Below, in pieces: positions 1 to 64,000 of a stretch of DNA of 64,000 nucleotides. Within the stretch, counting starts at the first letter, position 1. Each line of letters begins with the position of its first letter. The notes beneath the pieces are model-generated. The model had not been told where the DNA came from. It ran no database searches and was given only the letters and a program-made list of their open reading frames with translations. The position numbers and the translations under genes are program-made. Source of the DNA: an uncultured Gemmatimonadales bacterium (GTDB lineage: Bacteria > Gemmatimonadota > Gemmatimonadetes > Longimicrobiales > RSA9); assembly GCA_963708135.1 (NCBI GenBank), contig OY970192.1, forward strand, positions 2,624,001-2,688,000, read 5' to 3'.

Positions 1-440
1 GGGTACCCCCGCGGCAGAGCGGCGAATCCGAGCCCGAGAGCCATGCCGCCAAGGGAGAATTGGTCGGGGATCAGCATATGGCGCGCGTCGGTGAGCGCGA
101 TGCCGAGGAGCAGCGTGAGGAAGGTCGCCGTGCGCAGCGCCTCGACGCTCGGGCCGAAGCGCACGACGGCGGCGAGCCAGAGCGCGGCCGTGGCCAGCTC
201 GATCAGGGGGTACTGCGCGGAGATGCGCATCCCGCAGTTGCGGCAGCGGCCGCGCAGCACGATCCAGCTGAGCACCGGAACGTTGTCGTACCACGCGATC
301 CCCGCCTCGCACCCCGGGCAGCGCGAGCGGGGCCGCACCACCGATTCCCCGGCGGGCCAGCGGGAAACGCACACATTGAGGAAGGAGCCGACGACGGCGC
401 CGAGCACCCCCGCGTAGATCCAGAGCAGCACTCGCGGCAT
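1..440 (-). CDS. pilD: Prepilin peptidase (A24 family), 3' end runs off the window
   Basis: Not in the ORF track; manual translation from ATG at 440 gives MPRVLLWIYAGVLGAVVGSFLNVCVSRWP...RSRCPGC...WYDNVPVLSWIVLRGRCRNC..ISAQYPLIEL...TDARHMLIPD, with the GSFLNV motif, two CxxC motifs and the first catalytic Asp region. Confidence 0.93.
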   Translation of the reverse strand, partial: MPRVLLWIYAGVLGAVVGSFLNVCVSRWPAGESVVRPRSRCPGCEAGIAWYDNVPVLSWIVLRGRCRNCGMRISAQYPLIELATAALWLAAVVRFGPSVEALRTATFLTLLLGIALTDARHMLIPDQFSLGGMALGLGFAALPRGY

Positions 441-1216
441 CAGCCCCACCGGTTGCGCGTGAGAAGGTAGAGGAGGATTGCGCCCGCGACGGCCACGTTC
501 AGAGACTCCGCACCGCCGCGGATCGGCACGGCGACGACGGCGTCCGCCGCCGCCGCGAGCGCCGCGTCCACGCCGGCGCCCTCGTTTCCCAGCACCAGGG
601 CCACCCGCCGCGAGGCGGGAAGCGCCTCGATCGGCTCGCCCTGCGCGCTCGCGGCGCAGAGCGTGAAACCGCGCGCTCCCAGCCACTCGAGCAGCGCAGT
701 CCGGTCCGGTTGGAGCACCGGAACCCTGAAGAGCGAGCCCGCGGCGGCGCGCACGACCTTCGGGTTCCAGGGATCCGCGGTGCCGGGCAGCGCGGCCACC
801 GCCAGCGCGCCGAACGCATCCGCCGTGCGCACGAGGGTTCCCACGTTGCCCGGATCCTGTACCCCGTCCAGCACGAGGATGACGGCGGAGCCGCGGACCT
901 CCAGCGCCTCGAGCTCGGTCCTCGGGATCGCGCCCACGAGCAGGATCCCCTGCGGCGCCTCGGTGTCGGCGAGCCGCGCGAGCTCGGACTCGGCGACCTC
1001 GCGGAACGCCGGCAGCGCCGCCACGGTCGAGCGCAGCGCGGCGCCGCGCGGGGTGTCCTCCAGAGAGGGCGCCGCGACGGCCAGGCGGAGGTCAACCCCC
1101 GAAGCAAGGAGCTCCTCGGCCACGCGGATGCCCTCCGCCAGGAAAAGGCCCTCCGCCTCGCGGATCTTGCGGCGGCGCAGGCCCCTGACGATCTTCGCTT
1201 CCGCCGAGCTCAGCAT
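440..1216 (-). CDS. TrmH/SpoU family RNA methyltransferase
   Basis: C-terminal part of ORF 440..3001, starting at MLSSAEAK; motifs LDGVQDPGNVGTLVRTA, VLGNEGAG, ESLNVAVA; stop overlaps the pilD start. Confidence 0.9.
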   Translation of the reverse strand: MLSSAEAKIVRGLRRRKIREAEGLFLAEGIRVAEELLASGVDLRLAVAAPSLEDTPRGAALRSTVAALPAFREVAESELARLADTEAPQGILLVGAIPRTELEALEVRGSAVILVLDGVQDPGNVGTLVRTADAFGALAVAALPGTADPWNPKVVRAAAGSLFRVPVLQPDRTALLEWLGARGFTLCAASAQGEPIEALPASRRVALVLGNEGAGVDAALAAAADAVVAVPIRGGAESLNVAVAGAILLYLLTRNRWG

Positions 1217-1282
1217 CCAACTCCTTTGTGGAACACGTCTTGCCCCACTCCTCCGCGAACCGGTATCAGGGGAGAAGGACTT

Positions 1283-2116
1283 ATGTTCAAGACGAATGGA
1301 CGGCTCCGCCGGGGTGCGAGTGTCGGCCTGCTGGCCGGCGCCGCGGCGCTCGGCACGGGGTGCGCGGTGAGCACCCAGCAGGAGGTGCAGGCCGGAGCGC
1401 AGGAAGCGGCGCAGGTGAATCAGCAGCTTCCGATCGTGCAGGATGCGGCGCTCGACCGCTACATCAACGGCCTCGGCAACCAGCTGGCGAGCCACGGCCA
1501 GAGGAACATTCCGTTCCACTTCTTCATCGTCAACAGCAACGTCGTGAACGCCTTCTCGCTGGAGGGCGGTTACGTCTACATCAACCGCGGCATCATCGAG
1601 CACGCCTCGAACCTGTCGGAGCTGGCGGGAGTCGTCGGCCACGAGATCGGGCACGTGGAGAACCGCGACGTGGTGACGCAGCAGCAGCGGCTCCAGGGAG
1701 CGAACATCGGAATCGCGCTGGCGTCGGTCCTGCTCGGACAGCAGCCGGGCGCGCTGGCGCAGACTGCGGTCAATGTGGGCGGTACGGCGGTGTTCGCGCA
1801 CTACAGCCGCCAGGACGAATCGAACGCGGACGCCGCCTCTGTGAAGCTGACCACGGCCGCAGGGATCAGCCCGCAGGGGCTGGTCACGTTCTTCCACAAG
1901 CTGCTCCAGATGAGGCAGAGCCAGCCCGGCCTCTTCGACCAGTGGTTCGCGACGCACCCCACGGAGGAGCAGCGGATCGCGGACACGCAGCAGCTCGTCT
2001 CGCAGGTTCCGGCCAGCCGGCTGCGCTCGCTGACCACGGATACGCGCGCCTTCGAGACGTTCAAGGCGCGCATGGCGCAGTACCCGGCGCCACCACCGGG
2101 AGCGAACGGGCAGTAG
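1283..2116 (+). CDS. M48 family Zn metalloprotease, lipoprotein
   Basis: RBS GGAGAAGGA before ATG 1283; lipobox-like [28 protein letters not shown] and THP motifs. Confidence 0.88.
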
Positions 2117-2230
2117 CAGCAGCGCTCGTGCGGGCGCGGCCTCCCGCGCCGCGCCCGCCGCGCGCATTCCCCTCGTCCGAGCCTCCGCCTTACCTTTCCG
2201 GCAACCGTTTCCCGAACCGACGATCGCACG

Positions 2231-3040
2231 ATGCTCCCGATCGCACTGACCATCGCCGGCAGCGACAGCGGCGGCGGCGCCGGCATCCAGGCGGACCTCA
2301 AGACGTTCCAGGCGTTCGGCGTCTACGGCGCCAGCGTCGTGACCGCGCTGACCGCGCAGAACACGCGCGGTGTGGCGGGCGTGCACGCCGTCGCGCCGGA
2401 GTTCGTGCGCCTGCAGCTGGACGCGGTGCTGGAGGACCTGCCGCCCGCGGCGGTGAAGAGCGGGATGCTGGCGACGGCGGCGATCGTCCGGGCGGTGGCG
2501 GAGGGTCTGCGGGACGCGGGGGTTCGCGCGTACGTGCTGGATCCCGTGATGGCGGCCACCAGCGGCGACCGCCTGCTGGATCCCGACGGCGTGCGGGCGA
2601 TCCTGGAGGAGCTGGTCCCGCTGGCCGCCCTGGTCACGCCCAACCTCGACGAGGCGGAGCTCCTCACTGGAATTCCGGCACGCGACGAGGCGGGCATGCG
2701 CGGCGCGGCCGCGGCGCTCGTGGACCGGGGCGCGAGCGCCGCCCTGATCAAGGGAGGCCACCTGTCCGGCGACCGGCTCACGGACCTGCTCCTCGACCGC
2801 CACGGGGTCCGGGTCTGGCGGCGGGAGCGGGTCCGGACGCGGAGCACGCACGGCACGGGCTGCACCCTCTCGGCCGCGATCGCGGCGGGGTTGGCGCGCG
2901 GGCGGCCGGTGGACGCCGCCATCGAGGAGGCGATCGCGTACGTGGACCGGGCACTGCGCGCCGCGCCCGGGCTGGGCGCCGGCCACGGGCCGCTCAACCA
3001 CATGGTGCCGGGTCCCGCGTCGCTCGAGATCAGCGGCTGA
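2231..3040 (+). CDS. thiD: Hydroxymethylpyrimidine/phosphomethylpyrimidine kinase
   Basis: [43 protein letters not shown] and GHGPLNH motifs. Confidence 0.95.
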
Positions 3041-3200
3041 GCAGCCAGTTGGTCAGCAGATAGCCGACCGTGAGGCCGAGCACCATGAGCGCGCCGTAGA
3101 GCGTGGGCGGGGCGGGGATCGGCAGGCGCAGCAGCCGCACGAGCGCGCCGATCACGAGCGCGACGATGATGCCCACCCATCCGGGAAGCTGCGTGCTCAT
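3030..3200 (-). CDS. Small XapX/DUF1427-like membrane protein (56 aa)
   Basis: [47 protein letters not shown]; the LPIPAPP motif between two hydrophobic helices is typical of XapX domains; RBS GGAGAGGAG. Confidence 0.75.
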
Positions 3201-4861
3201 CTCCTCTCCGTGTCGGGCGCTGCAGTGCGCCGCGCGTCGGCGGGGATCCACCAGCGCGAGACGGAGACGAAGGTCCCGCGGATGTCCATGTCCACGCCCT
3301 GCAGCCGCTTGTTCACCGCGATCAGGTCCGGCGAGTAGTAGAGGAACGTCCAGGGCTGCTCGTCGCGAAGGATGCGCTGCAGCCGGTGCCAGAGCGGCCT
3401 TGCCTGCGTGCGGTCGGGCAGCAGGGGGGCCGAATCGAGGATGCTGTCCACGGCCGGGTTGCCGTAGGACGCGAGCTGGAAGGGCCCGGCGATCCCCTTC
3501 GAGTGGAAGAGATCGCGCAGGTTCAGCCGGAAATCGGACTCGAAGCCGAGCAGCACGGCGTCGAAGCGGCGCTTCGGAGAGGTCACGTCGGCGAGCAGCG
3601 TGCGCAACTCGGTGGGCCTGGGGTGCAGCTCGATGCCGACGCGGGCCAGGTTGGCCTGGGCGAACTCGGCCATGTCGCGGTTCAGGTCGTTGCCGGCCGG
3701 ATAGGTGAGGTCGAAGCGGAACGCTTTTCCGTCCGGCCGCTCGAGCACGCCGTCGCCATCGCGGTCGCGGAACCCGGCGGCGGCCAGGAGGGCGCGCGCC
3801 GAGTCGGGTGCGTACGGCAGCGCGCTCAGGGTGGAGTCGTAGGCCCAATGGAACGGCCCGATCGGGCCGACGGCGGGGGTGCCGTAGCCGCCGTGCAGCG
3901 CGCGGATCATTCCCTGCCGGTCGATGGCCAGCGCGAGCGCGCGGCGCACGCGGGCGTCGCCGAAGGGGGTCCGCAGGCCGTTCCAGGCGATGAAGGTGAA
4001 CTGGCGGGAGGGCCGCTCGACCACACGCAGCTCCGGGCTCTCGCGCAGCCGGTCGAGCTGTCCCGGGCGCGGGTACATGATCATGTCCACGCCGCCCGTG
4101 AGCGCCTCCGTCATCTGCGCCGCATTCTCCGGGATGATTCGCAGCACCACCCTGTCCAGGTGGGGCCGCCCGCCGAGCGCGACCGGGAAGTCGGGATTGG
4201 CCGCGAAGACCCAGCGGTCGTTGGGCTGGTAGGAGGCGACGCGGAACGGCCCGTCGCCGACGGGATGATGGTTGAACTCCGCCTGGCGCAGCCGGTCCGG
4301 CGGGATGCTGTCGAGCAGGTGGCGCGGCACGATCGGCAGGAACGGCAGGCCTGCCAGCGGCTCCGCCCGCGGCGCGAAGCCGCACCGGACGGTGAAGGAG
4401 TCCACGGCCTGGACGCCGCGCCAGGCGTCGAAGTACTCCGGGTTCGGGTACGCCGTTCGGGGGTCCCGCGCGCGCTCCAGCGTGAACACCACGTCCGTCG
4501 CCGTCACGGGCGCCCCATCCGTCCAGCGCACGTCGTGCCGCAGATGGAAGACGACGGCCGTGTCCGCCTCCATCGTCCACGACGCCGCGAGCGCCGGCGC
4601 GAGGGAGAGGTCCGGCGCGTAGCGGACCAGCGGGACGAACAGGAGGTAGCGATTGACTTCCTGCGTGTACTTCTCGCCGCTGACGAGCGGGTTGAGGAAG
4701 TCCAGGTCGCCCGGGATTGCGACGACGGCGGTGCCGCCCCGCTGCGGCTCCCCGCCCGGCGCGCCTCGCGCCGGCGACCGCCGCTCGCAGCCGGCGGCGC
4801 TGGTGGCCGCCAGCATGAGGGTTGCCAGGGTGCGGCCGGCGATCCGCGCCGTTCTCGCCAT
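3197..4861 (-). CDS. ABC transporter substrate-binding lipoprotein, family 5 (OppA/DppA-like)
   Basis: Lipobox AAGC; LA-SW...F.LR.DVRWTDGAPVTATDV, PVGDGPF and DARVRRALALAIDR motifs. Confidence 0.9.
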   Translation of the reverse strand: MARTARIAGRTLATLMLAATSAAGCERRSPARGAPGGEPQRGGTAVVAIPGDLDFLNPLVSGEKYTQEVNRYLLFVPLVRYAPDLSLAPALAASWTMEADTAVVFHLRHDVRWTDGAPVTATDVVFTLERARDPRTAYPNPEYFDAWRGVQAVDSFTVRCGFAPRAEPLAGLPFLPIVPRHLLDSIPPDRLRQAEFNHHPVGDGPFRVASYQPNDRWVFAANPDFPVALGGRPHLDRVVLRIIPENAAQMTEALTGGVDMIMYPRPGQLDRLRESPELRVVERPSRQFTFIAWNGLRTPFGDARVRRALALAIDRQGMIRALHGGYGTPAVGPIGPFHWAYDSTLSALPYAPDSARALLAAAGFRDRDGDGVLERPDGKAFRFDLTYPAGNDLNRDMAEFAQANLARVGIELHPRPTELRTLLADVTSPKRRFDAVLLGFESDFRLNLRDLFHSKGIAGPFQLASYGNPAVDSILDSAPLLPDRTQARPLWHRLQRILRDEQPWTFLYYSPDLIAVNKRLQGVDMDIRGTFVSVSRWWIPADARRTAAPDTERR

Positions 4862-5004
4862 TCGTCAGCTCCGCTCACGCCATCGGGTTCGGGTACCTCC
4901 GCAATGTCGGTCCGGCGGGCGGCTTCGACAAGGCGGTGGGGCGAGACCGGGCCGGGGCGCGGTGGTGAGCGCGGGCCACCCGGGGAACGGCTGCGTGCCG
5001 GCGC

Positions 5005-5843
5005 TCAGGGCGTGCCCGGCTCGGGCTCCGGCTGGTCGGCGAGGACGCGCAGCACCCCGCGCACGAGGAGGGCGAAGCGCGCGGCCGCCTCGGCCCCGGC
5101 TGCGATCACCTCCTCATGGGCCAGCGGCGCCGGCGCGAGCCCCGCCGCCAGGTTGGTGATGAGCGAGATCCCGAGCACGCGCAGCCCCGCCGCGCGGGCG
5201 GCGATCACCTCCGGGACGGTGCTCATGCCCACGGCGTCCGCGCCCATCCGCCGGAACATGCCGATCTCGGCGCGCGTCTCGTAGCTGGGGCCGGACACGG
5301 CGAGATAGACCCCGCGGACGGTGCGGATGCCCTGCTCGAGCGCCACGGTCTCGGCGCTGCGCCGGAGCTCGCGGTCGTACGGCCGCGACATGTCCGGAAA
5401 GCGCGGCTCCCCCGGCAGCGGGAAGCCGACGAGCGGGCTTCGCGCCATGAGGTTCACGTGGTCGTCGAGGATCATGAGGTCGCCCGGCCGGAAGGCGGGA
5501 TTCAGGCCTCCCGCCGCGTTCGTGACCACCAGCGTCGTCACCCCGAGCCCGGCGAGCACCCGCAGCGGCGCGACCACCGCGCCGGCGGGATGGCCCTCGT
5601 AATGTGGTAGCGGCCCTGGAGCGCCACGCACTCCACCCCCTCGAGGTGGCCGGCCACCAGCACGCCCGCATGGCCCTGTACCGTGACGGCGGGAAAGCCC
5701 GGGATATCGCCGAAGGGGACGCGCACCGGATCCTCCAGCCGGTCGGCGAGGGCTCCGAGGCCGGAGCCCAGGATGAGACCCACGCGCGCCCGGCGCGTGA
5801 GCCGCGCCCGCAGGAAAGTCACCGCATCCGTGCCCGCGGTCAT
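5005..5843 (-). CDS. punA: Purine nucleoside phosphorylase (PunA/XapA type) with an apparent 1-bp frameshift near 5602
   Basis: N-terminal half (ILGSGLG...GHAG...QGRYH) and C-terminal half (YEG...TNAAGG, GPSYET, GADAVGMST, LAHEEV) are in different frames; CAC AT TAC GAG lacks one base. Confidence 0.85.
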
Positions 5844-7474
5844 ATGATCATGCCGGCAATCGTGGCCGTCATGAACGAGGCGAGCGTGCCGGCGATCATG
5901 GCGCGCAACCCGATCCGGGCCAGGTCGCTCCTGCGCGAGGGGGCGAGGCCGCCGATCCCGCCGATCTGGATGGCGATCGAGCTGAAGTTCGCGAACCCGC
6001 ACAGCGCGTAGGTCGCGATGATCACCGACCGCGGGGACAGGTTCACGCCCGCGGTGAGCATGTCGCTCAGCTGCAGATAGCCGACGAACTCGTTCACCGC
6101 GGTCTTGATGCCGAGCAGGGAGCCGATGGCCGTGGCGTCCTTCCACGGCACCCCCATGACCCAGGCGATCGGCGCGAGCAGCCAGCCGAAGATGGCCTCG
6201 AGGGTGAGCTTTCCGCCGGCGGGCAGCCAGCCGTGGGCGATGAGCATGGCGGTGAGGTGCGTCGCATGGCCCACGCTCGAGAGCAGCGCGTTGATGAGGG
6301 CGATGAGCGCGATGAAGGCAAGCAGCATTGCGCCCACGTTCAGCGCCAGGCTGAGGCCCTCGCCGGCGCCACGCGCGGCCGCGTCGATGACATTCACGTC
6401 CGGCGAGTCGATCACCGCGCCGAGCTGGCCGCGCGTCACCGGCTCCTCCTTCTCCGGAAGCATCAGCTTCGCGAAGACGAGCGCCGCGGGCGCGGACATG
6501 ACGCTCGCGGCCATGAGATGTCCCGCAATGTCGGGGAAGCGGGAGTGCAGCATGGCCACATACGCGGCCATGACGCCTCCCGCGACGGTGGCGAAGCCGC
6601 CGCTCATGACGGCCATGAGCTCCGATTGCGTCATGGTGGCCACGAACGGCTTGATGAGGAGCGGGGCCTCCGTCTGGCCCATGAAGATGTTGCCGGCGGC
6701 GGAAAGCGTCTCGGCCCCCGACGTACGCATGGTCCGCTGCATCACCCAGGCGAAGCCGCGCACGATCGCCTGCATCACGCCGAAGTAGTACAGCACGGTC
6801 ATGAGCGAGGAGAAGAAGATGATCGTGGGCAGCACGTTGAAGGCGAAGCTCGCGCCCGCGTTCGCGACCATCCCGCTCGTGGCGGTGAACGCGCCGTTGC
6901 CGGAGGCCGCGCCCGTGCCGACGGGGATGTTGTTCCAGACGAGGTTGCCGAAGAGGAAGCTGGCGCCCTGGATGGTGAAGTCGTAGAGCGAGATCACGAC
7001 ATCGTTCGCGACGGCGAAGATGCGCGCTCCGACGGTGGTCTTCAGGATGAAGACCGCGAACAGGAGCTGGAGCCCGGTCCCCCAGAGGACGACGCGCCAC
7101 TGGATGACGCGCCGGTCCACGCTCAGCAGCCACCCGATCAGGAGCATCACGAACATCCCGAGCACCGAGATCAGCCGCTCGGAGAACGGGGTCGCGATCT
7201 GCTCGCGCGCATTCCGCACCGCCTCCGCCGCGCTCCGCGGCCCCTGTCCGGCGGCCGGCGTGAGCACGGCGCCCGCGGGCGCCCCCGTATCGGGCGACGC
7301 GGGCGCGGCCGCAGCCGGGCCCTGCGCGGCGGACGCCGTCGAGTCGGCCGCCTGCACGGGCGGAACGGGGCCCCGGGACCGCCCGGCCACGGACGCGTAA
7401 GCTCCCGAGGCGAGCAACAGGGCTCCCAGGAGCCACAGGGCCAGGAGCCCGGGACCAGGCTTGGACTTCATCAT
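5840..7474 (-). CDS. nupC: Concentrative nucleoside transporter (NupC/CNT) with an N-terminal signal/Ala-Pro extension
   Basis: FAFNVLPTIIFFSSL, NIFMGQTEAPL, GFATVAGG, KTAVNEFVGY and YALCGFANFSSIAIQIGG motifs. Confidence 0.93.
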   Translation of the reverse strand: MMKSKPGPGLLALWLLGALLLASGAYASVAGRSRGPVPPVQAADSTASAAQGPAAAAPASPDTGAPAGAVLTPAAGQGPRSAAEAVRNAREQIATPFSERLISVLGMFVMLLIGWLLSVDRRVIQWRVVLWGTGLQLLFAVFILKTTVGARIFAVANDVVISLYDFTIQGASFLFGNLVWNNIPVGTGAASGNGAFTATSGMVANAGASFAFNVLPTIIFFSSLMTVLYYFGVMQAIVRGFAWVMQRTMRTSGAETLSAAGNIFMGQTEAPLLIKPFVATMTQSELMAVMSGGFATVAGGVMAAYVAMLHSRFPDIAGHLMAASVMSAPAALVFAKLMLPEKEEPVTRGQLGAVIDSPDVNVIDAAARGAGEGLSLALNVGAMLLAFIALIALINALLSSVGHATHLTAMLIAHGWLPAGGKLTLEAIFGWLLAPIAWVMGVPWKDATAIGSLLGIKTAVNEFVGYLQLSDMLTAGVNLSPRSVIIATYALCGFANFSSIAIQIGGIGGLAPSRRSDLARIGLRAMIAGTLASFMTATIAGMII

Positions 7475-7505
7475 CCAGCTCGACTCCGCGTTGTCAGGGT
7501 GACGC

Positions 7506-8261
7506 TCACCACCCATAGGAATCCGGCGGACGCGGCGTGAACGTCCGCTGCCGGAGCTCCACGAGCTCCGGATTCTCGAACAGCTTGACCAGCGCCGCGC
7601 CGGTGATGAAGCCGCCGACGTGCGCCCAGAAGGCAACCCCGCCGCCCATCGACGGACCGCCGCGCGCGGACAGCAGCTGGATCACGAACCACTCGCCCAG
7701 GATGAACCAAGCCGGAATGGGAATGATGCGGACGAAGATGACGATCCAGAAGAGCGTCTGCACGCGCACGCGCGGATAGAGCACCAGGTAGGCGCCCATC
7801 ACCCCGCTGATCGCGCCGGAGGCCCCCACCGTCGGGATCGGCGAGGCCGGACCCGAGTAAACCTGCGCGAGCGCCGCCACCACCCCGACCAGAAGATAGA
7901 AGACCAGGTAGCGCAAGCGCCCCATCGAATCCTCCACGTTGTTCCCGAACAGCCACAGGAACCACATGTTGCCGATGAGGTGCATCCAACTGCCGTGCAT
8001 GAACATGCTCGTCAGGATGGCCGCCCAGGTCAACCCGCCGAACGGGCACGGCGCGCCCCCCAGGACCACCCCGCCGAAGCCGCCCGTCCGACCCGTGACC
8101 TCCGCCGGGATCATCCCGAAGCGGCATACCGACTGCGCCAGCAGCCCCGGCGACACGCCCGCGCCCTCGATGTACAGCCACGCCACCACGTTCAACGCGA
8201 TCAGCAGCACCGTGATGTACGGCGTGCGCAGCGTCGGATTCTCGTCGCGGAGCGGGATCAA
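7506..8261 (-). CDS. Rhomboid family intramembrane serine protease
   Basis: TTG start (IPLRDENP) after GAGAGG; SMFMHGSWMHLIGNM, GASGA and AFWAHVGG motifs. Confidence 0.9.
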   Translation of the reverse strand: MIPLRDENPTLRTPYITVLLIALNVVAWLYIEGAGVSPGLLAQSVCRFGMIPAEVTGRTGGFGGVVLGGAPCPFGGLTWAAILTSMFMHGSWMHLIGNMWFLWLFGNNVEDSMGRLRYLVFYLLVGVVAALAQVYSGPASPIPTVGASGAISGVMGAYLVLYPRVRVQTLFWIVIFVRIIPIPAWFILGEWFVIQLLSARGGPSMGGGVAFWAHVGGFITGAALVKLFENPELVELRQRTFTPRPPDSYGW

Positions 8262-8405
8262 GGGCCTCTCCTCAGCGGGGGCCGGGCAGAATAGCCGCGG
8301 CCGGGCCGGCATGTCAACGCGCCTCGGCGCCGTGGCCGGCCCTGCCACGCTGGCAGCCGCACCCGGGTTTTCGCGCCGGAATGGCGCGCTTTTTCGGCTT
8401 GCGGG

Positions 8406-8421
8406 TGGCATGCGCGTTGCA
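8406..8421 (+). promoter_or_regulatory. Sigma-54 (-24/-12) promoter upstream of dnaK
   Basis: TGGCAT-GCGCG-TTGCA has exact GG-N10-GC spacing and ends 50 bp before the dnaK ATG. Confidence 0.72.
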
Positions 8422-8471
8422 CCTCGCGGGGCCGATCGGGGGCGGGTATTTTGGCGAGCCAAGGAGACGAC

Positions 8472-10409
<1,938 letters not shown>

Positions 10410-10436
10410 GGCGAAGGGCGCCAACCGGCGCTCTGG

Positions 10437-10464
10437 AGAGGGGCGGCGAGAGCCGCCCCTCTTC
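10437..10464 (+). terminator. Hairpin after dnaK, probable terminator
   Basis: AGAGGGGCGGC-GAGA-GCCGCCCCTCT stem followed by only a weak T tail. Confidence 0.6.
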
Positions 10465-10585
10465 GCATTGTGGGGACCGCGCCTGCGGCCCGCGCAAGCC
10501 GCGCAAGCCGCTCCGGGGCTAGGATTTCACTGTCGGCAATAGTAGATTTCTGGTGTTCTCGCGCACCCCTAACCCGCACCCCCCG

Positions 10586-12103
10586 ATGATCCGACCTCTT
10601 CTTTCCAGAACCGGCATCGTCCTGTCCACGGGTCTGCTGCTCGTGTCGGGTCTCGGCCTGGCCAGCGGTGTGGCCTGGCGGCACGACACGGAGCGGGCCG
10701 CGCTGTTGCAGACGGCGCTGCCGCGCCCCCGGGACGTGCGGCAGGCCGGTGAGGTGAGCGACGGATTCGTCGCCATTGCGGGGTCGGTGACGCCGGCGGT
10801 GGTCCAGATCCAGGCGGAGAGCGCGCCGCGCTCGCGCACCGGCCGGCGCACGGGATTCCACGACTTCTTCCCGCCGACGCCGGACGGAGGCAGCGTGCCT
10901 GAGATCGCGGGCGGGTCCGGGTTCATCGTCTCGCCGGACGGCTACATCCTGACCAACAACCACGTCGTCGAGGGGGCCGAGCGCATCACGGCGACGCTGC
11001 AGGACCGGCGGGTGTTCGAGGCCAGGGTGGTGGGCCGCGACCCCACGACGGACGTGGCGGTGCTGAGGATCGATGCGCATTCGCTGCCCACGGTACGGCT
11101 CGGCGACTCGGACGACGCGCGCGTGGGCGAGTGGGTGCTGGCGATCGGGAACCCCGGCTTCGGCGACGCGAGCACTCTCGATTTCACGGTGACGGGCGGG
11201 ATCATCAGCGCGAAGGGCCGGCCGCTCAACATCCTTCGCTCGGAGCTGGGGCAGAGCACGTCGGGCAATTTCGCGATCGAGGACTTCATCCAGACGGACG
11301 CGGTGATCAACCCGGGCAACTCCGGCGGACCGCTGGTGAACCTGCGCGGCGAGGTGATCGGCATCAACACGGCGATCGCGAGCACGACCGGGTACAGCGA
11401 AGGGTACGGCTTCGCCATCCCGTCGAACCTCGCGCGCCGGGTGATGAAGGACCTGGTCGAGCACGGCACGGTGCGGCGGGCCCTGCTCGGGATCACGATC
11501 GGGGAGGTGAGCCCCGAGGACGCGGAGGTCTACCGGCTGCCCTCCATCTCGGGCGTGCTGGTGGAGGACTTCGCCGCGGACTCGCCCGCGCGCAAGGCGG
11601 GCCTCGAGCGCGGCGACGTCATCGTGGCCGTGGGCGGCACGCCCGTCGAGCGGCCGGGCCAGCTGCAGCGCGTGGTGGCGCAGCGCCAGCCGGGGGAGGA
11701 CGTCCAGGTGGACGTCATCCGCTATGGCGAGCGGCGGGGGTTCCGGGTCCGGCTGACGCAGGCGGCGCTGCCGAGCCCGGCGCCCGAGGTGGCCGAGCCA
11801 ACGGCGGCCGAGGCGGACGCCTCGCTCGGGCTGGACGTCTCCGACCTCACGGCCACCGCCGCGCGGCAGCTCGGCTTCGCACAGGCGAGCGGCGTCGTGA
11901 TCGCGCACGTGACGCCGTTCAGCCCCGCCAGCCGGAAGGGGCTCGCGCACGGCGACCGGATCGTTTCGATCGATCGCGTACCGGTCCACACGGCCGCCGA
12001 TGTGCGGGTGGCGCTCGCGAAGGCCGGGGCGGGACAGATCGTGTCGATCCTGGTCGAGCGGCCGGGCGGGCAGACGCACATCGCGAACGTGCGGCTGCCG
12101 TAA
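10586..12103 (+). CDS. degP: HtrA/DegP-family serine protease with two PDZ domains
   Basis: GSGFIVS, TNNHVV, DVAVL and INPGNSGGPL catalytic motifs; two PDZ-like C-terminal segments; start uncertain (10553 or 10586). Confidence 0.88.
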   Translation: MIRPLLSRTGIVLSTGLLLVSGLGLASGVAWRHDTERAALLQTALPRPRDVRQAGEVSDGFVAIAGSVTPAVVQIQAESAPRSRTGRRTGFHDFFPPTPDGGSVPEIAGGSGFIVSPDGYILTNNHVVEGAERITATLQDRRVFEARVVGRDPTTDVAVLRIDAHSLPTVRLGDSDDARVGEWVLAIGNPGFGDASTLDFTVTGGIISAKGRPLNILRSELGQSTSGNFAIEDFIQTDAVINPGNSGGPLVNLRGEVIGINTAIASTTGYSEGYGFAIPSNLARRVMKDLVEHGTVRRALLGITIGEVSPEDAEVYRLPSISGVLVEDFAADSPARKAGLERGDVIVAVGGTPVERPGQLQRVVAQRQPGEDVQVDVIRYGERRGFRVRLTQAALPSPAPEVAEPTAAEADASLGLDVSDLTATAARQLGFAQASGVVIAHVTPFSPASRKGLAHGDRIVSIDRVPVHTAADVRVALAKAGAGQIVSILVERPGGQTHIANVRLP

Positions 12104-12107
12104 TCGG

Positions 12108-12136
12108 TTGATCCGCCCTGGCGCTTCCGTTAACTT
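12108..12136 (+). promoter_or_regulatory. Sigma-70-type promoter for tRNA-Leu/tig
   Basis: TTGATC-N17-TAACTT, ending 13 bp before the tRNA. Confidence 0.6.
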
Positions 12137-12149
12137 TTCCACACGGTCG

Positions 12150-12231
12150 GCGAAAGTGGCGGAACTGGTAGACGCGCGAGATTTAGGATCTCGTGGGTAC
12201 GCCCGTGGGGGTTCGAGTCCCCCCTTTCGCA
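12150..12231 (+). tRNA. tRNA-Leu (anticodon TAG), CCA not encoded
   Basis: Acceptor stem GCGAAAG/CTTTCGC plus discriminator A; D arm TGGCGGAACTGGTAGACGC; anticodon arm CGAGA-TTTAGGA-TCTCG; long variable arm; GGTTCGAGTCC T loop. Confidence 0.95.
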
Positions 12232-12259
12232 TCGAGGATTCCGGGAGCCACGAGCCGAG

Positions 12260-13519
12260 ATGGCGACGAACCTGTCCGACAACGATCTGAAAGTCAGCGT
12301 GGAGGAGCCCGCGGCGTGGTCCCGCCGGCTGACGATCACCGTAGCGGCGGCGCGGGTGGCCCGCGAGCGCCAGGCGGTGGCCCGCCGGCTCGCGGCACGG
12401 GTGCGCCTTCCCGGGTTCCGGAAGGGAAAGGTTCCCGCGTCGGTGCTGGAGAAGCGCTACGGCGGCGCGATCGACAACGAGGCGGTCGAGCGGGTGATCG
12501 AGGAGGCCTACCGGGAGGCGATCGAGCAGCAGGGGTTGCAGCCGATCACGCAGGGCTCGGTCGAGAACCTGAGCTACGAGACGGGCGCGGACCTGACGTT
12601 CGATGTGGCGCTCGAGATCCGGCCGGAGCTCGAGCTGGGGCGGCTGGGCGGCTTCAAGGTGAAGCGCGAGCGCTCGCCGGTGACGGACGAGGACGTCGGG
12701 AAGGTGCTCCATCGGCTGCGCGAGGACCACGCGGTCTGGCATCCGGTGGAGGACGAGGCGCCCGCGCTCGGGGACATGGTCCGGGTGGAGATCACGCCGC
12801 TGGAGGGCGAGGAAGGTGAGGCGGCCCCGTCGCCGCGGCAGTACCGGCTGGTGCTGGGGGAGGAGGAGGCGAGGCCGGAGGTCGAAGAGGCGGCCCTCTC
12901 GCTGCGGCCGGGCGAGGAGAGGGAGCTCTCACTGGTGCACGAGGAGGGGGAAGGCGAGCCGCACGAGCACCGGGCGAGGATCAAGCTGCTCGAGGCCAGG
13001 CGGCCGCAGCTGCCGGAGCTCGATGACGAGTTCGCTCGCGGCGTCGGCGATTTCGAGGATCTCGATTCGCTGCGGGCGCGGGTGCGCGAGGACCTCGAGC
13101 GGGAGTCCGACTCCGAGGCGGAGACCGGGGTGCGCCGCGCGCTCGTGGAGCGCCTCATCGAGGCGAACCCCTTCGAGGTTCCAGGCGCGATGGTCGAGCA
13201 GTATCTGAACCGGCTGATCCGGCCCCGCGAGGGCGCGGACCCGACGCAGATCCAGGCGGCGCGCCTGAGCGCGGGCCCGGCCGCGCAGCATGCGCTCAAG
13301 CGGATGCTGCTGGTGGAGCGTGTCGCGGAGATGGAGAGCCTTGCCGCCACGGCGGCGGACCTGGATGCGAAGCTAGCGGAGCTGGCCGCGCGCTACGAGC
13401 GGACAGTCCCGGAGATCCGGCAGCAGCTGCAGAAGTCGGGGCAGCTGCACGCGCTGGAGGACGAGATCACGGAGGACAAGGTCTTCGGCTACCTGAAGTC
13501 GCTGTCAACGGTGGAGTGA
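12260..13519 (+). CDS. tig: Trigger factor
   Basis: PGFRKGKVP ribosome-binding motif, ELDDEFA, tRNA-Leu-tig-clpP-clpX synteny. Confidence 0.93.
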
Positions 13520-13577
13520 GGGGGCGCCCGCGGACGCGGGCGCATGCAGAGGGACGACGAGAGGAACGGACGAACGA

Positions 13578-14207
13578 ATGCCGGTTTACCCGCCTTACGT
13601 GATCGAGCGGACCAGCCGCGGCGAGCGAAGCTACGACATCTTCAGCCGACTGCTGATGGACCGCATCATCTTCCTCGGCACGCCGATCGACGAAACGGTC
13701 GCGAACATCATCATCGCGCAGCTTCTCTTCCTCCAGGCGGAGGATCCGGAGAAGGACATCAGCCTCTACATCAACTCGCCCGGCGGCTCCGTCTATGCCG
13801 GCCTGGCGATTTACGACACGATGCAGTTCCTGACGGCGCCAGTAAACACGATGTGCATGGGGATGGCGGCGTCGATGGGCGCGGTGCTGCTGGCGGCGGG
13901 CACCAGGGGCGGGCGGAGCGCGCTGCCGAATTCGAGGATCATGATCCATCAGCCTTCGGGCGGCAGCCAGGGGACGGCGGCGGATATCGAGATCGCGGCG
14001 AAGGAGATCCTGTACGCGCGGGAGCGGTTGAACGAGATTCTGGCCAAGCACACGGGCCAGTCTCCCGCGCAGGTGGCCGAGGACGTGGACCGGGACCGGT
14101 TCATGAGTCCCGTGGAGGCCAAGGAGTACGGCCTGCTCGACCACGTGGTCGAGCATCGTGGCGAGGTGGTGGAGGCGAGCGCCGGCAAGGGTCCCGCCAA
14201 GACCTGA
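13578..14207 (+). CDS. clpP: ATP-dependent Clp protease proteolytic subunit
   Basis: [28 protein letters not shown] (Ser), HQP (His) and DRD (Asp) motifs. Confidence 0.97.
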
Positions 14208-14275
14208 TCCGCCGCTGAAGCCGTCCGGGCGCCGGTGCCCGGGCGAGCGCCCATTCCCGCAGCCAAGTGCGTCCC

Positions 14276-15513
<1,238 letters not shown>

Positions 15514-15517
<4 letters not shown>

Positions 15518-16170
15518 GCGGCGCGCGGGCGAGCGGGGCGGTGGCGATCCGCTCCGTGGAGTTCGCCGGCGCGCTGGCCAGGCCGGGCGGCCGTCCACCG
15601 ACGGGGACGCTGCCGCAGGTGGCGTTCTCGGGCCGCTCGAACGTGGGCAAGTCCAGCCTCATCAACCGGCTCCTCGGCCGGACGCGTACCCCGGTGGCGC
15701 GCACCTCGTCCACACCGGGCAAGACCCGTGAGATAAACTTCTTCGTGGTGCGGGCGGCGAGGGACGGCGAGGGCGTGGAGTTCGCCCTCGTCGACCTGCC
15801 GGGGTACGGCTACGCCCGCGTCCCGCTGGAGGTGCGCGGCGGCTGGCGACCCCTCATCGAGAGTTACCTGGCCGGGACACCAGCGCCGAGGGGCGTGGCG
15901 CAGCTCATCGACGCGCGGCACGGGCCGACCGTGGAAGATGCGAAGATGATCGGGTACCTGGCCGAGCTCGGGCTGCCGGTGATCTTCGTGCTGATGAAGA
16001 TCGACAAGCTGACGCGGTCGGACCGGGCGCAGCAGGTCCGGCGTATCACCGAGAAGCTCGGCGCGGACGCGGAGCAGGTGATCCCCTTTTCGGCGCGAAC
16101 CGGCGAGGGGCGGGAGGTGCTGCTGGAAGCGCTGTCCGCGCTCGTTCACGCCCCTGGAGGTGAGCCTTGA
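15514..16170 (+). CDS. engB: Ribosome biogenesis GTPase YihA/EngB
   Basis: [24 protein letters not shown] and MKIDK motifs; GTG start overlaps the clpX stop. Confidence 0.92.
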
Positions 16171-16829
16171 AGACAGCTCGAGAGTGGACGCTCGCCATCG
16201 CGGCGGCGGCGTGCCTGGCCTGTACGGGCGCCGCGGCGCTTCCCGCGCCACGACCGTCGCCGGTGCGAGACTCCGCATCGGCCGCCTCCTCGCAGCAGCC
16301 CGCACTCGTGCCCGCGGGATACGGCACCCTGCGCCAGGACGTGATCACGATCCAGCTGCGGAGCGGGGCGCTACTCATCAAGGCGACACCGCTGGACGAG
16401 AACGTGATCCGGCTGACCGCGCCGGACACCTACCAGCGACTGCACGCCATGGCGGAGAGCCGGCGCGGTCAGGCGGCCCAGCAGGCGATGATGGACCGCC
16501 CAACCCTGTTCATGGTGACGCTGTTCAGCTATCAGCCGGACGTGACCTACCAGCCGGAGGACCTGCAGCTGCAGCAGCAGGGAGAGGTGCTCCGTCCCGC
16601 TGCGATCATCCCGGTGACGCCCGGCTGGGGGCGGCAGCGCCTGGGGCAGCAGGAGTCGCAGCTCGCGATCTACGCGTTCGACCCCGACGTGGACTTGAGC
16701 CAGCCTCTCAGCGTGCGCTACGAGATGGTCCAGAGCGATGCGTGGACCGGGATCATCCAGACGCTGGACGTGGAGCGCGCGAAGGTGCTGGCGAGGGCGA
16801 AGACGGACAGCGCGGGGACGAAGGACTGA
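16167..16829 (+). CDS. Hypothetical exported protein, possible lipoprotein
   Basis: TTG start overlaps the yihA stop with RBS GGAGG; signal-like N-terminus with ACLAC; coding-like composition. Confidence 0.7.
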   Translation: MKTAREWTLAIAAAACLACTGAAALPAPRPSPVRDSASAASSQQPALVPAGYGTLRQDVITIQLRSGALLIKATPLDENVIRLTAPDTYQRLHAMAESRRGQAAQQAMMDRPTLFMVTLFSYQPDVTYQPEDLQLQQQGEVLRPAAIIPVTPGWGRQRLGQQESQLAIYAFDPDVDLSQPLSVRYEMVQSDAWTGIIQTLDVERAKVLARAKTDSAGTKD

Positions 16830-16879
16830 TCCCACGGCGGCCCCGCGCCGTCCGCCTCGGCGGCGGGGCCGGCCGTCGA

Positions 16880-18469
16880 TCAGAGCGGGATGCCGTACTC
16901 CTTGATCTTGCGATAGAGCGTTCGCTCGCCGATGCCGAGCATCTCGGCGGCGCGGCGACGGTTGCCGTGGACCTCCTTCAGCACGGCGATGATCGCCTCG
17001 CGCTCCATGTCCTGCATGGACATGCCCGGGCGGAAGACGACGACGCCCTCATCCTCCCTGTCCTCTCCACTTCCGCTTTCCGCCTCATCGTGAACGACCG
17101 CGTCCTCGATCGAGCCGGCGGATCGGTGGCGTGCCCCCTCCGCGACGAACGGGTAGGAATAGGCGGGGAGCGCCAGGGGCGGCCGCCCGGCCTCCTGCCT
17201 GTGTCGGAACTCGTCGAACTGGCGGCGCAGCTCCTCCATGTCGATGCGCATCTGGAGCATCGTGTGGAAGATGAACTCGAGCTCCGGGGCCGTGCCCTCG
17301 CCGGTGGTTACGGGCGGGGTGGGGACGTGGACCGGGAGGAGTCTGCTGGCCCGGCCGTCACGGATGGCGAGCGGGATGTCGCTCGGCTCGACCGTCCGGC
17401 CGGGGGAGAGGACGACCATCGACTCGACGAGATTGCGCAGCTCGCGGACGTTTCCGGGCCAGTCGTAACGCATGAGGATGTCGAGGGCCGCCGGAGAGAT
17501 CGAGACCTGTGGCCGGTCGTGCTCCGCGCTGGCGGAACGGATGAAGCGCTGGATGAGGATCGGGATGTCGTGCACGCGGTCGCGCAGTGGCGGCATGTGG
17601 ATGGAGAGCACGTTCAGGCGATAGTAGAGGTCGCGCCGGAAGCTGCCGCGCTCGACGAGGTGACGCAGGTCCTGGTTGGTGGCCGCGATGACGCGGACGT
17701 CAACGCTGATGGACTCCTCGCCGCCGACGCGCATGAACTCGCGCTCTTCCAGGACGCGTAGCAGCTTGCTCTGAGTGGCGGCCGGCATCTCCCCGATCTC
17801 GTCGAGGAAGAGCGTGCCCCTGTGGGCGAGCTCGAAGAAGCCCTTGCGCTGCGCCACGGCGCCCGTGAAGGACCCCTTCTCGTGACCGAACAGCTCCGAC
17901 TCCAGCAGCGTATCGGGGAACGCGGCCACGTTGGCGGCAATGAAGCGCTGGTGCCGGCGCGGCGAGAGCGCGTGGATGCCGCGGGCGACGAGCTCCTTTC
18001 CGGTGCCGCTCTCGCCGGTGATCAGCACGGTCGCGGCGACCGGGGCGATCTGGACGACCCGCTCGACGACTTCTCGCATGGCCTCCGTGTCGCCGACGAT
18101 CCCGGTGATGGCGCGGAAGCGGGCGCGATCGATGAGTCGGCGGCCCACGAGCACGGCCTCCTGGATGTCGATCGGCTTCGCGAGCACCTCGCCAATGCCG
18201 AGGCGGTGCGCCGCCTCCGGGGTGGCCTCGAGCGGGTCGGAGGCGAGGGCGAGCACGGGCACATCGCGCTCGCCGGCCGCGGCCACGAGGGCACGCGAGC
18301 GCCGATCGTGCACTCCGCCGGTGAGGACGAGCAGCACTGGCTCCGCCACGTCGGCTACCGTCTCGTGGGTCGTGAGCAGCTCCACCCGCAGCCCACCTTC
18401 CTGGAAGGCGTCGCGCAACCGCACGGCCGGTTCCAGGTCGGTCGTGGTCACGATGACGGTCTCAGGCAT
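16880..18469 (-). CDS. Sigma-54-dependent enhancer-binding protein with a degenerate receiver-like N-terminus and Fis HTH
   Basis: GESGTGKE, ESELFGHEKGSFTGA, LFLDEIGE, WPGNVRELRN and AAEMLGIGERTLYRK motifs. Confidence 0.92.
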   Translation of the reverse strand: MPETVIVTTTDLEPAVRLRDAFQEGGLRVELLTTHETVADVAEPVLLVLTGGVHDRRSRALVAAAGERDVPVLALASDPLEATPEAAHRLGIGEVLAKPIDIQEAVLVGRRLIDRARFRAITGIVGDTEAMREVVERVVQIAPVAATVLITGESGTGKELVARGIHALSPRRHQRFIAANVAAFPDTLLESELFGHEKGSFTGAVAQRKGFFELAHRGTLFLDEIGEMPAATQSKLLRVLEEREFMRVGGEESISVDVRVIAATNQDLRHLVERGSFRRDLYYRLNVLSIHMPPLRDRVHDIPILIQRFIRSASAEHDRPQVSISPAALDILMRYDWPGNVRELRNLVESMVVLSPGRTVEPSDIPLAIRDGRASRLLPVHVPTPPVTTGEGTAPELEFIFHTMLQMRIDMEELRRQFDEFRHRQEAGRPPLALPAYSYPFVAEGARHRSAGSIEDAVVHDEAESGSGEDREDEGVVVFRPGMSMQDMEREAIIAVLKEVHGNRRRAAEMLGIGERTLYRKIKEYGIPL

Positions 18470-18968
18470 TCGGCTCGGTGTGGCGCTCGGTTTCGATGCC
18501 GCGCAGCAGCTGGACGGCGTGCTCCAGGAGCGGGTCGAGCACGGAGAGGGCATCGCGCACGCCGCCGGCGCTGCCAGGCAGGTTCACGATGAGGGTCCGG
18601 CCGCGCAGCCCGGCGAGTCCCCGCGAGAGCGCGGCGTAGGGCGTCCCCGCGCGGCCATCCGCGCGGATGGCTTCCGCGATGCCGGGAGCCTCCCGCTCGA
18701 GAACGGCGCGCGTGGCTTCCGGCGTGACATCGCGGGTGGTGAAGCCGGTGCCTCCCGTGGTGAGGACGACGTCAACCTCGCCGTGGTCGGCCCAGGCGGC
18801 CAGCGTCGCCACGATGGCGCCGACCTGGTCGGGCACGACGGCCCGCTCCGCGACGCGGAGCTGCCGCCGCTCCGCCCAGCGGAGGAGCGCCTCGCCGCTA
18901 CGGTCCTCGCGCGCCCCGGCCGCCACGCCATCGGAGACGGTCAGGATGCCCATGCGAATCGGTTGCAC
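18462..18968 (-). CDS. mog: Molybdopterin adenylyltransferase, MogA/MoaB family
   Basis: ILTVSD, DRSG, TTGGTGFTTRDVTPEAT and NLPGS motifs. Confidence 0.88.
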   Translation of the reverse strand: MQPIRMGILTVSDGVAAGAREDRSGEALLRWAERRQLRVAERAVVPDQVGAIVATLAAWADHGEVDVVLTTGGTGFTTRDVTPEATRAVLEREAPGIAEAIRADGRAGTPYAALSRGLAGLRGRTLIVNLPGSAGGVRDALSVLDPLLEHAVQLLRGIETERHTEPNA

Positions 18969-18983
18969 GTCGGCTGACCCCCT

Positions 18984-20090
18984 TCAGCGCCGGACGGAGC
19001 CCCTGGTGTAGAAGGGCTTCTTCACGACCTCGGCGGGCATGGCGCGATCGCGGACGACCACCTCGATGGGCGTGCCGACGGCGGCCGCGGCGGCCGGGAC
19101 GTACCCCATCCCGACCCCCTTCTCGAGCGAGGGGCTGTAAAGGCCGCTCGTCACGGTGCCGGCCGACTCGCCGTCCCAGCGGATCTCGTAGCCGTGACGG
19201 GGGAAGCCGCGGTCGTGGAGCACGAAGCCGACCAGCTTCTCGGCCACGCCGCTCTCCTTCTGCGCGCGCAGCGCGGAGGCACCGAGGAAGTTCCCCTTGC
19301 CGAGCTTCGTCACCCATCCGAGCCCCGCCTCCAGCGGGGTGTGCTTGGTGTCCAGATCGTTGCCGTAGAGGATGAGCCCCGCCTCCAGGCGGAGCGAGTC
19401 CCGGGCGCCGAGCCCGACCGGGATCACGCCAGCGGCGGCGCCGGCCTCGAGGATCCGGCGCCAGAGCGGCACGGCATCGTCGGTGTCGATGTAGAGCTCG
19501 AAGCCATCCTCTCCGGTGTAGCCCGTGCGCGAGATCACGGCCGGGCGGCCGGCCACCTTCCCCTGCACGAAGTGGTAGTAGGCGAGGTCGTCGAGATCGA
19601 CATCGACCAGGTGGTCCAGGACGCCGGGGGCGGCCGGGCCCTGGAGGGCGAGGAGCGCGGTCTCGTCGGAGCGATCGGTAAGGGTCGCGCCCTTCGCCTC
19701 GGCGAACCCGGCGATCCAGTCACGGTCGGTGTCCCGGTTCGAGGCGTTGACCACGACCATGTAATGGTCGGGGAAGCGATAGACGAGGCAGTCGTCGAGG
19801 GCGGTGCCGTCCTCCTGGCAGATGACCGAGTACTGCGCCTGCCCGACCTCGAGCGTCGATGCGTCGTTGGTGGTGACGTACTGCACGAGGTCGAGCGCGC
19901 CCTCGCCACGGACCTCCAGCTCCCCCATATGGGAGACGTCGAAGAGCCCTGCGCGCTGCCGCACGGCCGTGTGCTCGGCCACGATCCCGGTGGGGTACTG
20001 CACGGGCATCTCGTAGCCCGCGAAGGGAATCATCCTGCCACCCAGCTCCTGGTGCTCCTCGTAGAGCGGAGTCCGCTTCTCAGCCGCCAT
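18984..20090 (-). CDS. gcvT: Glycine cleavage system aminomethyltransferase T
   Basis: KRTPLY, FDVSHMG, SRTGYTGEDGFE and GLGARDSLRLEAG motifs. Confidence 0.96.
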   Translation of the reverse strand: MAAEKRTPLYEEHQELGGRMIPFAGYEMPVQYPTGIVAEHTAVRQRAGLFDVSHMGELEVRGEGALDLVQYVTTNDASTLEVGQAQYSVICQEDGTALDDCLVYRFPDHYMVVVNASNRDTDRDWIAGFAEAKGATLTDRSDETALLALQGPAAPGVLDHLVDVDLDDLAYYHFVQGKVAGRPAVISRTGYTGEDGFELYIDTDDAVPLWRRILEAGAAAGVIPVGLGARDSLRLEAGLILYGNDLDTKHTPLEAGLGWVTKLGKGNFLGASALRAQKESGVAEKLVGFVLHDRGFPRHGYEIRWDGESAGTVTSGLYSPSLEKGVGMGYVPAAAAAVGTPIEVVVRDRAMPAEVVKKPFYTRGSVRR

Positions 20091-20104
20091 GGTTCCGTCC
20101 TCTC

Positions 20105-21025
20105 TCAGTGTGCCATCAGCTCGACGAGGATCGCCTTCTGCGCGTGCAGCCGGTTCTCCGCCTCCTGAAAGACGCGCGAGCGTGGCCCCTCGATCACTTC
20201 CGCCGCCACCTCCTCACCGCGGTGGGCCGGCAGGCAGTGCAGGAAGATCGCGCGCGCATCGGCGCGCTCCATCAGCATCTCGTCGATGTGGAAACCGCGG
20301 AAGGCGCGCCGGCGCTCCTCCGCCTCCTGCTCCTGCCCCATCGAAGCCCAGACATCCGTGTTGACGACCTCGGCGTGCTCGACGGCTTCGCGGGGGTCGC
20401 GGGTGAGGAGCACCCGCGCCGCCCCCTGCGCACGCTCGAGGATGTCGGGATCCGGGTCGTAGCCTTCGGGGCAGGCCAGGCGGAGCTCGAAGCCGAAGCG
20501 GAACGCGGCGTTGAGCCAGGAGTTGGCCATGTTGTTCCCGTCGCCTACCCAGGCGACGCGCCGGGGCCGGAGATCCTCGCCGAGCTCCTCCTGCACGGTG
20601 AGCACGTCGGCCATCACCTGGCAGGGGTGCAGCAGGTCCGTCAGCCCGTTCACGACCGGGACGGACGCGTAGCGGGCGAGCCGCTCGACGCCCTCGTGGG
20701 AAAAGGTGCGGATCATGATGGCGTCGAGGTAGCGCGAGAGCACGCGTGCGGTGTCCTCGATCGGCTCGCCGCGGCCGAGCTGGATGTCGCGCGAGGAGAG
20801 GAAGAGCGCGTGGCCGCCGAGCTGGTAGGTGCCCACCTCGAAGGAGACGCGCGTGCGCGTGGAGCTCTTCTCGAAGATCATCCCGAGCGTGCGGCCGGCG
20901 AGGGGCATCCCGCGCTCCTTGCCGCTCTTCATGCGGCGGGCGCGGGCGAGGAGAGTGTACAGCTCCTCGGTCGTGAAGTCGGGGATCTGGAGGAAGTCGC
21001 GCTTTTCGGGCATCGGCGTGGTCAC
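20105..21025 (-). CDS. argF: Ornithine carbamoyltransferase
   Basis: FEKSSTRTR, HPCQ, WASMGQE and FLHCLP motifs; start may be ATG 21013. Confidence 0.95.
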   Translation of the reverse strand: MTTPMPEKRDFLQIPDFTTEELYTLLARARRMKSGKERGMPLAGRTLGMIFEKSSTRTRVSFEVGTYQLGGHALFLSSRDIQLGRGEPIEDTARVLSRYLDAIMIRTFSHEGVERLARYASVPVVNGLTDLLHPCQVMADVLTVQEELGEDLRPRRVAWVGDGNNMANSWLNAAFRFGFELRLACPEGYDPDPDILERAQGAARVLLTRDPREAVEHAEVVNTDVWASMGQEQEAEERRRAFRGFHIDEMLMERADARAIFLHCLPAHRGEEVAAEVIEGPRSRVFQEAENRLHAQKAILVELMAH

Positions 21026-21027
21026 GG

Positions 21028-22572
21028 TCAGAGGATGTAGCGGCGCAGGTCCTCGTCATCGGCAATGCGCTGCAGCCGGTCGCGGACGGTGGCGGCATCG
21101 ATCTGGATGGCGGCGCCGCCGGACTCGGGGAGATCGAAGAGGATCTGGTCGAGCAGCGTGGTCAGCACGGTGTGGAGGCGCCGGGCGCCGATGTTCTCGG
21201 TGCGGTCGTTGACCTGTGCGGCGATGCGCGCGATCTCGCGCACGCCCTCGTCGTCGAAGCCGAGCTGGACCCCCTCGGAGGCGACGAGGGCCTCGTACTG
21301 GCGCAGCAGGGCGTTCTTCGGCTCCTGGAGGATGCGGACGAAATCCGTCTCGGTGAGCGCCTGGAGCTCGACGCGGATCGGGAAGCGGCCCTGGAGCTCC
21401 GGGATCAGGTCGCTGGGCTTGGCCACGTGGAAGGCGCCGGCCGCCACGAAGAGGACGTGGTCCGTGCGGATCATGCCGTACTTGGTCTGCACGGTGCTGC
21501 CTTCGACGATCGGGAGCAGGTCGCGCTGGACGCCCTCCCGGCTGACATCCGGTCCGGCGCCGCCGCGCTCCCCGGCGATCTTGTCGATCTCGTCCAGGAA
21601 GATGATGCCTGTGTTCTCGGTGCGATCCAGCGCCTCGTTCACGACCTCGTCCATGTCGACCAGCTTGTCCAGCTCATCCTGCACCAGGATGCGGCGCGCC
21701 TCGGTGATGCTCACGGTGCGCCGCCGGGTCTTCTTCGGCAACATGTCCTGGAGCATCTCCGTGAAGTTCATGTCCATCCCGTCCATGCCACCCATCGGGA
21801 GCATCATGTTCTCGACGTTGGGCGTCTGGGAGACCTCCACGTCAACCGTGCGCTCCTCCAGCTTCCCATCCCGGAGCAGGGTGCGCAGCTTCTCGCGCGT
21901 GCGCTCGCGACGCTCCTGGATCCGGTGTCGCTCATCCTCCTCATCGAGGGCGACCTCTGGCGGCTCCCGCTCCTCCGCGTCGCCGTGAGGGGATACGATG
22001 AAGGCGCGCCGGGAGCGCGGCTCGGAGGGCTCGGCCTGCGCGCCGCCCTCGGGGACGGGGGGCAGAAGCAGGTCCAACAGCCGGTCCTCGACGCGCTGCT
22101 CCGCGAGCTGCTCGACCTCGTCCTCGCGCTCGTCGCGCACCATGTTCACGGCCACGTCCACCAGGTCGCGGACCATGGACTCGACGTCGCGGCCGACGTA
22201 GCCGACCTCGGTGAACTTCGAGGCCTCCACCTTCACGAAAGGCGCACCCGCCAGCCGCGCGAGGCGCCTTGCGATCTCCGTCTTCCCCACGCCCGTGGGA
22301 CCGATGAGGATGATGTTGTTCGGCATGATCTCCTCGCGGAGATCATCCTCGACACGCTGGCGCCTCCAGCGGTTGCGCAGCGCGATGGCCACGGCCCGCT
22401 TGGCCTTGTCCTGTCCCACGATGTACTTGTCGAGCTCCGCCACGATCTGCCGTGGCGTCAGCTGGTCCAGCCATTCGGACGCCTCGGGCGTCGCCTCCGG
22501 CGCGCCCGGCTCCGTCCCCGCTGCCCGCATTTCGGTCCCTTCGTCCGTATCCATGGTAGGCGCGCGGCTCAC
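21028..22572 (-). CDS. hslU: ATP-dependent protease ATPase subunit HslU
   Basis: [33 protein letters not shown] and ENIGARRL motifs; C-terminal RYIL; start approximate. Confidence 0.96.
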
Positions 22573-23108
22573 GGCTCGAGCTCGAGCACCGTCACGTTCT
22601 CGTTCGTGTAGATGCAGATCGCGGCCGCGATCCGGAGCCCCGTGCGCACGATCTCGGCGGCGCTGAGGTCCGAGTGCTCCTTCAGCGCCCGTGCCGCGGC
22701 CAGGGCGTAGCCGCCGCCGCTGCCGATGGTCACGATCTCGTCATCGGGTTCGATGACGTTCCCGTCCCCGCTGATGAGGAAGAGGCGCTCGCGGTCGGCG
22801 ACCGCCAGCAGCGCCTCGAGGCGCCGCAGAAACCGGTCCGTCCGCCAGTCCTTGGCGAGCTCGACACAGGCGCGGGCGAGGTTGCCCGGGTAGCGCTCGA
22901 GCTTCTCCTCGAACTTCTCGAAGAGCGTGAGCCCATCGGCCACCGAGCCGGCAAAGCCCGCCAGGATGCGGCCGTCGGCGAGCTTGCGGACCTTGCTGGC
23001 GGAGGCCTTCATGACGGTGTCGCCCATGGTGACCTGGCCATCGCCGCCGAGGGCCACGCGGCCGCGGTGGCGAACGGCGACGATCGTCGTGCCGTGGAAT
23101 TCCGGCAT
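22569..23108 (-). CDS. hslV: ATP-dependent protease subunit HslV
   Basis: HG-TTI (N-terminal Thr), GDGQVT, IGSGG and ICIYTN motifs. Confidence 0.96.
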
Positions 23109-23293
23109 TGCCTCCTCCTTCGCGTCCTGGATGGCTGACCGCCCCGGGAATCTGGGGCCTCCACCGATTGTTCGCTACCGGGCGAGGTTCTTCGAGGGGC
23201 GCGTCGGGGATTGAGGCCGCACGCGGGTGTCCACGTCACGCCGGGAGCTTCCGGGCCGATCCGGACCCGAACGCCAGCGTTGTGGCAACGGGA

Positions 23294-26200
23294 TCAGCGG
23301 GCGGCGAGGGTCTGGAGCTTTCGGGCCACGGCGTCGACGATCGGGCGGTGCTCGGGGTCGCAGTCGTGCCACAGGGCCAGGAAGGCCCGGTAGTGCTCGG
23401 CGGCGGCGGCGCGGCGGCCGCGGCGCAGGTCGAGATCGGCCAGACGCAGGTGGGCGGGCGCGAGGTAGACCAGGTCGGGGATCGAGAGCTCCCCGAGCGA
23501 TGCGAACCAGCTCGCCGCCCCCTCGAGGTCCCCGGCCGACCTCAACGCGATGGCGTGGGCGTAGCGGGCGGCCGGGAGCGAAAAGAAGGGAGAGAGCACG
23601 GCCTCCTCGGGGGAGACGTCGGGAAAGCCGCTGGGCACGGGGTCAACGGTCGCGGTGCGGCCACGGGCGGCGCCGCGCAGGAGATTGCCGTAGACGCCGC
23701 CGAGCTCGGGACGCCGCGGGTGCGTGGTCGCGGCATCGAGCGCCGCCGTGACGGGCGCGGTGCCGATCAGCCCGGCGTACGGCGTGGTTGGCGTCGGCAC
23801 GCGGGAGCGCGCCTCGAGCGTATCGAGCGCGAGGGCCACGGCGGCGCCATCGCCGGCGCGTGCGGCCAGGCCACCCTCGAGGTACGGCTCGGTGAGCGAG
23901 GAGATCCGGGCATCGACGTCCGCCCACGACCACCCGCCCACGGGGGCACCGGCCGACAGTTGCGGCCCGGCCGCCGCGAGCCGGTCCCGGACTGCGGCAA
24001 CCTCGTCGCTACCGCCACCGAACCAGGGCACCAGGGCGAGCAGGGCCCGGTACTGCTCGGCGCGCGCCGGCTCGGCGCGCGCGGCCTGGTCGAGCAGGAC
24101 CCGCGCGCTCCGCCAGCGGCCGCGGGCCATCTCGAGCTGGGCGCGGAGGATCTGCTCGAAGGCGCGCATGGCGGGGGAGTCGGCCTCGCGGTCCAGGAGG
24201 GCGAGCGCGCGCTCGGCGCCGACGGGATCGTGCAGGAACACGCCCAACGTGTAGGCACTGCTCACGATGGTCAGGTCGTCCTGCCCGTGGAGATCGCTCG
24301 CGAGGAAGGCGGAGTCGACCGCGCCGCCCCAGCCCGCGGCGCGCCGGATCAGGCGGAGCTGCGGCGCGCGATGCGCCGCCGGGTTGAGGGCGAGCGCGCC
24401 CTCGGCAAGCTTTGCCGCGGCGCGCAGGTCGCCCCGCATGGCGGCGAGCTGGGCAAGGTGGTAGGTGGCCTCGCTGGCGCCGGGATCGAGCTCACGCACG
24501 TGCTCGAACGCATCCCTTGCCTCCGCGATCGGCCGCCCCCGCAGCGGGTTCAGGTGGAAGAGGGCCTCCCCGAGCTGGGCCCAGACCTCGGCATCGTTCG
24601 GATGGTGGAAGACCAGCTCGCGAGTGATCCGCTCGGCCGTCGCGGCATCCCCGATGCGATAGGCGATCCGGGCCAGGAGGAGGTCGCGCTCCCGCTCCGG
24701 AAGGCGGTCCATGTGGCGCGCGGCCCGGGCGGCGGCATCATCCGCGATCGAAGCCTGAAAGGCGGCGCTCGCGGCCACGCTGAGGCCGTAGTAGGCGAGT
24801 GCGAAGGTGGAATCTTCGCGCACGGCGACCTGGAACGCGTCGATGGCCGCAGCGACCTCGCCCCGCCGTAGCTTCTGCTCGCCGTCCAGGTACGCCTTCA
24901 TGGCGGGGAGCGAGGAGGTGTTCGCCGAGGCGATGCGCGCCAGATGCGAGCCGGGAGAATTCTCCGGCCCCGCCGCCAGCTCCATCACGAGTCGGTCGGC
25001 CAGAGCGAGCGCCTCATCCCGACTCCCCTCCGCGTCCGCACGGACGAGCGGGGTTCCCGCCTGGTCGGCGCGAAAGACCCAGGCGGTCACCCGCAGGCGG
25101 TCGCCGACCGCGACCACGTCGCCGCCCACGACGAACCCGGCGTGGAAACGGCGCGCGAGGCTCGAGCGCTCCCCCGGGGTGCTCGGGGTGGAGCCGATCC
25201 TGTGCAGGTAGGAGAGCACGGCGGGCGCCGGCACGCTGACGAGGTCCCCCGCCCCATCGAGCCCGCTGCTGAGCAGGTCCACCAGCCCCTCGGCGAGGAA
25301 CTGCTGGTCGGGGCCGCCTCGGACCGTGAAGGGGAGGACAAGGACGCGGTGGCCGGCGTCGGGCGCGCCGCCGGCCATGGTCCATCGGACGAGCAGCGGC
25401 CCGGCCGAGGCACCGATGGCGAGCAGCACCATGCTCTGGGCGAGGAGGCGCAGCCGGCGAAGGCGCGGACGGCGCCAGCCCGCCGCTTCATCCGCCCCCG
25501 GCGTCCCGGCGTCCGGCGCCGCGGCGAGGGCCTCCGGCGCCGCGGCGGGAACCTCGGGCGCCGCTTCGGGCAGGGCCAGCGCGGACTCGCCCGCGGCGGC
25601 GGCCGCGGCCGCACGCGGCGTCGCCCGGCGGCGGGGGGCGAGGTCGATGCCCACCGGGGCCGAGTCCGGCTCCGCGGCGTTGACCGCGACGCCCCGGGCG
25701 TGTGCGCGGTCGCGGAGCGATTCCAGGAGCGCGCGCGTTTCCGGCGCCGGAGCCAGGTCGTACTCGGCCCGCAGCCGCTCCGCGAAATCCTCGTAGGCGA
25801 CGACGGCCGCCGCACGGTCGCCCTGCCGGTCCAGCACCTTCATGAGCCGCTGGACCGTGCTGTCCTCGAGCGGGTTCAGCCGCACGGCGCGACGCGCCCA
25901 TTCGGCGGCCTCGGCCCCGCTTCCCGCCCGCTCGCAGCGTTCGACCATCTGCCAGGCGGCCGCGCTGGTCCGCTCCGTCACCTCCCGCCGGATCTCCGAG
26001 ATCCACATCTCGAAATCCTGCGAGATGCCGTCCACGTGGAAGCCCTCGAGGAATTGACCGCGACGCAGCGTCACCGCCTCGGCCGGCCTCCCCTCCTCTG
26101 TCGCCTGGCGGAGCGCCGGGACATCGCACCAGAGCCCGCCGACTCCGACCTCCGCGTCCCCGTGCGACACGATGACGTCGGGCCCGAGCTGGCTCCGCAG

Positions 26201-26419
26201 GTAATAGAGGGTCTGCCGGAGCGCGTGGCGCGCCCGCTCGTCGTCGAGCTCGGGCCAGAGCAGGGCGACGAGGTGGTCCCGGCGCTGCAGGCCCACGTCC
26301 TGGTTCACCGCCAGATAGACGAGCAGCGCCAGCCGTTTCCGCTGCGCGAGCACGGACCGGAGCGTCTGACCGTTCGGAGACAGGAGCTCGATGGCGCCGA
26401 GCGTGTGGAGCTTGAACAT
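23294..26419 (-). CDS. Membrane-spanning SARP/BTAD transcriptional activator with TolB_N-like and TPR C-terminal domains
   Basis: N-terminal LHTLG..EL, LLVYLA, RDHLVALLWP, LRQTLYYLR, BTAD (PLED...QRLM; PAPET); hydrophobic segment MVLLAIGASAGPLLV; VLVLPF...FLAEGLVDLL; TPR-like helices. Confidence 0.85.
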   Translation of the reverse strand: MFKLHTLGAIELLSPNGQTLRSVLAQRKRLALLVYLAVNQDVGLQRRDHLVALLWPELDDERARHALRQTLYYLRSQLGPDVIVSHGDAEVGVGGLWCDVPALRQATEEGRPAEAVTLRRGQFLEGFHVDGISQDFEMWISEIRREVTERTSAAAWQMVERCERAGSGAEAAEWARRAVRLNPLEDSTVQRLMKVLDRQGDRAAAVVAYEDFAERLRAEYDLAPAPETRALLESLRDRAHARGVAVNAAEPDSAPVGIDLAPRRRATPRAAAAAAAGESALALPEAAPEVPAAAPEALAAAPDAGTPGADEAAGWRRPRLRRLRLLAQSMVLLAIGASAGPLLVRWTMAGGAPDAGHRVLVLPFTVRGGPDQQFLAEGLVDLLSSGLDGAGDLVSVPAPAVLSYLHRIGSTPSTPGERSSLARRFHAGFVVGGDVVAVGDRLRVTAWVFRADQAGTPLVRADAEGSRDEALALADRLVMELAAGPENSPGSHLARIASANTSSLPAMKAYLDGEQKLRRGEVAAAIDAFQVAVREDSTFALAYYGLSVAASAAFQASIADDAAARAARHMDRLPERERDLLLARIAYRIGDAATAERITRELVFHHPNDAEVWAQLGEALFHLNPLRGRPIAEARDAFEHVRELDPGASEATYHLAQLAAMRGDLRAAAKLAEGALALNPAAHRAPQLRLIRRAAGWGGAVDSAFLASDLHGQDDLTIVSSAYTLGVFLHDPVGAERALALLDREADSPAMRAFEQILRAQLEMARGRWRSARVLLDQAARAEPARAEQYRALLALVPWFGGGSDEVAAVRDRLAAAGPQLSAGAPVGGWSWADVDARISSLTEPYLEGGLAARAGDGAAVALALDTLEARSRVPTPTTPYAGLIGTAPVTAALDAATTHPRRPELGGVYGNLLRGAARGRTATVDPVPSGFPDVSPEEAVLSPFFSLPAARYAHAIALRSAGDLEGAASWFASLGELSIPDLVYLAPAHLRLADLDLRRGRRAAAAEHYRAFLALWHDCDPEHRPIVDAVARKLQTLAAR

Positions 26420-26541
26420 CCGTTCGTGGCCCTGGGATGGGACCGGGCGGCTCACGGACCGCGTGCCGCGCCGACTGGACAGCCGAACCCAGATTGAAAC
26501 TGGAGTGCAAGTGACGGAAACTCAAGGCTTCTCGGGGACAA

Positions 26542-26559
26542 GTGACGGCTGCGGGACGG
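26542..26559 (+). promoter_or_regulatory. Tandem heptamer GTGACGG-N4-GGGACGG, candidate SARP binding site
   Basis: 11-bp period; the same two heptamers in the same order occur at 34100-34117 on the minus strand; a further GTGACGG sits at 26511. Confidence 0.5.
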
Positions 26560-26822
26560 TGCGGCCAGGGGAGGGCTCGGTCGGAAGGGGGAGAAAAAAG
26601 TTCGCGCGCCGGGAACAATTCGCGGTGCTGGAGAGGAGGCAGAGCAGGTGCGGCCGAGTGGTCGCGGAGCGCATATCACGGGGCGCAATCCGTTGACAGT
26701 AAACGCATTGCAGGCACTCTGGCCGCGGGGAAGCTTGCCGGGTGACGGGGTGGGGTACGGCTCTTGTAGGCGCAGCGCGTGACATCCGGCGCCCGGGCGG
26801 TAGCTCCCCGGGCGCCCCGATC

Positions 26823-26880
26823 CGCTCAAAAAGCGGTGGCGGCCCGGCAACACCGGAGGCCCGCCACCGTTTCCTTTTTC
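26823..26880 (+). terminator. Terminator-like hairpin directly upstream of the S8 peptidase RBS
   Basis: GCGGTGGCGG...CCGCCACCGT followed by TTCCTTTTTC and then GGAGG. Confidence 0.45.
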
Positions 26881-26891
26881 GGAGGCTCGCC

Positions 26892-28811
26892 ATGATGCGC
26901 AAGGTCTGGCTCCTGGCCCTGATCCCCCTGGCGGCCTGCCAGGATGTTCAGTCGCCCACCATGACCGAGGAGATCCAGGCCTCGGTGATCGGCCCGGACG
27001 CGGCTCCGCTGGCGGACGGCGCCGGCGGGGTGATCGTGGTGTTGGGTGCGGGCGCCCGGCCGGAGCAGGTTGCCGCGAGCTACGGTCTGGCGCGGCGCTA
27101 CACCTTCAAGCGGGTGCTGAACGGGTTTGCCACGCAGGCCTCCGCCTCGATAGAGCAACGCCTGCTCCACGATCCCCGGGTGAAGTCGATCCAGCCCGAC
27201 CGGCCGTTCTCGACGGAGGGCGTGGAGCCGGCGCCGAGCTGGGGGCTCGACCGGCTCGATCAGCGGAGCGGGCTGGATGGGAGCTACACGTACACACAGA
27301 CGGGCCGCGGTGTGACCGTATACCTGGTCGACACGGGGATCCGCTATACGCACCACGACTTCGGCGGGCGCGCCGTGTTCGGCTACGACGCGTTCGGCGG
27401 CGACGGCGTGGACTGCCAGGGGCACGGCACGCATGTGGCGGGCACGATCGGCGGGGCGACGTACGGGGTGGCGAAGGACGTGAGCCTCGTCGGGGTGCGC
27501 GTGCTGAACTGCAGCGGCATGGGAACGACGTTAACGGTGCTCGCGGGGCTCGACTGGGTGGCCACGCACGCGAGCGCGCCCGCGGCCGTGAACATGTCGC
27601 TCGGCGGCTCGGGTGATTCGCTGGTGGATCTGGCCGTGCAGCACGTGATCGGCGCGGGGATCACGGTGGTCGTGGCGGCGGGGAACAGCACGGCCAACGC
27701 GTGCGACTATTCGCCGGCCCGTGTACCGAAGGCGTACACGGTCGGCGCGACGGACAGCACGGACGCGCGCGCGAGCTGGTCGAACTGGGGACTCTGTGTC
27801 GATGTGTTCGCTCCTGGCGTGAACATCACCTCCGACGCGTTCACGGGAGACAACGACGCGACGGTGAAGAGCGGGACATCGATGGCCGCGCCGCATGTCA
27901 CGGGCGCGGCTGCGCTCTACCTCGAGGCACACCCGACCGCGACCCCGGCGGAGGTCGCCGCGGGGCTGGCCGGCTCGACGACCAAGGGCGTGGTGAGCGG
28001 CGGCTTCTCCGCCTACAACGACCTCATCTACACGGGGAACGACGGCGCCGACGGGACGGGCGGCGACATTCCGCCCACGGCGAGCTTCACCGCCTCCTGC
28101 GGGGGCGGGAGCTGCACCTTCACCGACGGGAGCAGCGATGCGGACGGGTCCGTGGTCGGCTGGCAGTGGGACTTCGGCGATCATACCGGCGACATCTCGC
28201 CCAGTCCGACGCACACGTACGCGGCGGTGGGCACGTATCACGTGACGCTGATCGTGCGTGACGATGCGGGCGTTTCCTCCACCGCGTCACAGGACGTCAC
28301 CATCGGAACGGCACCGCCGCCCTCGAACGCGCCGCCGACGGCCGCGTTCGATGCGGCCTGCGTCGCGCTGGCCTGCGATTTCCAGGACGGGAGCAGCGAT
28401 CCCGACGGTACGATCACGCAGTGGAGCTGGCAGTTCGGCGATGGCGCCTCCAGCGTGACGAAGACATCGACGGGGATCCAGCACCAGTTCCCGACCAGCG
28501 GGAGGTATACGGTGACGCTGACCGTCACCGACAATGCCGGCGCGAGCACGGCCGCCTCCCACGACGTCACGGTGGGGGTCCTGCTCAGCGCCACCAGCTC
28601 GCGGCAGAAGGGCCGGCAATCGATCAGCCTGAACTGGACGGGCGCCCAGACCACGAAGGTGGACGTCTACCTGGACGGCTCGGTCCTCGCCACGGTCAAG
28701 AACTCGGGCGCGTATACCTTCCAGACCAGTGACCGCGGGAAGACCTCGCACCTGGTGCGCGTCTGCGAGACGGCCGGCATCTGCTCGGCCGACGTGGGCG
28801 TCTCGTTCTAG
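26892..28811 (+). CDS. Subtilisin-like S8 peptidase lipoprotein with I9 propeptide and two PKD domains
   Basis: Lipobox LAAC; SWGLDRLDQ; VDTGI (Asp), HGTHVAG (His), SGTSMAAPHV (Ser); two PTA.F...W.W.FGD PKD repeats. Confidence 0.93.
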   Translation: MMRKVWLLALIPLAACQDVQSPTMTEEIQASVIGPDAAPLADGAGGVIVVLGAGARPEQVAASYGLARRYTFKRVLNGFATQASASIEQRLLHDPRVKSIQPDRPFSTEGVEPAPSWGLDRLDQRSGLDGSYTYTQTGRGVTVYLVDTGIRYTHHDFGGRAVFGYDAFGGDGVDCQGHGTHVAGTIGGATYGVAKDVSLVGVRVLNCSGMGTTLTVLAGLDWVATHASAPAAVNMSLGGSGDSLVDLAVQHVIGAGITVVVAAGNSTANACDYSPARVPKAYTVGATDSTDARASWSNWGLCVDVFAPGVNITSDAFTGDNDATVKSGTSMAAPHVTGAAALYLEAHPTATPAEVAAGLAGSTTKGVVSGGFSAYNDLIYTGNDGADGTGGDIPPTASFTASCGGGSCTFTDGSSDADGSVVGWQWDFGDHTGDISPSPTHTYAAVGTYHVTLIVRDDAGVSSTASQDVTIGTAPPPSNAPPTAAFDAACVALACDFQDGSSDPDGTITQWSWQFGDGASSVTKTSTGIQHQFPTSGRYTVTLTVTDNAGASTAASHDVTVGVLLSATSSRQKGRQSISLNWTGAQTTKVDVYLDGSVLATVKNSGAYTFQTSDRGKTSHLVRVCETAGICSADVGVSF

Positions 28812-28838
28812 GCGCGCCGACTCGGTACTGAAGGGCAG

Positions 28839-28866
28839 GCCCCCGGACGCGCCGGCGTCCGGGGGC
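28839..28866. terminator. Hairpin between the convergent S8 and DsbA genes
   Basis: GCCCCCGGACGC-GCCG-GCGTCCGGGGGC. Confidence 0.55.
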
Positions 28867-28953
28867 CGATTCGTGCCCGCCCACGGGGGTCCAACGTCGC
28901 GGCGCGCGGGGGAGCGCGCGATCCGGCCGCAGCGGGGCCGCTACGCACGGAGG

Positions 28954-30057
28954 TCACGGCCCGCGTCGGCGCAGCTCCTCGTGGATCATCCTCGAGAGGA
29001 CATCGAAGGAGACTGCCCCACCCTCGACAGAGATTCCGTCGATGAAGACGGCCGGCGTCCCGTTGACGCCGACACGCAGACCCTCCGTCCGGTCCCGTTC
29101 GACGCGGCCCTTCTGGCGACCGGAGTCGAGGCAGCCCTCGAACGCCGCCGCATCGAGCCCGAGACGGGCGGCCTTCTCCTTCAGCTCGCTCACCGAGAGC
29201 CGGTCCTGCTCGTGGAACATGAGGTCGTGCATCTGCCAGAACTTCCCCTGCTCGTTCGCGCAGAGGGAGGCCTCCGCGGCCTTCTCGGCGTTCGGGTGGA
29301 TGGAGCTCAGCGGGAACTGCAGATAGACGATCCGGACCGTGTCGGCGAACGCCTTCCGGACCTGCTCGAGCGTGCCGAAGAAGCCTCCGCAGAAGGGACA
29401 CTGGAAATCGGAGAACTCAACCAGCGTCACCGGCGCGTCCGCCCTGCCGCGCGCCGGCGCCCCGTCCAGGTCCAGCGGTACCCGGTAGGGCTGGAGCTCG
29501 ATCATGACGCCGGCCTCTCGGAAGAGGCGGTCCTCCAGGGTATGCGAGGCAGCCTCGCGACGCTGGTCGCGCAGAAACGCCGCGATCGCGTTGTGCATCT
29601 GGACGAGCGGGCGCCCCTGGATGCGATCCGGATTCTCCTGGTACCAGGTGGCGATCTCGACCTCGGTGGGGTCGAGCGACCCGCCGGCCTCGGCGAGGAC
29701 GAGCTCGTCCACCGTCCTGCCCCGCTTCGCGGACTCGGCGGAGAAGAGGCTGTCGCGCAGGATCTGGCGCAGGGTCGCCTCGATCAGCTTCTGCCGCTCG
29801 CGCTCGTAGCCGATCCGCAGACGGTCCAGCTCTGCCCCGGAGCGGGCCCGCACGTCCTCCAGCGTGACGGCGCGGCCACCGATCCGCGCGAGGACGGCGG
29901 GCGGGCCTCCCCCTGTTCCGCGCCCGGCCGAGTCCTCGGCGGACTGCGCTCCGGCGTGAACCGGCACGACCGCGAGGAACGCGATCGCCAGTCCCAGCAC
30001 CCAACTCCGGGAGGTGGGGACAGGCAGGCAGACTGGGGTTTGTCCGAGAATGCTCAT
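28954..30057 (-). CDS. DsbA/thioredoxin-fold oxidoreductase with an N-terminal helical (SurA-like) domain
   Basis: EFSDFQCPFC, FPL..IHPNA..AAEA, GKFWQMHD and GVNGTP motifs; signal peptide. Confidence 0.88.
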   Translation of the reverse strand: MSILGQTPVCLPVPTSRSWVLGLAIAFLAVVPVHAGAQSAEDSAGRGTGGGPPAVLARIGGRAVTLEDVRARSGAELDRLRIGYERERQKLIEATLRQILRDSLFSAESAKRGRTVDELVLAEAGGSLDPTEVEIATWYQENPDRIQGRPLVQMHNAIAAFLRDQRREAASHTLEDRLFREAGVMIELQPYRVPLDLDGAPARGRADAPVTLVEFSDFQCPFCGGFFGTLEQVRKAFADTVRIVYLQFPLSSIHPNAEKAAEASLCANEQGKFWQMHDLMFHEQDRLSVSELKEKAARLGLDAAAFEGCLDSGRQKGRVERDRTEGLRVGVNGTPAVFIDGISVEGGAVSFDVLSRMIHEELRRRGP

Positions 30058-30140
30058 ATGCTCACCGTCGATTTCGAAAGCCGTCGATTCCCGAGCGGGG
30101 GGCGTCCGCGCTGCGCCGGGCGCCTCTCAAAGATGTGCGA

Positions 30141-30168
30141 AAGGGGCGGTGGAGACCACCGCCCCTTC
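30141..30168 (-). terminator. Probable intrinsic terminator after the large surface protein gene
   Basis: Minus strand GAAGGGGCGGTGGTCTCCACCGCCCCTTTC: GC stem followed by Ts. Confidence 0.6.
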
Positions 30169-30214
30169 CGGTTGAGGGTTCAGGCCATGGGCCCGTCGCT
30201 ACGGCAACGGGCGC

Positions 30215-33200
30215 TCAGCTGCCAGTGTTCTCCGTGCAGTGCGGCACCCCGGCCAGGCCCTCGTTGTAGTTACCGAGGATGCCCGCCAGGTCGATCCACT
30301 GCTGCCGCGTGGCGTTGCCGTTCTTCCCCTTCAGCGCACCGATGGTCGTAGGCGTGTTGGCCGGGTTGTTGAAGAGGTTGTAGGCGTCCTGCAGAGCCTG
30401 GGCAACCGCCGCCGGCGGGGTCTGGACGGACACGCCGTTCAGCACCGCGGCCATGTACTGGTCCGCGAGGATGTAGTAGGCGTTGCCCTGCGGGTTCGTC
30501 CAGAACACGTCGAACCAGCTCTGGCCACTGTAGAAGAACGTGGTCCCCGGACCGGTGAGCTGGAGGTCCGGCGTACCGTCGCCATTGAGATCCACGTTCG
30601 CGTACCAGGCCGGGTCCGCCTTCTTGCTGGCGCCGCCCTTGAAGAGCTCGTTGTGCGTCTTCCAGTAGCCCTGGGTGAGCGTGCAACCCTGGACGCACTC
30701 GACCTGGATGTTGACGTACTCGGCATCGAAGTTCGACGTCTGGGTGTCGTTCGTCGTGAACGTCGCCGTGTTGTCGAACCGGTTCGGCCCGCACTGGACC
30801 GGGATGTCGTTCGGGCCGAAGGTGTAGCTGTAGCTGAACGTGTGCGTCGTTCCGCTGCTGGCACACCACGTCCCGAACGTCTTCGAGCCGACCTGGACGC
30901 CCGCGTTCTTGAGGACGTCGTTCACGTCCACGCACTCGTCGATCTCGGAGGTGGGCGTGCTCGAGAAGGTGACGCTGGCCTGCCCCGAGTACTTCGTGGT
31001 GCCACTCGTGCTCGGGGTCAGCTCGGAGGTGTAGGAGTAGTTCTGCTGCGTGGCCGTGGCGGTGTTCGTGCGCGACGTGCCGTCCGGCAGGTCGGCCGCG
31101 TACGTGCAGGTCAGGTCACCGCCGGCGGGCACGGTGAGCGACGGGCAGTTGACCGTCGCGTTGATGACCGGCGTCCCGCTGATCGTGTCGATGACGCCCG
31201 TCAGCGTGGCCGCCTTGGTCGGGTGGTTGTTGTGGATCTTGATGTTGGTCGTGTTGCCGGTCACGTTCCAGGCACTGTCCCTGGACGTACCCGTGAGCAA
31301 GGCCTTGTAGCAGACGTTGAGCGTCTCGCCCTGCTGGATGGTGGCCGTGTGGGTGCTCGAGTCGTACGAGTCGCCACCCGAGGGCAGCGTGAGGAAGCAC
31401 GACTCATCGATCGACTTGTCGATCGTCCAGCTCCACAGCCGCGTGAACGTCGTGGCCGCGTCCTTGGTCACGGCGAGGGTGTAGCAGGTCACGGCGACCG
31501 TCGCCGAGTCCTTGTCCAGCACCGCCGCGTTGTCGCCGTAGAGCGTGGCGATGTTCTTGTGCGAGCCGGCGTCCGTGCCGCAGGTGAACGTCCGCGACGT
31601 CGGATGGAAGGTGCCGGTGTTCGGGTACGTCGTCGTCCCGAGCGTCGACTCGACGCCGCCCTGGTAGCTGTCCTTGGCGGTGACGGTCTCGTTCACCGTC
31701 GTCTGCTGCGCGCCGGCGAAGTTGATCGACGCCGTGCCGCTGAAATTCTTGGACTGCCCCGTGGACGTCGGCTTGGCGGTCGTCCTGCCCGTGTTCGTCC
31801 GCGTGGTGCCGTCCGCCAGCGACTTCGAGTACGTGCAGTCGATCGAGTCGCCTGCCGGCAGGGTGTAGGGCAAGGACCCGGAGATGTCGCCGCCGGCGCT
31901 GTTCAGCTGGCAGGTGGAGATGGTACCGACGATCCCGCCGCTGATCGAATCGCTGATCGACTGGATATAGACGGGCAGCGTGTTCGGGTTCTTGATGTAG
32001 ATATGCCCGTTCACCGTGAAGCCGTCATCCGTGAAGGGCGTGGCGGCCGGCACGACGGAGACCGTGTAGGCCGAGGTGCCATCGTCGCCGTTGAACAGCG
32101 CCCACGACGAGGGCGTCACGGTCTTGGTGAGGTCCCAGTGATAGGTGCGCTGCAGCGACGTGTTCGCCGTCTTGGTGACGACCACGTCGAGGCAGTTCAC
32201 GGTCACGGTGGCGGAGTCGGAGTCGAGGACCGTGCTGTTGTCGCCGATGACCCTGGCGATGTTCTTGTGCTGGCCCTGGTCCGCGTTGCAGGTGAACACC
32301 AAGTTGTAGTGGTACGTCTGGTTGCCGGTCAAGCCGCTGTGGTTCTGACTGGGGTTCGTATCCGTGACGTTCACCGTGGCGTTCTTCAGCGTGTCCGGGG
32401 TCACGAAGGTGAAGGTGTCGGACTTGGCGGAAGTCACCGCCGCGGCCTGCTCGACGTTCACGGTGTTGACGTACTTGGTCGTGCCCGGGTTGCTCGCGAA
32501 CGTGTGCGAGTAGTCGCAGAGGAGCGAGTTGCCCGTGGCGAGCGCGTACGGGAACGACACGTGGCAGTCCAGGGTGATCGGGATGTCACCCGGCTCGAGC
32601 AGATCCGTCACCGCCGTGATGGTATCGGTCGCGCCGGAGGTGTTGTTGATGCTCACCTGGCCGGTCACGTTCCAGTTGCCGTCGGTGCTGTCCTTGGTGA
32701 CGACGACCGTGTACGCCGCGGTGTCGGCCTGGCCGCCGAAGAGCGTGATGGTCGTGGGCGTCACCGACTTGGCGATGTCCCAGGTGTACGTGCGCGTGAA
32801 GTGCGGGAGGGCCGTCTTGGTGACGGCGACGAAGGGCTGTTTGATGGTCGAGAACTCCTCGAACGTGGCGTCCGACGCCCAGGAGTGGCCGTTCGAGTCG
32901 GTGCCGAAGCCGCCCAGGTGCGTATCCACGATGATCCAGAGCCCGCAGGGCGCGGAGGTGACGCCGTTGTAGGGGCACTGGGTCTGCTCGAAGCTGAGCG
33001 CGCTGAAGGCATCCAGGAACGCCTGCTCCGGGATCAGGATGTTGTAGTCGAGCGTCTTGCCGCTGCCGCTGGTCAGGGCGTCCGTGGCGAAGCCGGTCTT
33101 GTTGTTCAGGTCGTAGACCTTGACGCAGTCGGTGTTCGACCGGAACTGGGACCGCAGCGTGTACTGGTCGGGGTGGTCGGTCGCCGTCTGTTTGCAGACG

Positions 33201-33712
33201 TAGACGTCGAAGGTGTTGACCGAGATGCGCCAGTCCCCCGCGGCGTTGTTGTTTTCGTTCGCGTCCAGGATGAATTGCCGGTAGAAGTTGGCGCCGACCT
33301 TGATGGTCGGCACGTGGTTCAGCGGCAGCGCCTGAGTCCCGGACTTGTCATCGAGCGGGGAGCCGTTGTCGGTGTTGAAGCCGGTCTCCGTCGGGCTGGC
33401 CTGGACGCGCAGGAACGGGTTCAGGAGGCCGGTCCCGACCTTGAAGGGGCTCGGGAACGTCCACAGGCCGGCGTAGCCGCCGCTGCTCGTGATCGTCAGC
33501 GTGAAGGGCGTGGTCGTCGTCGGCGTGTTGTCCTGGTTCAGGTCCCAGCCGCTGTTGAAGGCCTCGAACTGGGGCGGCGCCGCCCGCGGGTTCGGGGCGG
33601 TCGGGCGGTCCGAGCAGGCGAACGCCGCTGCCGCGGCGGCCGCGACGACGGCCAGCGTCGCGGAACGCCAGAGCCAGCGCGTTCGCTTGGTGATTCCTGA
33701 AGGATTCGACAT
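30215..33712 (-). CDS. Large Thr/Cys-rich surface lipoprotein (1165 aa) with three ~215-260-aa beta-rich repeats
   Basis: RBS AGGAGAG; lipobox AFAC; repeats begin VAVTKTA, VVVTKTA and LAVTKDA, each followed by R.(Y/W).W...K; C-terminal GCTLTQGYWKTH domain. Confidence 0.85.
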   Translation of the reverse strand: MSNPSGITKRTRWLWRSATLAVVAAAAAAAFACSDRPTAPNPRAAPPQFEAFNSGWDLNQDNTPTTTTPFTLTITSSGGYAGLWTFPSPFKVGTGLLNPFLRVQASPTETGFNTDNGSPLDDKSGTQALPLNHVPTIKVGANFYRQFILDANENNNAAGDWRISVNTFDVYVCKQTATDHPDQYTLRSQFRSNTDCVKVYDLNNKTGFATDALTSGSGKTLDYNILIPEQAFLDAFSALSFEQTQCPYNGVTSAPCGLWIIVDTHLGGFGTDSNGHSWASDATFEEFSTIKQPFVAVTKTALPHFTRTYTWDIAKSVTPTTITLFGGQADTAAYTVVVTKDSTDGNWNVTGQVSINNTSGATDTITAVTDLLEPGDIPITLDCHVSFPYALATGNSLLCDYSHTFASNPGTTKYVNTVNVEQAAAVTSAKSDTFTFVTPDTLKNATVNVTDTNPSQNHSGLTGNQTYHYNLVFTCNADQGQHKNIARVIGDNSTVLDSDSATVTVNCLDVVVTKTANTSLQRTYHWDLTKTVTPSSWALFNGDDGTSAYTVSVVPAATPFTDDGFTVNGHIYIKNPNTLPVYIQSISDSISGGIVGTISTCQLNSAGGDISGSLPYTLPAGDSIDCTYSKSLADGTTRTNTGRTTAKPTSTGQSKNFSGTASINFAGAQQTTVNETVTAKDSYQGGVESTLGTTTYPNTGTFHPTSRTFTCGTDAGSHKNIATLYGDNAAVLDKDSATVAVTCYTLAVTKDAATTFTRLWSWTIDKSIDESCFLTLPSGGDSYDSSTHTATIQQGETLNVCYKALLTGTSRDSAWNVTGNTTNIKIHNNHPTKAATLTGVIDTISGTPVINATVNCPSLTVPAGGDLTCTYAADLPDGTSRTNTATATQQNYSYTSELTPSTSGTTKYSGQASVTFSSTPTSEIDECVDVNDVLKNAGVQVGSKTFGTWCASSGTTHTFSYSYTFGPNDIPVQCGPNRFDNTATFTTNDTQTSNFDAEYVNIQVECVQGCTLTQGYWKTHNELFKGGASKKADPAWYANVDLNGDGTPDLQLTGPGTTFFYSGQSWFDVFWTNPQGNAYYILADQYMAAVLNGVSVQTPPAAVAQALQDAYNLFNNPANTPTTIGALKGKNGNATRQQWIDLAGILGNYNEGLAGVPHCTENTGS

Positions 33713-33771
33713 CGGATCTCTCCTGGCTGCCAAGGGTTTCCGTGGAGGCGGGGACAGCCTCCGCGGGCTCT

Positions 33772-33848
33772 CCCACGGCAGCCGGGCGATCTCGGAGAGA
33801 TCCTGGCTTTGCGGACCGGCCTCGCGGCCGGGGTGCCTTTGTCGGGGA
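33772..33848 (-). ncRNA. Cyclic di-GMP-I (GEMM) riboswitch-like element
   Basis: Minus strand AAAGGCACC-CCGGCC-GCGA-GGCCGG-TCCGCAAAGCC-AGGATCTCTCCGAGATCGCCCGGCTGCCG: GNRA-capped P2, CGCAAAGCC junction, P3 with TCT...GAT, 3' GGCTGCCG; 60 bp upstream of ATG 33712. Confidence 0.72.
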
Positions 33849-34074
33849 GCTGGGGAACGCCTTGCTGCGGCCGGGTTCCGCCGCGGCCGCTGGTCATGGG
33901 TCTACTTCAGACGGGTGGAGGCATGCGCTTACTCCCGTGGAAGGGCCGAGAAAACGCCCGCTCGAAGGCGCCGGTCGGATCTCCGACCGGCATTCGAAGC
34001 GGGCGCTCCATGCACCGGACTGCGGGCCCGTCGCGGCCTCGGCCGAGGCGCCGGACGGACATGTTCACGGCGCG

Positions 34075-34129
34075 AGTCTAAGGCGGCCTCGTCACGCTGC
34101 CGTCCCGTGGCCGTCACGCGGCCGTAATG
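34075..34129 (-). promoter_or_regulatory. SARP-type promoter: 11-bp-phased heptamers next to a -10 box
   Basis: Plus-strand CGTCACG (34090), CGTCCCG (34101), CGTCACG (34112), CGTAATG (34123); minus-strand TAGACT at 34075-34080, 9 bp from the proximal repeat. Confidence 0.6.
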
Positions 34130-34358
34130 TCAAGAAGAATCCCGGCGCGACATGGTGCTGCGACAGATCCGTGACACGAGTGTGGCGGGTGTCACGATAG
34201 TTCGTGGCGCCTGCTGCGAGCGGGGGATCAGTGGCAGAAAAGAGATGGGCGAGGGATGATTTCACCGTGGCTGCGGCGGCGGAGACGCGCGGTTCTGTCC
34301 GCGCGCACGGGATTCGGGCACGGGAGGCACACACGCAGGAGCACCCGCACACGGGGGA

Positions 34359-35288
34359 TCAGGCGCGCGGATGCGCCTTGTCGTAGACCTTCCTGAGGTG
34401 TTCCCGGGACGTATGCGTGTAGATCCGCGTCGTGGAGAGCGACGCGTGGCCGAGGAGCTCCTTGACGGCGAGGAGGTCGGCGCCGGCGTCGAGGAGGTGG
34501 GTGGCGAAGGAGTGGCGGAGCGAGTGGGTGGAGACGTCGGCGTCCTCGGCGACACTGTCGAGGAATCCGCCCACGATGGACTGGAGCCGGCGGGCGGTGA
34601 GGCGGCGGCGGCGCTCGGAGATGAAGACGGCGTCGCGGTCGGCGGCGGGGGCGTCGCCTCGGGCGACCTCGGCGCGGCGGAGCTCGTAGCGCCGAAGGGC
34701 GCGGACGGCGGCGGAGCCGAGGGGGACGATACGCTCCTTCCGGCCCTTGCCGCGGACCTTGACCTGGTCGCCGAGGAGGTCGAGGTCCTTCCAGTCGAGG
34801 CCGCGCAGCTCGGAGAGGCGCATGCCGGTGGAATAGAAGGTCTCGAGGATGGCGAGGTCGCGGAGCGCGCGGAAGTTGCCCTCGGCGGCGCGGGTCTCGG
34901 CAAGCGCGAAGACGGCCTCGATCTGCGGCCGCGTGAGCCAGCCGGGGAGGGTGCGCTGGAGCTTGGGGGAGCGGACGGCGCGGCCGGGGTTGCCCGTGAT
35001 ACGCTCCTCGCGGTGCAGGAACCGGAAGAAGGAGCGGGCGGCGGAAAGCTTGCGCGCAATGCTCCTGCGGGCGAGCCCGCGCCGGGTCAGGTGGCCGAGG
35101 AAGGCGCGGAGCACGAGGCGGTCCACGTCGCCCCAGCCCCACTTCCCCGCCCCGTCGCGCTGATCGAGGAACGCGGCGAGCTCGGCCAGGTCGCGGCGGT
35201 AGGCGGCGACGGTGTGGGGGCTGAGCTGGCGGCCATCCTCCAGGTGGCGGAGGAAGTCGGCGATGTCCTGGTGCGGGCTGTTGGTCAC
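34359..35288 (-). CDS. xerC: Tyrosine recombinase XerC
   Basis: SPHTVAAYRRDL, TGMRLSEL, GKGRKER, HSLRHSFATHLL, LLGH and TTRIYTH motifs; C-terminal AHPRA; topA-trmFO-xerC synteny. Confidence 0.93.
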   Translation of the reverse strand: MTNSPHQDIADFLRHLEDGRQLSPHTVAAYRRDLAELAAFLDQRDGAGKWGWGDVDRLVLRAFLGHLTRRGLARRSIARKLSAARSFFRFLHREERITGNPGRAVRSPKLQRTLPGWLTRPQIEAVFALAETRAAEGNFRALRDLAILETFYSTGMRLSELRGLDWKDLDLLGDQVKVRGKGRKERIVPLGSAAVRALRRYELRRAEVARGDAPAADRDAVFISERRRRLTARRLQSIVGGFLDSVAEDADVSTHSLRHSFATHLLDAGADLLAVKELLGHASLSTTRIYTHTSREHLRKVYDKAHPRA

Positions 35289-35294
35289 GGGTCT

Positions 35295-36647
35295 TCAATC
35301 TAACGGGCTTTGAACGGACGGGCACGGGGCGGGGGCAGGGATTCCGGTCTCCTCCATCCACGCGGCGAAATCACTTCTCGCGCGCTCGACCAGCGCCTCG
35401 CGGCGCATACGCTTGTCGCGGACGTGCTCGGCGAGGGGGTCGAGGAGGCCGAAGTTGGAGTTCATGGGCGAGAAGCGGGCGGGCGGGGTCGTCGCCAGGT
35501 AGCGCATCAGGGCGCCGAGCATGGTGGTGGGCGGCGGAACGACGGGGTCGAGGCCGCGCACGAGGCGGTCGAGGTTCACGCCCGCCAGGATTCCGGAGGC
35601 GGCGGACTCGGTGTATCCCTCGACGCCGGTGAGCTGGCCGGCGAAGATCAGGTCGGGGCGGGCGGCCGGTGCGCCGGCGGGCGCGAGGCTGGCGGGGAAG
35701 CTCAGGTAGGTGTTGCGGTGGATGGAGCCGTAGCGGAGGAACTCGGCGTTCTCGAGGCCGGGGATCATGCGGAAGACGCGGCGCTGCTCGCCGGTGCGGA
35801 GGCGGGTCTGGAATCCGACGAGGTTCCACATCTGGCCGGTGCGGTCCTCGCGGCGGAGCTGGAGCACGGCCCAGGGACGTCGGCCGGTACGGGGGTCGCG
35901 CAGGCCGACGGGCTTCATGGGGCCGAATCGCAGGGTGTCGTCGCCGCGCTCGGCGAGGACCTCGACGGGGAGGCAGCCCTCGAAGAAGGGGATGTCCTCC
36001 CAGTCGTGGCCCGGGTAGACGTCGGCGGCGCGGATGGCGGCGAGGAAGGCCTCGTAGCGGTCGCGGTCGAGCGGGCAGTTCAGGTAGTCGTCGCCATCCC
36101 CCTTGCCGTAGCGGGAGCCGAAGTACGCGATGTCCAGGTCGAGGCCGTCGCGGGCGACGATCGGGGCGATCGAATCGTAGAAGGCGAGGCCGTCGTCTCC
36201 GAGCAGCCGGGCGATTGCCGCGGTGAGCGCGTCGGAGGTGAGCGGGCCGGTGGCGACGACCGCCGGCCCCTCGGGCAGCGCGTGGACCTCGCGGCGCTCG
36301 ATGGCGATGCGGGGGTGGCCCTCCACGAGCTCGGTCATCCGGCCGGCGAAGCGCTCGCGGTCGACGACCAGCGCCGTGCCGCCGGGGACGCGGCACTCGT
36401 CGGCCGCGGCGAGGAGGATGGAGCCGAGCGAGCGCATCTCGGACTTGAGGAGCCCGTGCGCGTTGGTCAGGTCCTCGCTCTTGAAGGAGTTGGTGCAGAC
36501 GAGCTCCGCCAGCCGGTCGGTCCGATGGGCGGGCGTGGCGCGGACGGGGCGCATCTCGACGAGGGTGACGTCGTGGCCGCGGGCGGCGAGCTGCCAGGCC
36601 GCCTCGCAGCCGGCCAGCCCGCCGCCGACGACGCTCAGCGCCGCCAC
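35295..36647 (-). CDS. trmFO: tRNA (uracil-5-)-methyltransferase, FADH2-oxidizing
   Basis: VVGGGLAGCEAAWQ, AELVCTNS, FEGCLPVE, NLVGFQT and AGQLTGVEGY motifs. Confidence 0.95.
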   Translation of the reverse strand: MAALSVVGGGLAGCEAAWQLAARGHDVTLVEMRPVRATPAHRTDRLAELVCTNSFKSEDLTNAHGLLKSEMRSLGSILLAAADECRVPGGTALVVDRERFAGRMTELVEGHPRIAIERREVHALPEGPAVVATGPLTSDALTAAIARLLGDDGLAFYDSIAPIVARDGLDLDIAYFGSRYGKGDGDDYLNCPLDRDRYEAFLAAIRAADVYPGHDWEDIPFFEGCLPVEVLAERGDDTLRFGPMKPVGLRDPRTGRRPWAVLQLRREDRTGQMWNLVGFQTRLRTGEQRRVFRMIPGLENAEFLRYGSIHRNTYLSFPASLAPAGAPAARPDLIFAGQLTGVEGYTESAASGILAGVNLDRLVRGLDPVVPPPTTMLGALMRYLATTPPARFSPMNSNFGLLDPLAEHVRDKRMRREALVERARSDFAAWMEETGIPAPAPCPSVQSPLD

Positions 36648-36651
36648 GGCG

Positions 36652-38946
36652 CTACCCCTTCTCCGCGGCGAAGCTCTCGGGCGCGAACTCGCCCTTGCAG
36701 GACGGGCACTTGAGGAATTCGCCGCGCGCCTTGGTGCTCTTCTCGACGAGGAAGGGCCCGCCACAGTCCGGGCAGGGGCCGGGCACGGGGCGGTCCCAGC
36801 TCGACCACTTGCAGTCGGGGTAGCGGGTGCAGCCCCAGAAGGCCTTGCCGCGGCGGGTCCTCTTCTCGCCGATCTCGCCCTGGCCACACTCGGGGCAGAC
36901 GAGGCCGGGGATGGTGACCGGCTGCGTGTGCTTGCACTCCGGGTAGTTGCTGCAGGCAATGAAGGGGCCGTAGCGGCCCTGGCGCTCCACGAGCTCCGCG
37001 CCGCACTTCGGGCAGGTGAGGCCGGTGGGCTTCGGCTCCGCCCGCTCCTTCTCGTCGAGCGACTTCGTGTAGCGGCACTCCGGGTAGCCGGAGCAGGCCA
37101 GGAAGCGGCCGAAGCGATTCCAGCGGACGACGAGCGCCTCGCCGCACTCGGGGCATTCCCCCGCGTCGCCGGCGACGACCTCCTTCACGATGGCGTCGCT
37201 CGTCCTCTCGCCGTCGGCCAGCTGGCGCTGGAAGGGGACGTAGAAGGCCTCGAGCACCTGGCGCCAATCGAGCTCGCCCTCCTCGATACGGTCGAGCTCG
37301 GACTCCATCTCGCTGGTGAAGCCGACGTTGAAGAGGTCGGGGAAGACGCGCACGAGCACCTGCGCCACGGTCTCGCCGAGGGGGGTGGGGAAGAAGCGCT
37401 TCTGCTTCACCTCGACGTACTCACGGTCCGTGATGGTGGCGATGATCTGCGCGTAAGTCGAGGGGCGGCCGATGCCGAGGCGCTCGAGCTCCTTCACGAG
37501 GCTCGCCTCGGTGAAGCGGGGCGGCGGCTGGGTGAAGTGCTGGGCCGGCAGAATGCGGAGGAGGCGGCAGGGGTCGCGCTCCTCGAGGGGCGGCAGCGGC
37601 GCGAGGTCGTCCAGGGTGCGGTGGTCGCCGTCCTCGCGGGCCTCCTGGTAGAGGCGGGTGAAGCCGTCGAAGCGCATGACGGAGCCGGTGGCGCGGAAGA
37701 GATAGCGGCGGCCGCTCGAGCCGGCGAGGTCGAAGTCCGCCGTCGTCGTGTCGTAGATGGCGGGAGCCATCTGCGCGGCGACGAAGCGCAGCCAGACGAG
37801 CTCGTAGAGCCGCTGCTGGTCACGGTCGAGGAAGCGGCGCATGGCGTCGGGGCGGCGCGAGGCTTCGGTGGGACGGATGGCCTCGTGGGCCTCCTGCGCG
37901 CCCTTCTGCTGCTTCCCCTGCCAGAGGCGGGGAGAGGCGGGCAGGTAGGCGTCACCGAAGTCGCCGCGGATCAGGTCGCGGGCGGCGCCGGCGGCGCTGG
38001 CCGCGACGCGGGTCGAGTCGGTACGCATGTAGGTGATGAGGCCGACGGAGCCCTCGCCGCCGATCTCGACGCCCTCGTAGAGCTGCTGGGCCACGCGCAT
38101 GGTCTTCTGCGGGGAGAAGCCGAGGCGCTTGGCGGCCTCCTGCTGGAGCGTCGAGGTGGTGAAGGGGGCGGGCGCGTTCTTGGTGCGCTCGCGCCGCTTG
38201 ACCTCGGTGACGACGAAGGGCACGCCGTCGATGTCGTGGAGCACGCCGGTGGCCTGGCCCTCGTTCTCGAGGGTAAAGGCCTTGCCGTCGATGTGGTGGA
38301 GCCTGGCCTCGAAGCCCTGCTCGTCCTTCTCGAGCTCGGCGGTGATGGACCAGTACTCCTGCGCGACGAAGGCGCGGATCTCGGCCTCGCGCTCGGCGAT
38401 GAGGCGGAGCGCGACGGTCTGCACGCGGCCGGCGGAGAGGCCGGGGCGGATCGGCTTCCAGAGGAGCGGGCTGACCTGATAGCCGACGAGGCGGTCGAGG
38501 ATACGGCGGGCCTGCTGCGCCTCGACCTTCTTCATGTCGAGCTCGGCGGGATGGTCGAGCGCGCGCCGGACGGCGTCGCGCGTGATCTCGTGGAAGAGCA
38601 CGCGGCGGAAGCGGCCCTGGCCGTTGCCGTCGTAGCCGAGCTGCTCGGCCACGTGGTAGGCGATGGCCTCGCCCTCGCGGTCGGGGTCGGTGGCCAGGAT
38701 GACCTGGTCGGAGGTGTTGGCCTCACGGCGCAGCTCCTGGATGATCTTGCCCTTGCCGCGGATGGTGACGTAGCGCGGCTCGAAGCCGGCCTCCACGTCT
38801 ACGCCGAGCTCGCGCTCGGGCAGGTCGCGGATGTGGCCCACCGAGGCACGGACCCGGTAGCCGGGCCCGAGATATTTTCCAATCGTGCGCGCCTTGGCCG
38901 GCGACTCCACGATCACGAGGTGCGTCTTTTCAGCCGTCTTGCTCAT
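36652..38946 (-). CDS. topA: DNA topoisomerase I with C-terminal C4 zinc ribbons
   Basis: LVIVESPAKA, ATDPDREGEAI, SAGRVQ, ITYMRTDS and GIGRPSTY motifs; repeated CPxC...C..YP.C. Confidence 0.97.
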   Translation of the reverse strand: MSKTAEKTHLVIVESPAKARTIGKYLGPGYRVRASVGHIRDLPERELGVDVEAGFEPRYVTIRGKGKIIQELRREANTSDQVILATDPDREGEAIAYHVAEQLGYDGNGQGRFRRVLFHEITRDAVRRALDHPAELDMKKVEAQQARRILDRLVGYQVSPLLWKPIRPGLSAGRVQTVALRLIAEREAEIRAFVAQEYWSITAELEKDEQGFEARLHHIDGKAFTLENEGQATGVLHDIDGVPFVVTEVKRRERTKNAPAPFTTSTLQQEAAKRLGFSPQKTMRVAQQLYEGVEIGGEGSVGLITYMRTDSTRVAASAAGAARDLIRGDFGDAYLPASPRLWQGKQQKGAQEAHEAIRPTEASRRPDAMRRFLDRDQQRLYELVWLRFVAAQMAPAIYDTTTADFDLAGSSGRRYLFRATGSVMRFDGFTRLYQEAREDGDHRTLDDLAPLPPLEERDPCRLLRILPAQHFTQPPPRFTEASLVKELERLGIGRPSTYAQIIATITDREYVEVKQKRFFPTPLGETVAQVLVRVFPDLFNVGFTSEMESELDRIEEGELDWRQVLEAFYVPFQRQLADGERTSDAIVKEVVAGDAGECPECGEALVVRWNRFGRFLACSGYPECRYTKSLDEKERAEPKPTGLTCPKCGAELVERQGRYGPFIACSNYPECKHTQPVTIPGLVCPECGQGEIGEKRTRRGKAFWGCTRYPDCKWSSWDRPVPGPCPDCGGPFLVEKSTKARGEFLKCPSCKGEFAPESFAAEKG

Positions 38947-38966
38947 TCGACTCCTGCTCTGGGTCC

Positions 38967-39503
38967 TCACCCGTCGTCCACCGCCACCAGCTCCGCGATC
39001 CTGCGCGCCACCTGCTCCGGGTCCGCGCCGGCCGCGTCGACCACGGCGTCGGCGCGGCTGTAGTACGGTTCGCGCTCCTCGATCAGCATCCGGGCGCGTG
39101 CCAGTGGATCCGGACCGGCCAGGAGCGGCCGGCGCACGGGATCCGCCGAGGCACGGCGGACGGCCTCCTCCGGCGTGACGCGCAGCCAGACCAGCAAGCT
39201 GCCGGGGCACAGCCGCTCCAGCAGCCCGGCCTGCGTGATCCAGCCACCGCCGGGCGCGAGCACGATGGCGGTCCGACAGCCGAGCTCGGCCGTCAGCTCC
39301 GCCTCGAGCGAGCGGAACGCGGCCTCGCCGGGGCCGGCGAAGATCTCGGCCACGGAGAGCCCGGTCCGGGCGGAGATCACCTCGTCGAAGTCGGCGAAGT
39401 CCCAACCCAGGCGGGCGGCCAGCCGGCGGCCGACCGTGCTCTTTCCCGAAGCCATAAAGCCAACGAGGACGATGCGCTGGACGCGCGGGTCAACCGCCTG
39501 CAC
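38967..39503 (-). CDS. aroK: Shikimate kinase
   Basis: [26 protein letters not shown] and RPLL motifs; start approximate. Confidence 0.9.
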
Positions 39504-40736
39504 CGCCGGGCCCCGCGAGCTCCGGCCGTCTTGCCGCGAGTCCCTCCATGTACCCGCGGTGGTTCCGCAGCAGCTCGGCCATCGAGTCGCCGCCGAACTT
39601 TTCGAGGACGGCATCGGCGAGCACGATCGCGACCATGGCCTCGCCGACGACGCCGGCGGCGGCCAGCGCCACGACATCGCTGCGCTCGCGGATGGCGTCG
39701 GCACGGCTCCCGGTGCGCAGGTCCACGCTGCGCAGCGGCCGCATGAGCGTGGAGAGCGGCTTCATGGCCACGCGCGCCACGAGGGGCTCGCCGGTAGTCA
39801 TTCCGCCCTCGAGTCCCCCGCGTTGTTCGACAGGCGCTTGTACCCACCGGTCCCCGGGAGGTTGCCTCGCTCGAAGGCGGCGGCATCCCGCTCGATCTCG
39901 TCGTGGACCTCGGAGCCGTGGCGGCGCGCGGCCTCGAAGCCGAGTCCGATCTCGACGCCCTTCATGGCCTGGATGGACATGAGCGCACCGGCGAGGCGGC
40001 CATCCAGCTTGCGATCCCAGGCGACGTGGCTGCCGAGCCCGGCCGGCAGCCCGCGGGCGACGACCTCGAAGACACCGCCGAGGGTGTCGCCGGCCTCCTT
40101 TGCGGCGTCGATCGCATCGATGATGCGTGCTTCGGCGGAGCGATCCAATACGCGGATGGGACTTTCGTCGGCGACGGCGTCGATGTCGTCGGGGTAGCCG
40201 CCCTCGGGCAGAGGCGCGTCGATGCCGCCGAGCGAGACGATGTGGCTGCCGACGCTGATCCCGAGCTCGGCGAGCAGCCGCTTCGCGACCGCGCCGGCGG
40301 CGACGCGGGCGGTGGTCTCACGGGCGGAGGCGCGCTCGAGGACGTCGCGGGCGTCATCGCGGGCGTACTTGAGGACGCCGACGAGGTCCGCGTGGCCCGG
40401 GCGTGGCAGGTGGACGCGCCTGAGCAGGTCCGGATCGACATCGGCGGGCGGCGGCTCGTGGCTCATGGCGACGCGCCAGTTCTCCCAGTCGCGGTTCCAG
40501 ATCACGAGGGAGAGGGGCGAGCCGAGGGTCTCGCCGAAGCGGACGCCGGAGATGAGCTCGGCACGGTCGCGCTCGATCTTCATGCGGCCGCCGCGGCCGT
40601 AGCCGCCCTGGCGGCGGCGGAGCTCGGGGTCGATGTCGCGCTCGGCGAGGAGCGAGAGCCCGGCGGGGACGCCCTCGACGAGGGCAATGAGACCGCGCCC
40701 GTGGGACTCGCCGGCAGTGTGGAAGCGGAAGTGCAT
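39490..40736 (-). CDS. aroC: Chorismate synthase with an apparent 1-bp frameshift in a G run (39815-39819)
   Basis: [25 protein letters not shown] and ERASARET in one frame; [11 protein letters not shown]...MKPLSTL...ERSDV in another; one extra G restores NNAGGLEGG. Confidence 0.9.
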
Positions 40737-40770
40737 GGACGCAGGATTCGGGGTTCGGGGCTCGCGTGGC

Positions 40771-40797
40771 AAAAAGAGCCCGGCCGAAACCGGGCTC
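40771..40797 (-). terminator. Intrinsic terminator of the pilMNOPQ transcript
   Basis: Minus strand GAGCCCGGT-TTCG-GCCGGGCTC-TTTTT. Confidence 0.75.
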
Positions 40798-40805
40798 CTC
40801 GCCTG

Positions 40806-41396
40806 TCAACCACGCCTATATAACGCTCCCGCGCCGGGGCGCGCCACCCCGGGTGGTCGCGCCGGCGGCGGCGGTACGGAGGCGAGCGCCGCCGGCGGCC
40901 CGAGGACGAGCGCCGGCGCGAATGGGCGAGGGGATGCTCCCGGCCGGCGCGCGGCGGCAGCGGAGGCGGCGGCCACCGCGGCCGTGATCCGGACCTGCCG
41001 GGTTACGGCTTCGCTCACGGCGCCCGTCGTGTCGGTGACGGTGGCGGTCACCACGAGGATGCTGTCGGCCACGGCGCCGGGGAGCCCGACCAACACGTCC
41101 TGGGTGAGGCCAGTGGCGGCCGGGTCGATGGCGACCGGGATGTTCTTCTGGACGGCCGAGCTGAGCACGATGTTGAGTGCGACGATCGGGCGGCTCCCCG
41201 TCGCCTCGACGTGGACGGTAAAGGTAGCGCCGGCGGCGGCGGATTCAGGGACGGTCATGGCCGTGATCTCGGGTGCGCTGGCCGAGACCGCCAGACGGAA
41301 CAGATTGTCTCCGTTGCAGGCGCCGAGGAGTACGGCGCCGGCTGCTACGGCGGCGGGAGCAAGACGGCGGCGGCGGCGCGATTGGGCGGGCATCAT
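40806..41396 (-). CDS. Hypothetical lipoprotein with an Ig-like domain, coupled to pilQ
   Basis: Start overlaps the pilQ stop; lipobox LLGAC; beta-rich core; low-complexity tail makes the C-terminus uncertain. Confidence 0.65.
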   Translation of the reverse strand: MMPAQSRRRRRLAPAAVAAGAVLLGACNGDNLFRLAVSASAPEITAMTVPESAAAGATFTVHVEATGSRPIVALNIVLSSAVQKNIPVAIDPAATGLTQDVLVGLPGAVADSILVVTATVTDTTGAVSEAVTRQVRITAAVAAASAAAARRPGASPRPFAPALVLGPPAALASVPPPPARPPGVARPGAGALYRRG

Positions 41397-43165
41397 GACT
41401 CACCCTGCCTGAGGATGTGAGGCGTGACCATGATGAGGAGGTCGCGCTTGGTCTCACTGTTCGTGGTGTTGCGGAAGAGGCCGCCGATCACGGGCAGGTC
41501 CATGAGCAGCGGGATCCCCGCGTGGACCTTGCTCTTCTCGATGATGGTGAGGCCGCCGACGACGGCGGTCTCGCCATCGTTGACGAGCACCTGGGTCTCC
41601 GCCTGCTGCGTCTGGAAGGTGACGCCGAGGTCGGAGGGAGCCAGGGCGATGTTGGATCGCTCCGCGTGCAGCTCGAGGAGGATCTGATCGCCGGTGACGT
41701 GGGGCGTGACCTTGAGGATCACGCCGGTGTTCTTCATCTGCACGTTGGCGCGCGGGACGTTGGCGCCGCCGGCCGCGCCGGTGGCGGCGCCCGCGTCGAT
41801 GACGCGGATCGGCGTCTGCTCACCGACCTGGATGTTGGCCTCGCGGTTGTCCATGACGGTGAGGACGGGCGTGGCCTGGATGTCGCTCAGGCTGAGGGTC
41901 TGCAGCGCCTCGACGAAGGCGACGAGAGAGTGGCGCCCGAGCACGAGTGAAGTAAGCAGCTGGAGCGTGGGCGAGGCGACGCGGGACGCCGCGTTGCCGA
42001 GCGCGGCGACCGAGTTGCCGCCGAGCAGGACCACGTTCTGGTTCGTCTGCTCCTCGGGCTCGAGGACGCCGTTGCCGTTCTTGTCGGCGAAGCCGGGGTT
42101 GACGCTGTTGAGCTGGTTGCCGCGCGAATCCTTCAGGTCGTAAACGATGCCGAGCCCCTCGAGCGCCGTGCGGTCGATGAAGAGCAGCTTGGCCGAGATG
42201 GTGACCTGTGGCGTGCGCACGTCGAGCTGCTGGATCATGGGCCCGAGGCGCTCGATGACCGAGCGGCCGTCGGAGACGACGATCGTGTTGGTGTTGCGGC
42301 TCGTGGTGACCTTGCCCCGGTCGGAGAGCAGGCCCTTGATGGCAGTGACGATGGAGTCGACGGGGATGTAGCTGATGCGGAACTGCCGCGTGACGAGCTC
42401 CTCGTTCTTCTCGTTCTCGCGCAGCTTCTCCATCTTCTCGACCTGGATGATCCCGCTCTCCATCTCCTGGGCGGCGAGGCCGTGGGCCTGGAGGATCGCG
42501 TTGAGCGCGGTGTCCCACGGCTTGTTCTTGATCTCCGCGGTCACCGTGCCGGTCACCCCCTCGCCCGCCACGATGCTCTTGCCGGAGAACTCGGCGAAGG
42601 TCGTGAGGACGTCGAGGATGGGCGTGGCGTCAAAGGAAACCGTGATGAGCGGCTTGTCCTGCGCAGGGTTGCGGACCGGCGCACGGGCGGGCGGCGCGGC
42701 GGGACGGGCCGCGGCCGGAGCCGGAGCGAGATCGGAGGCGTCGGGGGCGGCCGAGCGGTTGGCCGCCTGGATGACGGCGGGGCCGGTGGACCACGGCTGG
42801 AAGGCGCCCGCGGGGTTCGGGAAGCGAACCACGATCCTGTCGCTCTGCCGCTCGAGCGTGTAGCTGACCTTCTGGTCGAGGTCGAAGACGATGCGCACGA
42901 CGCCAGCGCGGAACTGGCTGGCCCGGACGGCGCTGATGCCGCCGCGGCCGACCTCGGCGTAGCGGGTCTCCGGCAGGCCCTGGCGGGCGCCGGTGATGTC
43001 GACCACGAGGCGGTCGGGCGCGTCGAAGAGCTGGTCCTCGACGCTGACGGGTCCGCTGACGCGGATCTCGACCTGCGTCTGCCCGTCGGCGGGCGTGATG
43101 CTGACCCCCGTGACCGTGGTCAGGGCGGTGAGCGCGGCCATCATGACCGCGAGCAGGAGACTCAT
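41393..43165 (-). CDS. pilQ: Type IV pilus secretin with an N-terminal AMIN domain
   Basis: AMIN (PDRLVVDI...VRIVFDL), N0 (PWDTALNAIL), LDVRTPQVTISAK, GVILKVTPHV, GIPLLMDLPVIGGLFR and LLIMVTP motifs. Confidence 0.93.
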   Translation of the reverse strand: MSLLLAVMMAALTALTTVTGVSITPADGQTQVEIRVSGPVSVEDQLFDAPDRLVVDITGARQGLPETRYAEVGRGGISAVRASQFRAGVVRIVFDLDQKVSYTLERQSDRIVVRFPNPAGAFQPWSTGPAVIQAANRSAAPDASDLAPAPAAARPAAPPARAPVRNPAQDKPLITVSFDATPILDVLTTFAEFSGKSIVAGEGVTGTVTAEIKNKPWDTALNAILQAHGLAAQEMESGIIQVEKMEKLRENEKNEELVTRQFRISYIPVDSIVTAIKGLLSDRGKVTTSRNTNTIVVSDGRSVIERLGPMIQQLDVRTPQVTISAKLLFIDRTALEGLGIVYDLKDSRGNQLNSVNPGFADKNGNGVLEPEEQTNQNVVLLGGNSVAALGNAASRVASPTLQLLTSLVLGRHSLVAFVEALQTLSLSDIQATPVLTVMDNREANIQVGEQTPIRVIDAGAATGAAGGANVPRANVQMKNTGVILKVTPHVTGDQILLELHAERSNIALAPSDLGVTFQTQQAETQVLVNDGETAVVGGLTIIEKSKVHAGIPLLMDLPVIGGLFRNTTNSETKRDLLIMVTPHILRQGES

Positions 43166-43623
43166 TCCTTCTCTCCTTCCGCGTTATTGGGCTTCAGGTC
43201 GAGCGTTTCCCGTCGCACGACGCCGAAGTTGTTGACCGCGAAGATGACGCGGTCCTGGTCGATCTCGATGACGCGGGCGTTGCCCAGGAGATCACCCTTG
43301 CGGACCTTGTAGACCTTCTTCGAGCCGGCATCGGCGAGGAGCACGACGCTGCGCCCGGGCGCGTCCGAGTAGATGATCCCTCGCAGCGAGAGGTCCTCGA
43401 AGCGGGGCCCGATATCGAACCGTCCGACGAGCGGCGTGAATGGGTCGCGGCCGGGCGCGGGGTAGCTGAACACCTCGCGGTCGAAGGCGAGCTCCGGCCC
43501 CGGCTCCTTGCCGGCCATCACGGCAACGCGTCTGGGGGCGGGCCCCGGCGGGCTCTGGGCGGCGAGCGGCGCGGCGGCCGCGAGCGCGAGCGTGGCCAGG
43601 ACAGCAATGCTAGGTCTGGGCAT
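43162..43623 (-). CDS. pilP: PilP-like type IV pilus assembly protein
   Basis: RDPF.PL, LSLRGII and YKVRKGD.LG motifs; lies between pilO and pilQ; no lipobox Cys. Confidence 0.72.
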   Translation of the reverse strand: MPRPSIAVLATLALAAAAPLAAQSPPGPAPRRVAVMAGKEPGPELAFDREVFSYPAPGRDPFTPLVGRFDIGPRFEDLSLRGIIYSDAPGRSVVLLADAGSKKVYKVRKGDLLGNARVIEIDQDRVIFAVNNFGVVRRETLDLKPNNAEGEKE

Positions 43624-44218
43624 TCGGCTTCTCGACGGTCGGGGGCGCATCCTTGGGCGCCGGGATCACGTAGGTCTCGATCTTGAACTTGGCCTCGAGG
43701 CGCTGGAGCCCGTTCTTCTCCCTCTCCGGGCGGGGTTGCAGGTTGACCTCGAGCGGCGTGACGATGCGGGGGAGCGAGCCGACGGCGGTCAGGAACCGGC
43801 CGACGTTGGCGTACGGGCCGTAGACGCTCATGTCGTAGGTCTGTTTGTCGTAGTAGGCGCCGGGCACCTCGGCCTCGGGTCGGACGAGGGAGAGCTCGAC
43901 GCCGGCCTCGTCGGCGCGCTCGGTCATGACGTGGAGCAGCTCGGGAACTTCCTCGCTGGTGGGGATGAGCTGCTCGAGCCGGCGCATGTGCTCCTGATAG
44001 AGGGCGAGCTTCTGCTTGAGGTCGTTGCCGCCCTGGGCGAGGACGGCCTTGGCCTGGGCGTTCTTGGCAGCCAGGCCCTCGACGTGCTCGCGCAGCGTCT
44101 GCACCTCCTGCGTGCTCTTGCCGTACAGGAAGTACCAGTAGGCGAAGAGTCCGATGATGGGCAGCGCACCGATGAGGATGAGGCGCTGCTTCTTCGGGTC
44201 CTGCGGCAGGAACGCCAT
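43610..44218 (-). CDS. pilO: Type IV pilus assembly protein PilO
   Basis: N-terminal TM helix, coiled coil, LIPTSEEVPELL and G.Y...GRFL..V..LPRIV motifs. Confidence 0.88.
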   Translation of the reverse strand: MAFLPQDPKKQRLILIGALPIIGLFAYWYFLYGKSTQEVQTLREHVEGLAAKNAQAKAVLAQGGNDLKQKLALYQEHMRRLEQLIPTSEEVPELLHVMTERADEAGVELSLVRPEAEVPGAYYDKQTYDMSVYGPYANVGRFLTAVGSLPRIVTPLEVNLQPRPEREKNGLQRLEAKFKIETYVIPAPKDAPPTVEKPNAQT

Positions 44219-44875
44219 CTACTGCTCCTGTGTGAAGAGGGGCACCGTCTGGATCGCGTCCGGCGGCGGCGCCTCGTACCGGGCGTTGAGAGCGAAAGCG
44301 TGCAACAGCTTGCCGCCCTCCTTGACGAGCTCGGTCGAGGTGAGGGTGACGCCGTGGATGAACGGCGAAGCCTCGAGATCCTTCATGAACTCGGTAAGGG
44401 CAAACGTGTTTCCGGTGCGGCCCTCGATGCGGAATGTCGGGCGCCGGCTGGTGGAGTCGCCCTCCGTCGCGTAGAGGGCGGTCAGCCACGTGTAGGCCGG
44501 CAAGGCGCGGTTGACCTCGCTCAGGATGTGGCTCCAGACATAGCGATCGGCGTCGATCTGCTGGATGATCTGGAGCTTCTGGGCGATGGTGTCGCGCCGG
44601 GCCTGGAGGCGTCGGTTGGCGAGGATCATGGTGGCGTAATGGGCGGAGTCCTGGCGCGCCTGGTCGAGCGTGAGCTCGAGGGCGGCCTTCTCCGAGCGCG
44701 GGCCGAAGAACATCCAGCCCACGACGGCGGGTCCGATGATCCAGGCCGCGATGACGAAGGCAAGCACGCGATCGAACTGCGGCAGCCTGCCGAGCTTCGG
44801 CAGGGAACGGCCTGCGCGTGCGCCGCGTCGGACGGGGCGCTTCGTCGCACCGGGAACCAGATTGACTTCGATCAA
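44219..44875 (-). CDS. pilN: Type IV pilus assembly protein PilN
   Basis: IEVNLVP N-terminus, TM helix, LP...WLT and FM..LE.SPF motifs. Confidence 0.88.
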   Translation of the reverse strand: MIEVNLVPGATKRPVRRGARAGRSLPKLGRLPQFDRVLAFVIAAWIIGPAVVGWMFFGPRSEKAALELTLDQARQDSAHYATMILANRRLQARRDTIAQKLQIIQQIDADRYVWSHILSEVNRALPAYTWLTALYATEGDSTSRRPTFRIEGRTGNTFALTEFMKDLEASPFIHGVTLTSTELVKEGGKLLHAFALNARYEAPPPDAIQTVPLFTQEQ

Positions 44876-44896
44876 AGCGGTCGCCTCGCGTTCGTG

Positions 44897-45949
44897 CTAC
44901 CGGGCATTACGGAGGGCCAGGCCGATCGGCAGCATCAGCATGGGCGCGAATTCGTCCAGGGAGATGGACTGCGCGACCTCGGGCCGCACGGCCACGCGCT
45001 GGACGGGGCTCGCGGACTCGGCGGGGACGCCGAGTCGCGTCCCCAGGGCCGCCACCATCCCCGGGACGCGAGCGCCGCCGCCGGAGACGTAAACCTTCAC
45101 GAGACCGCGGGCGCCGGCGCCGTTGCCGGCCTGCTGGAGGACGAAGGCGACGGCGCGCTCGATGCCGACGGCGAGCTCGTCCACCCGCTCGCGGAGGAAG
45201 CCGGCGAGGTCGACCGCCTCGCCCTTGCCCTGGATGGCGGCCTCGGCCTGGTCGGCGGCGAGGCCGCGCTCGCGCTGGAGCGCCTCGCGCAGCCGGCGCG
45301 AGCCGAAGGGGACGTCGCGCACGAGCACGGGGACGCCGTCGGAGAGCAGGTCGATGTTGGTGGTCTCGTGGCCCACGTTGACGAGGGCGGCGAGGCCGCG
45401 GGTCGGCTCGGGGTAGTTGCGCTCGAAGGCGTTGTGGAGGGCGAAGGCCTCGACATCGATGACCGTGGGCCGCAGGCCGGCGTCGGCGAGCAGGCTCAGG
45501 CGGTTCTCGATGAGCTCACGCTTGGCCGCGACGAGCAGGACCTGCATCTGGGGTCCCTCGCCGTCGGGATCGAGGATCTGGTAGTCGAGCTGCACGCTCT
45601 CCATGTCGAAGGGCACGTGCTGCTCGGCCTCCCAGCGGATGACCTCCTTGGCGTCCGAGTCGCTCATCCGATCCATCTGGATCTTCTTGATGATCACATC
45701 GTGGCCGCCGACGGCCGCAACGACCTCCTTCTTCTTCAGGCCGGCGCTCTCGATGACGGAGCGCACGGTCTCGGCGACGAGGACCGGATCCATGATCTCG
45801 CCCTCGACAATGGCGTCGGGCACGAGCGGACTGGTCACGATCTGCGTGATCTCGGGCTCGGGCTTGGAGTGGTCGATGACGACCAGCTTGACGAAGCCAC
45901 TCCCAATGTCCAGCCCCGCGGACACCTTGCTGCGGCCGAATCGTCCCAT
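44897..45949 (-). CDS. pilM: Type IV pilus assembly protein PilM
   Basis: GLDIGSGFVK, WEAEQHVPF, VLLVAAK, IDVEAFAL and SGGGA motifs; C-terminal GLALR. Confidence 0.93.
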   Translation of the reverse strand: MGRFGRSKVSAGLDIGSGFVKLVVIDHSKPEPEITQIVTSPLVPDAIVEGEIMDPVLVAETVRSVIESAGLKKKEVVAAVGGHDVIIKKIQMDRMSDSDAKEVIRWEAEQHVPFDMESVQLDYQILDPDGEGPQMQVLLVAAKRELIENRLSLLADAGLRPTVIDVEAFALHNAFERNYPEPTRGLAALVNVGHETTNIDLLSDGVPVLVRDVPFGSRRLREALQRERGLAADQAEAAIQGKGEAVDLAGFLRERVDELAVGIERAVAFVLQQAGNGAGARGLVKVYVSGGGARVPGMVAALGTRLGVPAESASPVQRVAVRPEVAQSISLDEFAPMLMLPIGLALRNAR

Positions 45950-46055
45950 CAGCGGACCAGTCCTGTTCCCGGACTTGAAGAATGTCGGGGGAGACCAACG
46001 TGTGGAGATTCCACCTTAGCTACCCCCATCGAGGGTGTCAAGAGCGAACTCATGA

Positions 46056-47246
46056 TCAGCTGGCGCCCACGGCGGAAAGGTCGAACCAGGACCGGGTCGC
46101 GAGCGGCACGGGACGCACCACGCCGGTGAGGTTCTCCTGCGCGCGCTTGATGGCGCAGCTCGAGAAATTCACGACGGAATTGCCGAGCGCAGTGCTCGTC
46201 TCCGAGAGCACGCCGCCGTCGTAGAGCAGTGCGCTGCCGTAGAGATGCGCACCGGTCCCACTGGTGGTCATGCTCCCCTTGACGATCACGACGCCGTAGA
46301 AGTTGAAGCCGCCGGTCATATCGAGGTTGCCGTCGACCAGGAGGACGCCCTGTCCGGTGGTACTGGACGAGATGTGGAGATCGCCCTGGGCGTGGATGAT
46401 CGGCCAGTACATGTAGCAGGCGTTCGTGCTATCGGTGGGTGCGCCCCAGTTGGTCTTGACGCTGTGGTCGCACGCGCCGCTGGCGGTGAGGAGGGGACCC
46501 GTGCTTGTGATGGTGATACCGGCCGGCAAGCTGATGGTGGCCATGGCGGCGAGGTCGTCATAGCTGAGGTCGCCGTAGGAGAAGAAGCTCGAGTTGTCGA
46601 GGGCGGTGTCCTGCTGGATGGGCCCCACGATCACCGAGCTGCCCTTGTCGGTGATGAGCGTCGTGTCCTTGGCGACGATCGAGGCCTTGGTGCCGCTGCT
46701 GGTGCAGTCGTTCCAGTTCGTGGGGATGGTGTCGGCGCCGGAGATGGTCGCGTTGCCGCCGAGGTCGAGGGAGCCGTAGGTCTGGACGGCACGGTCGGCG
46801 GGGAAGCTGACGTTGATGGTGCGGAGCACCGTCGCGAGCGAGTGGGCGGCGCTCATCGGCTGGCCGTGGCGCATGAGGACGCCTCTCGAGCCGACGTAGG
46901 CGAGGCGATTGGCGAACTTCCGGATCGTGTACACGTACAGGCCGAGCGTGTCCGCGCCGGTCGTGACGTAGCCGGTGTCGGGCCCAACGGTGGTGTAGGG
47001 GGCGAGGGAGTTGAAGTCGTTGGCGCTCATGGTCCCGAGCACCCTATTCAGGCCCTGCTCGGCGATGTAGCCGGCCTCGTCGGCATTGCGCGAGCTGCTG
47101 GCGGTGGTGCTCTCCTGGTTGACGGCGTAGAAGCCGCCCGTGACGAGAGCGCCGACGACGACCAGGGCAAGCAGCGCGCCGACAAGGGCGAAGCCGTCGC
47201 GGGCGGAGCGCGGGGGAACGGGGCGGAGGTTGGTGTCCATGGCCAT
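46056..47246 (-). CDS. PilX-like minor pilin with a large C-terminal domain (cassette 1)
   Basis: RDG|FALVGALL prepilin site lacking E5; A.YIAEQG; C-terminal NWGAP...GDL...GQGVL region. Confidence 0.78.
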   Translation of the reverse strand: MAMDTNLRPVPPRSARDGFALVGALLALVVVGALVTGGFYAVNQESTTASSSRNADEAGYIAEQGLNRVLGTMSANDFNSLAPYTTVGPDTGYVTTGADTLGLYVYTIRKFANRLAYVGSRGVLMRHGQPMSAAHSLATVLRTINVSFPADRAVQTYGSLDLGGNATISGADTIPTNWNDCTSSGTKASIVAKDTTLITDKGSSVIVGPIQQDTALDNSSFFSYGDLSYDDLAAMATISLPAGITITSTGPLLTASGACDHSVKTNWGAPTDSTNACYMYWPIIHAQGDLHISSSTTGQGVLLVDGNLDMTGGFNFYGVVIVKGSMTTSGTGAHLYGSALLYDGGVLSETSTALGNSVVNFSSCAIKRAQENLTGVVRPVPLATRSWFDLSAVGAS

Positions 47247-47250
47247 GCTC

Positions 47251-48069
47251 TCAGTTCCCGCGGAGGTAGACCTGCGTGGTCAGCGAGTCGGCGTAGACGC
47301 GTGCGCTGGACGACCCGGTTCCGGGGGTCAGGCCCTTGGCGGTGATAGTGACGAGGGCGATGTTGGCCGGGTTGATCGTGGCCGCGCCGCTAGCGTCGAG
47401 GTAGCCGAGCACCAGGCCGTTCTGGGCCGGGGGCGCCAGCGGACCGATCAGCGCGACGGCGGTATCGCCGGCGATGCGCCGGCCGAGCGACCACTGGCCG
47501 GCGATCTGGTAGAGGCCGTAGGTGACCCAGCGGAAGGAGCGGACGGGCGCATCCTCGAGCACGCCCGAGAGCGCGCTGCCGGAGATGCCGCCGATGCGAT
47601 CATCCGTGGTCCCGGGCCAGCTCGTCGAGCAGGTCGTGTGTGAGGGCGTGTTCGCCACGCCGGTCACGTTCCAGGCGTCATCGCCACCGGTGTCGGGCGC
47701 ATGGTCGGCGAAGATGAGGATGCTGTCGTCCTTCGCGAAGTCGAGGGTGCCCATGCGGTGCACGTCGATGGAAGGGCCGGTCGCGTCGGTGGTGCAGACG
47801 AAGCCGACCTTCTCGAGGACGCGAAACCGGATGGAGTCGGTGGAGGCCATGGCGATGTCGCCGCCATTGGCGCTCGACTGGCGGAGCTCGGCGGCAAGGA
47901 CCTGGACGGCGGTGCGCATGGTCTGCTGCGTCGTGATGACGGCATTGAGCTGACGGCTGGTCCGCTCCTGGACGGCGAGGGTCTGGTAGACCGCGCTCAT
48001 GACCACGGCGCCGAGCACGACGACGATCAGGAGCTCCACGAGCGAGAAGCCGGCGCGGCGGGCGGTCAT
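47251..48069 (-). CDS. PilW-like minor pilin (cassette 1)
   Basis: MTARRAG|FSLVELLIVV; ELRQ; C-terminal VYLRGN. Confidence 0.8.
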   Translation of the reverse strand: MTARRAGFSLVELLIVVVLGAVVMSAVYQTLAVQERTSRQLNAVITTQQTMRTAVQVLAAELRQSSANGGDIAMASTDSIRFRVLEKVGFVCTTDATGPSIDVHRMGTLDFAKDDSILIFADHAPDTGGDDAWNVTGVANTPSHTTCSTSWPGTTDDRIGGISGSALSGVLEDAPVRSFRWVTYGLYQIAGQWSLGRRIAGDTAVALIGPLAPPAQNGLVLGYLDASGAATINPANIALVTITAKGLTPGTGSSSARVYADSLTTQVYLRGN

Positions 48070-48482
48070 GATCCGAACGGGCGGAAGAAGCTGACGACAA
48101 AGGTGTCGGCCGCGGTCGTGCTCCAGCCGTGGCCGAGGACGTAGCCGGGTCCGCGCGTAATGAAGGCGACGCTCTTGAAGTTGACCTGCCCGTTCACGCT
48201 CGCCCCATTGGTCACGTTCCACCAGACATTGTAGCCGTCGTAGGCGACGGCGCTGCCGGCGGCGCGGTTCACGATGCCGTCGAAGTTGGTGAGGCGCATG
48301 CTCTCGGCGGCCTCGGCGACGGCCGCCATCCGATGCGACCGCAGTCCGGCGACGCGGACCTGGACGCTCATGAAGGTCGAGGATGCGGCGAGGCCGAGAA
48401 GCCCGACGGTCAGGATGACCATCGCGGCCATGACCTCGATGAGGGTGAACCCCTGGCGCCCGTCGTGCGAGGCCGGACTCAT
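48066..48482 (-). CDS. PilV-like minor pilin (cassette 1)
   Basis: RQG|FTLIEVMAAMVILTVGLLGL. Confidence 0.82.
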   Translation of the reverse strand: MSPASHDGRQGFTLIEVMAAMVILTVGLLGLAASSTFMSVQVRVAGLRSHRMAAVAEAAESMRLTNFDGIVNRAAGSAVAYDGYNVWWNVTNGASVNGQVNFKSVAFITRGPGYVLGHGWSTTAADTFVVSFFRPFGS

Positions 48483-49000
48483 AGGCGATCGACCTGCCCG
48501 AGAACCTGGACACGGGCGCTGTAGGCCTGATCCGCGCGCGTGAAGGTCACGGTCTGGGGAAGGTCTCCGTTGGAGCAGGAGGAGAGGGCGAACCCGCGCG
48601 GACCGTAGCAGACCACGACAGTGGCATTGTCCGACGTCGAGACGGCGGTACCGTACTGGGTGCGGAAGTAGATGACGTCGATGGTTCCGGACGTATCCGT
48701 GATCCGTGCGAGGGCGCTGTCCGGCTTCAGCGTCATGGTTACGGTCTCGCCGCGCTCGAGCGCGTTGCTGCGGGCCCTGTTGGCGAGCCATGTGTAGGAG
48801 TCGCGGGCGGCGTGCGCGGCGGTGGAGCGCTGCGCAGACTCGAAGCCGGAGGTGGCCATCCCCAGGAGCACCGTGGAGATGAGGAGGACGAAGAGGAGCT
48901 CGATCATGGTGAAGCCCGCGCGCACGCCACGCGGCCGCCGGCGCGTCGCGCCGGGTGCCGTCGGGCGCAGACTCCACGCGCGTCGGGCTGATCGGATCAT
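48479..49000 (-). CDS. FimT/FimU-like minor pilin (cassette 1)
   Basis: RAG|FTMIELLFV; AR..A; YGPRG; C-terminal G.V; RBS GGAGG; start 49000 or 49006. Confidence 0.78.
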   Translation of the reverse strand: MIRSARRAWSLRPTAPGATRRRPRGVRAGFTMIELLFVLLISTVLLGMATSGFESAQRSTAAHAARDSYTWLANRARSNALERGETVTMTLKPDSALARITDTSGTIDVIYFRTQYGTAVSTSDNATVVVCYGPRGFALSSCSNGDLPQTVTFTRADQAYSARVQVLGQVDRL

Positions 49001-49193
49001 CTTCACCTCCGGAAATCGGCGCGCCCGGCGCGGATGGATACCGGCCGGGGGCTTGCCGGGCCGGGCATACGAGTTCCGTGCCCGGGGCCAAGGCGCACCG
49101 CGACAACGATTTGCGGTACGAGTCCGGCTTGCCCGCCGGAAAAATTGTATCGGCTCCCGGTACTCTTTTCGACGTCATTCGAGCGCCATGCCG

Positions 49194-50429
49194 TCAGAAG
49201 AGCGGGATCCACCAGCGGCCCGAGGGCCGGAGCGGGCGGTCGAAAGCGGAGCGCAGCAGCGCCTCGATAAGCGGGCAGGCGCGGTAGGCGATCGCTCCCG
49301 CGATGCTGGACGGCGAGACGGAATCCGATGCCGCCCCCGCGGCGGGGGAGGCGGGCACGCCGGCGATGCGGACGGCTCCCTCGATGCTCGCGCCCGCGTC
49401 GATCTCGAGGCTCGCCCCGACGAGCACGGCGCCGAAGAACCGCGCCCGCCCGCGGACTACGAGCCTGCCACCGACCGCGAGCACGCCCTGCCCGACCCCG
49501 CCGTCGATGACCAGGTCCCCCGGGGCGAAGATGAGCGGGAAGTAGGCGCCGCAGGGCGCGGTCGGGTCGAGCGGCGCTCCCCAGTTGGCGGGCGCGGTGG
49601 CGAGGCAGGTGGCGCCGTCGTCGACCGGCGCGGGCCGCAGTGTGCCGCTCTCGGTACGATCGGCCAGTCGGCCGATGTCGTTCCAGGTGAGCGGCCCGAG
49701 GCCGCCGCCGCCCGGCGCATCCGCCGGGGCGGCGGCGGTCGGAGCGAGCGCGGGGTCGACGAGCAGCAGCGGTTCGCCCAGCAGCGTGCCGGGCGCCGCA
49801 TCGACGAGCGCGGCGTCCGGCGCCGCGAGCGCGGGATGCAGGGGCCCGCCGAAGACGGCGGCGAGCGTATCGGCGGCGCTGGCAGGGTCGCACGTGGCCG
49901 TCGCCATACCGGCCGCCGGCGCGGTGGCATCGACGCGGGCGCCGGCCGCGGTCGCGATGGGCGCGCCGGTGGTGAGGGCCGCGGGGAAGGGGGCGAGGAG
50001 CTCGCGCAGCTCGAGTGCTCGGACCCGCACGCCCGCCAGCGCGCGCGCCCGTCCGCTCTCGCCGCTCTCGCCGCTCTCGCCTCGGGCGCGGAGAAGGAAG
50101 GCGCCGGGCCCGAGACGCTCGACGGAAACGGCTGCCTGGTCGGGAGGCGCCGCCGCGATCCCGGGCGCCGGCATCTGCTGCCCGGGCGCGAGCGTGCGGT
50201 AGCGGCTGGTGCTCCAGCCGGCGAGCGCGGCGCGAGCGGCGGAGCCCGCGGCGGCGCGCGCACGGAGTGTGGCTGTCCGGGCGTGCGCCACCAGCACCTC
50301 TTCGGCGGCGACGAAGACGAAGGCGCCGATCAGCAGGGCCAGCGCGGTGAGCGCCAGCACGGTGATGACGAGGACGATGCCGGGCCTGCCGGCGGGCTTT
50401 CCGAGCTGCCTGCTCACGGCCTTGCTCAC
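49194..50429 (-). CDS. PilX-like minor pilin (cassette 2)
   Basis: RPG|IVLVITVL; shares NWGAP..C..Y.P.I.A.GDL.I...GQGVL with 46056..47246. Confidence 0.72.
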   Translation of the reverse strand: MSKAVSRQLGKPAGRPGIVLVITVLALTALALLIGAFVFVAAEEVLVAHARTATLRARAAAGSAARAALAGWSTSRYRTLAPGQQMPAPGIAAAPPDQAAVSVERLGPGAFLLRARGESGESGESGRARALAGVRVRALELRELLAPFPAALTTGAPIATAAGARVDATAPAAGMATATCDPASAADTLAAVFGGPLHPALAAPDAALVDAAPGTLLGEPLLLVDPALAPTAAAPADAPGGGGLGPLTWNDIGRLADRTESGTLRPAPVDDGATCLATAPANWGAPLDPTAPCGAYFPLIFAPGDLVIDGGVGQGVLAVGGRLVVRGRARFFGAVLVGASLEIDAGASIEGAVRIAGVPASPAAGAASDSVSPSSIAGAIAYRACPLIEALLRSAFDRPLRPSGRWWIPLF

Positions 50430-51199
50430 CGGCCGCCTCCACCTGCGGGAATGCCCGGCGCCGCGGGCGTGTCCGGCGGCGGCGCGTTCAGGAACGGGAT
50501 GTAGAGGTCGGGCGGGGGCATCCGGGGTACGCCGCCGGCCGCCGGCAGCCGCAGCCGGACCCGGACGCCACCCGGGACGGAGTCGAAGCCGGCGTCACGC
50601 GTGTCGAGCCGCTCGGCGGTGAGCGGCTGCCGGCCTCCCAGCGCGCGACGGTAGCGGAGCGCCCCCGACGCGAGCAGGTAGGTGCCGCTCTCGAACACGA
50701 GCACGACGGTGCCGGGGGGCGGCGGCGCCGCCAAGCTCCAGCGCTGGGCGACCGCCGAGTCCGTCGGGTGCGTCGGGTCCGCCAGGCTCACCGGGCACGC
50801 GCCGGGCGCGGGAGCGGCCCCGGCGAGCGCCTGCGCGCTTTCCCCGGCCGCCGCCTCGGCGAGCACCGAGTCCTTCGCGGGGTCGGGTTCGCGCATGCCG
50901 TGATAGGCGACGACGGCGGCTCCCGCCTCCGCGGCGCACACGATCCCGCCGCCGCGGAACCAGCGGCCGGCGAGCGAGTCGGCGCCCAGGGCGCGGATGT
51001 CGGTGGCGGGATCGAGCCAGGGCAGCTCACCGCCGAGCACGTGCCCGACGGTGCGGACCGCCTCGGCATCCTGGACACTCTCGGCGGTGGCGCGCGAGAA
51101 CCGGAGCTGCACCTGCAGGATTCCCGCGACGGCGGCACAGACGAAGGTGCCGAGCGCCAGCGCGACGACCAGCTCGAGCAGCGAGGTGCCCCGCCTCAT
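50426..51199 (-). CDS. PilW-like minor pilin (cassette 2)
   Basis: MRRG|TSLLELVVAL; G.VC and KDS.L segments shared with 47251..48069. Confidence 0.72.
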   Translation of the reverse strand: MRRGTSLLELVVALALGTFVCAAVAGILQVQLRFSRATAESVQDAEAVRTVGHVLGGELPWLDPATDIRALGADSLAGRWFRGGGIVCAAEAGAAVVAYHGMREPDPAKDSVLAEAAAGESAQALAGAAPAPGACPVSLADPTHPTDSAVAQRWSLAAPPPPGTVVLVFESGTYLLASGALRYRRALGGRQPLTAERLDTRDAGFDSVPGGVRVRLRLPAAGGVPRMPPPDLYIPFLNAPPPDTPAAPGIPAGGGGR

Positions 51200-51573
51200 C
51201 GCGCGCCGTCCAGCCGGGGCGCCGAGACGGCGCCGATCACGTCGAAGCTCAGGGAGCGCCGCTCCGCGCCCACGCCATAGCTGGCGTCCAGCCGCACCCG
51301 CAGGACGCCATTCTCGCCGCGGGCGACGGACCAGCGGACCGCGATGCCGCCGGCGCTTCGCTCGCCGGGGGCCGGATCCCGCTCGGCCACCAGCGAATCG
51401 AGCAGCGCGGCCGCGAACGTGGCCGCGCGCGTCTCCGTCTCGGCCGCGCGCAGGTGCCTCGCCCCCCAGCCGCCGGCCGCCGCCGCTGCGAGCGCGCCCA
51501 TGCCGAGGAGCACCAGGGCGAAGACCACCTCGACCAGCGTGAAGCCGCCGCGACCCCGCGCGCGCGTCACCAC
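51196..51573 (-). CDS. PilV-like minor pilin (cassette 2)
   Basis: RGG|FTLVEVVFALVLLGMGAL. Confidence 0.75.
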   Translation of the reverse strand: MVTRARGRGGFTLVEVVFALVLLGMGALAAAAAGGWGARHLRAAETETRAATFAAALLDSLVAERDPAPGERSAGGIAVRWSVARGENGVLRVRLDASYGVGAERRSLSFDVIGAVSAPRLDGAR

Positions 51574-52013
51574 CGGCGTGCCCGCCCGTAGGAGGAGATG
51601 GTCAGGCCGGCTTCCGCGGCGCCCCGGCGGAGCCGGATCGTGCGGCTCGCGATCTGCCCGAGGCCCAGTCCGTCGAAGCGGAGGACGACGGGACGGCCGG
51701 CCGAGCCATCCATGCTCATGCGCACGCCGTAGTCCCCGGCGAGGCGCAGCGGCGGCGGCGAAGCGCCGCGGACAACCTCGATGCGGGCCGTCCCCGTGGC
51801 GGGATTGAGGACGAGCAATGCGCCGCCCGCCGCCACGGCCGCGAGCCGGGTGCGGCCGAGATACGCGGCGAGCGCGTCACGGGCCGTCTCCGAGGCCACC
51901 ACGTCAACGGCGCGATGCAGGGGCGGCATGGCCAGCCCGAGCAGGACGGCCATGACGATGAGCGCGAAGATCAGCTCGACGAGCGAGACTCCGGGACGGT
52001 CGGGTGCGCGCAT
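51567..52013 (-). CDS. FimT/GspH-like minor pilin (cassette 2)
   Basis: MRAPDRPG|VSLVELIFAL; FDGLG; C-terminal ISSYGRAR. Confidence 0.75.
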   Translation of the reverse strand: MRAPDRPGVSLVELIFALIVMAVLLGLAMPPLHRAVDVVASETARDALAAYLGRTRLAAVAAGGALLVLNPATGTARIEVVRGASPPPLRLAGDYGVRMSMDGSAGRPVVLRFDGLGLGQIASRTIRLRRGAAEAGLTISSYGRARRW

Positions 52014-52066
52014 GGGCCCAATGGTGCAATGCCGGATGGGGCGGAGCCATGGCTGGACGAGACGAT

Positions 52067-52563
52067 GGGGTGCGGAGGGGGCCGGGGGCGGGGGGCGGGG
52101 GGCGGGGGGGGCGGCCGGGGCGGGTGGCCTGGGTGGGATGCGCGGGCGGAAGGGGGGGCCGGGGCGGGGGGCGGGGGCGGGCTGCGCGGGCGGGCAGGGG
52201 TCGCAAGGGGCGGGCGGGGGGCCGGGGCGGGTGGCCGGGGTGGATGCGCGGGCGGGCGGAAGGGAGGGCGGACGGGCGGCCGGGGCGGGTGGGCTGCGCG
52301 GGCGGAAGGGGGGGCGGACGGGCGGCCGGGGCGGGTGGCTTGGGTGGGCTGCGCGGGCGGAAGCGGGGGCGGACGGGCGGCCGGGGCGGGTGGCTTGGGT
52401 GGGCTGCGCGGGCGGAAGGGGGGGCCGGGGCGGGGGGCGGGATGCGCGGGCGGGCAGGGGTCGCAAGGGGCGGGCGGGTGGCCTGTGTGTGGGATGCGCG
52501 GGCGGAAGGCGGCCGGAGCGGGTGGCCGGGGCGGCACGCGCGGGCGGGCGGCGGCAGGGCGGG
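52067..52563 (+). repeat. G-run-rich degenerate tandem repeat tract (G-quadruplex potential)
   Basis: Dozens of G3-G7 runs on the plus strand; eight copies of TGCGCGGGCGG 38-62 bp apart; recurring GGCCGGGGCGGGTGG; two copies of GCAGGGGTCGCAAGGGGCGGGCGGG. Confidence 0.85.
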
Positions 52564-52570
52564 CGCCGTG

Positions 52571-52730
52571 AACTCCCCACGCGCCCCGGGGCGCGTGGGG
52601 AGTTGACCGCGCTATTCGTTGGCAACTCCCCAAGGACCGGAGGCCCACGGGCACGATTGGGGACTTTACCGCGCTATTCGCAGGCAAGTCCCCAAGCGTC
52701 GATTCCAGGGCGGACGCGTGGGGACTTTCC
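52571..52730. repeat. Perfect 34-bp palindrome plus two 39-bp palindromic direct repeats and a partial third
   Basis: AACTCCCCACGCGCCCC|GGGGCGCGTGGGGAGTT at 52571-52604; TGGGGA(G/C)TT.ACCGCGCTATTCG..GGCAA(C/G)TCCCCAAG at 52596 and 52658; TGGGGACTTT at 52719. Confidence 0.8.
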
Positions 52731-53036
52731 TACTTTCGCGGGCCCGCTACTTCCGGGCGTTGCACGGGCGCTGGGCCAGTGCGGGCAGCGCCCGGGACCA
52801 GCCGGCCCTCGTTCGAGCGAATCCGCCCGCGTAGCGCCGACAGGCAACTCCATTCGAGCGCACGGCATCGGCCGGGAAGAGCCGGCTTCGGACTCGGATT
52901 CCGCTGCGCTGGATTTGGATTCGTTGAGCGGCGGGCGGGACGGGACGGAGTCCAGGGGCCGGCGAGCAGGTCCGCCGTGGTTCCGCCACCCCCATGCTCA
53001 GGCCCACTCCCACCGGCGGCCGGTGGTTCGGATCGG

Positions 53037-54392
<1,356 letters not shown>

Positions 54393-54412
54393 GGGGAGAG
54401 ATCCGAGCCCGG

Positions 54413-54580
54413 TTAGAAGAGCTGTCTGGCGATTCTGCCGCCGAGATAGATGCCGTAGCCGCCGGCGATGGTGGCCAGCACGTAGGCGGTGAAGGTGCCG
54501 ACCATCGCGCCGACCCACCAGCCGAGCGTCGACAGGACGGTGCTGGCGGCGGCGCGGATCATCCAGCTGCCGGTTCTCAT
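54413..54580 (-). CDS. Small two-helix membrane protein (~55 aa)
   Basis: [66 protein letters not shown]. Confidence 0.6.
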
Positions 54581-54650
54581 GTGTCCACTCCCTTCGTCAG
54601 GAGGTCGCCGGGCCGTCGGCCGCTCCGTGCGGCGGGCCCGGACCCAGCGT

Positions 54651-55949
54651 TCAGCCCCGTGCTCCCGCAGGCGACGTCTCCGCCAGCGGGGCACCGGTCG
54701 TTTCCCGGTCCGCGAGCTGCTCGAGCGCCGGGATCCCGATGGTGAAGCGGGCACCCCCGCTCTCAGGGGACTCGGCGCGGATGGTGCCGCCCATGTTGTC
54801 CACGAGGCGGGCGGAGACGGCCAGGCCGAGGCCGGTGCCCTTGCCGGGCTCCTTCGTGGTGACGAACGGCTCGAAGATCTGGTCGAGCAGCTCCGGGGGA
54901 ATACCGGGGCCGTTGTCGGCCACCGTGATCTCGACCACCGTGCCACCCGGCGTGAAGGGATCCTCCTGCGGCAGCCGGCCGGAGGCGAAGAGGCGGCGGC
55001 GGTGCGAGTAGTCGATGCCGGGCGGATCGTCCTTCCGGCGCGCGGGCCTGTACGGCAGCGGGTAATGGACCCGGGTGGCGGAGCGGATCTCGATGCTGCG
55101 CTCCCGGCGGCCGGCGAGGGCGTCGCCGGCGTTGACGAGCAGATTGACGAGCACCTGCTGGAGCTGGTAGGGGTCGGCCTCGACGGCAGGGAGGTCCGCG
55201 CCGAGCTGTGTGCTGACCTGGATGCCGGTGAAGCGCCCCTGGGTCTCGATGAGCTCGAGGGTCTGCCCGATGACGCCGTTCACATCGATCGAGCGGGTCT
55301 TCACATCGCGGGTGCGGGCGTAGTCGAGCAGGCCCCGCACGATGCGATCGATGCGCCGGGCCTCCTGCTCGGCGGCGACAATGAGCTCCTTCTTCTTGCT
55401 GTCCAGCCCCCTGCCGACGAGCCCGAGATAGCCGAGGATGGCGCCCAGCGGATTCCCGACCTCGTGCGCGATGCCGGAAGCGAGGCGGCCGACGGACGCC
55501 ATCTTCTCCGCGCGCACCATGGCGTTCCTGGCATCGGTCAGCTGCCGGTTGGTCTCCTCCAGCGAGCGGATGTTGGCCGAGAGCGCGTCCTGGTGGTTGA
55601 TCAGGCGCTCGGCCATGCCGTTCACCGCGTCGGCCAGGCGCGCCATCTCGGCGGTCTCCGGCTGGGGCAGCCTGGTCGTGTACTCCCCCTGCGCGATGTT
55701 CTCGACCGCGGCCAGCATACGCTGGATCGGCGTGAGCACACGGCGCTGAACGAGGTAGCGGCCGAAATAGAGGAAGACGGCGAGGTCGGCCGCCATCAGC
55801 GTACCGACGTACAACACCCGCTCCCCGGCGCTCTCGAGGCGGGGGACGAGGAACAGCAGCGCCGTCGCGGCGACCAGCAGCGCGCCTACGAACACCAGCG
55901 CGAGCGCGGCGACGAGCTCCCGGCGAAGGGTCGGCAGTGGTGGTTTCAT
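54651..55949 (-). CDS. Sensor histidine kinase (2 TM, HAMP, HisKA, HATPase), PilS-like position
   Basis: [37 protein letters not shown] and [18 protein letters not shown] motifs. Confidence 0.92.
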
Positions 55950-56475
55950 GCCATCCGGAGAAGGTTGCCCCAACGCGAAGATGGGGCCGAGGCAAGGGGT
56001 CTGGCAAGGATTGCCGGTTTGCGGGACGTGGGACGCGGGATCGTGTCCGGCGCCCGAGCGGCTATTCGTCGCGATCCATGGATCTCGAGCTCGACACTTG
56101 CCGGCGAGCGCGAGATCGCGGAGCCGGCGCGGGCGATCCGCCGGCGAGGCTCTCTCTCGCAGAGCTCGCAGCCGGATCACGAACAGCCATGAGGCGCAAT
56201 GGGCGCCGGCGAAGCGGCGAGCGAAATCGCGCAATGGGCGCCGGCGCGCTGCTCGCGATCGAGATTTCGCTCGCCTGGCGGGAGGAATCTCGTACGCATG
56301 GTGCGGGGGCCGGGTCGCATACGATATCCATCTCGCTCAGCGAGACGAAGCTGGATGGCGCGCATCGAAAGCGCGGACAGGGCGAGAAATCGCTCGCTCC
56401 ACAGGAGTGCGGACGGGCACGCGGGGCGAGGAAGCGCGCATCCTTGAGTCCCTGGCCATCGGGGCCGGCAGCGAA

Positions 56476-56964
56476 TCAGTTGCAGGCGATGATGTCGTCC
56501 GTGGTGGCGGGGGCCGCCACGCCCGAGGGGGCGTTGCCGATGAAGATGCCGCACTGATGGCCGGGATAGCCCGCGTGGTCCGCCGTCGCGGCCCAGCCAC
56601 CATGAGCGGAGTAGGTGATGCTGAGCGTGACGCTCGGGCTCGGCTGGAAGTTGGCGACCGCCGGATCGGAGGCGTAGATGCCGTTGGAGGCGTAGTAGAT
56701 CTCCTGCTGGATGGAGAGCACGCGCAGGTCGTTCTGGAGCGTGGCCAGCATGGCGCGCTCGCGGACCTTCGTGAAGCTGCCGGCGACGATGGAGGCGAGG
56801 ATACCGATGATGACGACGACGAGAAGCAGCTCGATGAGCGTGAACCCGGCGCGGCACGGCGGCTCGTGATCGCGCGCGGCGGCGGGATGGCGGGCCGCCC
56901 CCGCCCGGGGGTGAGCGAAGGAGGCGGAGCGGCGGGCAGCCAGCTCAAAGGGGCGCGGGATCAT
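56476..56964 (-). CDS. Type IV pilin paralog
   Basis: RAG|FTLIELLLVVVIIGILASI; RERA......DL......QEIYY; C-terminal Cys pair; ATG overlaps the upstream stop. Confidence 0.82.
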   Translation of the reverse strand: MIPRPFELAARRSASFAHPRAGAARHPAAARDHEPPCRAGFTLIELLLVVVIIGILASIVAGSFTKVRERAMLATLQNDLRVLSIQQEIYYASNGIYASDPAVANFQPSPSVTLSITYSAHGGWAATADHAGYPGHQCGIFIGNAPSGVAAPATTDDIIACN

Positions 56965-58703
56965 GAAGCGCTCCTGGCCGTGGCCGCGGCGGTCGGCACA
57001 CGCTGGAAGATGACGTACATGCGGAAGAGGGCGATGAGGTGGTAGTGCGCGCTGAACTCCGCGGCGAAGCGCGGGTCGCGGAGGAAGTACTGGAGGTAGT
57101 CGAAGTGGGCCATCGCCCGCGATGGGCCGACCCGGTCGACGATGAGGAGCGTCGGGCGGGCGCGCAGGAAATCCTCGACGTAGGCGTCCGCGAGCCAGTG
57201 CTCCGCGGGGCTCGTGTGCGCCGGGTCATGATAGGGGAAAGGGTCCGGCTGCCCGGTGACCTCGGGATACAAGCCCGCCAGGGGCCAGAGGGAGTTGAAG
57301 CGGGTGGCCCAGCCGATGCCGGTCAGGTTCACGAGCGGGAACCCGGCCTGGAGCTGCGTCGAGAGGACCATGATCGGCCCCTTCCCGGCATCGCGCTCGA
57401 CGAGTTCGAGCATGGCGGGGAGGTAGTAGGGGTAGCCGGCGTAGTAGCCGACCGGAGCCGGGTGACGGGCGCGCTGCCCGGCCGAGCCGAGCATGACGGC
57501 GGCAATGCCGAGGAACGCGAGCGAGCGCGCGGCAGCGACGTGCGTGGCGATCCGGGGCCGCTCGCCCAGACGGCGCAGGGCGTTGACGAGCACCACGACG
57601 AGGAGCAGCAGCGCGGCGGAGAGCACGGGCAGCCAGTGGTAGTCCCAACCCTTGCGCTCCCAGAGCAGCGCGGCCAGGAACCCGAGCATGACGAGCAGGA
57701 GCAGACGCCGCAGGTGGCGCAGCTCGGGCCGGCCCGGCACGAGGACGGCGGCCAGGGCCGCGGCGAGAACGAGGGCGCCCTTTGAATTCAGCAGCAGCCA
57801 ACTGTAAGGCTCGGGAACGAACCCGGCGTACGTGGCCCAGGCGAACTTCGCGATGCCCAGGTAGGCGGGCGTGAGGACGAGCACGCCGACGAGGTAGAGT
57901 CCGATCGCGGCCGCTGCCGCGAGGCACTCGGGGCGGCGTACGGCGCGCCGCCAGCCGCTCGTCGCGAGCAGATACAGCTCCACGGGCAGCAGGACCAGCA
58001 GGAAATACGGCTTGAGGGCCACCGCGAGGCCGGCAGCGATGCCGATGCCGACGGCCGCGCGCGGGGAGATGTCGCGCCGCTCGGCGCGCAGGGCGGCGAG
58101 AACCAGGTAAGGCAGGAAGAGGGCGAACATCAGGTGCTCGCGCTGCCCGAACTCGCGCCCGGCGAAGGGGAAGAGCAGAAAGGCCGCGAATGCGACGAGG
58201 AGGCGGCGGCCGGCGTCGCCGAGGGAGAGGCGGCGCAGCAGCAGTGCTGTGGCCAGCAACGCGCTGGCCGCGACAAGTCCCACGAAGACGGGAAACAGGA
58301 CCATGTCCGAGAGGCCGAGCGCGCGGGCGGCCCCCTCCACGGCGAGCGCGAAGCCGACGATCAACGGGGGGTTGACCTCGATGACGTCGCGGTACAGCAC
58401 GGCGCCGCCGAGGACCCGGTGGGCGACGTAGAGCAGCCAGGCATGGTCGTGGTTGATCGGGACCGCGAAGAGGGCGACGTAGGCGAACAGGCAGACGGCG
58501 GCGGTAACGACCAGCCAGAAGGCGCGGGCCGCGCTCAGCCGGCGGGCGAGCTCGAGCGGCCCGGCGGCCGACGCGGAATCCCGGTGGCCCGCCCGGGGAG
58601 CTCCCGGGACCGGCCGGATCGACCGCAACGGGCGTTCGACGGCAGCGCGGGGGGCGGGCGGGGCCACACGGCCCCGCAGCACCTGAGAGACTGGCTCCGT
58701 CAC
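56961..58703 (-). CDS. Multi-pass membrane protein, putative GT-C-fold glycosyltransferase
   Basis: Many TM segments; first loop NHDHAWLLY...LYRDVIEVNPPL; FGQREH, ALKP and KGWDYH motifs; soluble C-terminal domain. Confidence 0.62.
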   Translation of the reverse strand: MTEPVSQVLRGRVAPPAPRAAVERPLRSIRPVPGAPRAGHRDSASAAGPLELARRLSAARAFWLVVTAAVCLFAYVALFAVPINHDHAWLLYVAHRVLGGAVLYRDVIEVNPPLIVGFALAVEGAARALGLSDMVLFPVFVGLVAASALLATALLLRRLSLGDAGRRLLVAFAAFLLFPFAGREFGQREHLMFALFLPYLVLAALRAERRDISPRAAVGIGIAAGLAVALKPYFLLVLLPVELYLLATSGWRRAVRRPECLAAAAAIGLYLVGVLVLTPAYLGIAKFAWATYAGFVPEPYSWLLLNSKGALVLAAALAAVLVPGRPELRHLRRLLLLVMLGFLAALLWERKGWDYHWLPVLSAALLLLVVVLVNALRRLGERPRIATHVAAARSLAFLGIAAVMLGSAGQRARHPAPVGYYAGYPYYLPAMLELVERDAGKGPIMVLSTQLQAGFPLVNLTGIGWATRFNSLWPLAGLYPEVTGQPDPFPYHDPAHTSPAEHWLADAYVEDFLRARPTLLIVDRVGPSRAMAHFDYLQYFLRDPRFAAEFSAHYHLIALFRMYVIFQRVPTAAATARSAS

Positions 58704-58770
58704 GCAGCGCCTCCGTCGGCAGTTCGGATCGAGACCGGTGGCTTCAGGGCGAGATGAGACCGGTCGGACG

Positions 58771-58804
58771 AAAAGCGGGGCGGCGGCACCATGCCGCCGC
58801 CCCG
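58771..58804 (-). terminator. Intrinsic terminator after the major pilin gene
   Basis: Minus strand CGGGGCGGCGGCA-TGG-TGCCGCCGCCCCG-CTTTT. Confidence 0.8.
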
Positions 58805-58833
58805 ATCACGCGAGAACCAGCAGGTGTGCCCGG

Positions 58834-59238
58834 TTACTCGCCCTTGCAGGTGACGACACCGGCGATCGTGGCCGGAGCAGCGTCTCCGGAGACCTCGCCG
58901 CCGTAGAACACGCCGCAGCTCTGCGTGCTCGCATCCAGCGCCGCGTGCACGGCCGTGAAGGCGTACCCGGTGGCGTCGGCCTTGCCCGCGACGGTCACGC
59001 CCGAGGAGGGCGAGAAGTCGAGGCTGGCCTGGCTGGTCGTGTAGGAGTAGGCGTTGTTCGAGTTGTAGTAGATCTCCTCCTCGGACATGAGGTTCTTCAG
59101 GTCCGACTTCATGGCCGAGAAGTACGCCTTCTCGCGCGTCTTGCTGAACTTGGGGATCGCGATCGCGGCCAGGATGCCGATGATCACGACCACGATCAGC
59201 AGCTCGATGAGCGTGAAGCCCTGCCGTACCTTGAGCAT
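58834..59238 (-). CDS. pilA: Type IVa pilin, probable major pilin
   Basis: MLKVRQG|FTLIELLIVVVIIGILAAIAIPKF; RBS AAGGAG; own terminator; C-terminal Cys pair. Confidence 0.88.
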   Translation of the reverse strand: MLKVRQGFTLIELLIVVVIIGILAAIAIPKFSKTREKAYFSAMKSDLKNLMSEEEIYYNSNNAYSYTTSQASLDFSPSSGVTVAGKADATGYAFTAVHAALDASTQSCGVFYGGEVSGDAAPATIAGVVTCKGE

Positions 59239-59312
59239 CGTTGCTCCTTGAATGAGTGTCGGGGCGTGGACGACTCTTGCCCGGATAGGGCTGGCGACCA
59301 CGGCTTCCAGTG

Positions 59313-59327
59313 GCAAGAGGCGAACCG
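59313..59327 (-). promoter_or_regulatory. Candidate sigma-54 promoter of pilA
   Basis: Minus strand CGGTTCG-CCTC-TTGC (GG-N10-GC); TTGCA/TGCAA repeats at 59429-59459 are a possible activator site. Confidence 0.5.
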
Positions 59328-59465
59328 CTTCCGCGCGTGGCCGTCTCGATCCACAGAAGTCATTGGAACGTAATGGTTTCTGTTGGCACGGCCGATTGAC
59401 TGCGCTCGCCACTCCGGGCGCGCTCCCCTTGCATTCTGCAATACCGGCGCAGTTTGCAACGGCGC

Positions 59466-61328
59466 TCACGGCCACCGGATCTCCGCCTCCGCCCGGCGGA
59501 TGCGGTCGGCGCTGGCGGAGTCCCGGGGTGAGCGGGCGCGGGCGCTGTCGAGGGCGGCGCGGGCGGCGGCGCCGTCGCGGAGCGAGGTGTAGGCGCGGCC
59601 GAGCATGAACCAGCGCTTCCAGCCATCGCCATCGGGGAGTGCGAGGGCGCGCCCGAGCGTGGCGGCCTCCTCGGCGTGGCGGCCCAGATCGCGCAGCGCT
59701 TCCGCGCGCAGGTCGAGGAGGCCGGGCGTGGGGCCGCCCAAACGCTCAGACTGATCGAACCGGGCCAGCGCCTGCTCGAATCTGCCCGTCTTCAGCAAGG
59801 CCAGGCCGCGGACGAGGGCGGTGCCCGGGTTGCCCGGCTGGACGGAGTCGGCGCGCTGAAGGAGCGCCATGGCCCGCCCGTACCGCGCCCTCCCGACCTC
59901 GAACATGCCGAACTCGGTCAGGAACTCGCCGTCGTCGGGATAGAGCATGAAGGCGAGATCCCAGTGCCGCGTGGCGGCGACGCTGTCGCCGGCCGCGGCG
60001 GCCCGCGAGGCGGCCGACCACTGGGCGCGGTAGGACTCGGGGTGATCGCGGAGCAGGCCGGCGAAGAGCGCCTTCGTGCTGGCCCAGTCGGGGTTTCGCA
60101 CGATGCTCCTCGCCGCGCAGAGGGTCAGGACGAGGAGGAGGAGGGCCCGGAGCGGTCGTGTCCGGGGGGCGGGGGCGGCGGCGAGTGCCTCCCAGGCGAA
60201 CGCCGCCACGGCGGCAACAGCCACGGAAGGGAGGAAGAGCGTCCGCTCGGCGAGGATGACGCCGATGGGGAAGAACAGGTTCGAGACGGGGAGCACGGCG
60301 ACGAGGAACCATGCGGCCGGCAGGCCGAGCCGGGGCTGACGCGGCGTGAGCGCGGCGAGCGCAACCGTCGCGATCAACAGGAATCCACCCAGGAGCACCA
60401 TGGGCGAGAGGGCGGTCACGGGCAGGATCACGGCGGGGGAGTAGTCGGCCGAGAGGTCGAGCGGGAAGAAGAGGAGCCGCGCGTACTCGGGCCAGGCCCG
60501 CAGCGCCGTCAGCACGCGGTGCGGTCCGCGCAGGAACGGGAACCACGGGCCGGCATCGGCGCCGGCGACGGCGCCGAGGACGTGGACGCGCAGGAGCAGG
60601 TACGCCGCGGCGACGGCGCCGAGCGCGACGAAAGCCGGGGCGAGCCGGCGGGCGGCGTGTTCCAGCTCCCTGCGGGTGAAGGTGATCCGGCCCTGCGCGA
60701 GGTCGAGTACGAGGAGGAGGGCCGGCAACACGATGGCGCCCTCCTTGGCCAGGAGTGCGAGCGCGTAGAGGGCGGCGACGGCCGCGAGCCGGCCGGGCGG
60801 GACGCGCAGGCCGGCGGGCCGGCCGAGCCAGAGGACGCAGGCCCCGAGCACGCCGGCGGCAGCGATGAGCTCGGCCTGGCCCACGACGTTCGCGACGACC
60901 TCGGTGTGGAGCGGGTGGACGGCGAACAGGACGGCGCCGAAGAGCGCGGCGTCCGGGCCGGCCAGGCGGCGGAGGAGTAGCAGGACCAGCACGGCGACGG
61001 CGGCGGCGAGCAGCACGCTAACGAGATGGAACACCCACGGCGCCCCGCCGCCGAGCACCCACTGGAGCGCGAAGCCGAAGATGGTCAGGGGGCGGTAGAG
61101 GCCGAGCTGCCCGCCGCCCTTCATGAACCAGTACGGCGTGAGCCAGAGGGTGGCCTGGTGGTGCAGGGTATGGACGCGGGGGTCGCCGGCGATGATGTAG
61201 ACATCGTCGTACGCGAAACCGTTGGCGAGGGAGTTGGCGTAGGTCGCCAGGGTCGCGGCGAGGACGGCCACCAGCGACACAGCGAGGCGCGATGGCCACG
61301 TACGGAAGTCAGCGCGCAAGCTTCGCAT
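59466..61328 (-). CDS. TMTC-like (protein O-mannosyltransferase-like, GT-C) membrane protein with C-terminal TPRs
   Basis: FAYDD, YRPLT, FH, HPLHTEVVANVVGQAE, AKE, LSADY and AERTLFLPS motifs, then TPR-like helices. Confidence 0.85.
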   Translation of the reverse strand: MRSLRADFRTWPSRLAVSLVAVLAATLATYANSLANGFAYDDVYIIAGDPRVHTLHHQATLWLTPYWFMKGGGQLGLYRPLTIFGFALQWVLGGGAPWVFHLVSVLLAAAVAVLVLLLLRRLAGPDAALFGAVLFAVHPLHTEVVANVVGQAELIAAAGVLGACVLWLGRPAGLRVPPGRLAAVAALYALALLAKEGAIVLPALLLVLDLAQGRITFTRRELEHAARRLAPAFVALGAVAAAYLLLRVHVLGAVAGADAGPWFPFLRGPHRVLTALRAWPEYARLLFFPLDLSADYSPAVILPVTALSPMVLLGGFLLIATVALAALTPRQPRLGLPAAWFLVAVLPVSNLFFPIGVILAERTLFLPSVAVAAVAAFAWEALAAAPAPRTRPLRALLLLVLTLCAARSIVRNPDWASTKALFAGLLRDHPESYRAQWSAASRAAAAGDSVAATRHWDLAFMLYPDDGEFLTEFGMFEVGRARYGRAMALLQRADSVQPGNPGTALVRGLALLKTGRFEQALARFDQSERLGGPTPGLLDLRAEALRDLGRHAEEAATLGRALALPDGDGWKRWFMLGRAYTSLRDGAAARAALDSARARSPRDSASADRIRRAEAEIRWP

Positions 61329-62964
61329 CGATGGCGCGGGCCATCTTCGTCATGAGGTCGTCGCCGGGGGCGAGACGCAGCCCGGCCCGGAGCGCCGCGC
61401 GCGCGGTCGTGGTATCGCCGCGGTCGAGGGCGGTGGCGGCGAGGACGCGCTGGATCTCGGGATGGTCGGGCCAGCGCCGGGCCGCGCGGCCCGCGAGCGC
61501 CTGGGCACGATCCAGATGGCCGGCCGCGATGGAGGTTTCGGCGGCCTCGATCGGCGCCCAGGGGAGGTAAGGCCAGAGCGGCAGTGCCCGGGCGTACTCG
61601 CGCTCGGCCAGGCCCAGATCGCCGTCGTTGCGTGCGAAGCGGGCGAGGAAGAGGTGCGCGCGAAAGTCGTCGGGCCGGTCCCGCAGCTCGGCGATGAAGA
61701 TGCTCTCGGTGGAGTGCCAGTCGCGAATGCGCAGCTCGGTCCTCGCCACGAGCAGGAGGGCGACGACGGCAAAGGCGAATCGCGGGACCGCGCGCGAGAC
61801 CTGGCTGCGCCGGAGCACGCGGTCGAGGCCGGCGGCGGCCACCGCCAGCGCGAACAGCGGCAGATACAGCGTCCGCTCCGCGAGCACGATGCCCGTGGGG
61901 AACAGGAGATTGGAGACGGGCAGCATCAGGAGCGGCACCCAGAGGAGTGCGAGCGCGGTGCGCCCCCGGCCTCGGACGAGCGCGTAGATGCCGCCGGCGA
62001 GAACGGCCGCGAGCAGCAGCAGGCCCAGCACGGCGCTCGCGCTCCATCCGTGGGGCGGCATGAAGATGCGGGGACCGTAGTCGGCGAGCAGCGTGCGCGG
62101 GAAGAAGAAGAGGCGCAGCACGCTCGGCCAGACGCCGAGCGCGACGAGCAGGCGGGGTCCGGTCGCGGTCACGACATCGAAGAGCGGGTTCACCTGCCTG
62201 GCGGTGAGGTGCCCGAGCACGGCGAGGCGCAGGGCAAGGAAGGCGATCACCGCGGCGCCCAGGGCGGCATACGCGCCAGCGCGCGCCTTCAGGTAAGCCC
62301 CCAGACTCGCACGGCCCGGGCGCCAGCGTCCGAGCGCGCCGTCGAGAAGCAGCAGCGCCGCGGGCAGCATGACGGCGCTTTCCTTCGAGAGTAGCGCGAG
62401 CGCGAAGAGGAGCGTCACGGCGGCCGTGCGCCGGACGGACGGGCCCGACCCCGGCGCCGCGGTCCAGGCCAGGCAGGCCGCCAGGAAGAAGACCGAAGCC
62501 ATGATCTCGGCCCTGCCCACGACGTTCGCCACGGCCTCGACATGGACCGGATGGACGGCGAAGAGGATCGCGCCGACCAGCGCGGGGCGGGTGGAGAAGA
62601 AACGTCGCAGGAGCAGGAAGACGAGCACGGATGCCGCCACATGCCATAGCAGGCTCGTGAAGTGGAACCAAGCCGGCGAGCCACCGGACAGCGCCCAGTC
62701 CACGGCGAAGCCGAGCGTCGTGAGCGGGCGGTAGAGCGCCATGTCGGCCCCGTTCGCGCCCCAGTAGGGTAGCGTCCAGATCCGCGGGAACGACGCGAGG
62801 GCGTGAACGCGCGGGTCGTTCACGATCACCGCCACGTCGTCGTAGGCGAAAGCGTTACGAAGCGAGAGCGCGTAGGCGGCTCCCGCCACGAGCGCCACGA
62901 GCGCGGCGGCGGCGGTGGGGCGCGACGTGGAACCGACGCCCGTGTCGGGCCCGTCAGGAGTCAT
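61309..62964 (-). CDS. TMTC-like membrane protein with TPRs, paralog 2
   Basis: FAYDD, YRPLT, HPVHVEAVANVVGRAE, SKE, LLADY and AERTLYLP motifs. Confidence 0.85.
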   Translation of the reverse strand: MTPDGPDTGVGSTSRPTAAAALVALVAGAAYALSLRNAFAYDDVAVIVNDPRVHALASFPRIWTLPYWGANGADMALYRPLTTLGFAVDWALSGGSPAWFHFTSLLWHVAASVLVFLLLRRFFSTRPALVGAILFAVHPVHVEAVANVVGRAEIMASVFFLAACLAWTAAPGSGPSVRRTAAVTLLFALALLSKESAVMLPAALLLLDGALGRWRPGRASLGAYLKARAGAYAALGAAVIAFLALRLAVLGHLTARQVNPLFDVVTATGPRLLVALGVWPSVLRLFFFPRTLLADYGPRIFMPPHGWSASAVLGLLLLAAVLAGGIYALVRGRGRTALALLWVPLLMLPVSNLLFPTGIVLAERTLYLPLFALAVAAAGLDRVLRRSQVSRAVPRFAFAVVALLLVARTELRIRDWHSTESIFIAELRDRPDDFRAHLFLARFARNDGDLGLAEREYARALPLWPYLPWAPIEAAETSIAAGHLDRAQALAGRAARRWPDHPEIQRVLAATALDRGDTTTARAALRAGLRLAPGDDLMTKMARAIDAKLAR

Positions 62965-64000
62965 GGGACCTCCCGGGCGGCGGAGCGCCGACGGAGCGGC
63001 CGATGCGGGCGAGCACCGTGTCCGCGGGGCTCACGCGCAGCCCGGCGAGCACGGCGCCGCGCGCGAGCGCGGGGCGTCCGAGGTCGAGCGCGCTGCCGGC
63101 GAGGACCCGATAAAGGGAGATGCTGCGCGGCCAGTGCTCCGTGCCCCAGCGGGCGAGCGCCAGGGCGTAGGTGTCGTGCCGGCGCTTGTGGCTCAGGTCC
63201 GCGGCCTCCCAGATGAGGTGCTCGCGGTACGGCCAGAGCGCGATGGCGCGGGCGTATTCGGCGGCCGAGCGGGCATCGGCATGGTCGACGCGGGCCATGC
63301 GGGCGAGGTGCCAGTGGCCGCGGAAGGCGTCGGGACGGTCGCGGACGAGGGCCTCGAAGATCCGGTTTGTGCCCTCCCACTCCGGGACCCGCAGGGCGGA
63401 GCGGACGCCGAGCGCGAGCAGCACGAGGATGCCGGCGGCGAGCGCGGGGCGGCGCAGGCGCAGTGGCGCGCGGACGGCGGCCTCCGCCAGCGCGGCGGCG
63501 CCGAGGGAGAGCGCGAAGAAGGGCAGATAGAGCGTGCGCTCGGCCACGAGGACGCCCACGGGGATGATGAGGTTCGAGACCGGCAGGATGGCGGTCGGGA
63601 ACCAGAGGAGCGCGAGGACCGCGCGGCGGCGGCGGGCGACGAGCGCGGCGGCGCCGATTCCCAGCAGGGCGGTGAGGAGGACGAGTCCGAGCAGCGCGGC
63701 GGGCGTCCAACCGTGGAGCGGCATGGTGATGCGCGGCGCGTAGTCGACGAGCAGCGTGCGCGGGAAGAGGGCGAGCCGGAGCCAGATCGGCCAGGCCTGG
63801 AGCGCGGTGATCATGCGGAGCCCGCGGCCGTGCAGCACCTCGAGCGTGGGATCCAGGATGCCGGGCCCGACGCGGCCGAGCACGGCGAGGCGCGCGGCGA
63901 GATAGAGGCCGAAGGTCGCCGCGAGCGCGGCCAACGCCCGGCCGCGTACGCGCAGGTAGGCGCGGAGCCGGGCGGGGCGCAGGTCCCAGCGGCCGATAGC
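62954..64000 (-). CDS. TMTC-like membrane protein with TPRs, paralog 3 (5' end outside the window)
   Basis: Frame is open to the window edge; LFPRTLLVDY, LPVSNL, AERTLYLP and RDRPDAFR segments match paralogs 1 and 2. Confidence 0.82.
   Translation of the reverse strand, partial: AIGRWDLRPARLRAYLRVRGRALAALAATFGLYLAARLAVLGRVGPGILDPTLEVLHGRGLRMITALQAWPIWLRLALFPRTLLVDYAPRITMPLHGWTPAALLGLVLLTALLGIGAAALVARRRRAVLALLWFPTAILPVSNLIIPVGVLVAERTLYLPFFALSLGAAALAEAAVRAPLRLRRPALAAGILVLLALGVRSALRVPEWEGTNRIFEALVRDRPDAFRGHWHLARMARVDHADARSAAEYARAIALWPYREHLIWEAADLSHKRRHDTYALALARWGTEHWPRSISLYRVLAGSALDLGRPALARGAVLAGLRVSPADTVLARIGRSVGAPPPGRSHDS

Follow-up and report, generated by a model that had tools for sequence, protein, structure and literature searches.

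A candidate pilin O-glycosylation system with TMTC-like GT-C enzymes upstream of pilA in Gemmatimonadota

A stretch of 64,000 nucleotides from an uncultured Gemmatimonadales bacterium (the window) was analysed, and three predicted GT-C enzymes were found in an array upstream of pilA. Together with a Dpm1-like GT2 outside the window, this array probably makes up a TfpW/TMTC-type system for O-glycosylating pilins in the periplasm, in which the array enzymes most likely O-glycosylate PilA from a polyprenyl-phosphate sugar. The features in the window are:

53037..55952, minus strand: HAMP histidine kinase (start uncertain) and sigma-54 response regulator, 3' of the pilins, a conserved context
56476..56964, minus strand: second pilin, paralogous to PilA; its leader of 40 residues is unusually long, and AGGAG lies 5' of its ATG
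56961-58703, minus strand: P0003, a GT-C unrelated to the array; start uncertain, first ~45 residues disordered
58776..58804, minus strand: terminator-like hairpin of 13 pairs (12 G-C), then CTTTT, 3' of pilA
58834..59238, minus strand: pilA, major type IVa pilin of 134 aa with a 7-residue leader and two Cys, the proposed acceptor
59313..59326, minus strand: sigma-54-like -24/-12 element GG-N10-GC, ~75-90 nt 5' of pilA
59466-61328, minus strand: paralog 1 (P0002, 620 aa), pilA-proximal, long-TPR class, with VVGQAE
61309-62964, minus strand: paralog 2 (P0001, 551 aa), pilA-distal, short-TPR class
62954..64000, minus strand: 3' part of paralog 3, pilA-distal, short-TPR class (VVGRAE, LLVDYAPR)

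The initial annotation had described at least three overlapping, co-oriented paralogs 5' of pilA. The gene coordinates bear this out, with overlaps of 20 nt (paralogs 1 and 2) and 11 nt (paralogs 2 and 3) and a distance of 227 nt between paralog 1 and pilA. The whole gene of paralog 3 (566 aa, genome 2686954-2688654) extends 654 nt beyond the window end. More than three copies were not found: tblastn of the 5.45-Mb genome (one contig, 97.65% complete) gave zero further ones. The motifs FAYDD, HPxHxE, [SA]KE.A, DY and AERTL[YF]LP are common to all three paralogs; YRPLT of paralogs 1 and 2 is WRPLT in paralog 3. In paralog 2 the key residues are D42/D43, R79-P80, H138/H141/E143, K194-E195, D295-Y296 and E363-R364, and D42, D43, R79, H141, E143, K194, E195, E363 and R364 are invariant across 121 homologs. 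The claimed C-terminal TPR helices were detected by Pfam in paralogs 1 and 2, in paralog 2 also in the structure model. For paralog 3 the Pfam search gave zero matches, and its TPR region is deduced from the alignment. Duplication of the distal class accounts for paralogs 2 and 3. Across relatives the array has 1-4 copies, which fall into two conserved paralog classes. Searches of P0001 against plasmids, of P0002 against phages and of viral contigs gave zero matches. An orphan copy of the enzyme family showed one weak haloarchaeal plasmid match.

The model of P0001 (pLDDT 93.0, pTM 0.92) contains 11 hydrophobic membrane helices, read from its DSSP, followed by TPR from residue ~420. As had been proposed, it matches GT-C folds. 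The best match was AglB 3waj with Z 20.8 (4.1 A, 325 aligned), followed by STT3B (19.7), ArnT (19.1) and Pmt2 (19.0); over the GT-C enzymes AglB, STT3B, ArnT, Pmt, ALG12 and PglB the scores were Z 18-21, and the TPR part gave a match of Z 17.7. With this modelled multi-TM fold and the acidic first external loop, the array enzymes are assigned to the GT-C superfamily. In Foldseek, TPR proteins dominate and oligosaccharyltransferases appear at E 2e-4 to 1e-3. The sequence search of solved structures returned only TPR matches among those listed. No TMTC, TMEM260 or TfpW chain was present among the fold matches listed; since TMTC structures are missing there, a homolog from bacteria whose acceptor is small and defined could serve as structural model.

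Membership in the TMTC/DUF1736 family was borne out at the level of membrane-domain homology, whereas the Pfam cut-off was not reached. With an HMM of 112 PF08409-labelled bacterial proteins, the TM regions of the three paralogs score 215-239 bits and the two other GT-Cs below zero. PF08409 (TMTC_DUF1736) itself matches P0002 in the right loop with 16.7 bits (E 0.034; cut-off 27 bits) and was detected in 25/72 homologs at E <= 0.05 (best 8.6e-5). Furthermore, our profile retrieves four proteins above the PF08409 cut-off at E 6e-72 to 3e-77, and in the ESM Atlas a eukaryotic DUF1736 cluster was found at 0.93. Judged by sequence, the array paralogs are homologous to TMTC-family proteins, transitively via DUF1736-positive bacterial proteins. 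The TMTC core motifs DD, YRP, KE and ERxxY are present, with the variants WRP in paralog 3 and ERTLF in paralog 1. The exact forms SHKSYRP, KET(Q)xxT and DW of the TMTCs, which we take to be family GT105 of CAZy, are absent from the array; it has [LI][YW]RP without SHKS, KE[SG]A and DY. In TMTCs, mannose has been modelled in contact with HKS; the array lacks these residues, so the sugar cannot be read from the sequence.

The linkage with pilins, for which a neighbourhood survey had been suggested, is kept in relatives. Among 80 GTDB loci, a pilin lies within 1.5 kb in 57 and within 5 kb in 5; 11 end at a contig edge and 7 have none. By hand tally, 47/53 enzyme-bearing genomes of the class sample have a pilin within 1.5 kb, two within 3 kb, two contigs end and two have none. 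In the family, the enzyme adjoins a pilin in 38/45 cases, the contig ends in 6 and one is not adjacent. The link persists through inversion (divergent layout in L099, L175, L180, L181, L184 and L186) and in minimal pilS-pilR-GT2-enzyme-pilA modules (L042, L346). The enzyme is missing in 38/91 sampled genomes with the same PilA type. In 8/20 pilA loci of enzyme-free genomes the slot is empty; in another (L225) it holds two other GT-Cs and the same GT2, and in G021 an enzyme remnant (profile positions 7-79) lies between GT2 and pilA. Since kin are not independent, one ancestral gene cluster could account for much of this synteny.

Pilin-free settings speak against a pilin role for the whole enzyme family. 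No pilin was found in the fetched 4-kb flanks of 25/79 class clusters and of 17/17 clusters from other classes, and the DUF1736-positive clade, nearest to the TMTC Pfam model, has a pilin neighbour in 0/80 metagenome loci. Thus, the enzymes could act on several periplasmic or surface proteins, such as minor pilins, adhesins or beta-sandwich proteins, as TMTCs do on cadherins, with PilA as one acceptor or a mere co-regulated neighbour. Most orphan copies have unrelated neighbours, the cassette-1 minor pilins are also rich in Ser/Thr, and several paralogs could mean several acceptors. We consider this broader O-glycosylation unlikely, because all three copies of this genome sit at pilA, the pilin-linked copies of the family form clades of their own, and the link outlasts inversion while the slot decays as a unit, as with the remnant in G021.

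The array forms the end of a sugar island of 18 genes and 22 kb, which lies between the pilSR genes and pilA. Beyond paralog 3, outside the window, follow, in genome coordinates:

2688647-2690326: P0007, a PMT_2 GT-C beyond paralog 3
2690323-2704761: 13 variable island genes
2704758-2705651: Dpm1-like GT2, adjoining pilR
2705648-2707024: pilR
from 2707024: pilS

The suggested search beyond the window turned up both a candidate synthase for a polyprenyl-phosphate sugar, the Dpm1-like GT2, and a Polysacc_synt flippase. The best solved match of this GT2 is DPMS 5MLZ (E 8.8e-18), and an ortholog with 62-72% identity occurs in 51/80 loci. The GT2 P0008, whose motifs hint at an ALG5-like enzyme that a further check did not confirm, was rejected as main donor synthase, as full-length orthologs are present in just 2/80 loci. 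The conserved second GT-C is located outside the window. An arabinofuranose donor was rejected as well: in the genome PF04030 gave zero matches, NF008978 scored 24 bits (cut-off 207), and PF04138 was absent. The search covered these three models, which we take as markers for DprE1-type, DPPR-synthase and GtrA (flippase) proteins; a Corynebacterium control was positive for all three.

Besides these genes, the island holds three GT4s and several GT2s. It is conceivable that these cytoplasmic GT2s and GT4s build an oligosaccharide on lipid diphosphate, that the Wzx-like flippase exports it and that one paralog moves the whole glycan to the pilin, comparable to TfpO/PglL. Oligosaccharyltransferases are the best fold matches, and in the available part of its description TfpW is called both a transferase and an oligosaccharyltransferase (bioRxiv 10.1101/2020.04.19.049825). 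Nevertheless, such block transfer appears slightly less probable than the broader acceptor range: the conserved core contains just a monosaccharide-lipid synthase, the slot of the minimal loci L042 and L346 contains neither GT4s nor a flippase, and no homolog of the flippase was found among 18 related loci compared. The island may use its GT4s, GT2s and the flippase to make a separate polysaccharide.

From the observed gene content, fold, motifs, homology and synteny we infer activity, acceptor, sugar, paralog roles and purpose of the pilin O-glycosylation system. On the cytoplasmic side of the membrane, the Dpm1-like GT2 would load a monosaccharide onto polyprenyl phosphate; a hexose is the likeliest donor sugar and mannose plausible. 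After flipping of the lipid-linked sugar, the GT-C and TPR enzymes would move it onto Ser/Thr of membrane-anchored PilA before assembly, and perhaps onto other pilins. Catalysis would take place at the DD motif of loop 1, with the acceptor held by the TPR domain. That the proximal long-TPR and distal short-TPR classes are kept side by side suggests divided labour, either on different sites, on different pilins, or in priming versus elongation. The glycan is probably elongated or capped by further enzymes of the island, namely its PMT_2 GT-Cs, GT2s and methyltransferases. By analogy, the purpose is likely masking of the pilus from phages or tuning of its stability. Decoration of a non-protein acceptor (lipid A, glycolipid or polysaccharide) in the manner of ArnT- or Gtr-type enzymes, with the proximity to pilA as old gene order, would agree with ArnT among the best fold matches and with the Dpm1/GtrB/ArnC-like GT2s, which commonly supply such enzymes. 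It is very unlikely, as ArnT is also the nearest template for TMTCs and TfpW, and TMTC, TMEM260 and TfpW, the characterised GT-C enzymes with TPR, all target proteins according to the accessible parts of their descriptions. Least credible is a single catalytic paralog with the others as scaffolds or pilin chaperones: loop 2 has Gln in the proximal class where the distal class has Arg, and in ~14/37 family genomes the pilA contig shows just one full-length copy, but all three paralogs retain DD, HxxHxE, KE and ER.

The proposed acceptor was examined further. PilA and the cassette-1 minor pilins are Ser/Thr-rich, as had been noted, with 21/99 residues in the globular part of PilA and 20-23% in the cassette-1 proteins, compared with 9-12% in cassette-2 minor pilins and a long-ORF background of 11%. 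As strong evidence for glycosylation this richness was rejected, because the Ser/Thr fraction of PilA is nearly equal with an adjacent enzyme (0.23, n=49) and in genomes without (0.20, n=20); the nominal p of 0.003 refers to a small effect among kin that are not independent. The predicted P0002-PilA complex scored 0.00, which counts neither for nor against. GG-N10-GC, which we take as the sigma-54 -24/-12 consensus, has similar elements, judged by eye, at the equivalent place in many of 17 relatives. A sigma-70 promoter was rejected (0 sites). A terminator scan over 8.1 kb gave 3 sites versus 1.9 expected by chance, with the pilA hairpin as by far the longest stem.

The multi-TM protein P0003 does lie between pilA and the second pilin, overlapping the ATG of the latter by 4 nt. 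In its model an ArnT/PMT-like fold is followed by a periplasmic alpha/beta domain at the C-terminus, and TPR is absent; matches were Pmt2 (Z 21.8), ArnT (Z 20.7, 437 residues including the periplasmic domain) and ALG12 (Z 19.9). The acidic first loop was found with D86 (conserved in 97/98 family members), D106 and E109, but without a DD pair. P0003 resembles ArnT/PMT/ALG12-type GT-Cs in fold and in the single conserved loop-1 Asp but falls in no named family, with only a sub-cut-off PMT_2 match and no Pfam/NCBIfam match at E 0.01. Its proposed role as a conserved glycan extender was rejected: it is at the pil locus in 3/24 other family genomes carrying it (many contigs are short), between two pilins in no relative examined, and its family has a pilin within 1.5 kb in 0/19 fetched loci, with mixed neighbours. 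P0003 is a sporadic add-on.

If the system acts as proposed, pilin glycosylation by GT-C enzymes with TPR extends beyond the arabinofuranose-using TfpW lineages, with a different donor, and spans a large part of Gemmatimonadota, a common, barely cultured phylum. Bacterial TMTC homologs would gain a named acceptor and donor synthase, and the minimal module of GT2, one enzyme and pilA would be amenable to co-expression as three genes. A more specific and rather doubtful version is a bacterial counterpart of the TMTC route in Gemmatimonadota, in which the Dpm1-like synthase would supply polyprenyl-phosphate-mannose, two fixed TMTC-homolog classes (one priming, the other extending or site-specific) would O-mannosylate the major pilin, and TfpW and TMTC would be branches of one family that switches sugar via its donor cassette. 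These small bacterial enzymes would then be tractable models for TMTC catalysis.

A literature search, which left subscription papers and bioRxiv supplements largely uncovered, returned no link between TMTC homologs and pilins, no pilin glycosylation in Gemmatimonadota and only passing mentions of bacterial TMTC homologs. TfpO (PilO) and PglL likewise use a lipid-linked donor for periplasmic O-glycosylation of pilins, and tfpO adjoins pilA; unlike the proposed array chemistry, they transfer whole oligosaccharides. PglL is placed in the WaaL O-antigen-ligase family in the accessible text (PMC3643930). The array gave no O-antigen-ligase-like Pfam/NCBIfam match at E 0.01; its fold matches are GT-Cs of PMT/OST type. 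ArnT is named as closest template for TMTCs and TfpW in the available portions of both sources (PMC7801869; bioRxiv 10.1101/2020.04.19.049825). Human TMEM260 is described, in the part available, as an 11-TM GT-C whose luminal TPR domain recruits the acceptor peptide; its GT-C and TPR parts are separated by a Rossmann-like domain, which the P0001 model lacks (bioRxiv 10.64898/2026.03.17.711096). Animal TMTC1-4, as far as the accessible source describes them, share with the array 11 TM plus TPR and DD, YRP, HPxHxE, KE, D-aromatic and AERxL in like order. The array differs in KE[SG]A for KET/QxxT, DY for DW, the missing SHKS, fewer TPRs and the pilin as proposed acceptor; TMTC1-4 are protein O-mannosyltransferases (PMC7801869).

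The statement that no characterised example exists was too strong. According to the available part of its description, TfpW, which the initial annotation had set apart as another kind, is an 11-TM GT-C with DDX in loop 1 and C-terminal TPR, is encoded adjoining pilA, and acts in Pseudomonas aeruginosa group IV / P. paraeruginosa (Pa5196, PA7) as a D-arabinofuranosyl transferase that O-glycosylates pilin Ser/Thr (bioRxiv 10.1101/2020.04.19.049825). This precedent limits the newness of the present system, which is itself drawn from sequences and models. The NCBIfam search matched no TfpW model, and none of the three paralogs exactly matches the proline-rich TfpW motif YX6PFX7P of periplasmic loop 4; its YX6P core is conserved (Y296, P303), and two paralogs fit the EmbC form YX6PX5P. 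Compared by description, in the part of the TfpW source available, the array has a Dpm1-like GT2 and none of the DprE1-type, DPPR-synthase and GtrA genes of the TfpW arabinofuranose pathway was found; it lies upstream of pilA inside the pilSR-pilA island, whereas the TfpW gene is downstream of pilA, and, unlike TfpW, it comes in 1-4 copies of two conserved classes. On the same basis, both have 550-650 aa, 11 predicted TMs, the loop-1 DD, C-terminal TPR, an ArnT-like fold, Tyr-x6-Pro within periplasmic loop 4 and a location by pilA with a Ser/Thr-rich pilin.

The window (G000:C1:2624001-2688000) belongs to a single-contig genome of 5.45 Mb with 72% G+C, whose nearest named relatives are Gemmatimonadota, mostly Longimicrobiales. 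A type IV pilus region on the minus strand, with pilM-Q-like genes, two minor-pilin cassettes and a sigma-54 regulator pair, has the paralog array at its 5' end (pil gene names were assigned by reading translations).

Features around pilA (window positions)
56476-56964, minus strand: second pilin
56961-58703, minus strand: P0003, a 580-aa membrane protein whose stop overlaps the ATG of the second pilin
58776-58804: strong hairpin 3' of pilA
58834-59238, minus strand: pilA
59466-61328, minus strand: paralog 1 (P0002), 620 aa
61309-62964, minus strand: paralog 2 (P0001), 551 aa
62954 to beyond the window end, minus strand: paralog 3, 566 aa

The paralogs overlap each other, and a gap of 227 nt separates them from the downstream pilA. 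Identity to paralog 2 is 42-50% for the other two, and FAYDD, [YW]RPLT, HPxHxE, KE, DY and AERTL are common to all three. The initial annotation was right about overlapping paralogs with shared motifs before pilA and about a multi-TM protein between the pilins; of its "at least three" paralogs, three stand, and no further copy was found in the genome by tblastn. The Ser/Thr richness it described was confirmed as well, with 20-23% Ser+Thr in PilA and the first minor-pilin cassette versus 11% background. The second cassette (both at 46056-52100) has 9-12% and is Ala/Arg-rich. As a sign of glycosylation this richness is weak: the Ser/Thr fraction of PilA is 0.23 beside such an enzyme (n=49) versus 0.20 in genomes without one (n=20). 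A very GC-rich, long stretch of repeated units (51900-52650) lies between a fimT-like gene and a response regulator.

From its sequence, pilA appears to have its own predicted sigma-54-type promoter. Inverted TTGCA-rich elements 5' of pilA (59430-59460), with apparently similar ones 5' of pilS (L002, about 10790-10830), are possibly binding sites for a sigma-54 activator. The second pilin has an ATG preceded by a good AGGAG and a leader of 40 residues (56845-56964), compared with about 6 in relatives; an out-of-frame GTG just before its GFTLIE codons resembles the relatives' leaders. A frameshift, or an insertion together with P0003, may have produced the long leader.

The model of paralog 2 (pLDDT 93.0, 121-row alignment) comprises 11 membrane helices, read by eye, and a TPR stack. 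It matched AglB (Z 20.8, 4.1 A, 325 residues), STT3B (Z 19.7), ArnT (19.1) and Pmt2 (19.0), and TPR domains with Z 17.7. Modelling of human TMTCs is described with these same templates (section 7 of PMC7801869). The Pfam TMTC model scored 16.7 bits on paralog 1, below the cut-off of 27. However, four proteins above that cut-off were matched by a paralog profile, with E values from 6e-72 to 3e-77. When 112 proteins with the PF08409 label (119 matches minus 7 without it) were made into an HMM of their membrane parts, it gave 215-239 bits for the three paralogs and values below zero for the two other GT-Cs. By this transitivity TMTC homology is clear despite the low Pfam score. The GT-C assignment of the initial annotation is supported by the structure matches. 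A chordate DUF1736 cluster was matched in the ESM Atlas at 0.93. The enzyme family counts 35,278 clusters at 50% identity with E <= 1e-30, scores to which the TPR part contributes.

In a FastTree phylogeny of 203 membrane domains (midpoint root; partial and stop-containing rows excluded), paralog 1 grouped with pilA-proximal members of the taxonomic family and paralogs 2 and 3 with distal members, and both groupings have a local support of 1.0. Members of the proximal class share N[VM]VGQ[AG]E and a longer TPR, those of the distal class N[VI]VGR[AS]E and mostly LLADYGPR; further arrays in which the motif was read follow the same pattern. Gln does not mark an enzyme that suffices alone, since the single-copy locus L346 has Arg instead. 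Judged from these sequences, the long joint retention of two classes suggests divided labour.

The conserved linkage to pilins expected by the initial annotation was found in related genomes. Among the best 80 of 552 confirmed GTDB loci, a pilin lies no more than 1.5 kb from an enzyme gene in 57 and no more than 5 kb away in 5; 11 loci run into a contig edge, and 7 lack a pilin. The enzyme family was present in 64 of 111 evenly sampled genomes of the phylum. In the class, the distance from a cluster to a pilin is at most 1.5 kb in 47 of 53 enzyme-bearing genomes, the window's own included, and at most 3 kb in two; two others end at contig edges and two are not adjacent (tallied by hand, with 150 of 262 pilin rows from the list and the others settled by fetching loci). 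In the taxonomic family 45 of 73 genomes carry one to four copies, 38 adjacent to a pilin, 6 at contig ends and one not. The three samples share members, and related genomes do not count as independent. Inverted, head-to-head arrangements retain the link.

The slot between pilR and pilA behaves like a swappable cassette of pilin accessories. Without the enzyme family, the regulator, identified mostly by size and position, is immediately next to pilA in 8 of 20 pilA loci, and the slot of one enzyme-free locus (L225) holds two PMT_2 GT-Cs with the same Dpm1-like GT2. Other enzyme-free genomes have unclassified membrane proteins of 498 and 651 aa there (L227:4901-6394, L238:5102-7054), both without a Pfam match. 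A membrane protein of ~1020 aa with a spermidine-synthase domain, possibly a different pilin modification, adjoins pilins in two loci lacking the enzyme (L233:5742-8834, L240:1906-4947). In G021 an enzyme remnant that covers profile positions 7-79 (L048:10092-10427) is left between pilA and the Dpm1-like GT2, and in L222 and L228 the slot retains only a GT2. The family of G021 appears to be losing the cassette.

In the window genome the slot, bounded by a pilS-pilR pair and pilA, is an island of 18 genes and 22 kb (genome 2683466-2705651). All but one of the genes are minus-strand, and most overlap or almost do.

Genes of the island, in order
1-3: Dpm1-like GT2, two GT2s
4-6: unknown, flippase, methyltransferase
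7-9: GT4, two GT2s (one frameshifted)
10-13: two GT4s, PMT_2 GT-C, methyltransferase
14-18: GT2 P0008, PMT_2 GT-C P0007, three paralogs

Both the polyprenol-phosphate sugar synthase and the flippase that the initial annotation suggested looking for beyond the window have candidates. The closest match of the first GT2 is the Pyrococcus dolichol-phosphate mannose synthase (E 8.8e-18), and its ortholog (62-72% identity) occurs in 51 of 80 related loci. It is absent from the 8-kb flank in several of the closest family loci, because islands there are probably longer; four family loci read further out contain it. The frameshift (L001:19293-20000 and L002:1-250) is either a sequencing error or a pseudogene. 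A 272-aa island protein (L002:3860-4678) has no Pfam match; its N-terminal motif resembles sulfotransferase P-loops. An asparagine-synthase-like amidotransferase and a Trm112-like methyltransferase directly precede the paralogs in many family cassettes (L033:8780-11699 and L055:5075-8016 by Pfam; similar-sized genes in L034, L036, L038, L045, L051 and L054), and neither was found in the window genome's island. By sequence, these cassettes suggest amidated or methylated sugars.

P0003, matching Pmt2 (Z 21.8) and ArnT (Z 20.7 over 437 residues), is by its model also a GT-C; its protein family has no name and counts at least 113 members. Of 72 other genomes of the taxonomic family, 24 have a relative. 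Among 32 copies from these genomes, with 5 split pieces excluded, three are at the pil locus, one 196 nt past the pilins, one beyond the downstream regulator and one before pilS. Its proposed role as glycan extender was thus not borne out, and P0003 is a recurrent add-on. It lies downstream of the pilA terminator, where Pseudomonas and others have pilin accessory genes, according to part of PMC11841053. As an extending enzyme P0007 is the strongest candidate, with homologs (47-58%) in 11 of 18 related loci compared.

We consider it probable that the Dpm1-like GT2 makes a polyprenyl-phosphate monosaccharide, which would be flipped across the membrane and transferred by the GT-C+TPR enzymes onto Ser/Thr of the membrane-bound pilin. 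The TPR domain would hold the acceptor, as described for TMEM260 in part of bioRxiv 10.64898/2026.03.17.711096, and other island enzymes would extend or cap the glycan. GtrA was not found in the genome.

Broader protein glycosylation is unlikely for this array, given its neighbours, and draws on clusters without a nearby pilin (25 of 79 in the class, all 17 fetched from other classes). Their neighbours are assorted, except that two copies adjoin a T2SSF (PilC-like) or T2SSE (PilB-like) gene (L161:2064-5623, L170:4049-9157) and may still be pilus-linked. For the clade nearest the Pfam TMTC model, a regex and a Gemmatimonadota PilA profile found a pilin in 0 of 80 partly redundant metagenome loci (4-kb flanks, 42 loci of at least 6 kb), which doubles as a negative control of the neighbourhood method. 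Thus, the pilin link is proper to certain clades and not to bacterial TMTC homologs generally. Nor is a pilin in view in another class of the phylum (L204-L219), where longer TMTC-like genes form arrays of three close to pantoate ligase or stand singly next to lolA. Transfer of a flipped oligosaccharide as a block, with the island's flippase on its side and the minimal loci L042 and L346 (pilS-pilR-GT2-single enzyme-pilA) on the other, is decidedly unlikely. An acceptor other than protein is quite improbable; ArnT is among the structure matches. That some paralogs are non-catalytic is most improbable beside their shared motifs.

The proposed pilin glycosylation by the GT-C+TPR enzymes can be compared with two known systems. 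The paralogs retain the TMTC motifs DD, YRP, KE and ER; SHKS, KET/QxxT and DW were not retained on motif reading. As TMTC orthologs they were set aside, given these three motifs and the Pfam cut-off; they are divergent bacterial members of the TMTC-related GT-C+TPR group. Prokaryotic TMTC homologs are already mentioned in part of PMC7801869. None of the papers listed in literature searches dealt with TMTC homologs near pilin genes or with Gemmatimonadota pilin glycosylation, and a term search in the available part of PMC5174107 gave no occurrence of "glycosyl". Not found in print were the reach across the phylum, a donor synthase of the Dpm1 type, the TMTC link and the two conserved paralog classes; the pilin-linked array as a gene system is well supported.

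A characterised example, of which the initial annotation knew none, is the Pseudomonas TfpW. As described in part of 10.1101/2020.04.19.049825, it has 646 aa, 11 predicted TMs, DDX in loop 1, a C-terminal TPR and ArnT as closest template; its gene immediately follows pilA in several species, and it puts D-arabinofuranose oligomers on several Ser/Thr of the pilin. The paralogs are not taken for TfpW itself: they match its YX6PFX7P motif only in the YX6P core, and the arabinofuranose pathway was not found in the window genome. Pilin glycosylation in Pseudomonas guards against phages (part of PMC11841053). By analogy with its published description, the paralog system probably works like TfpW.
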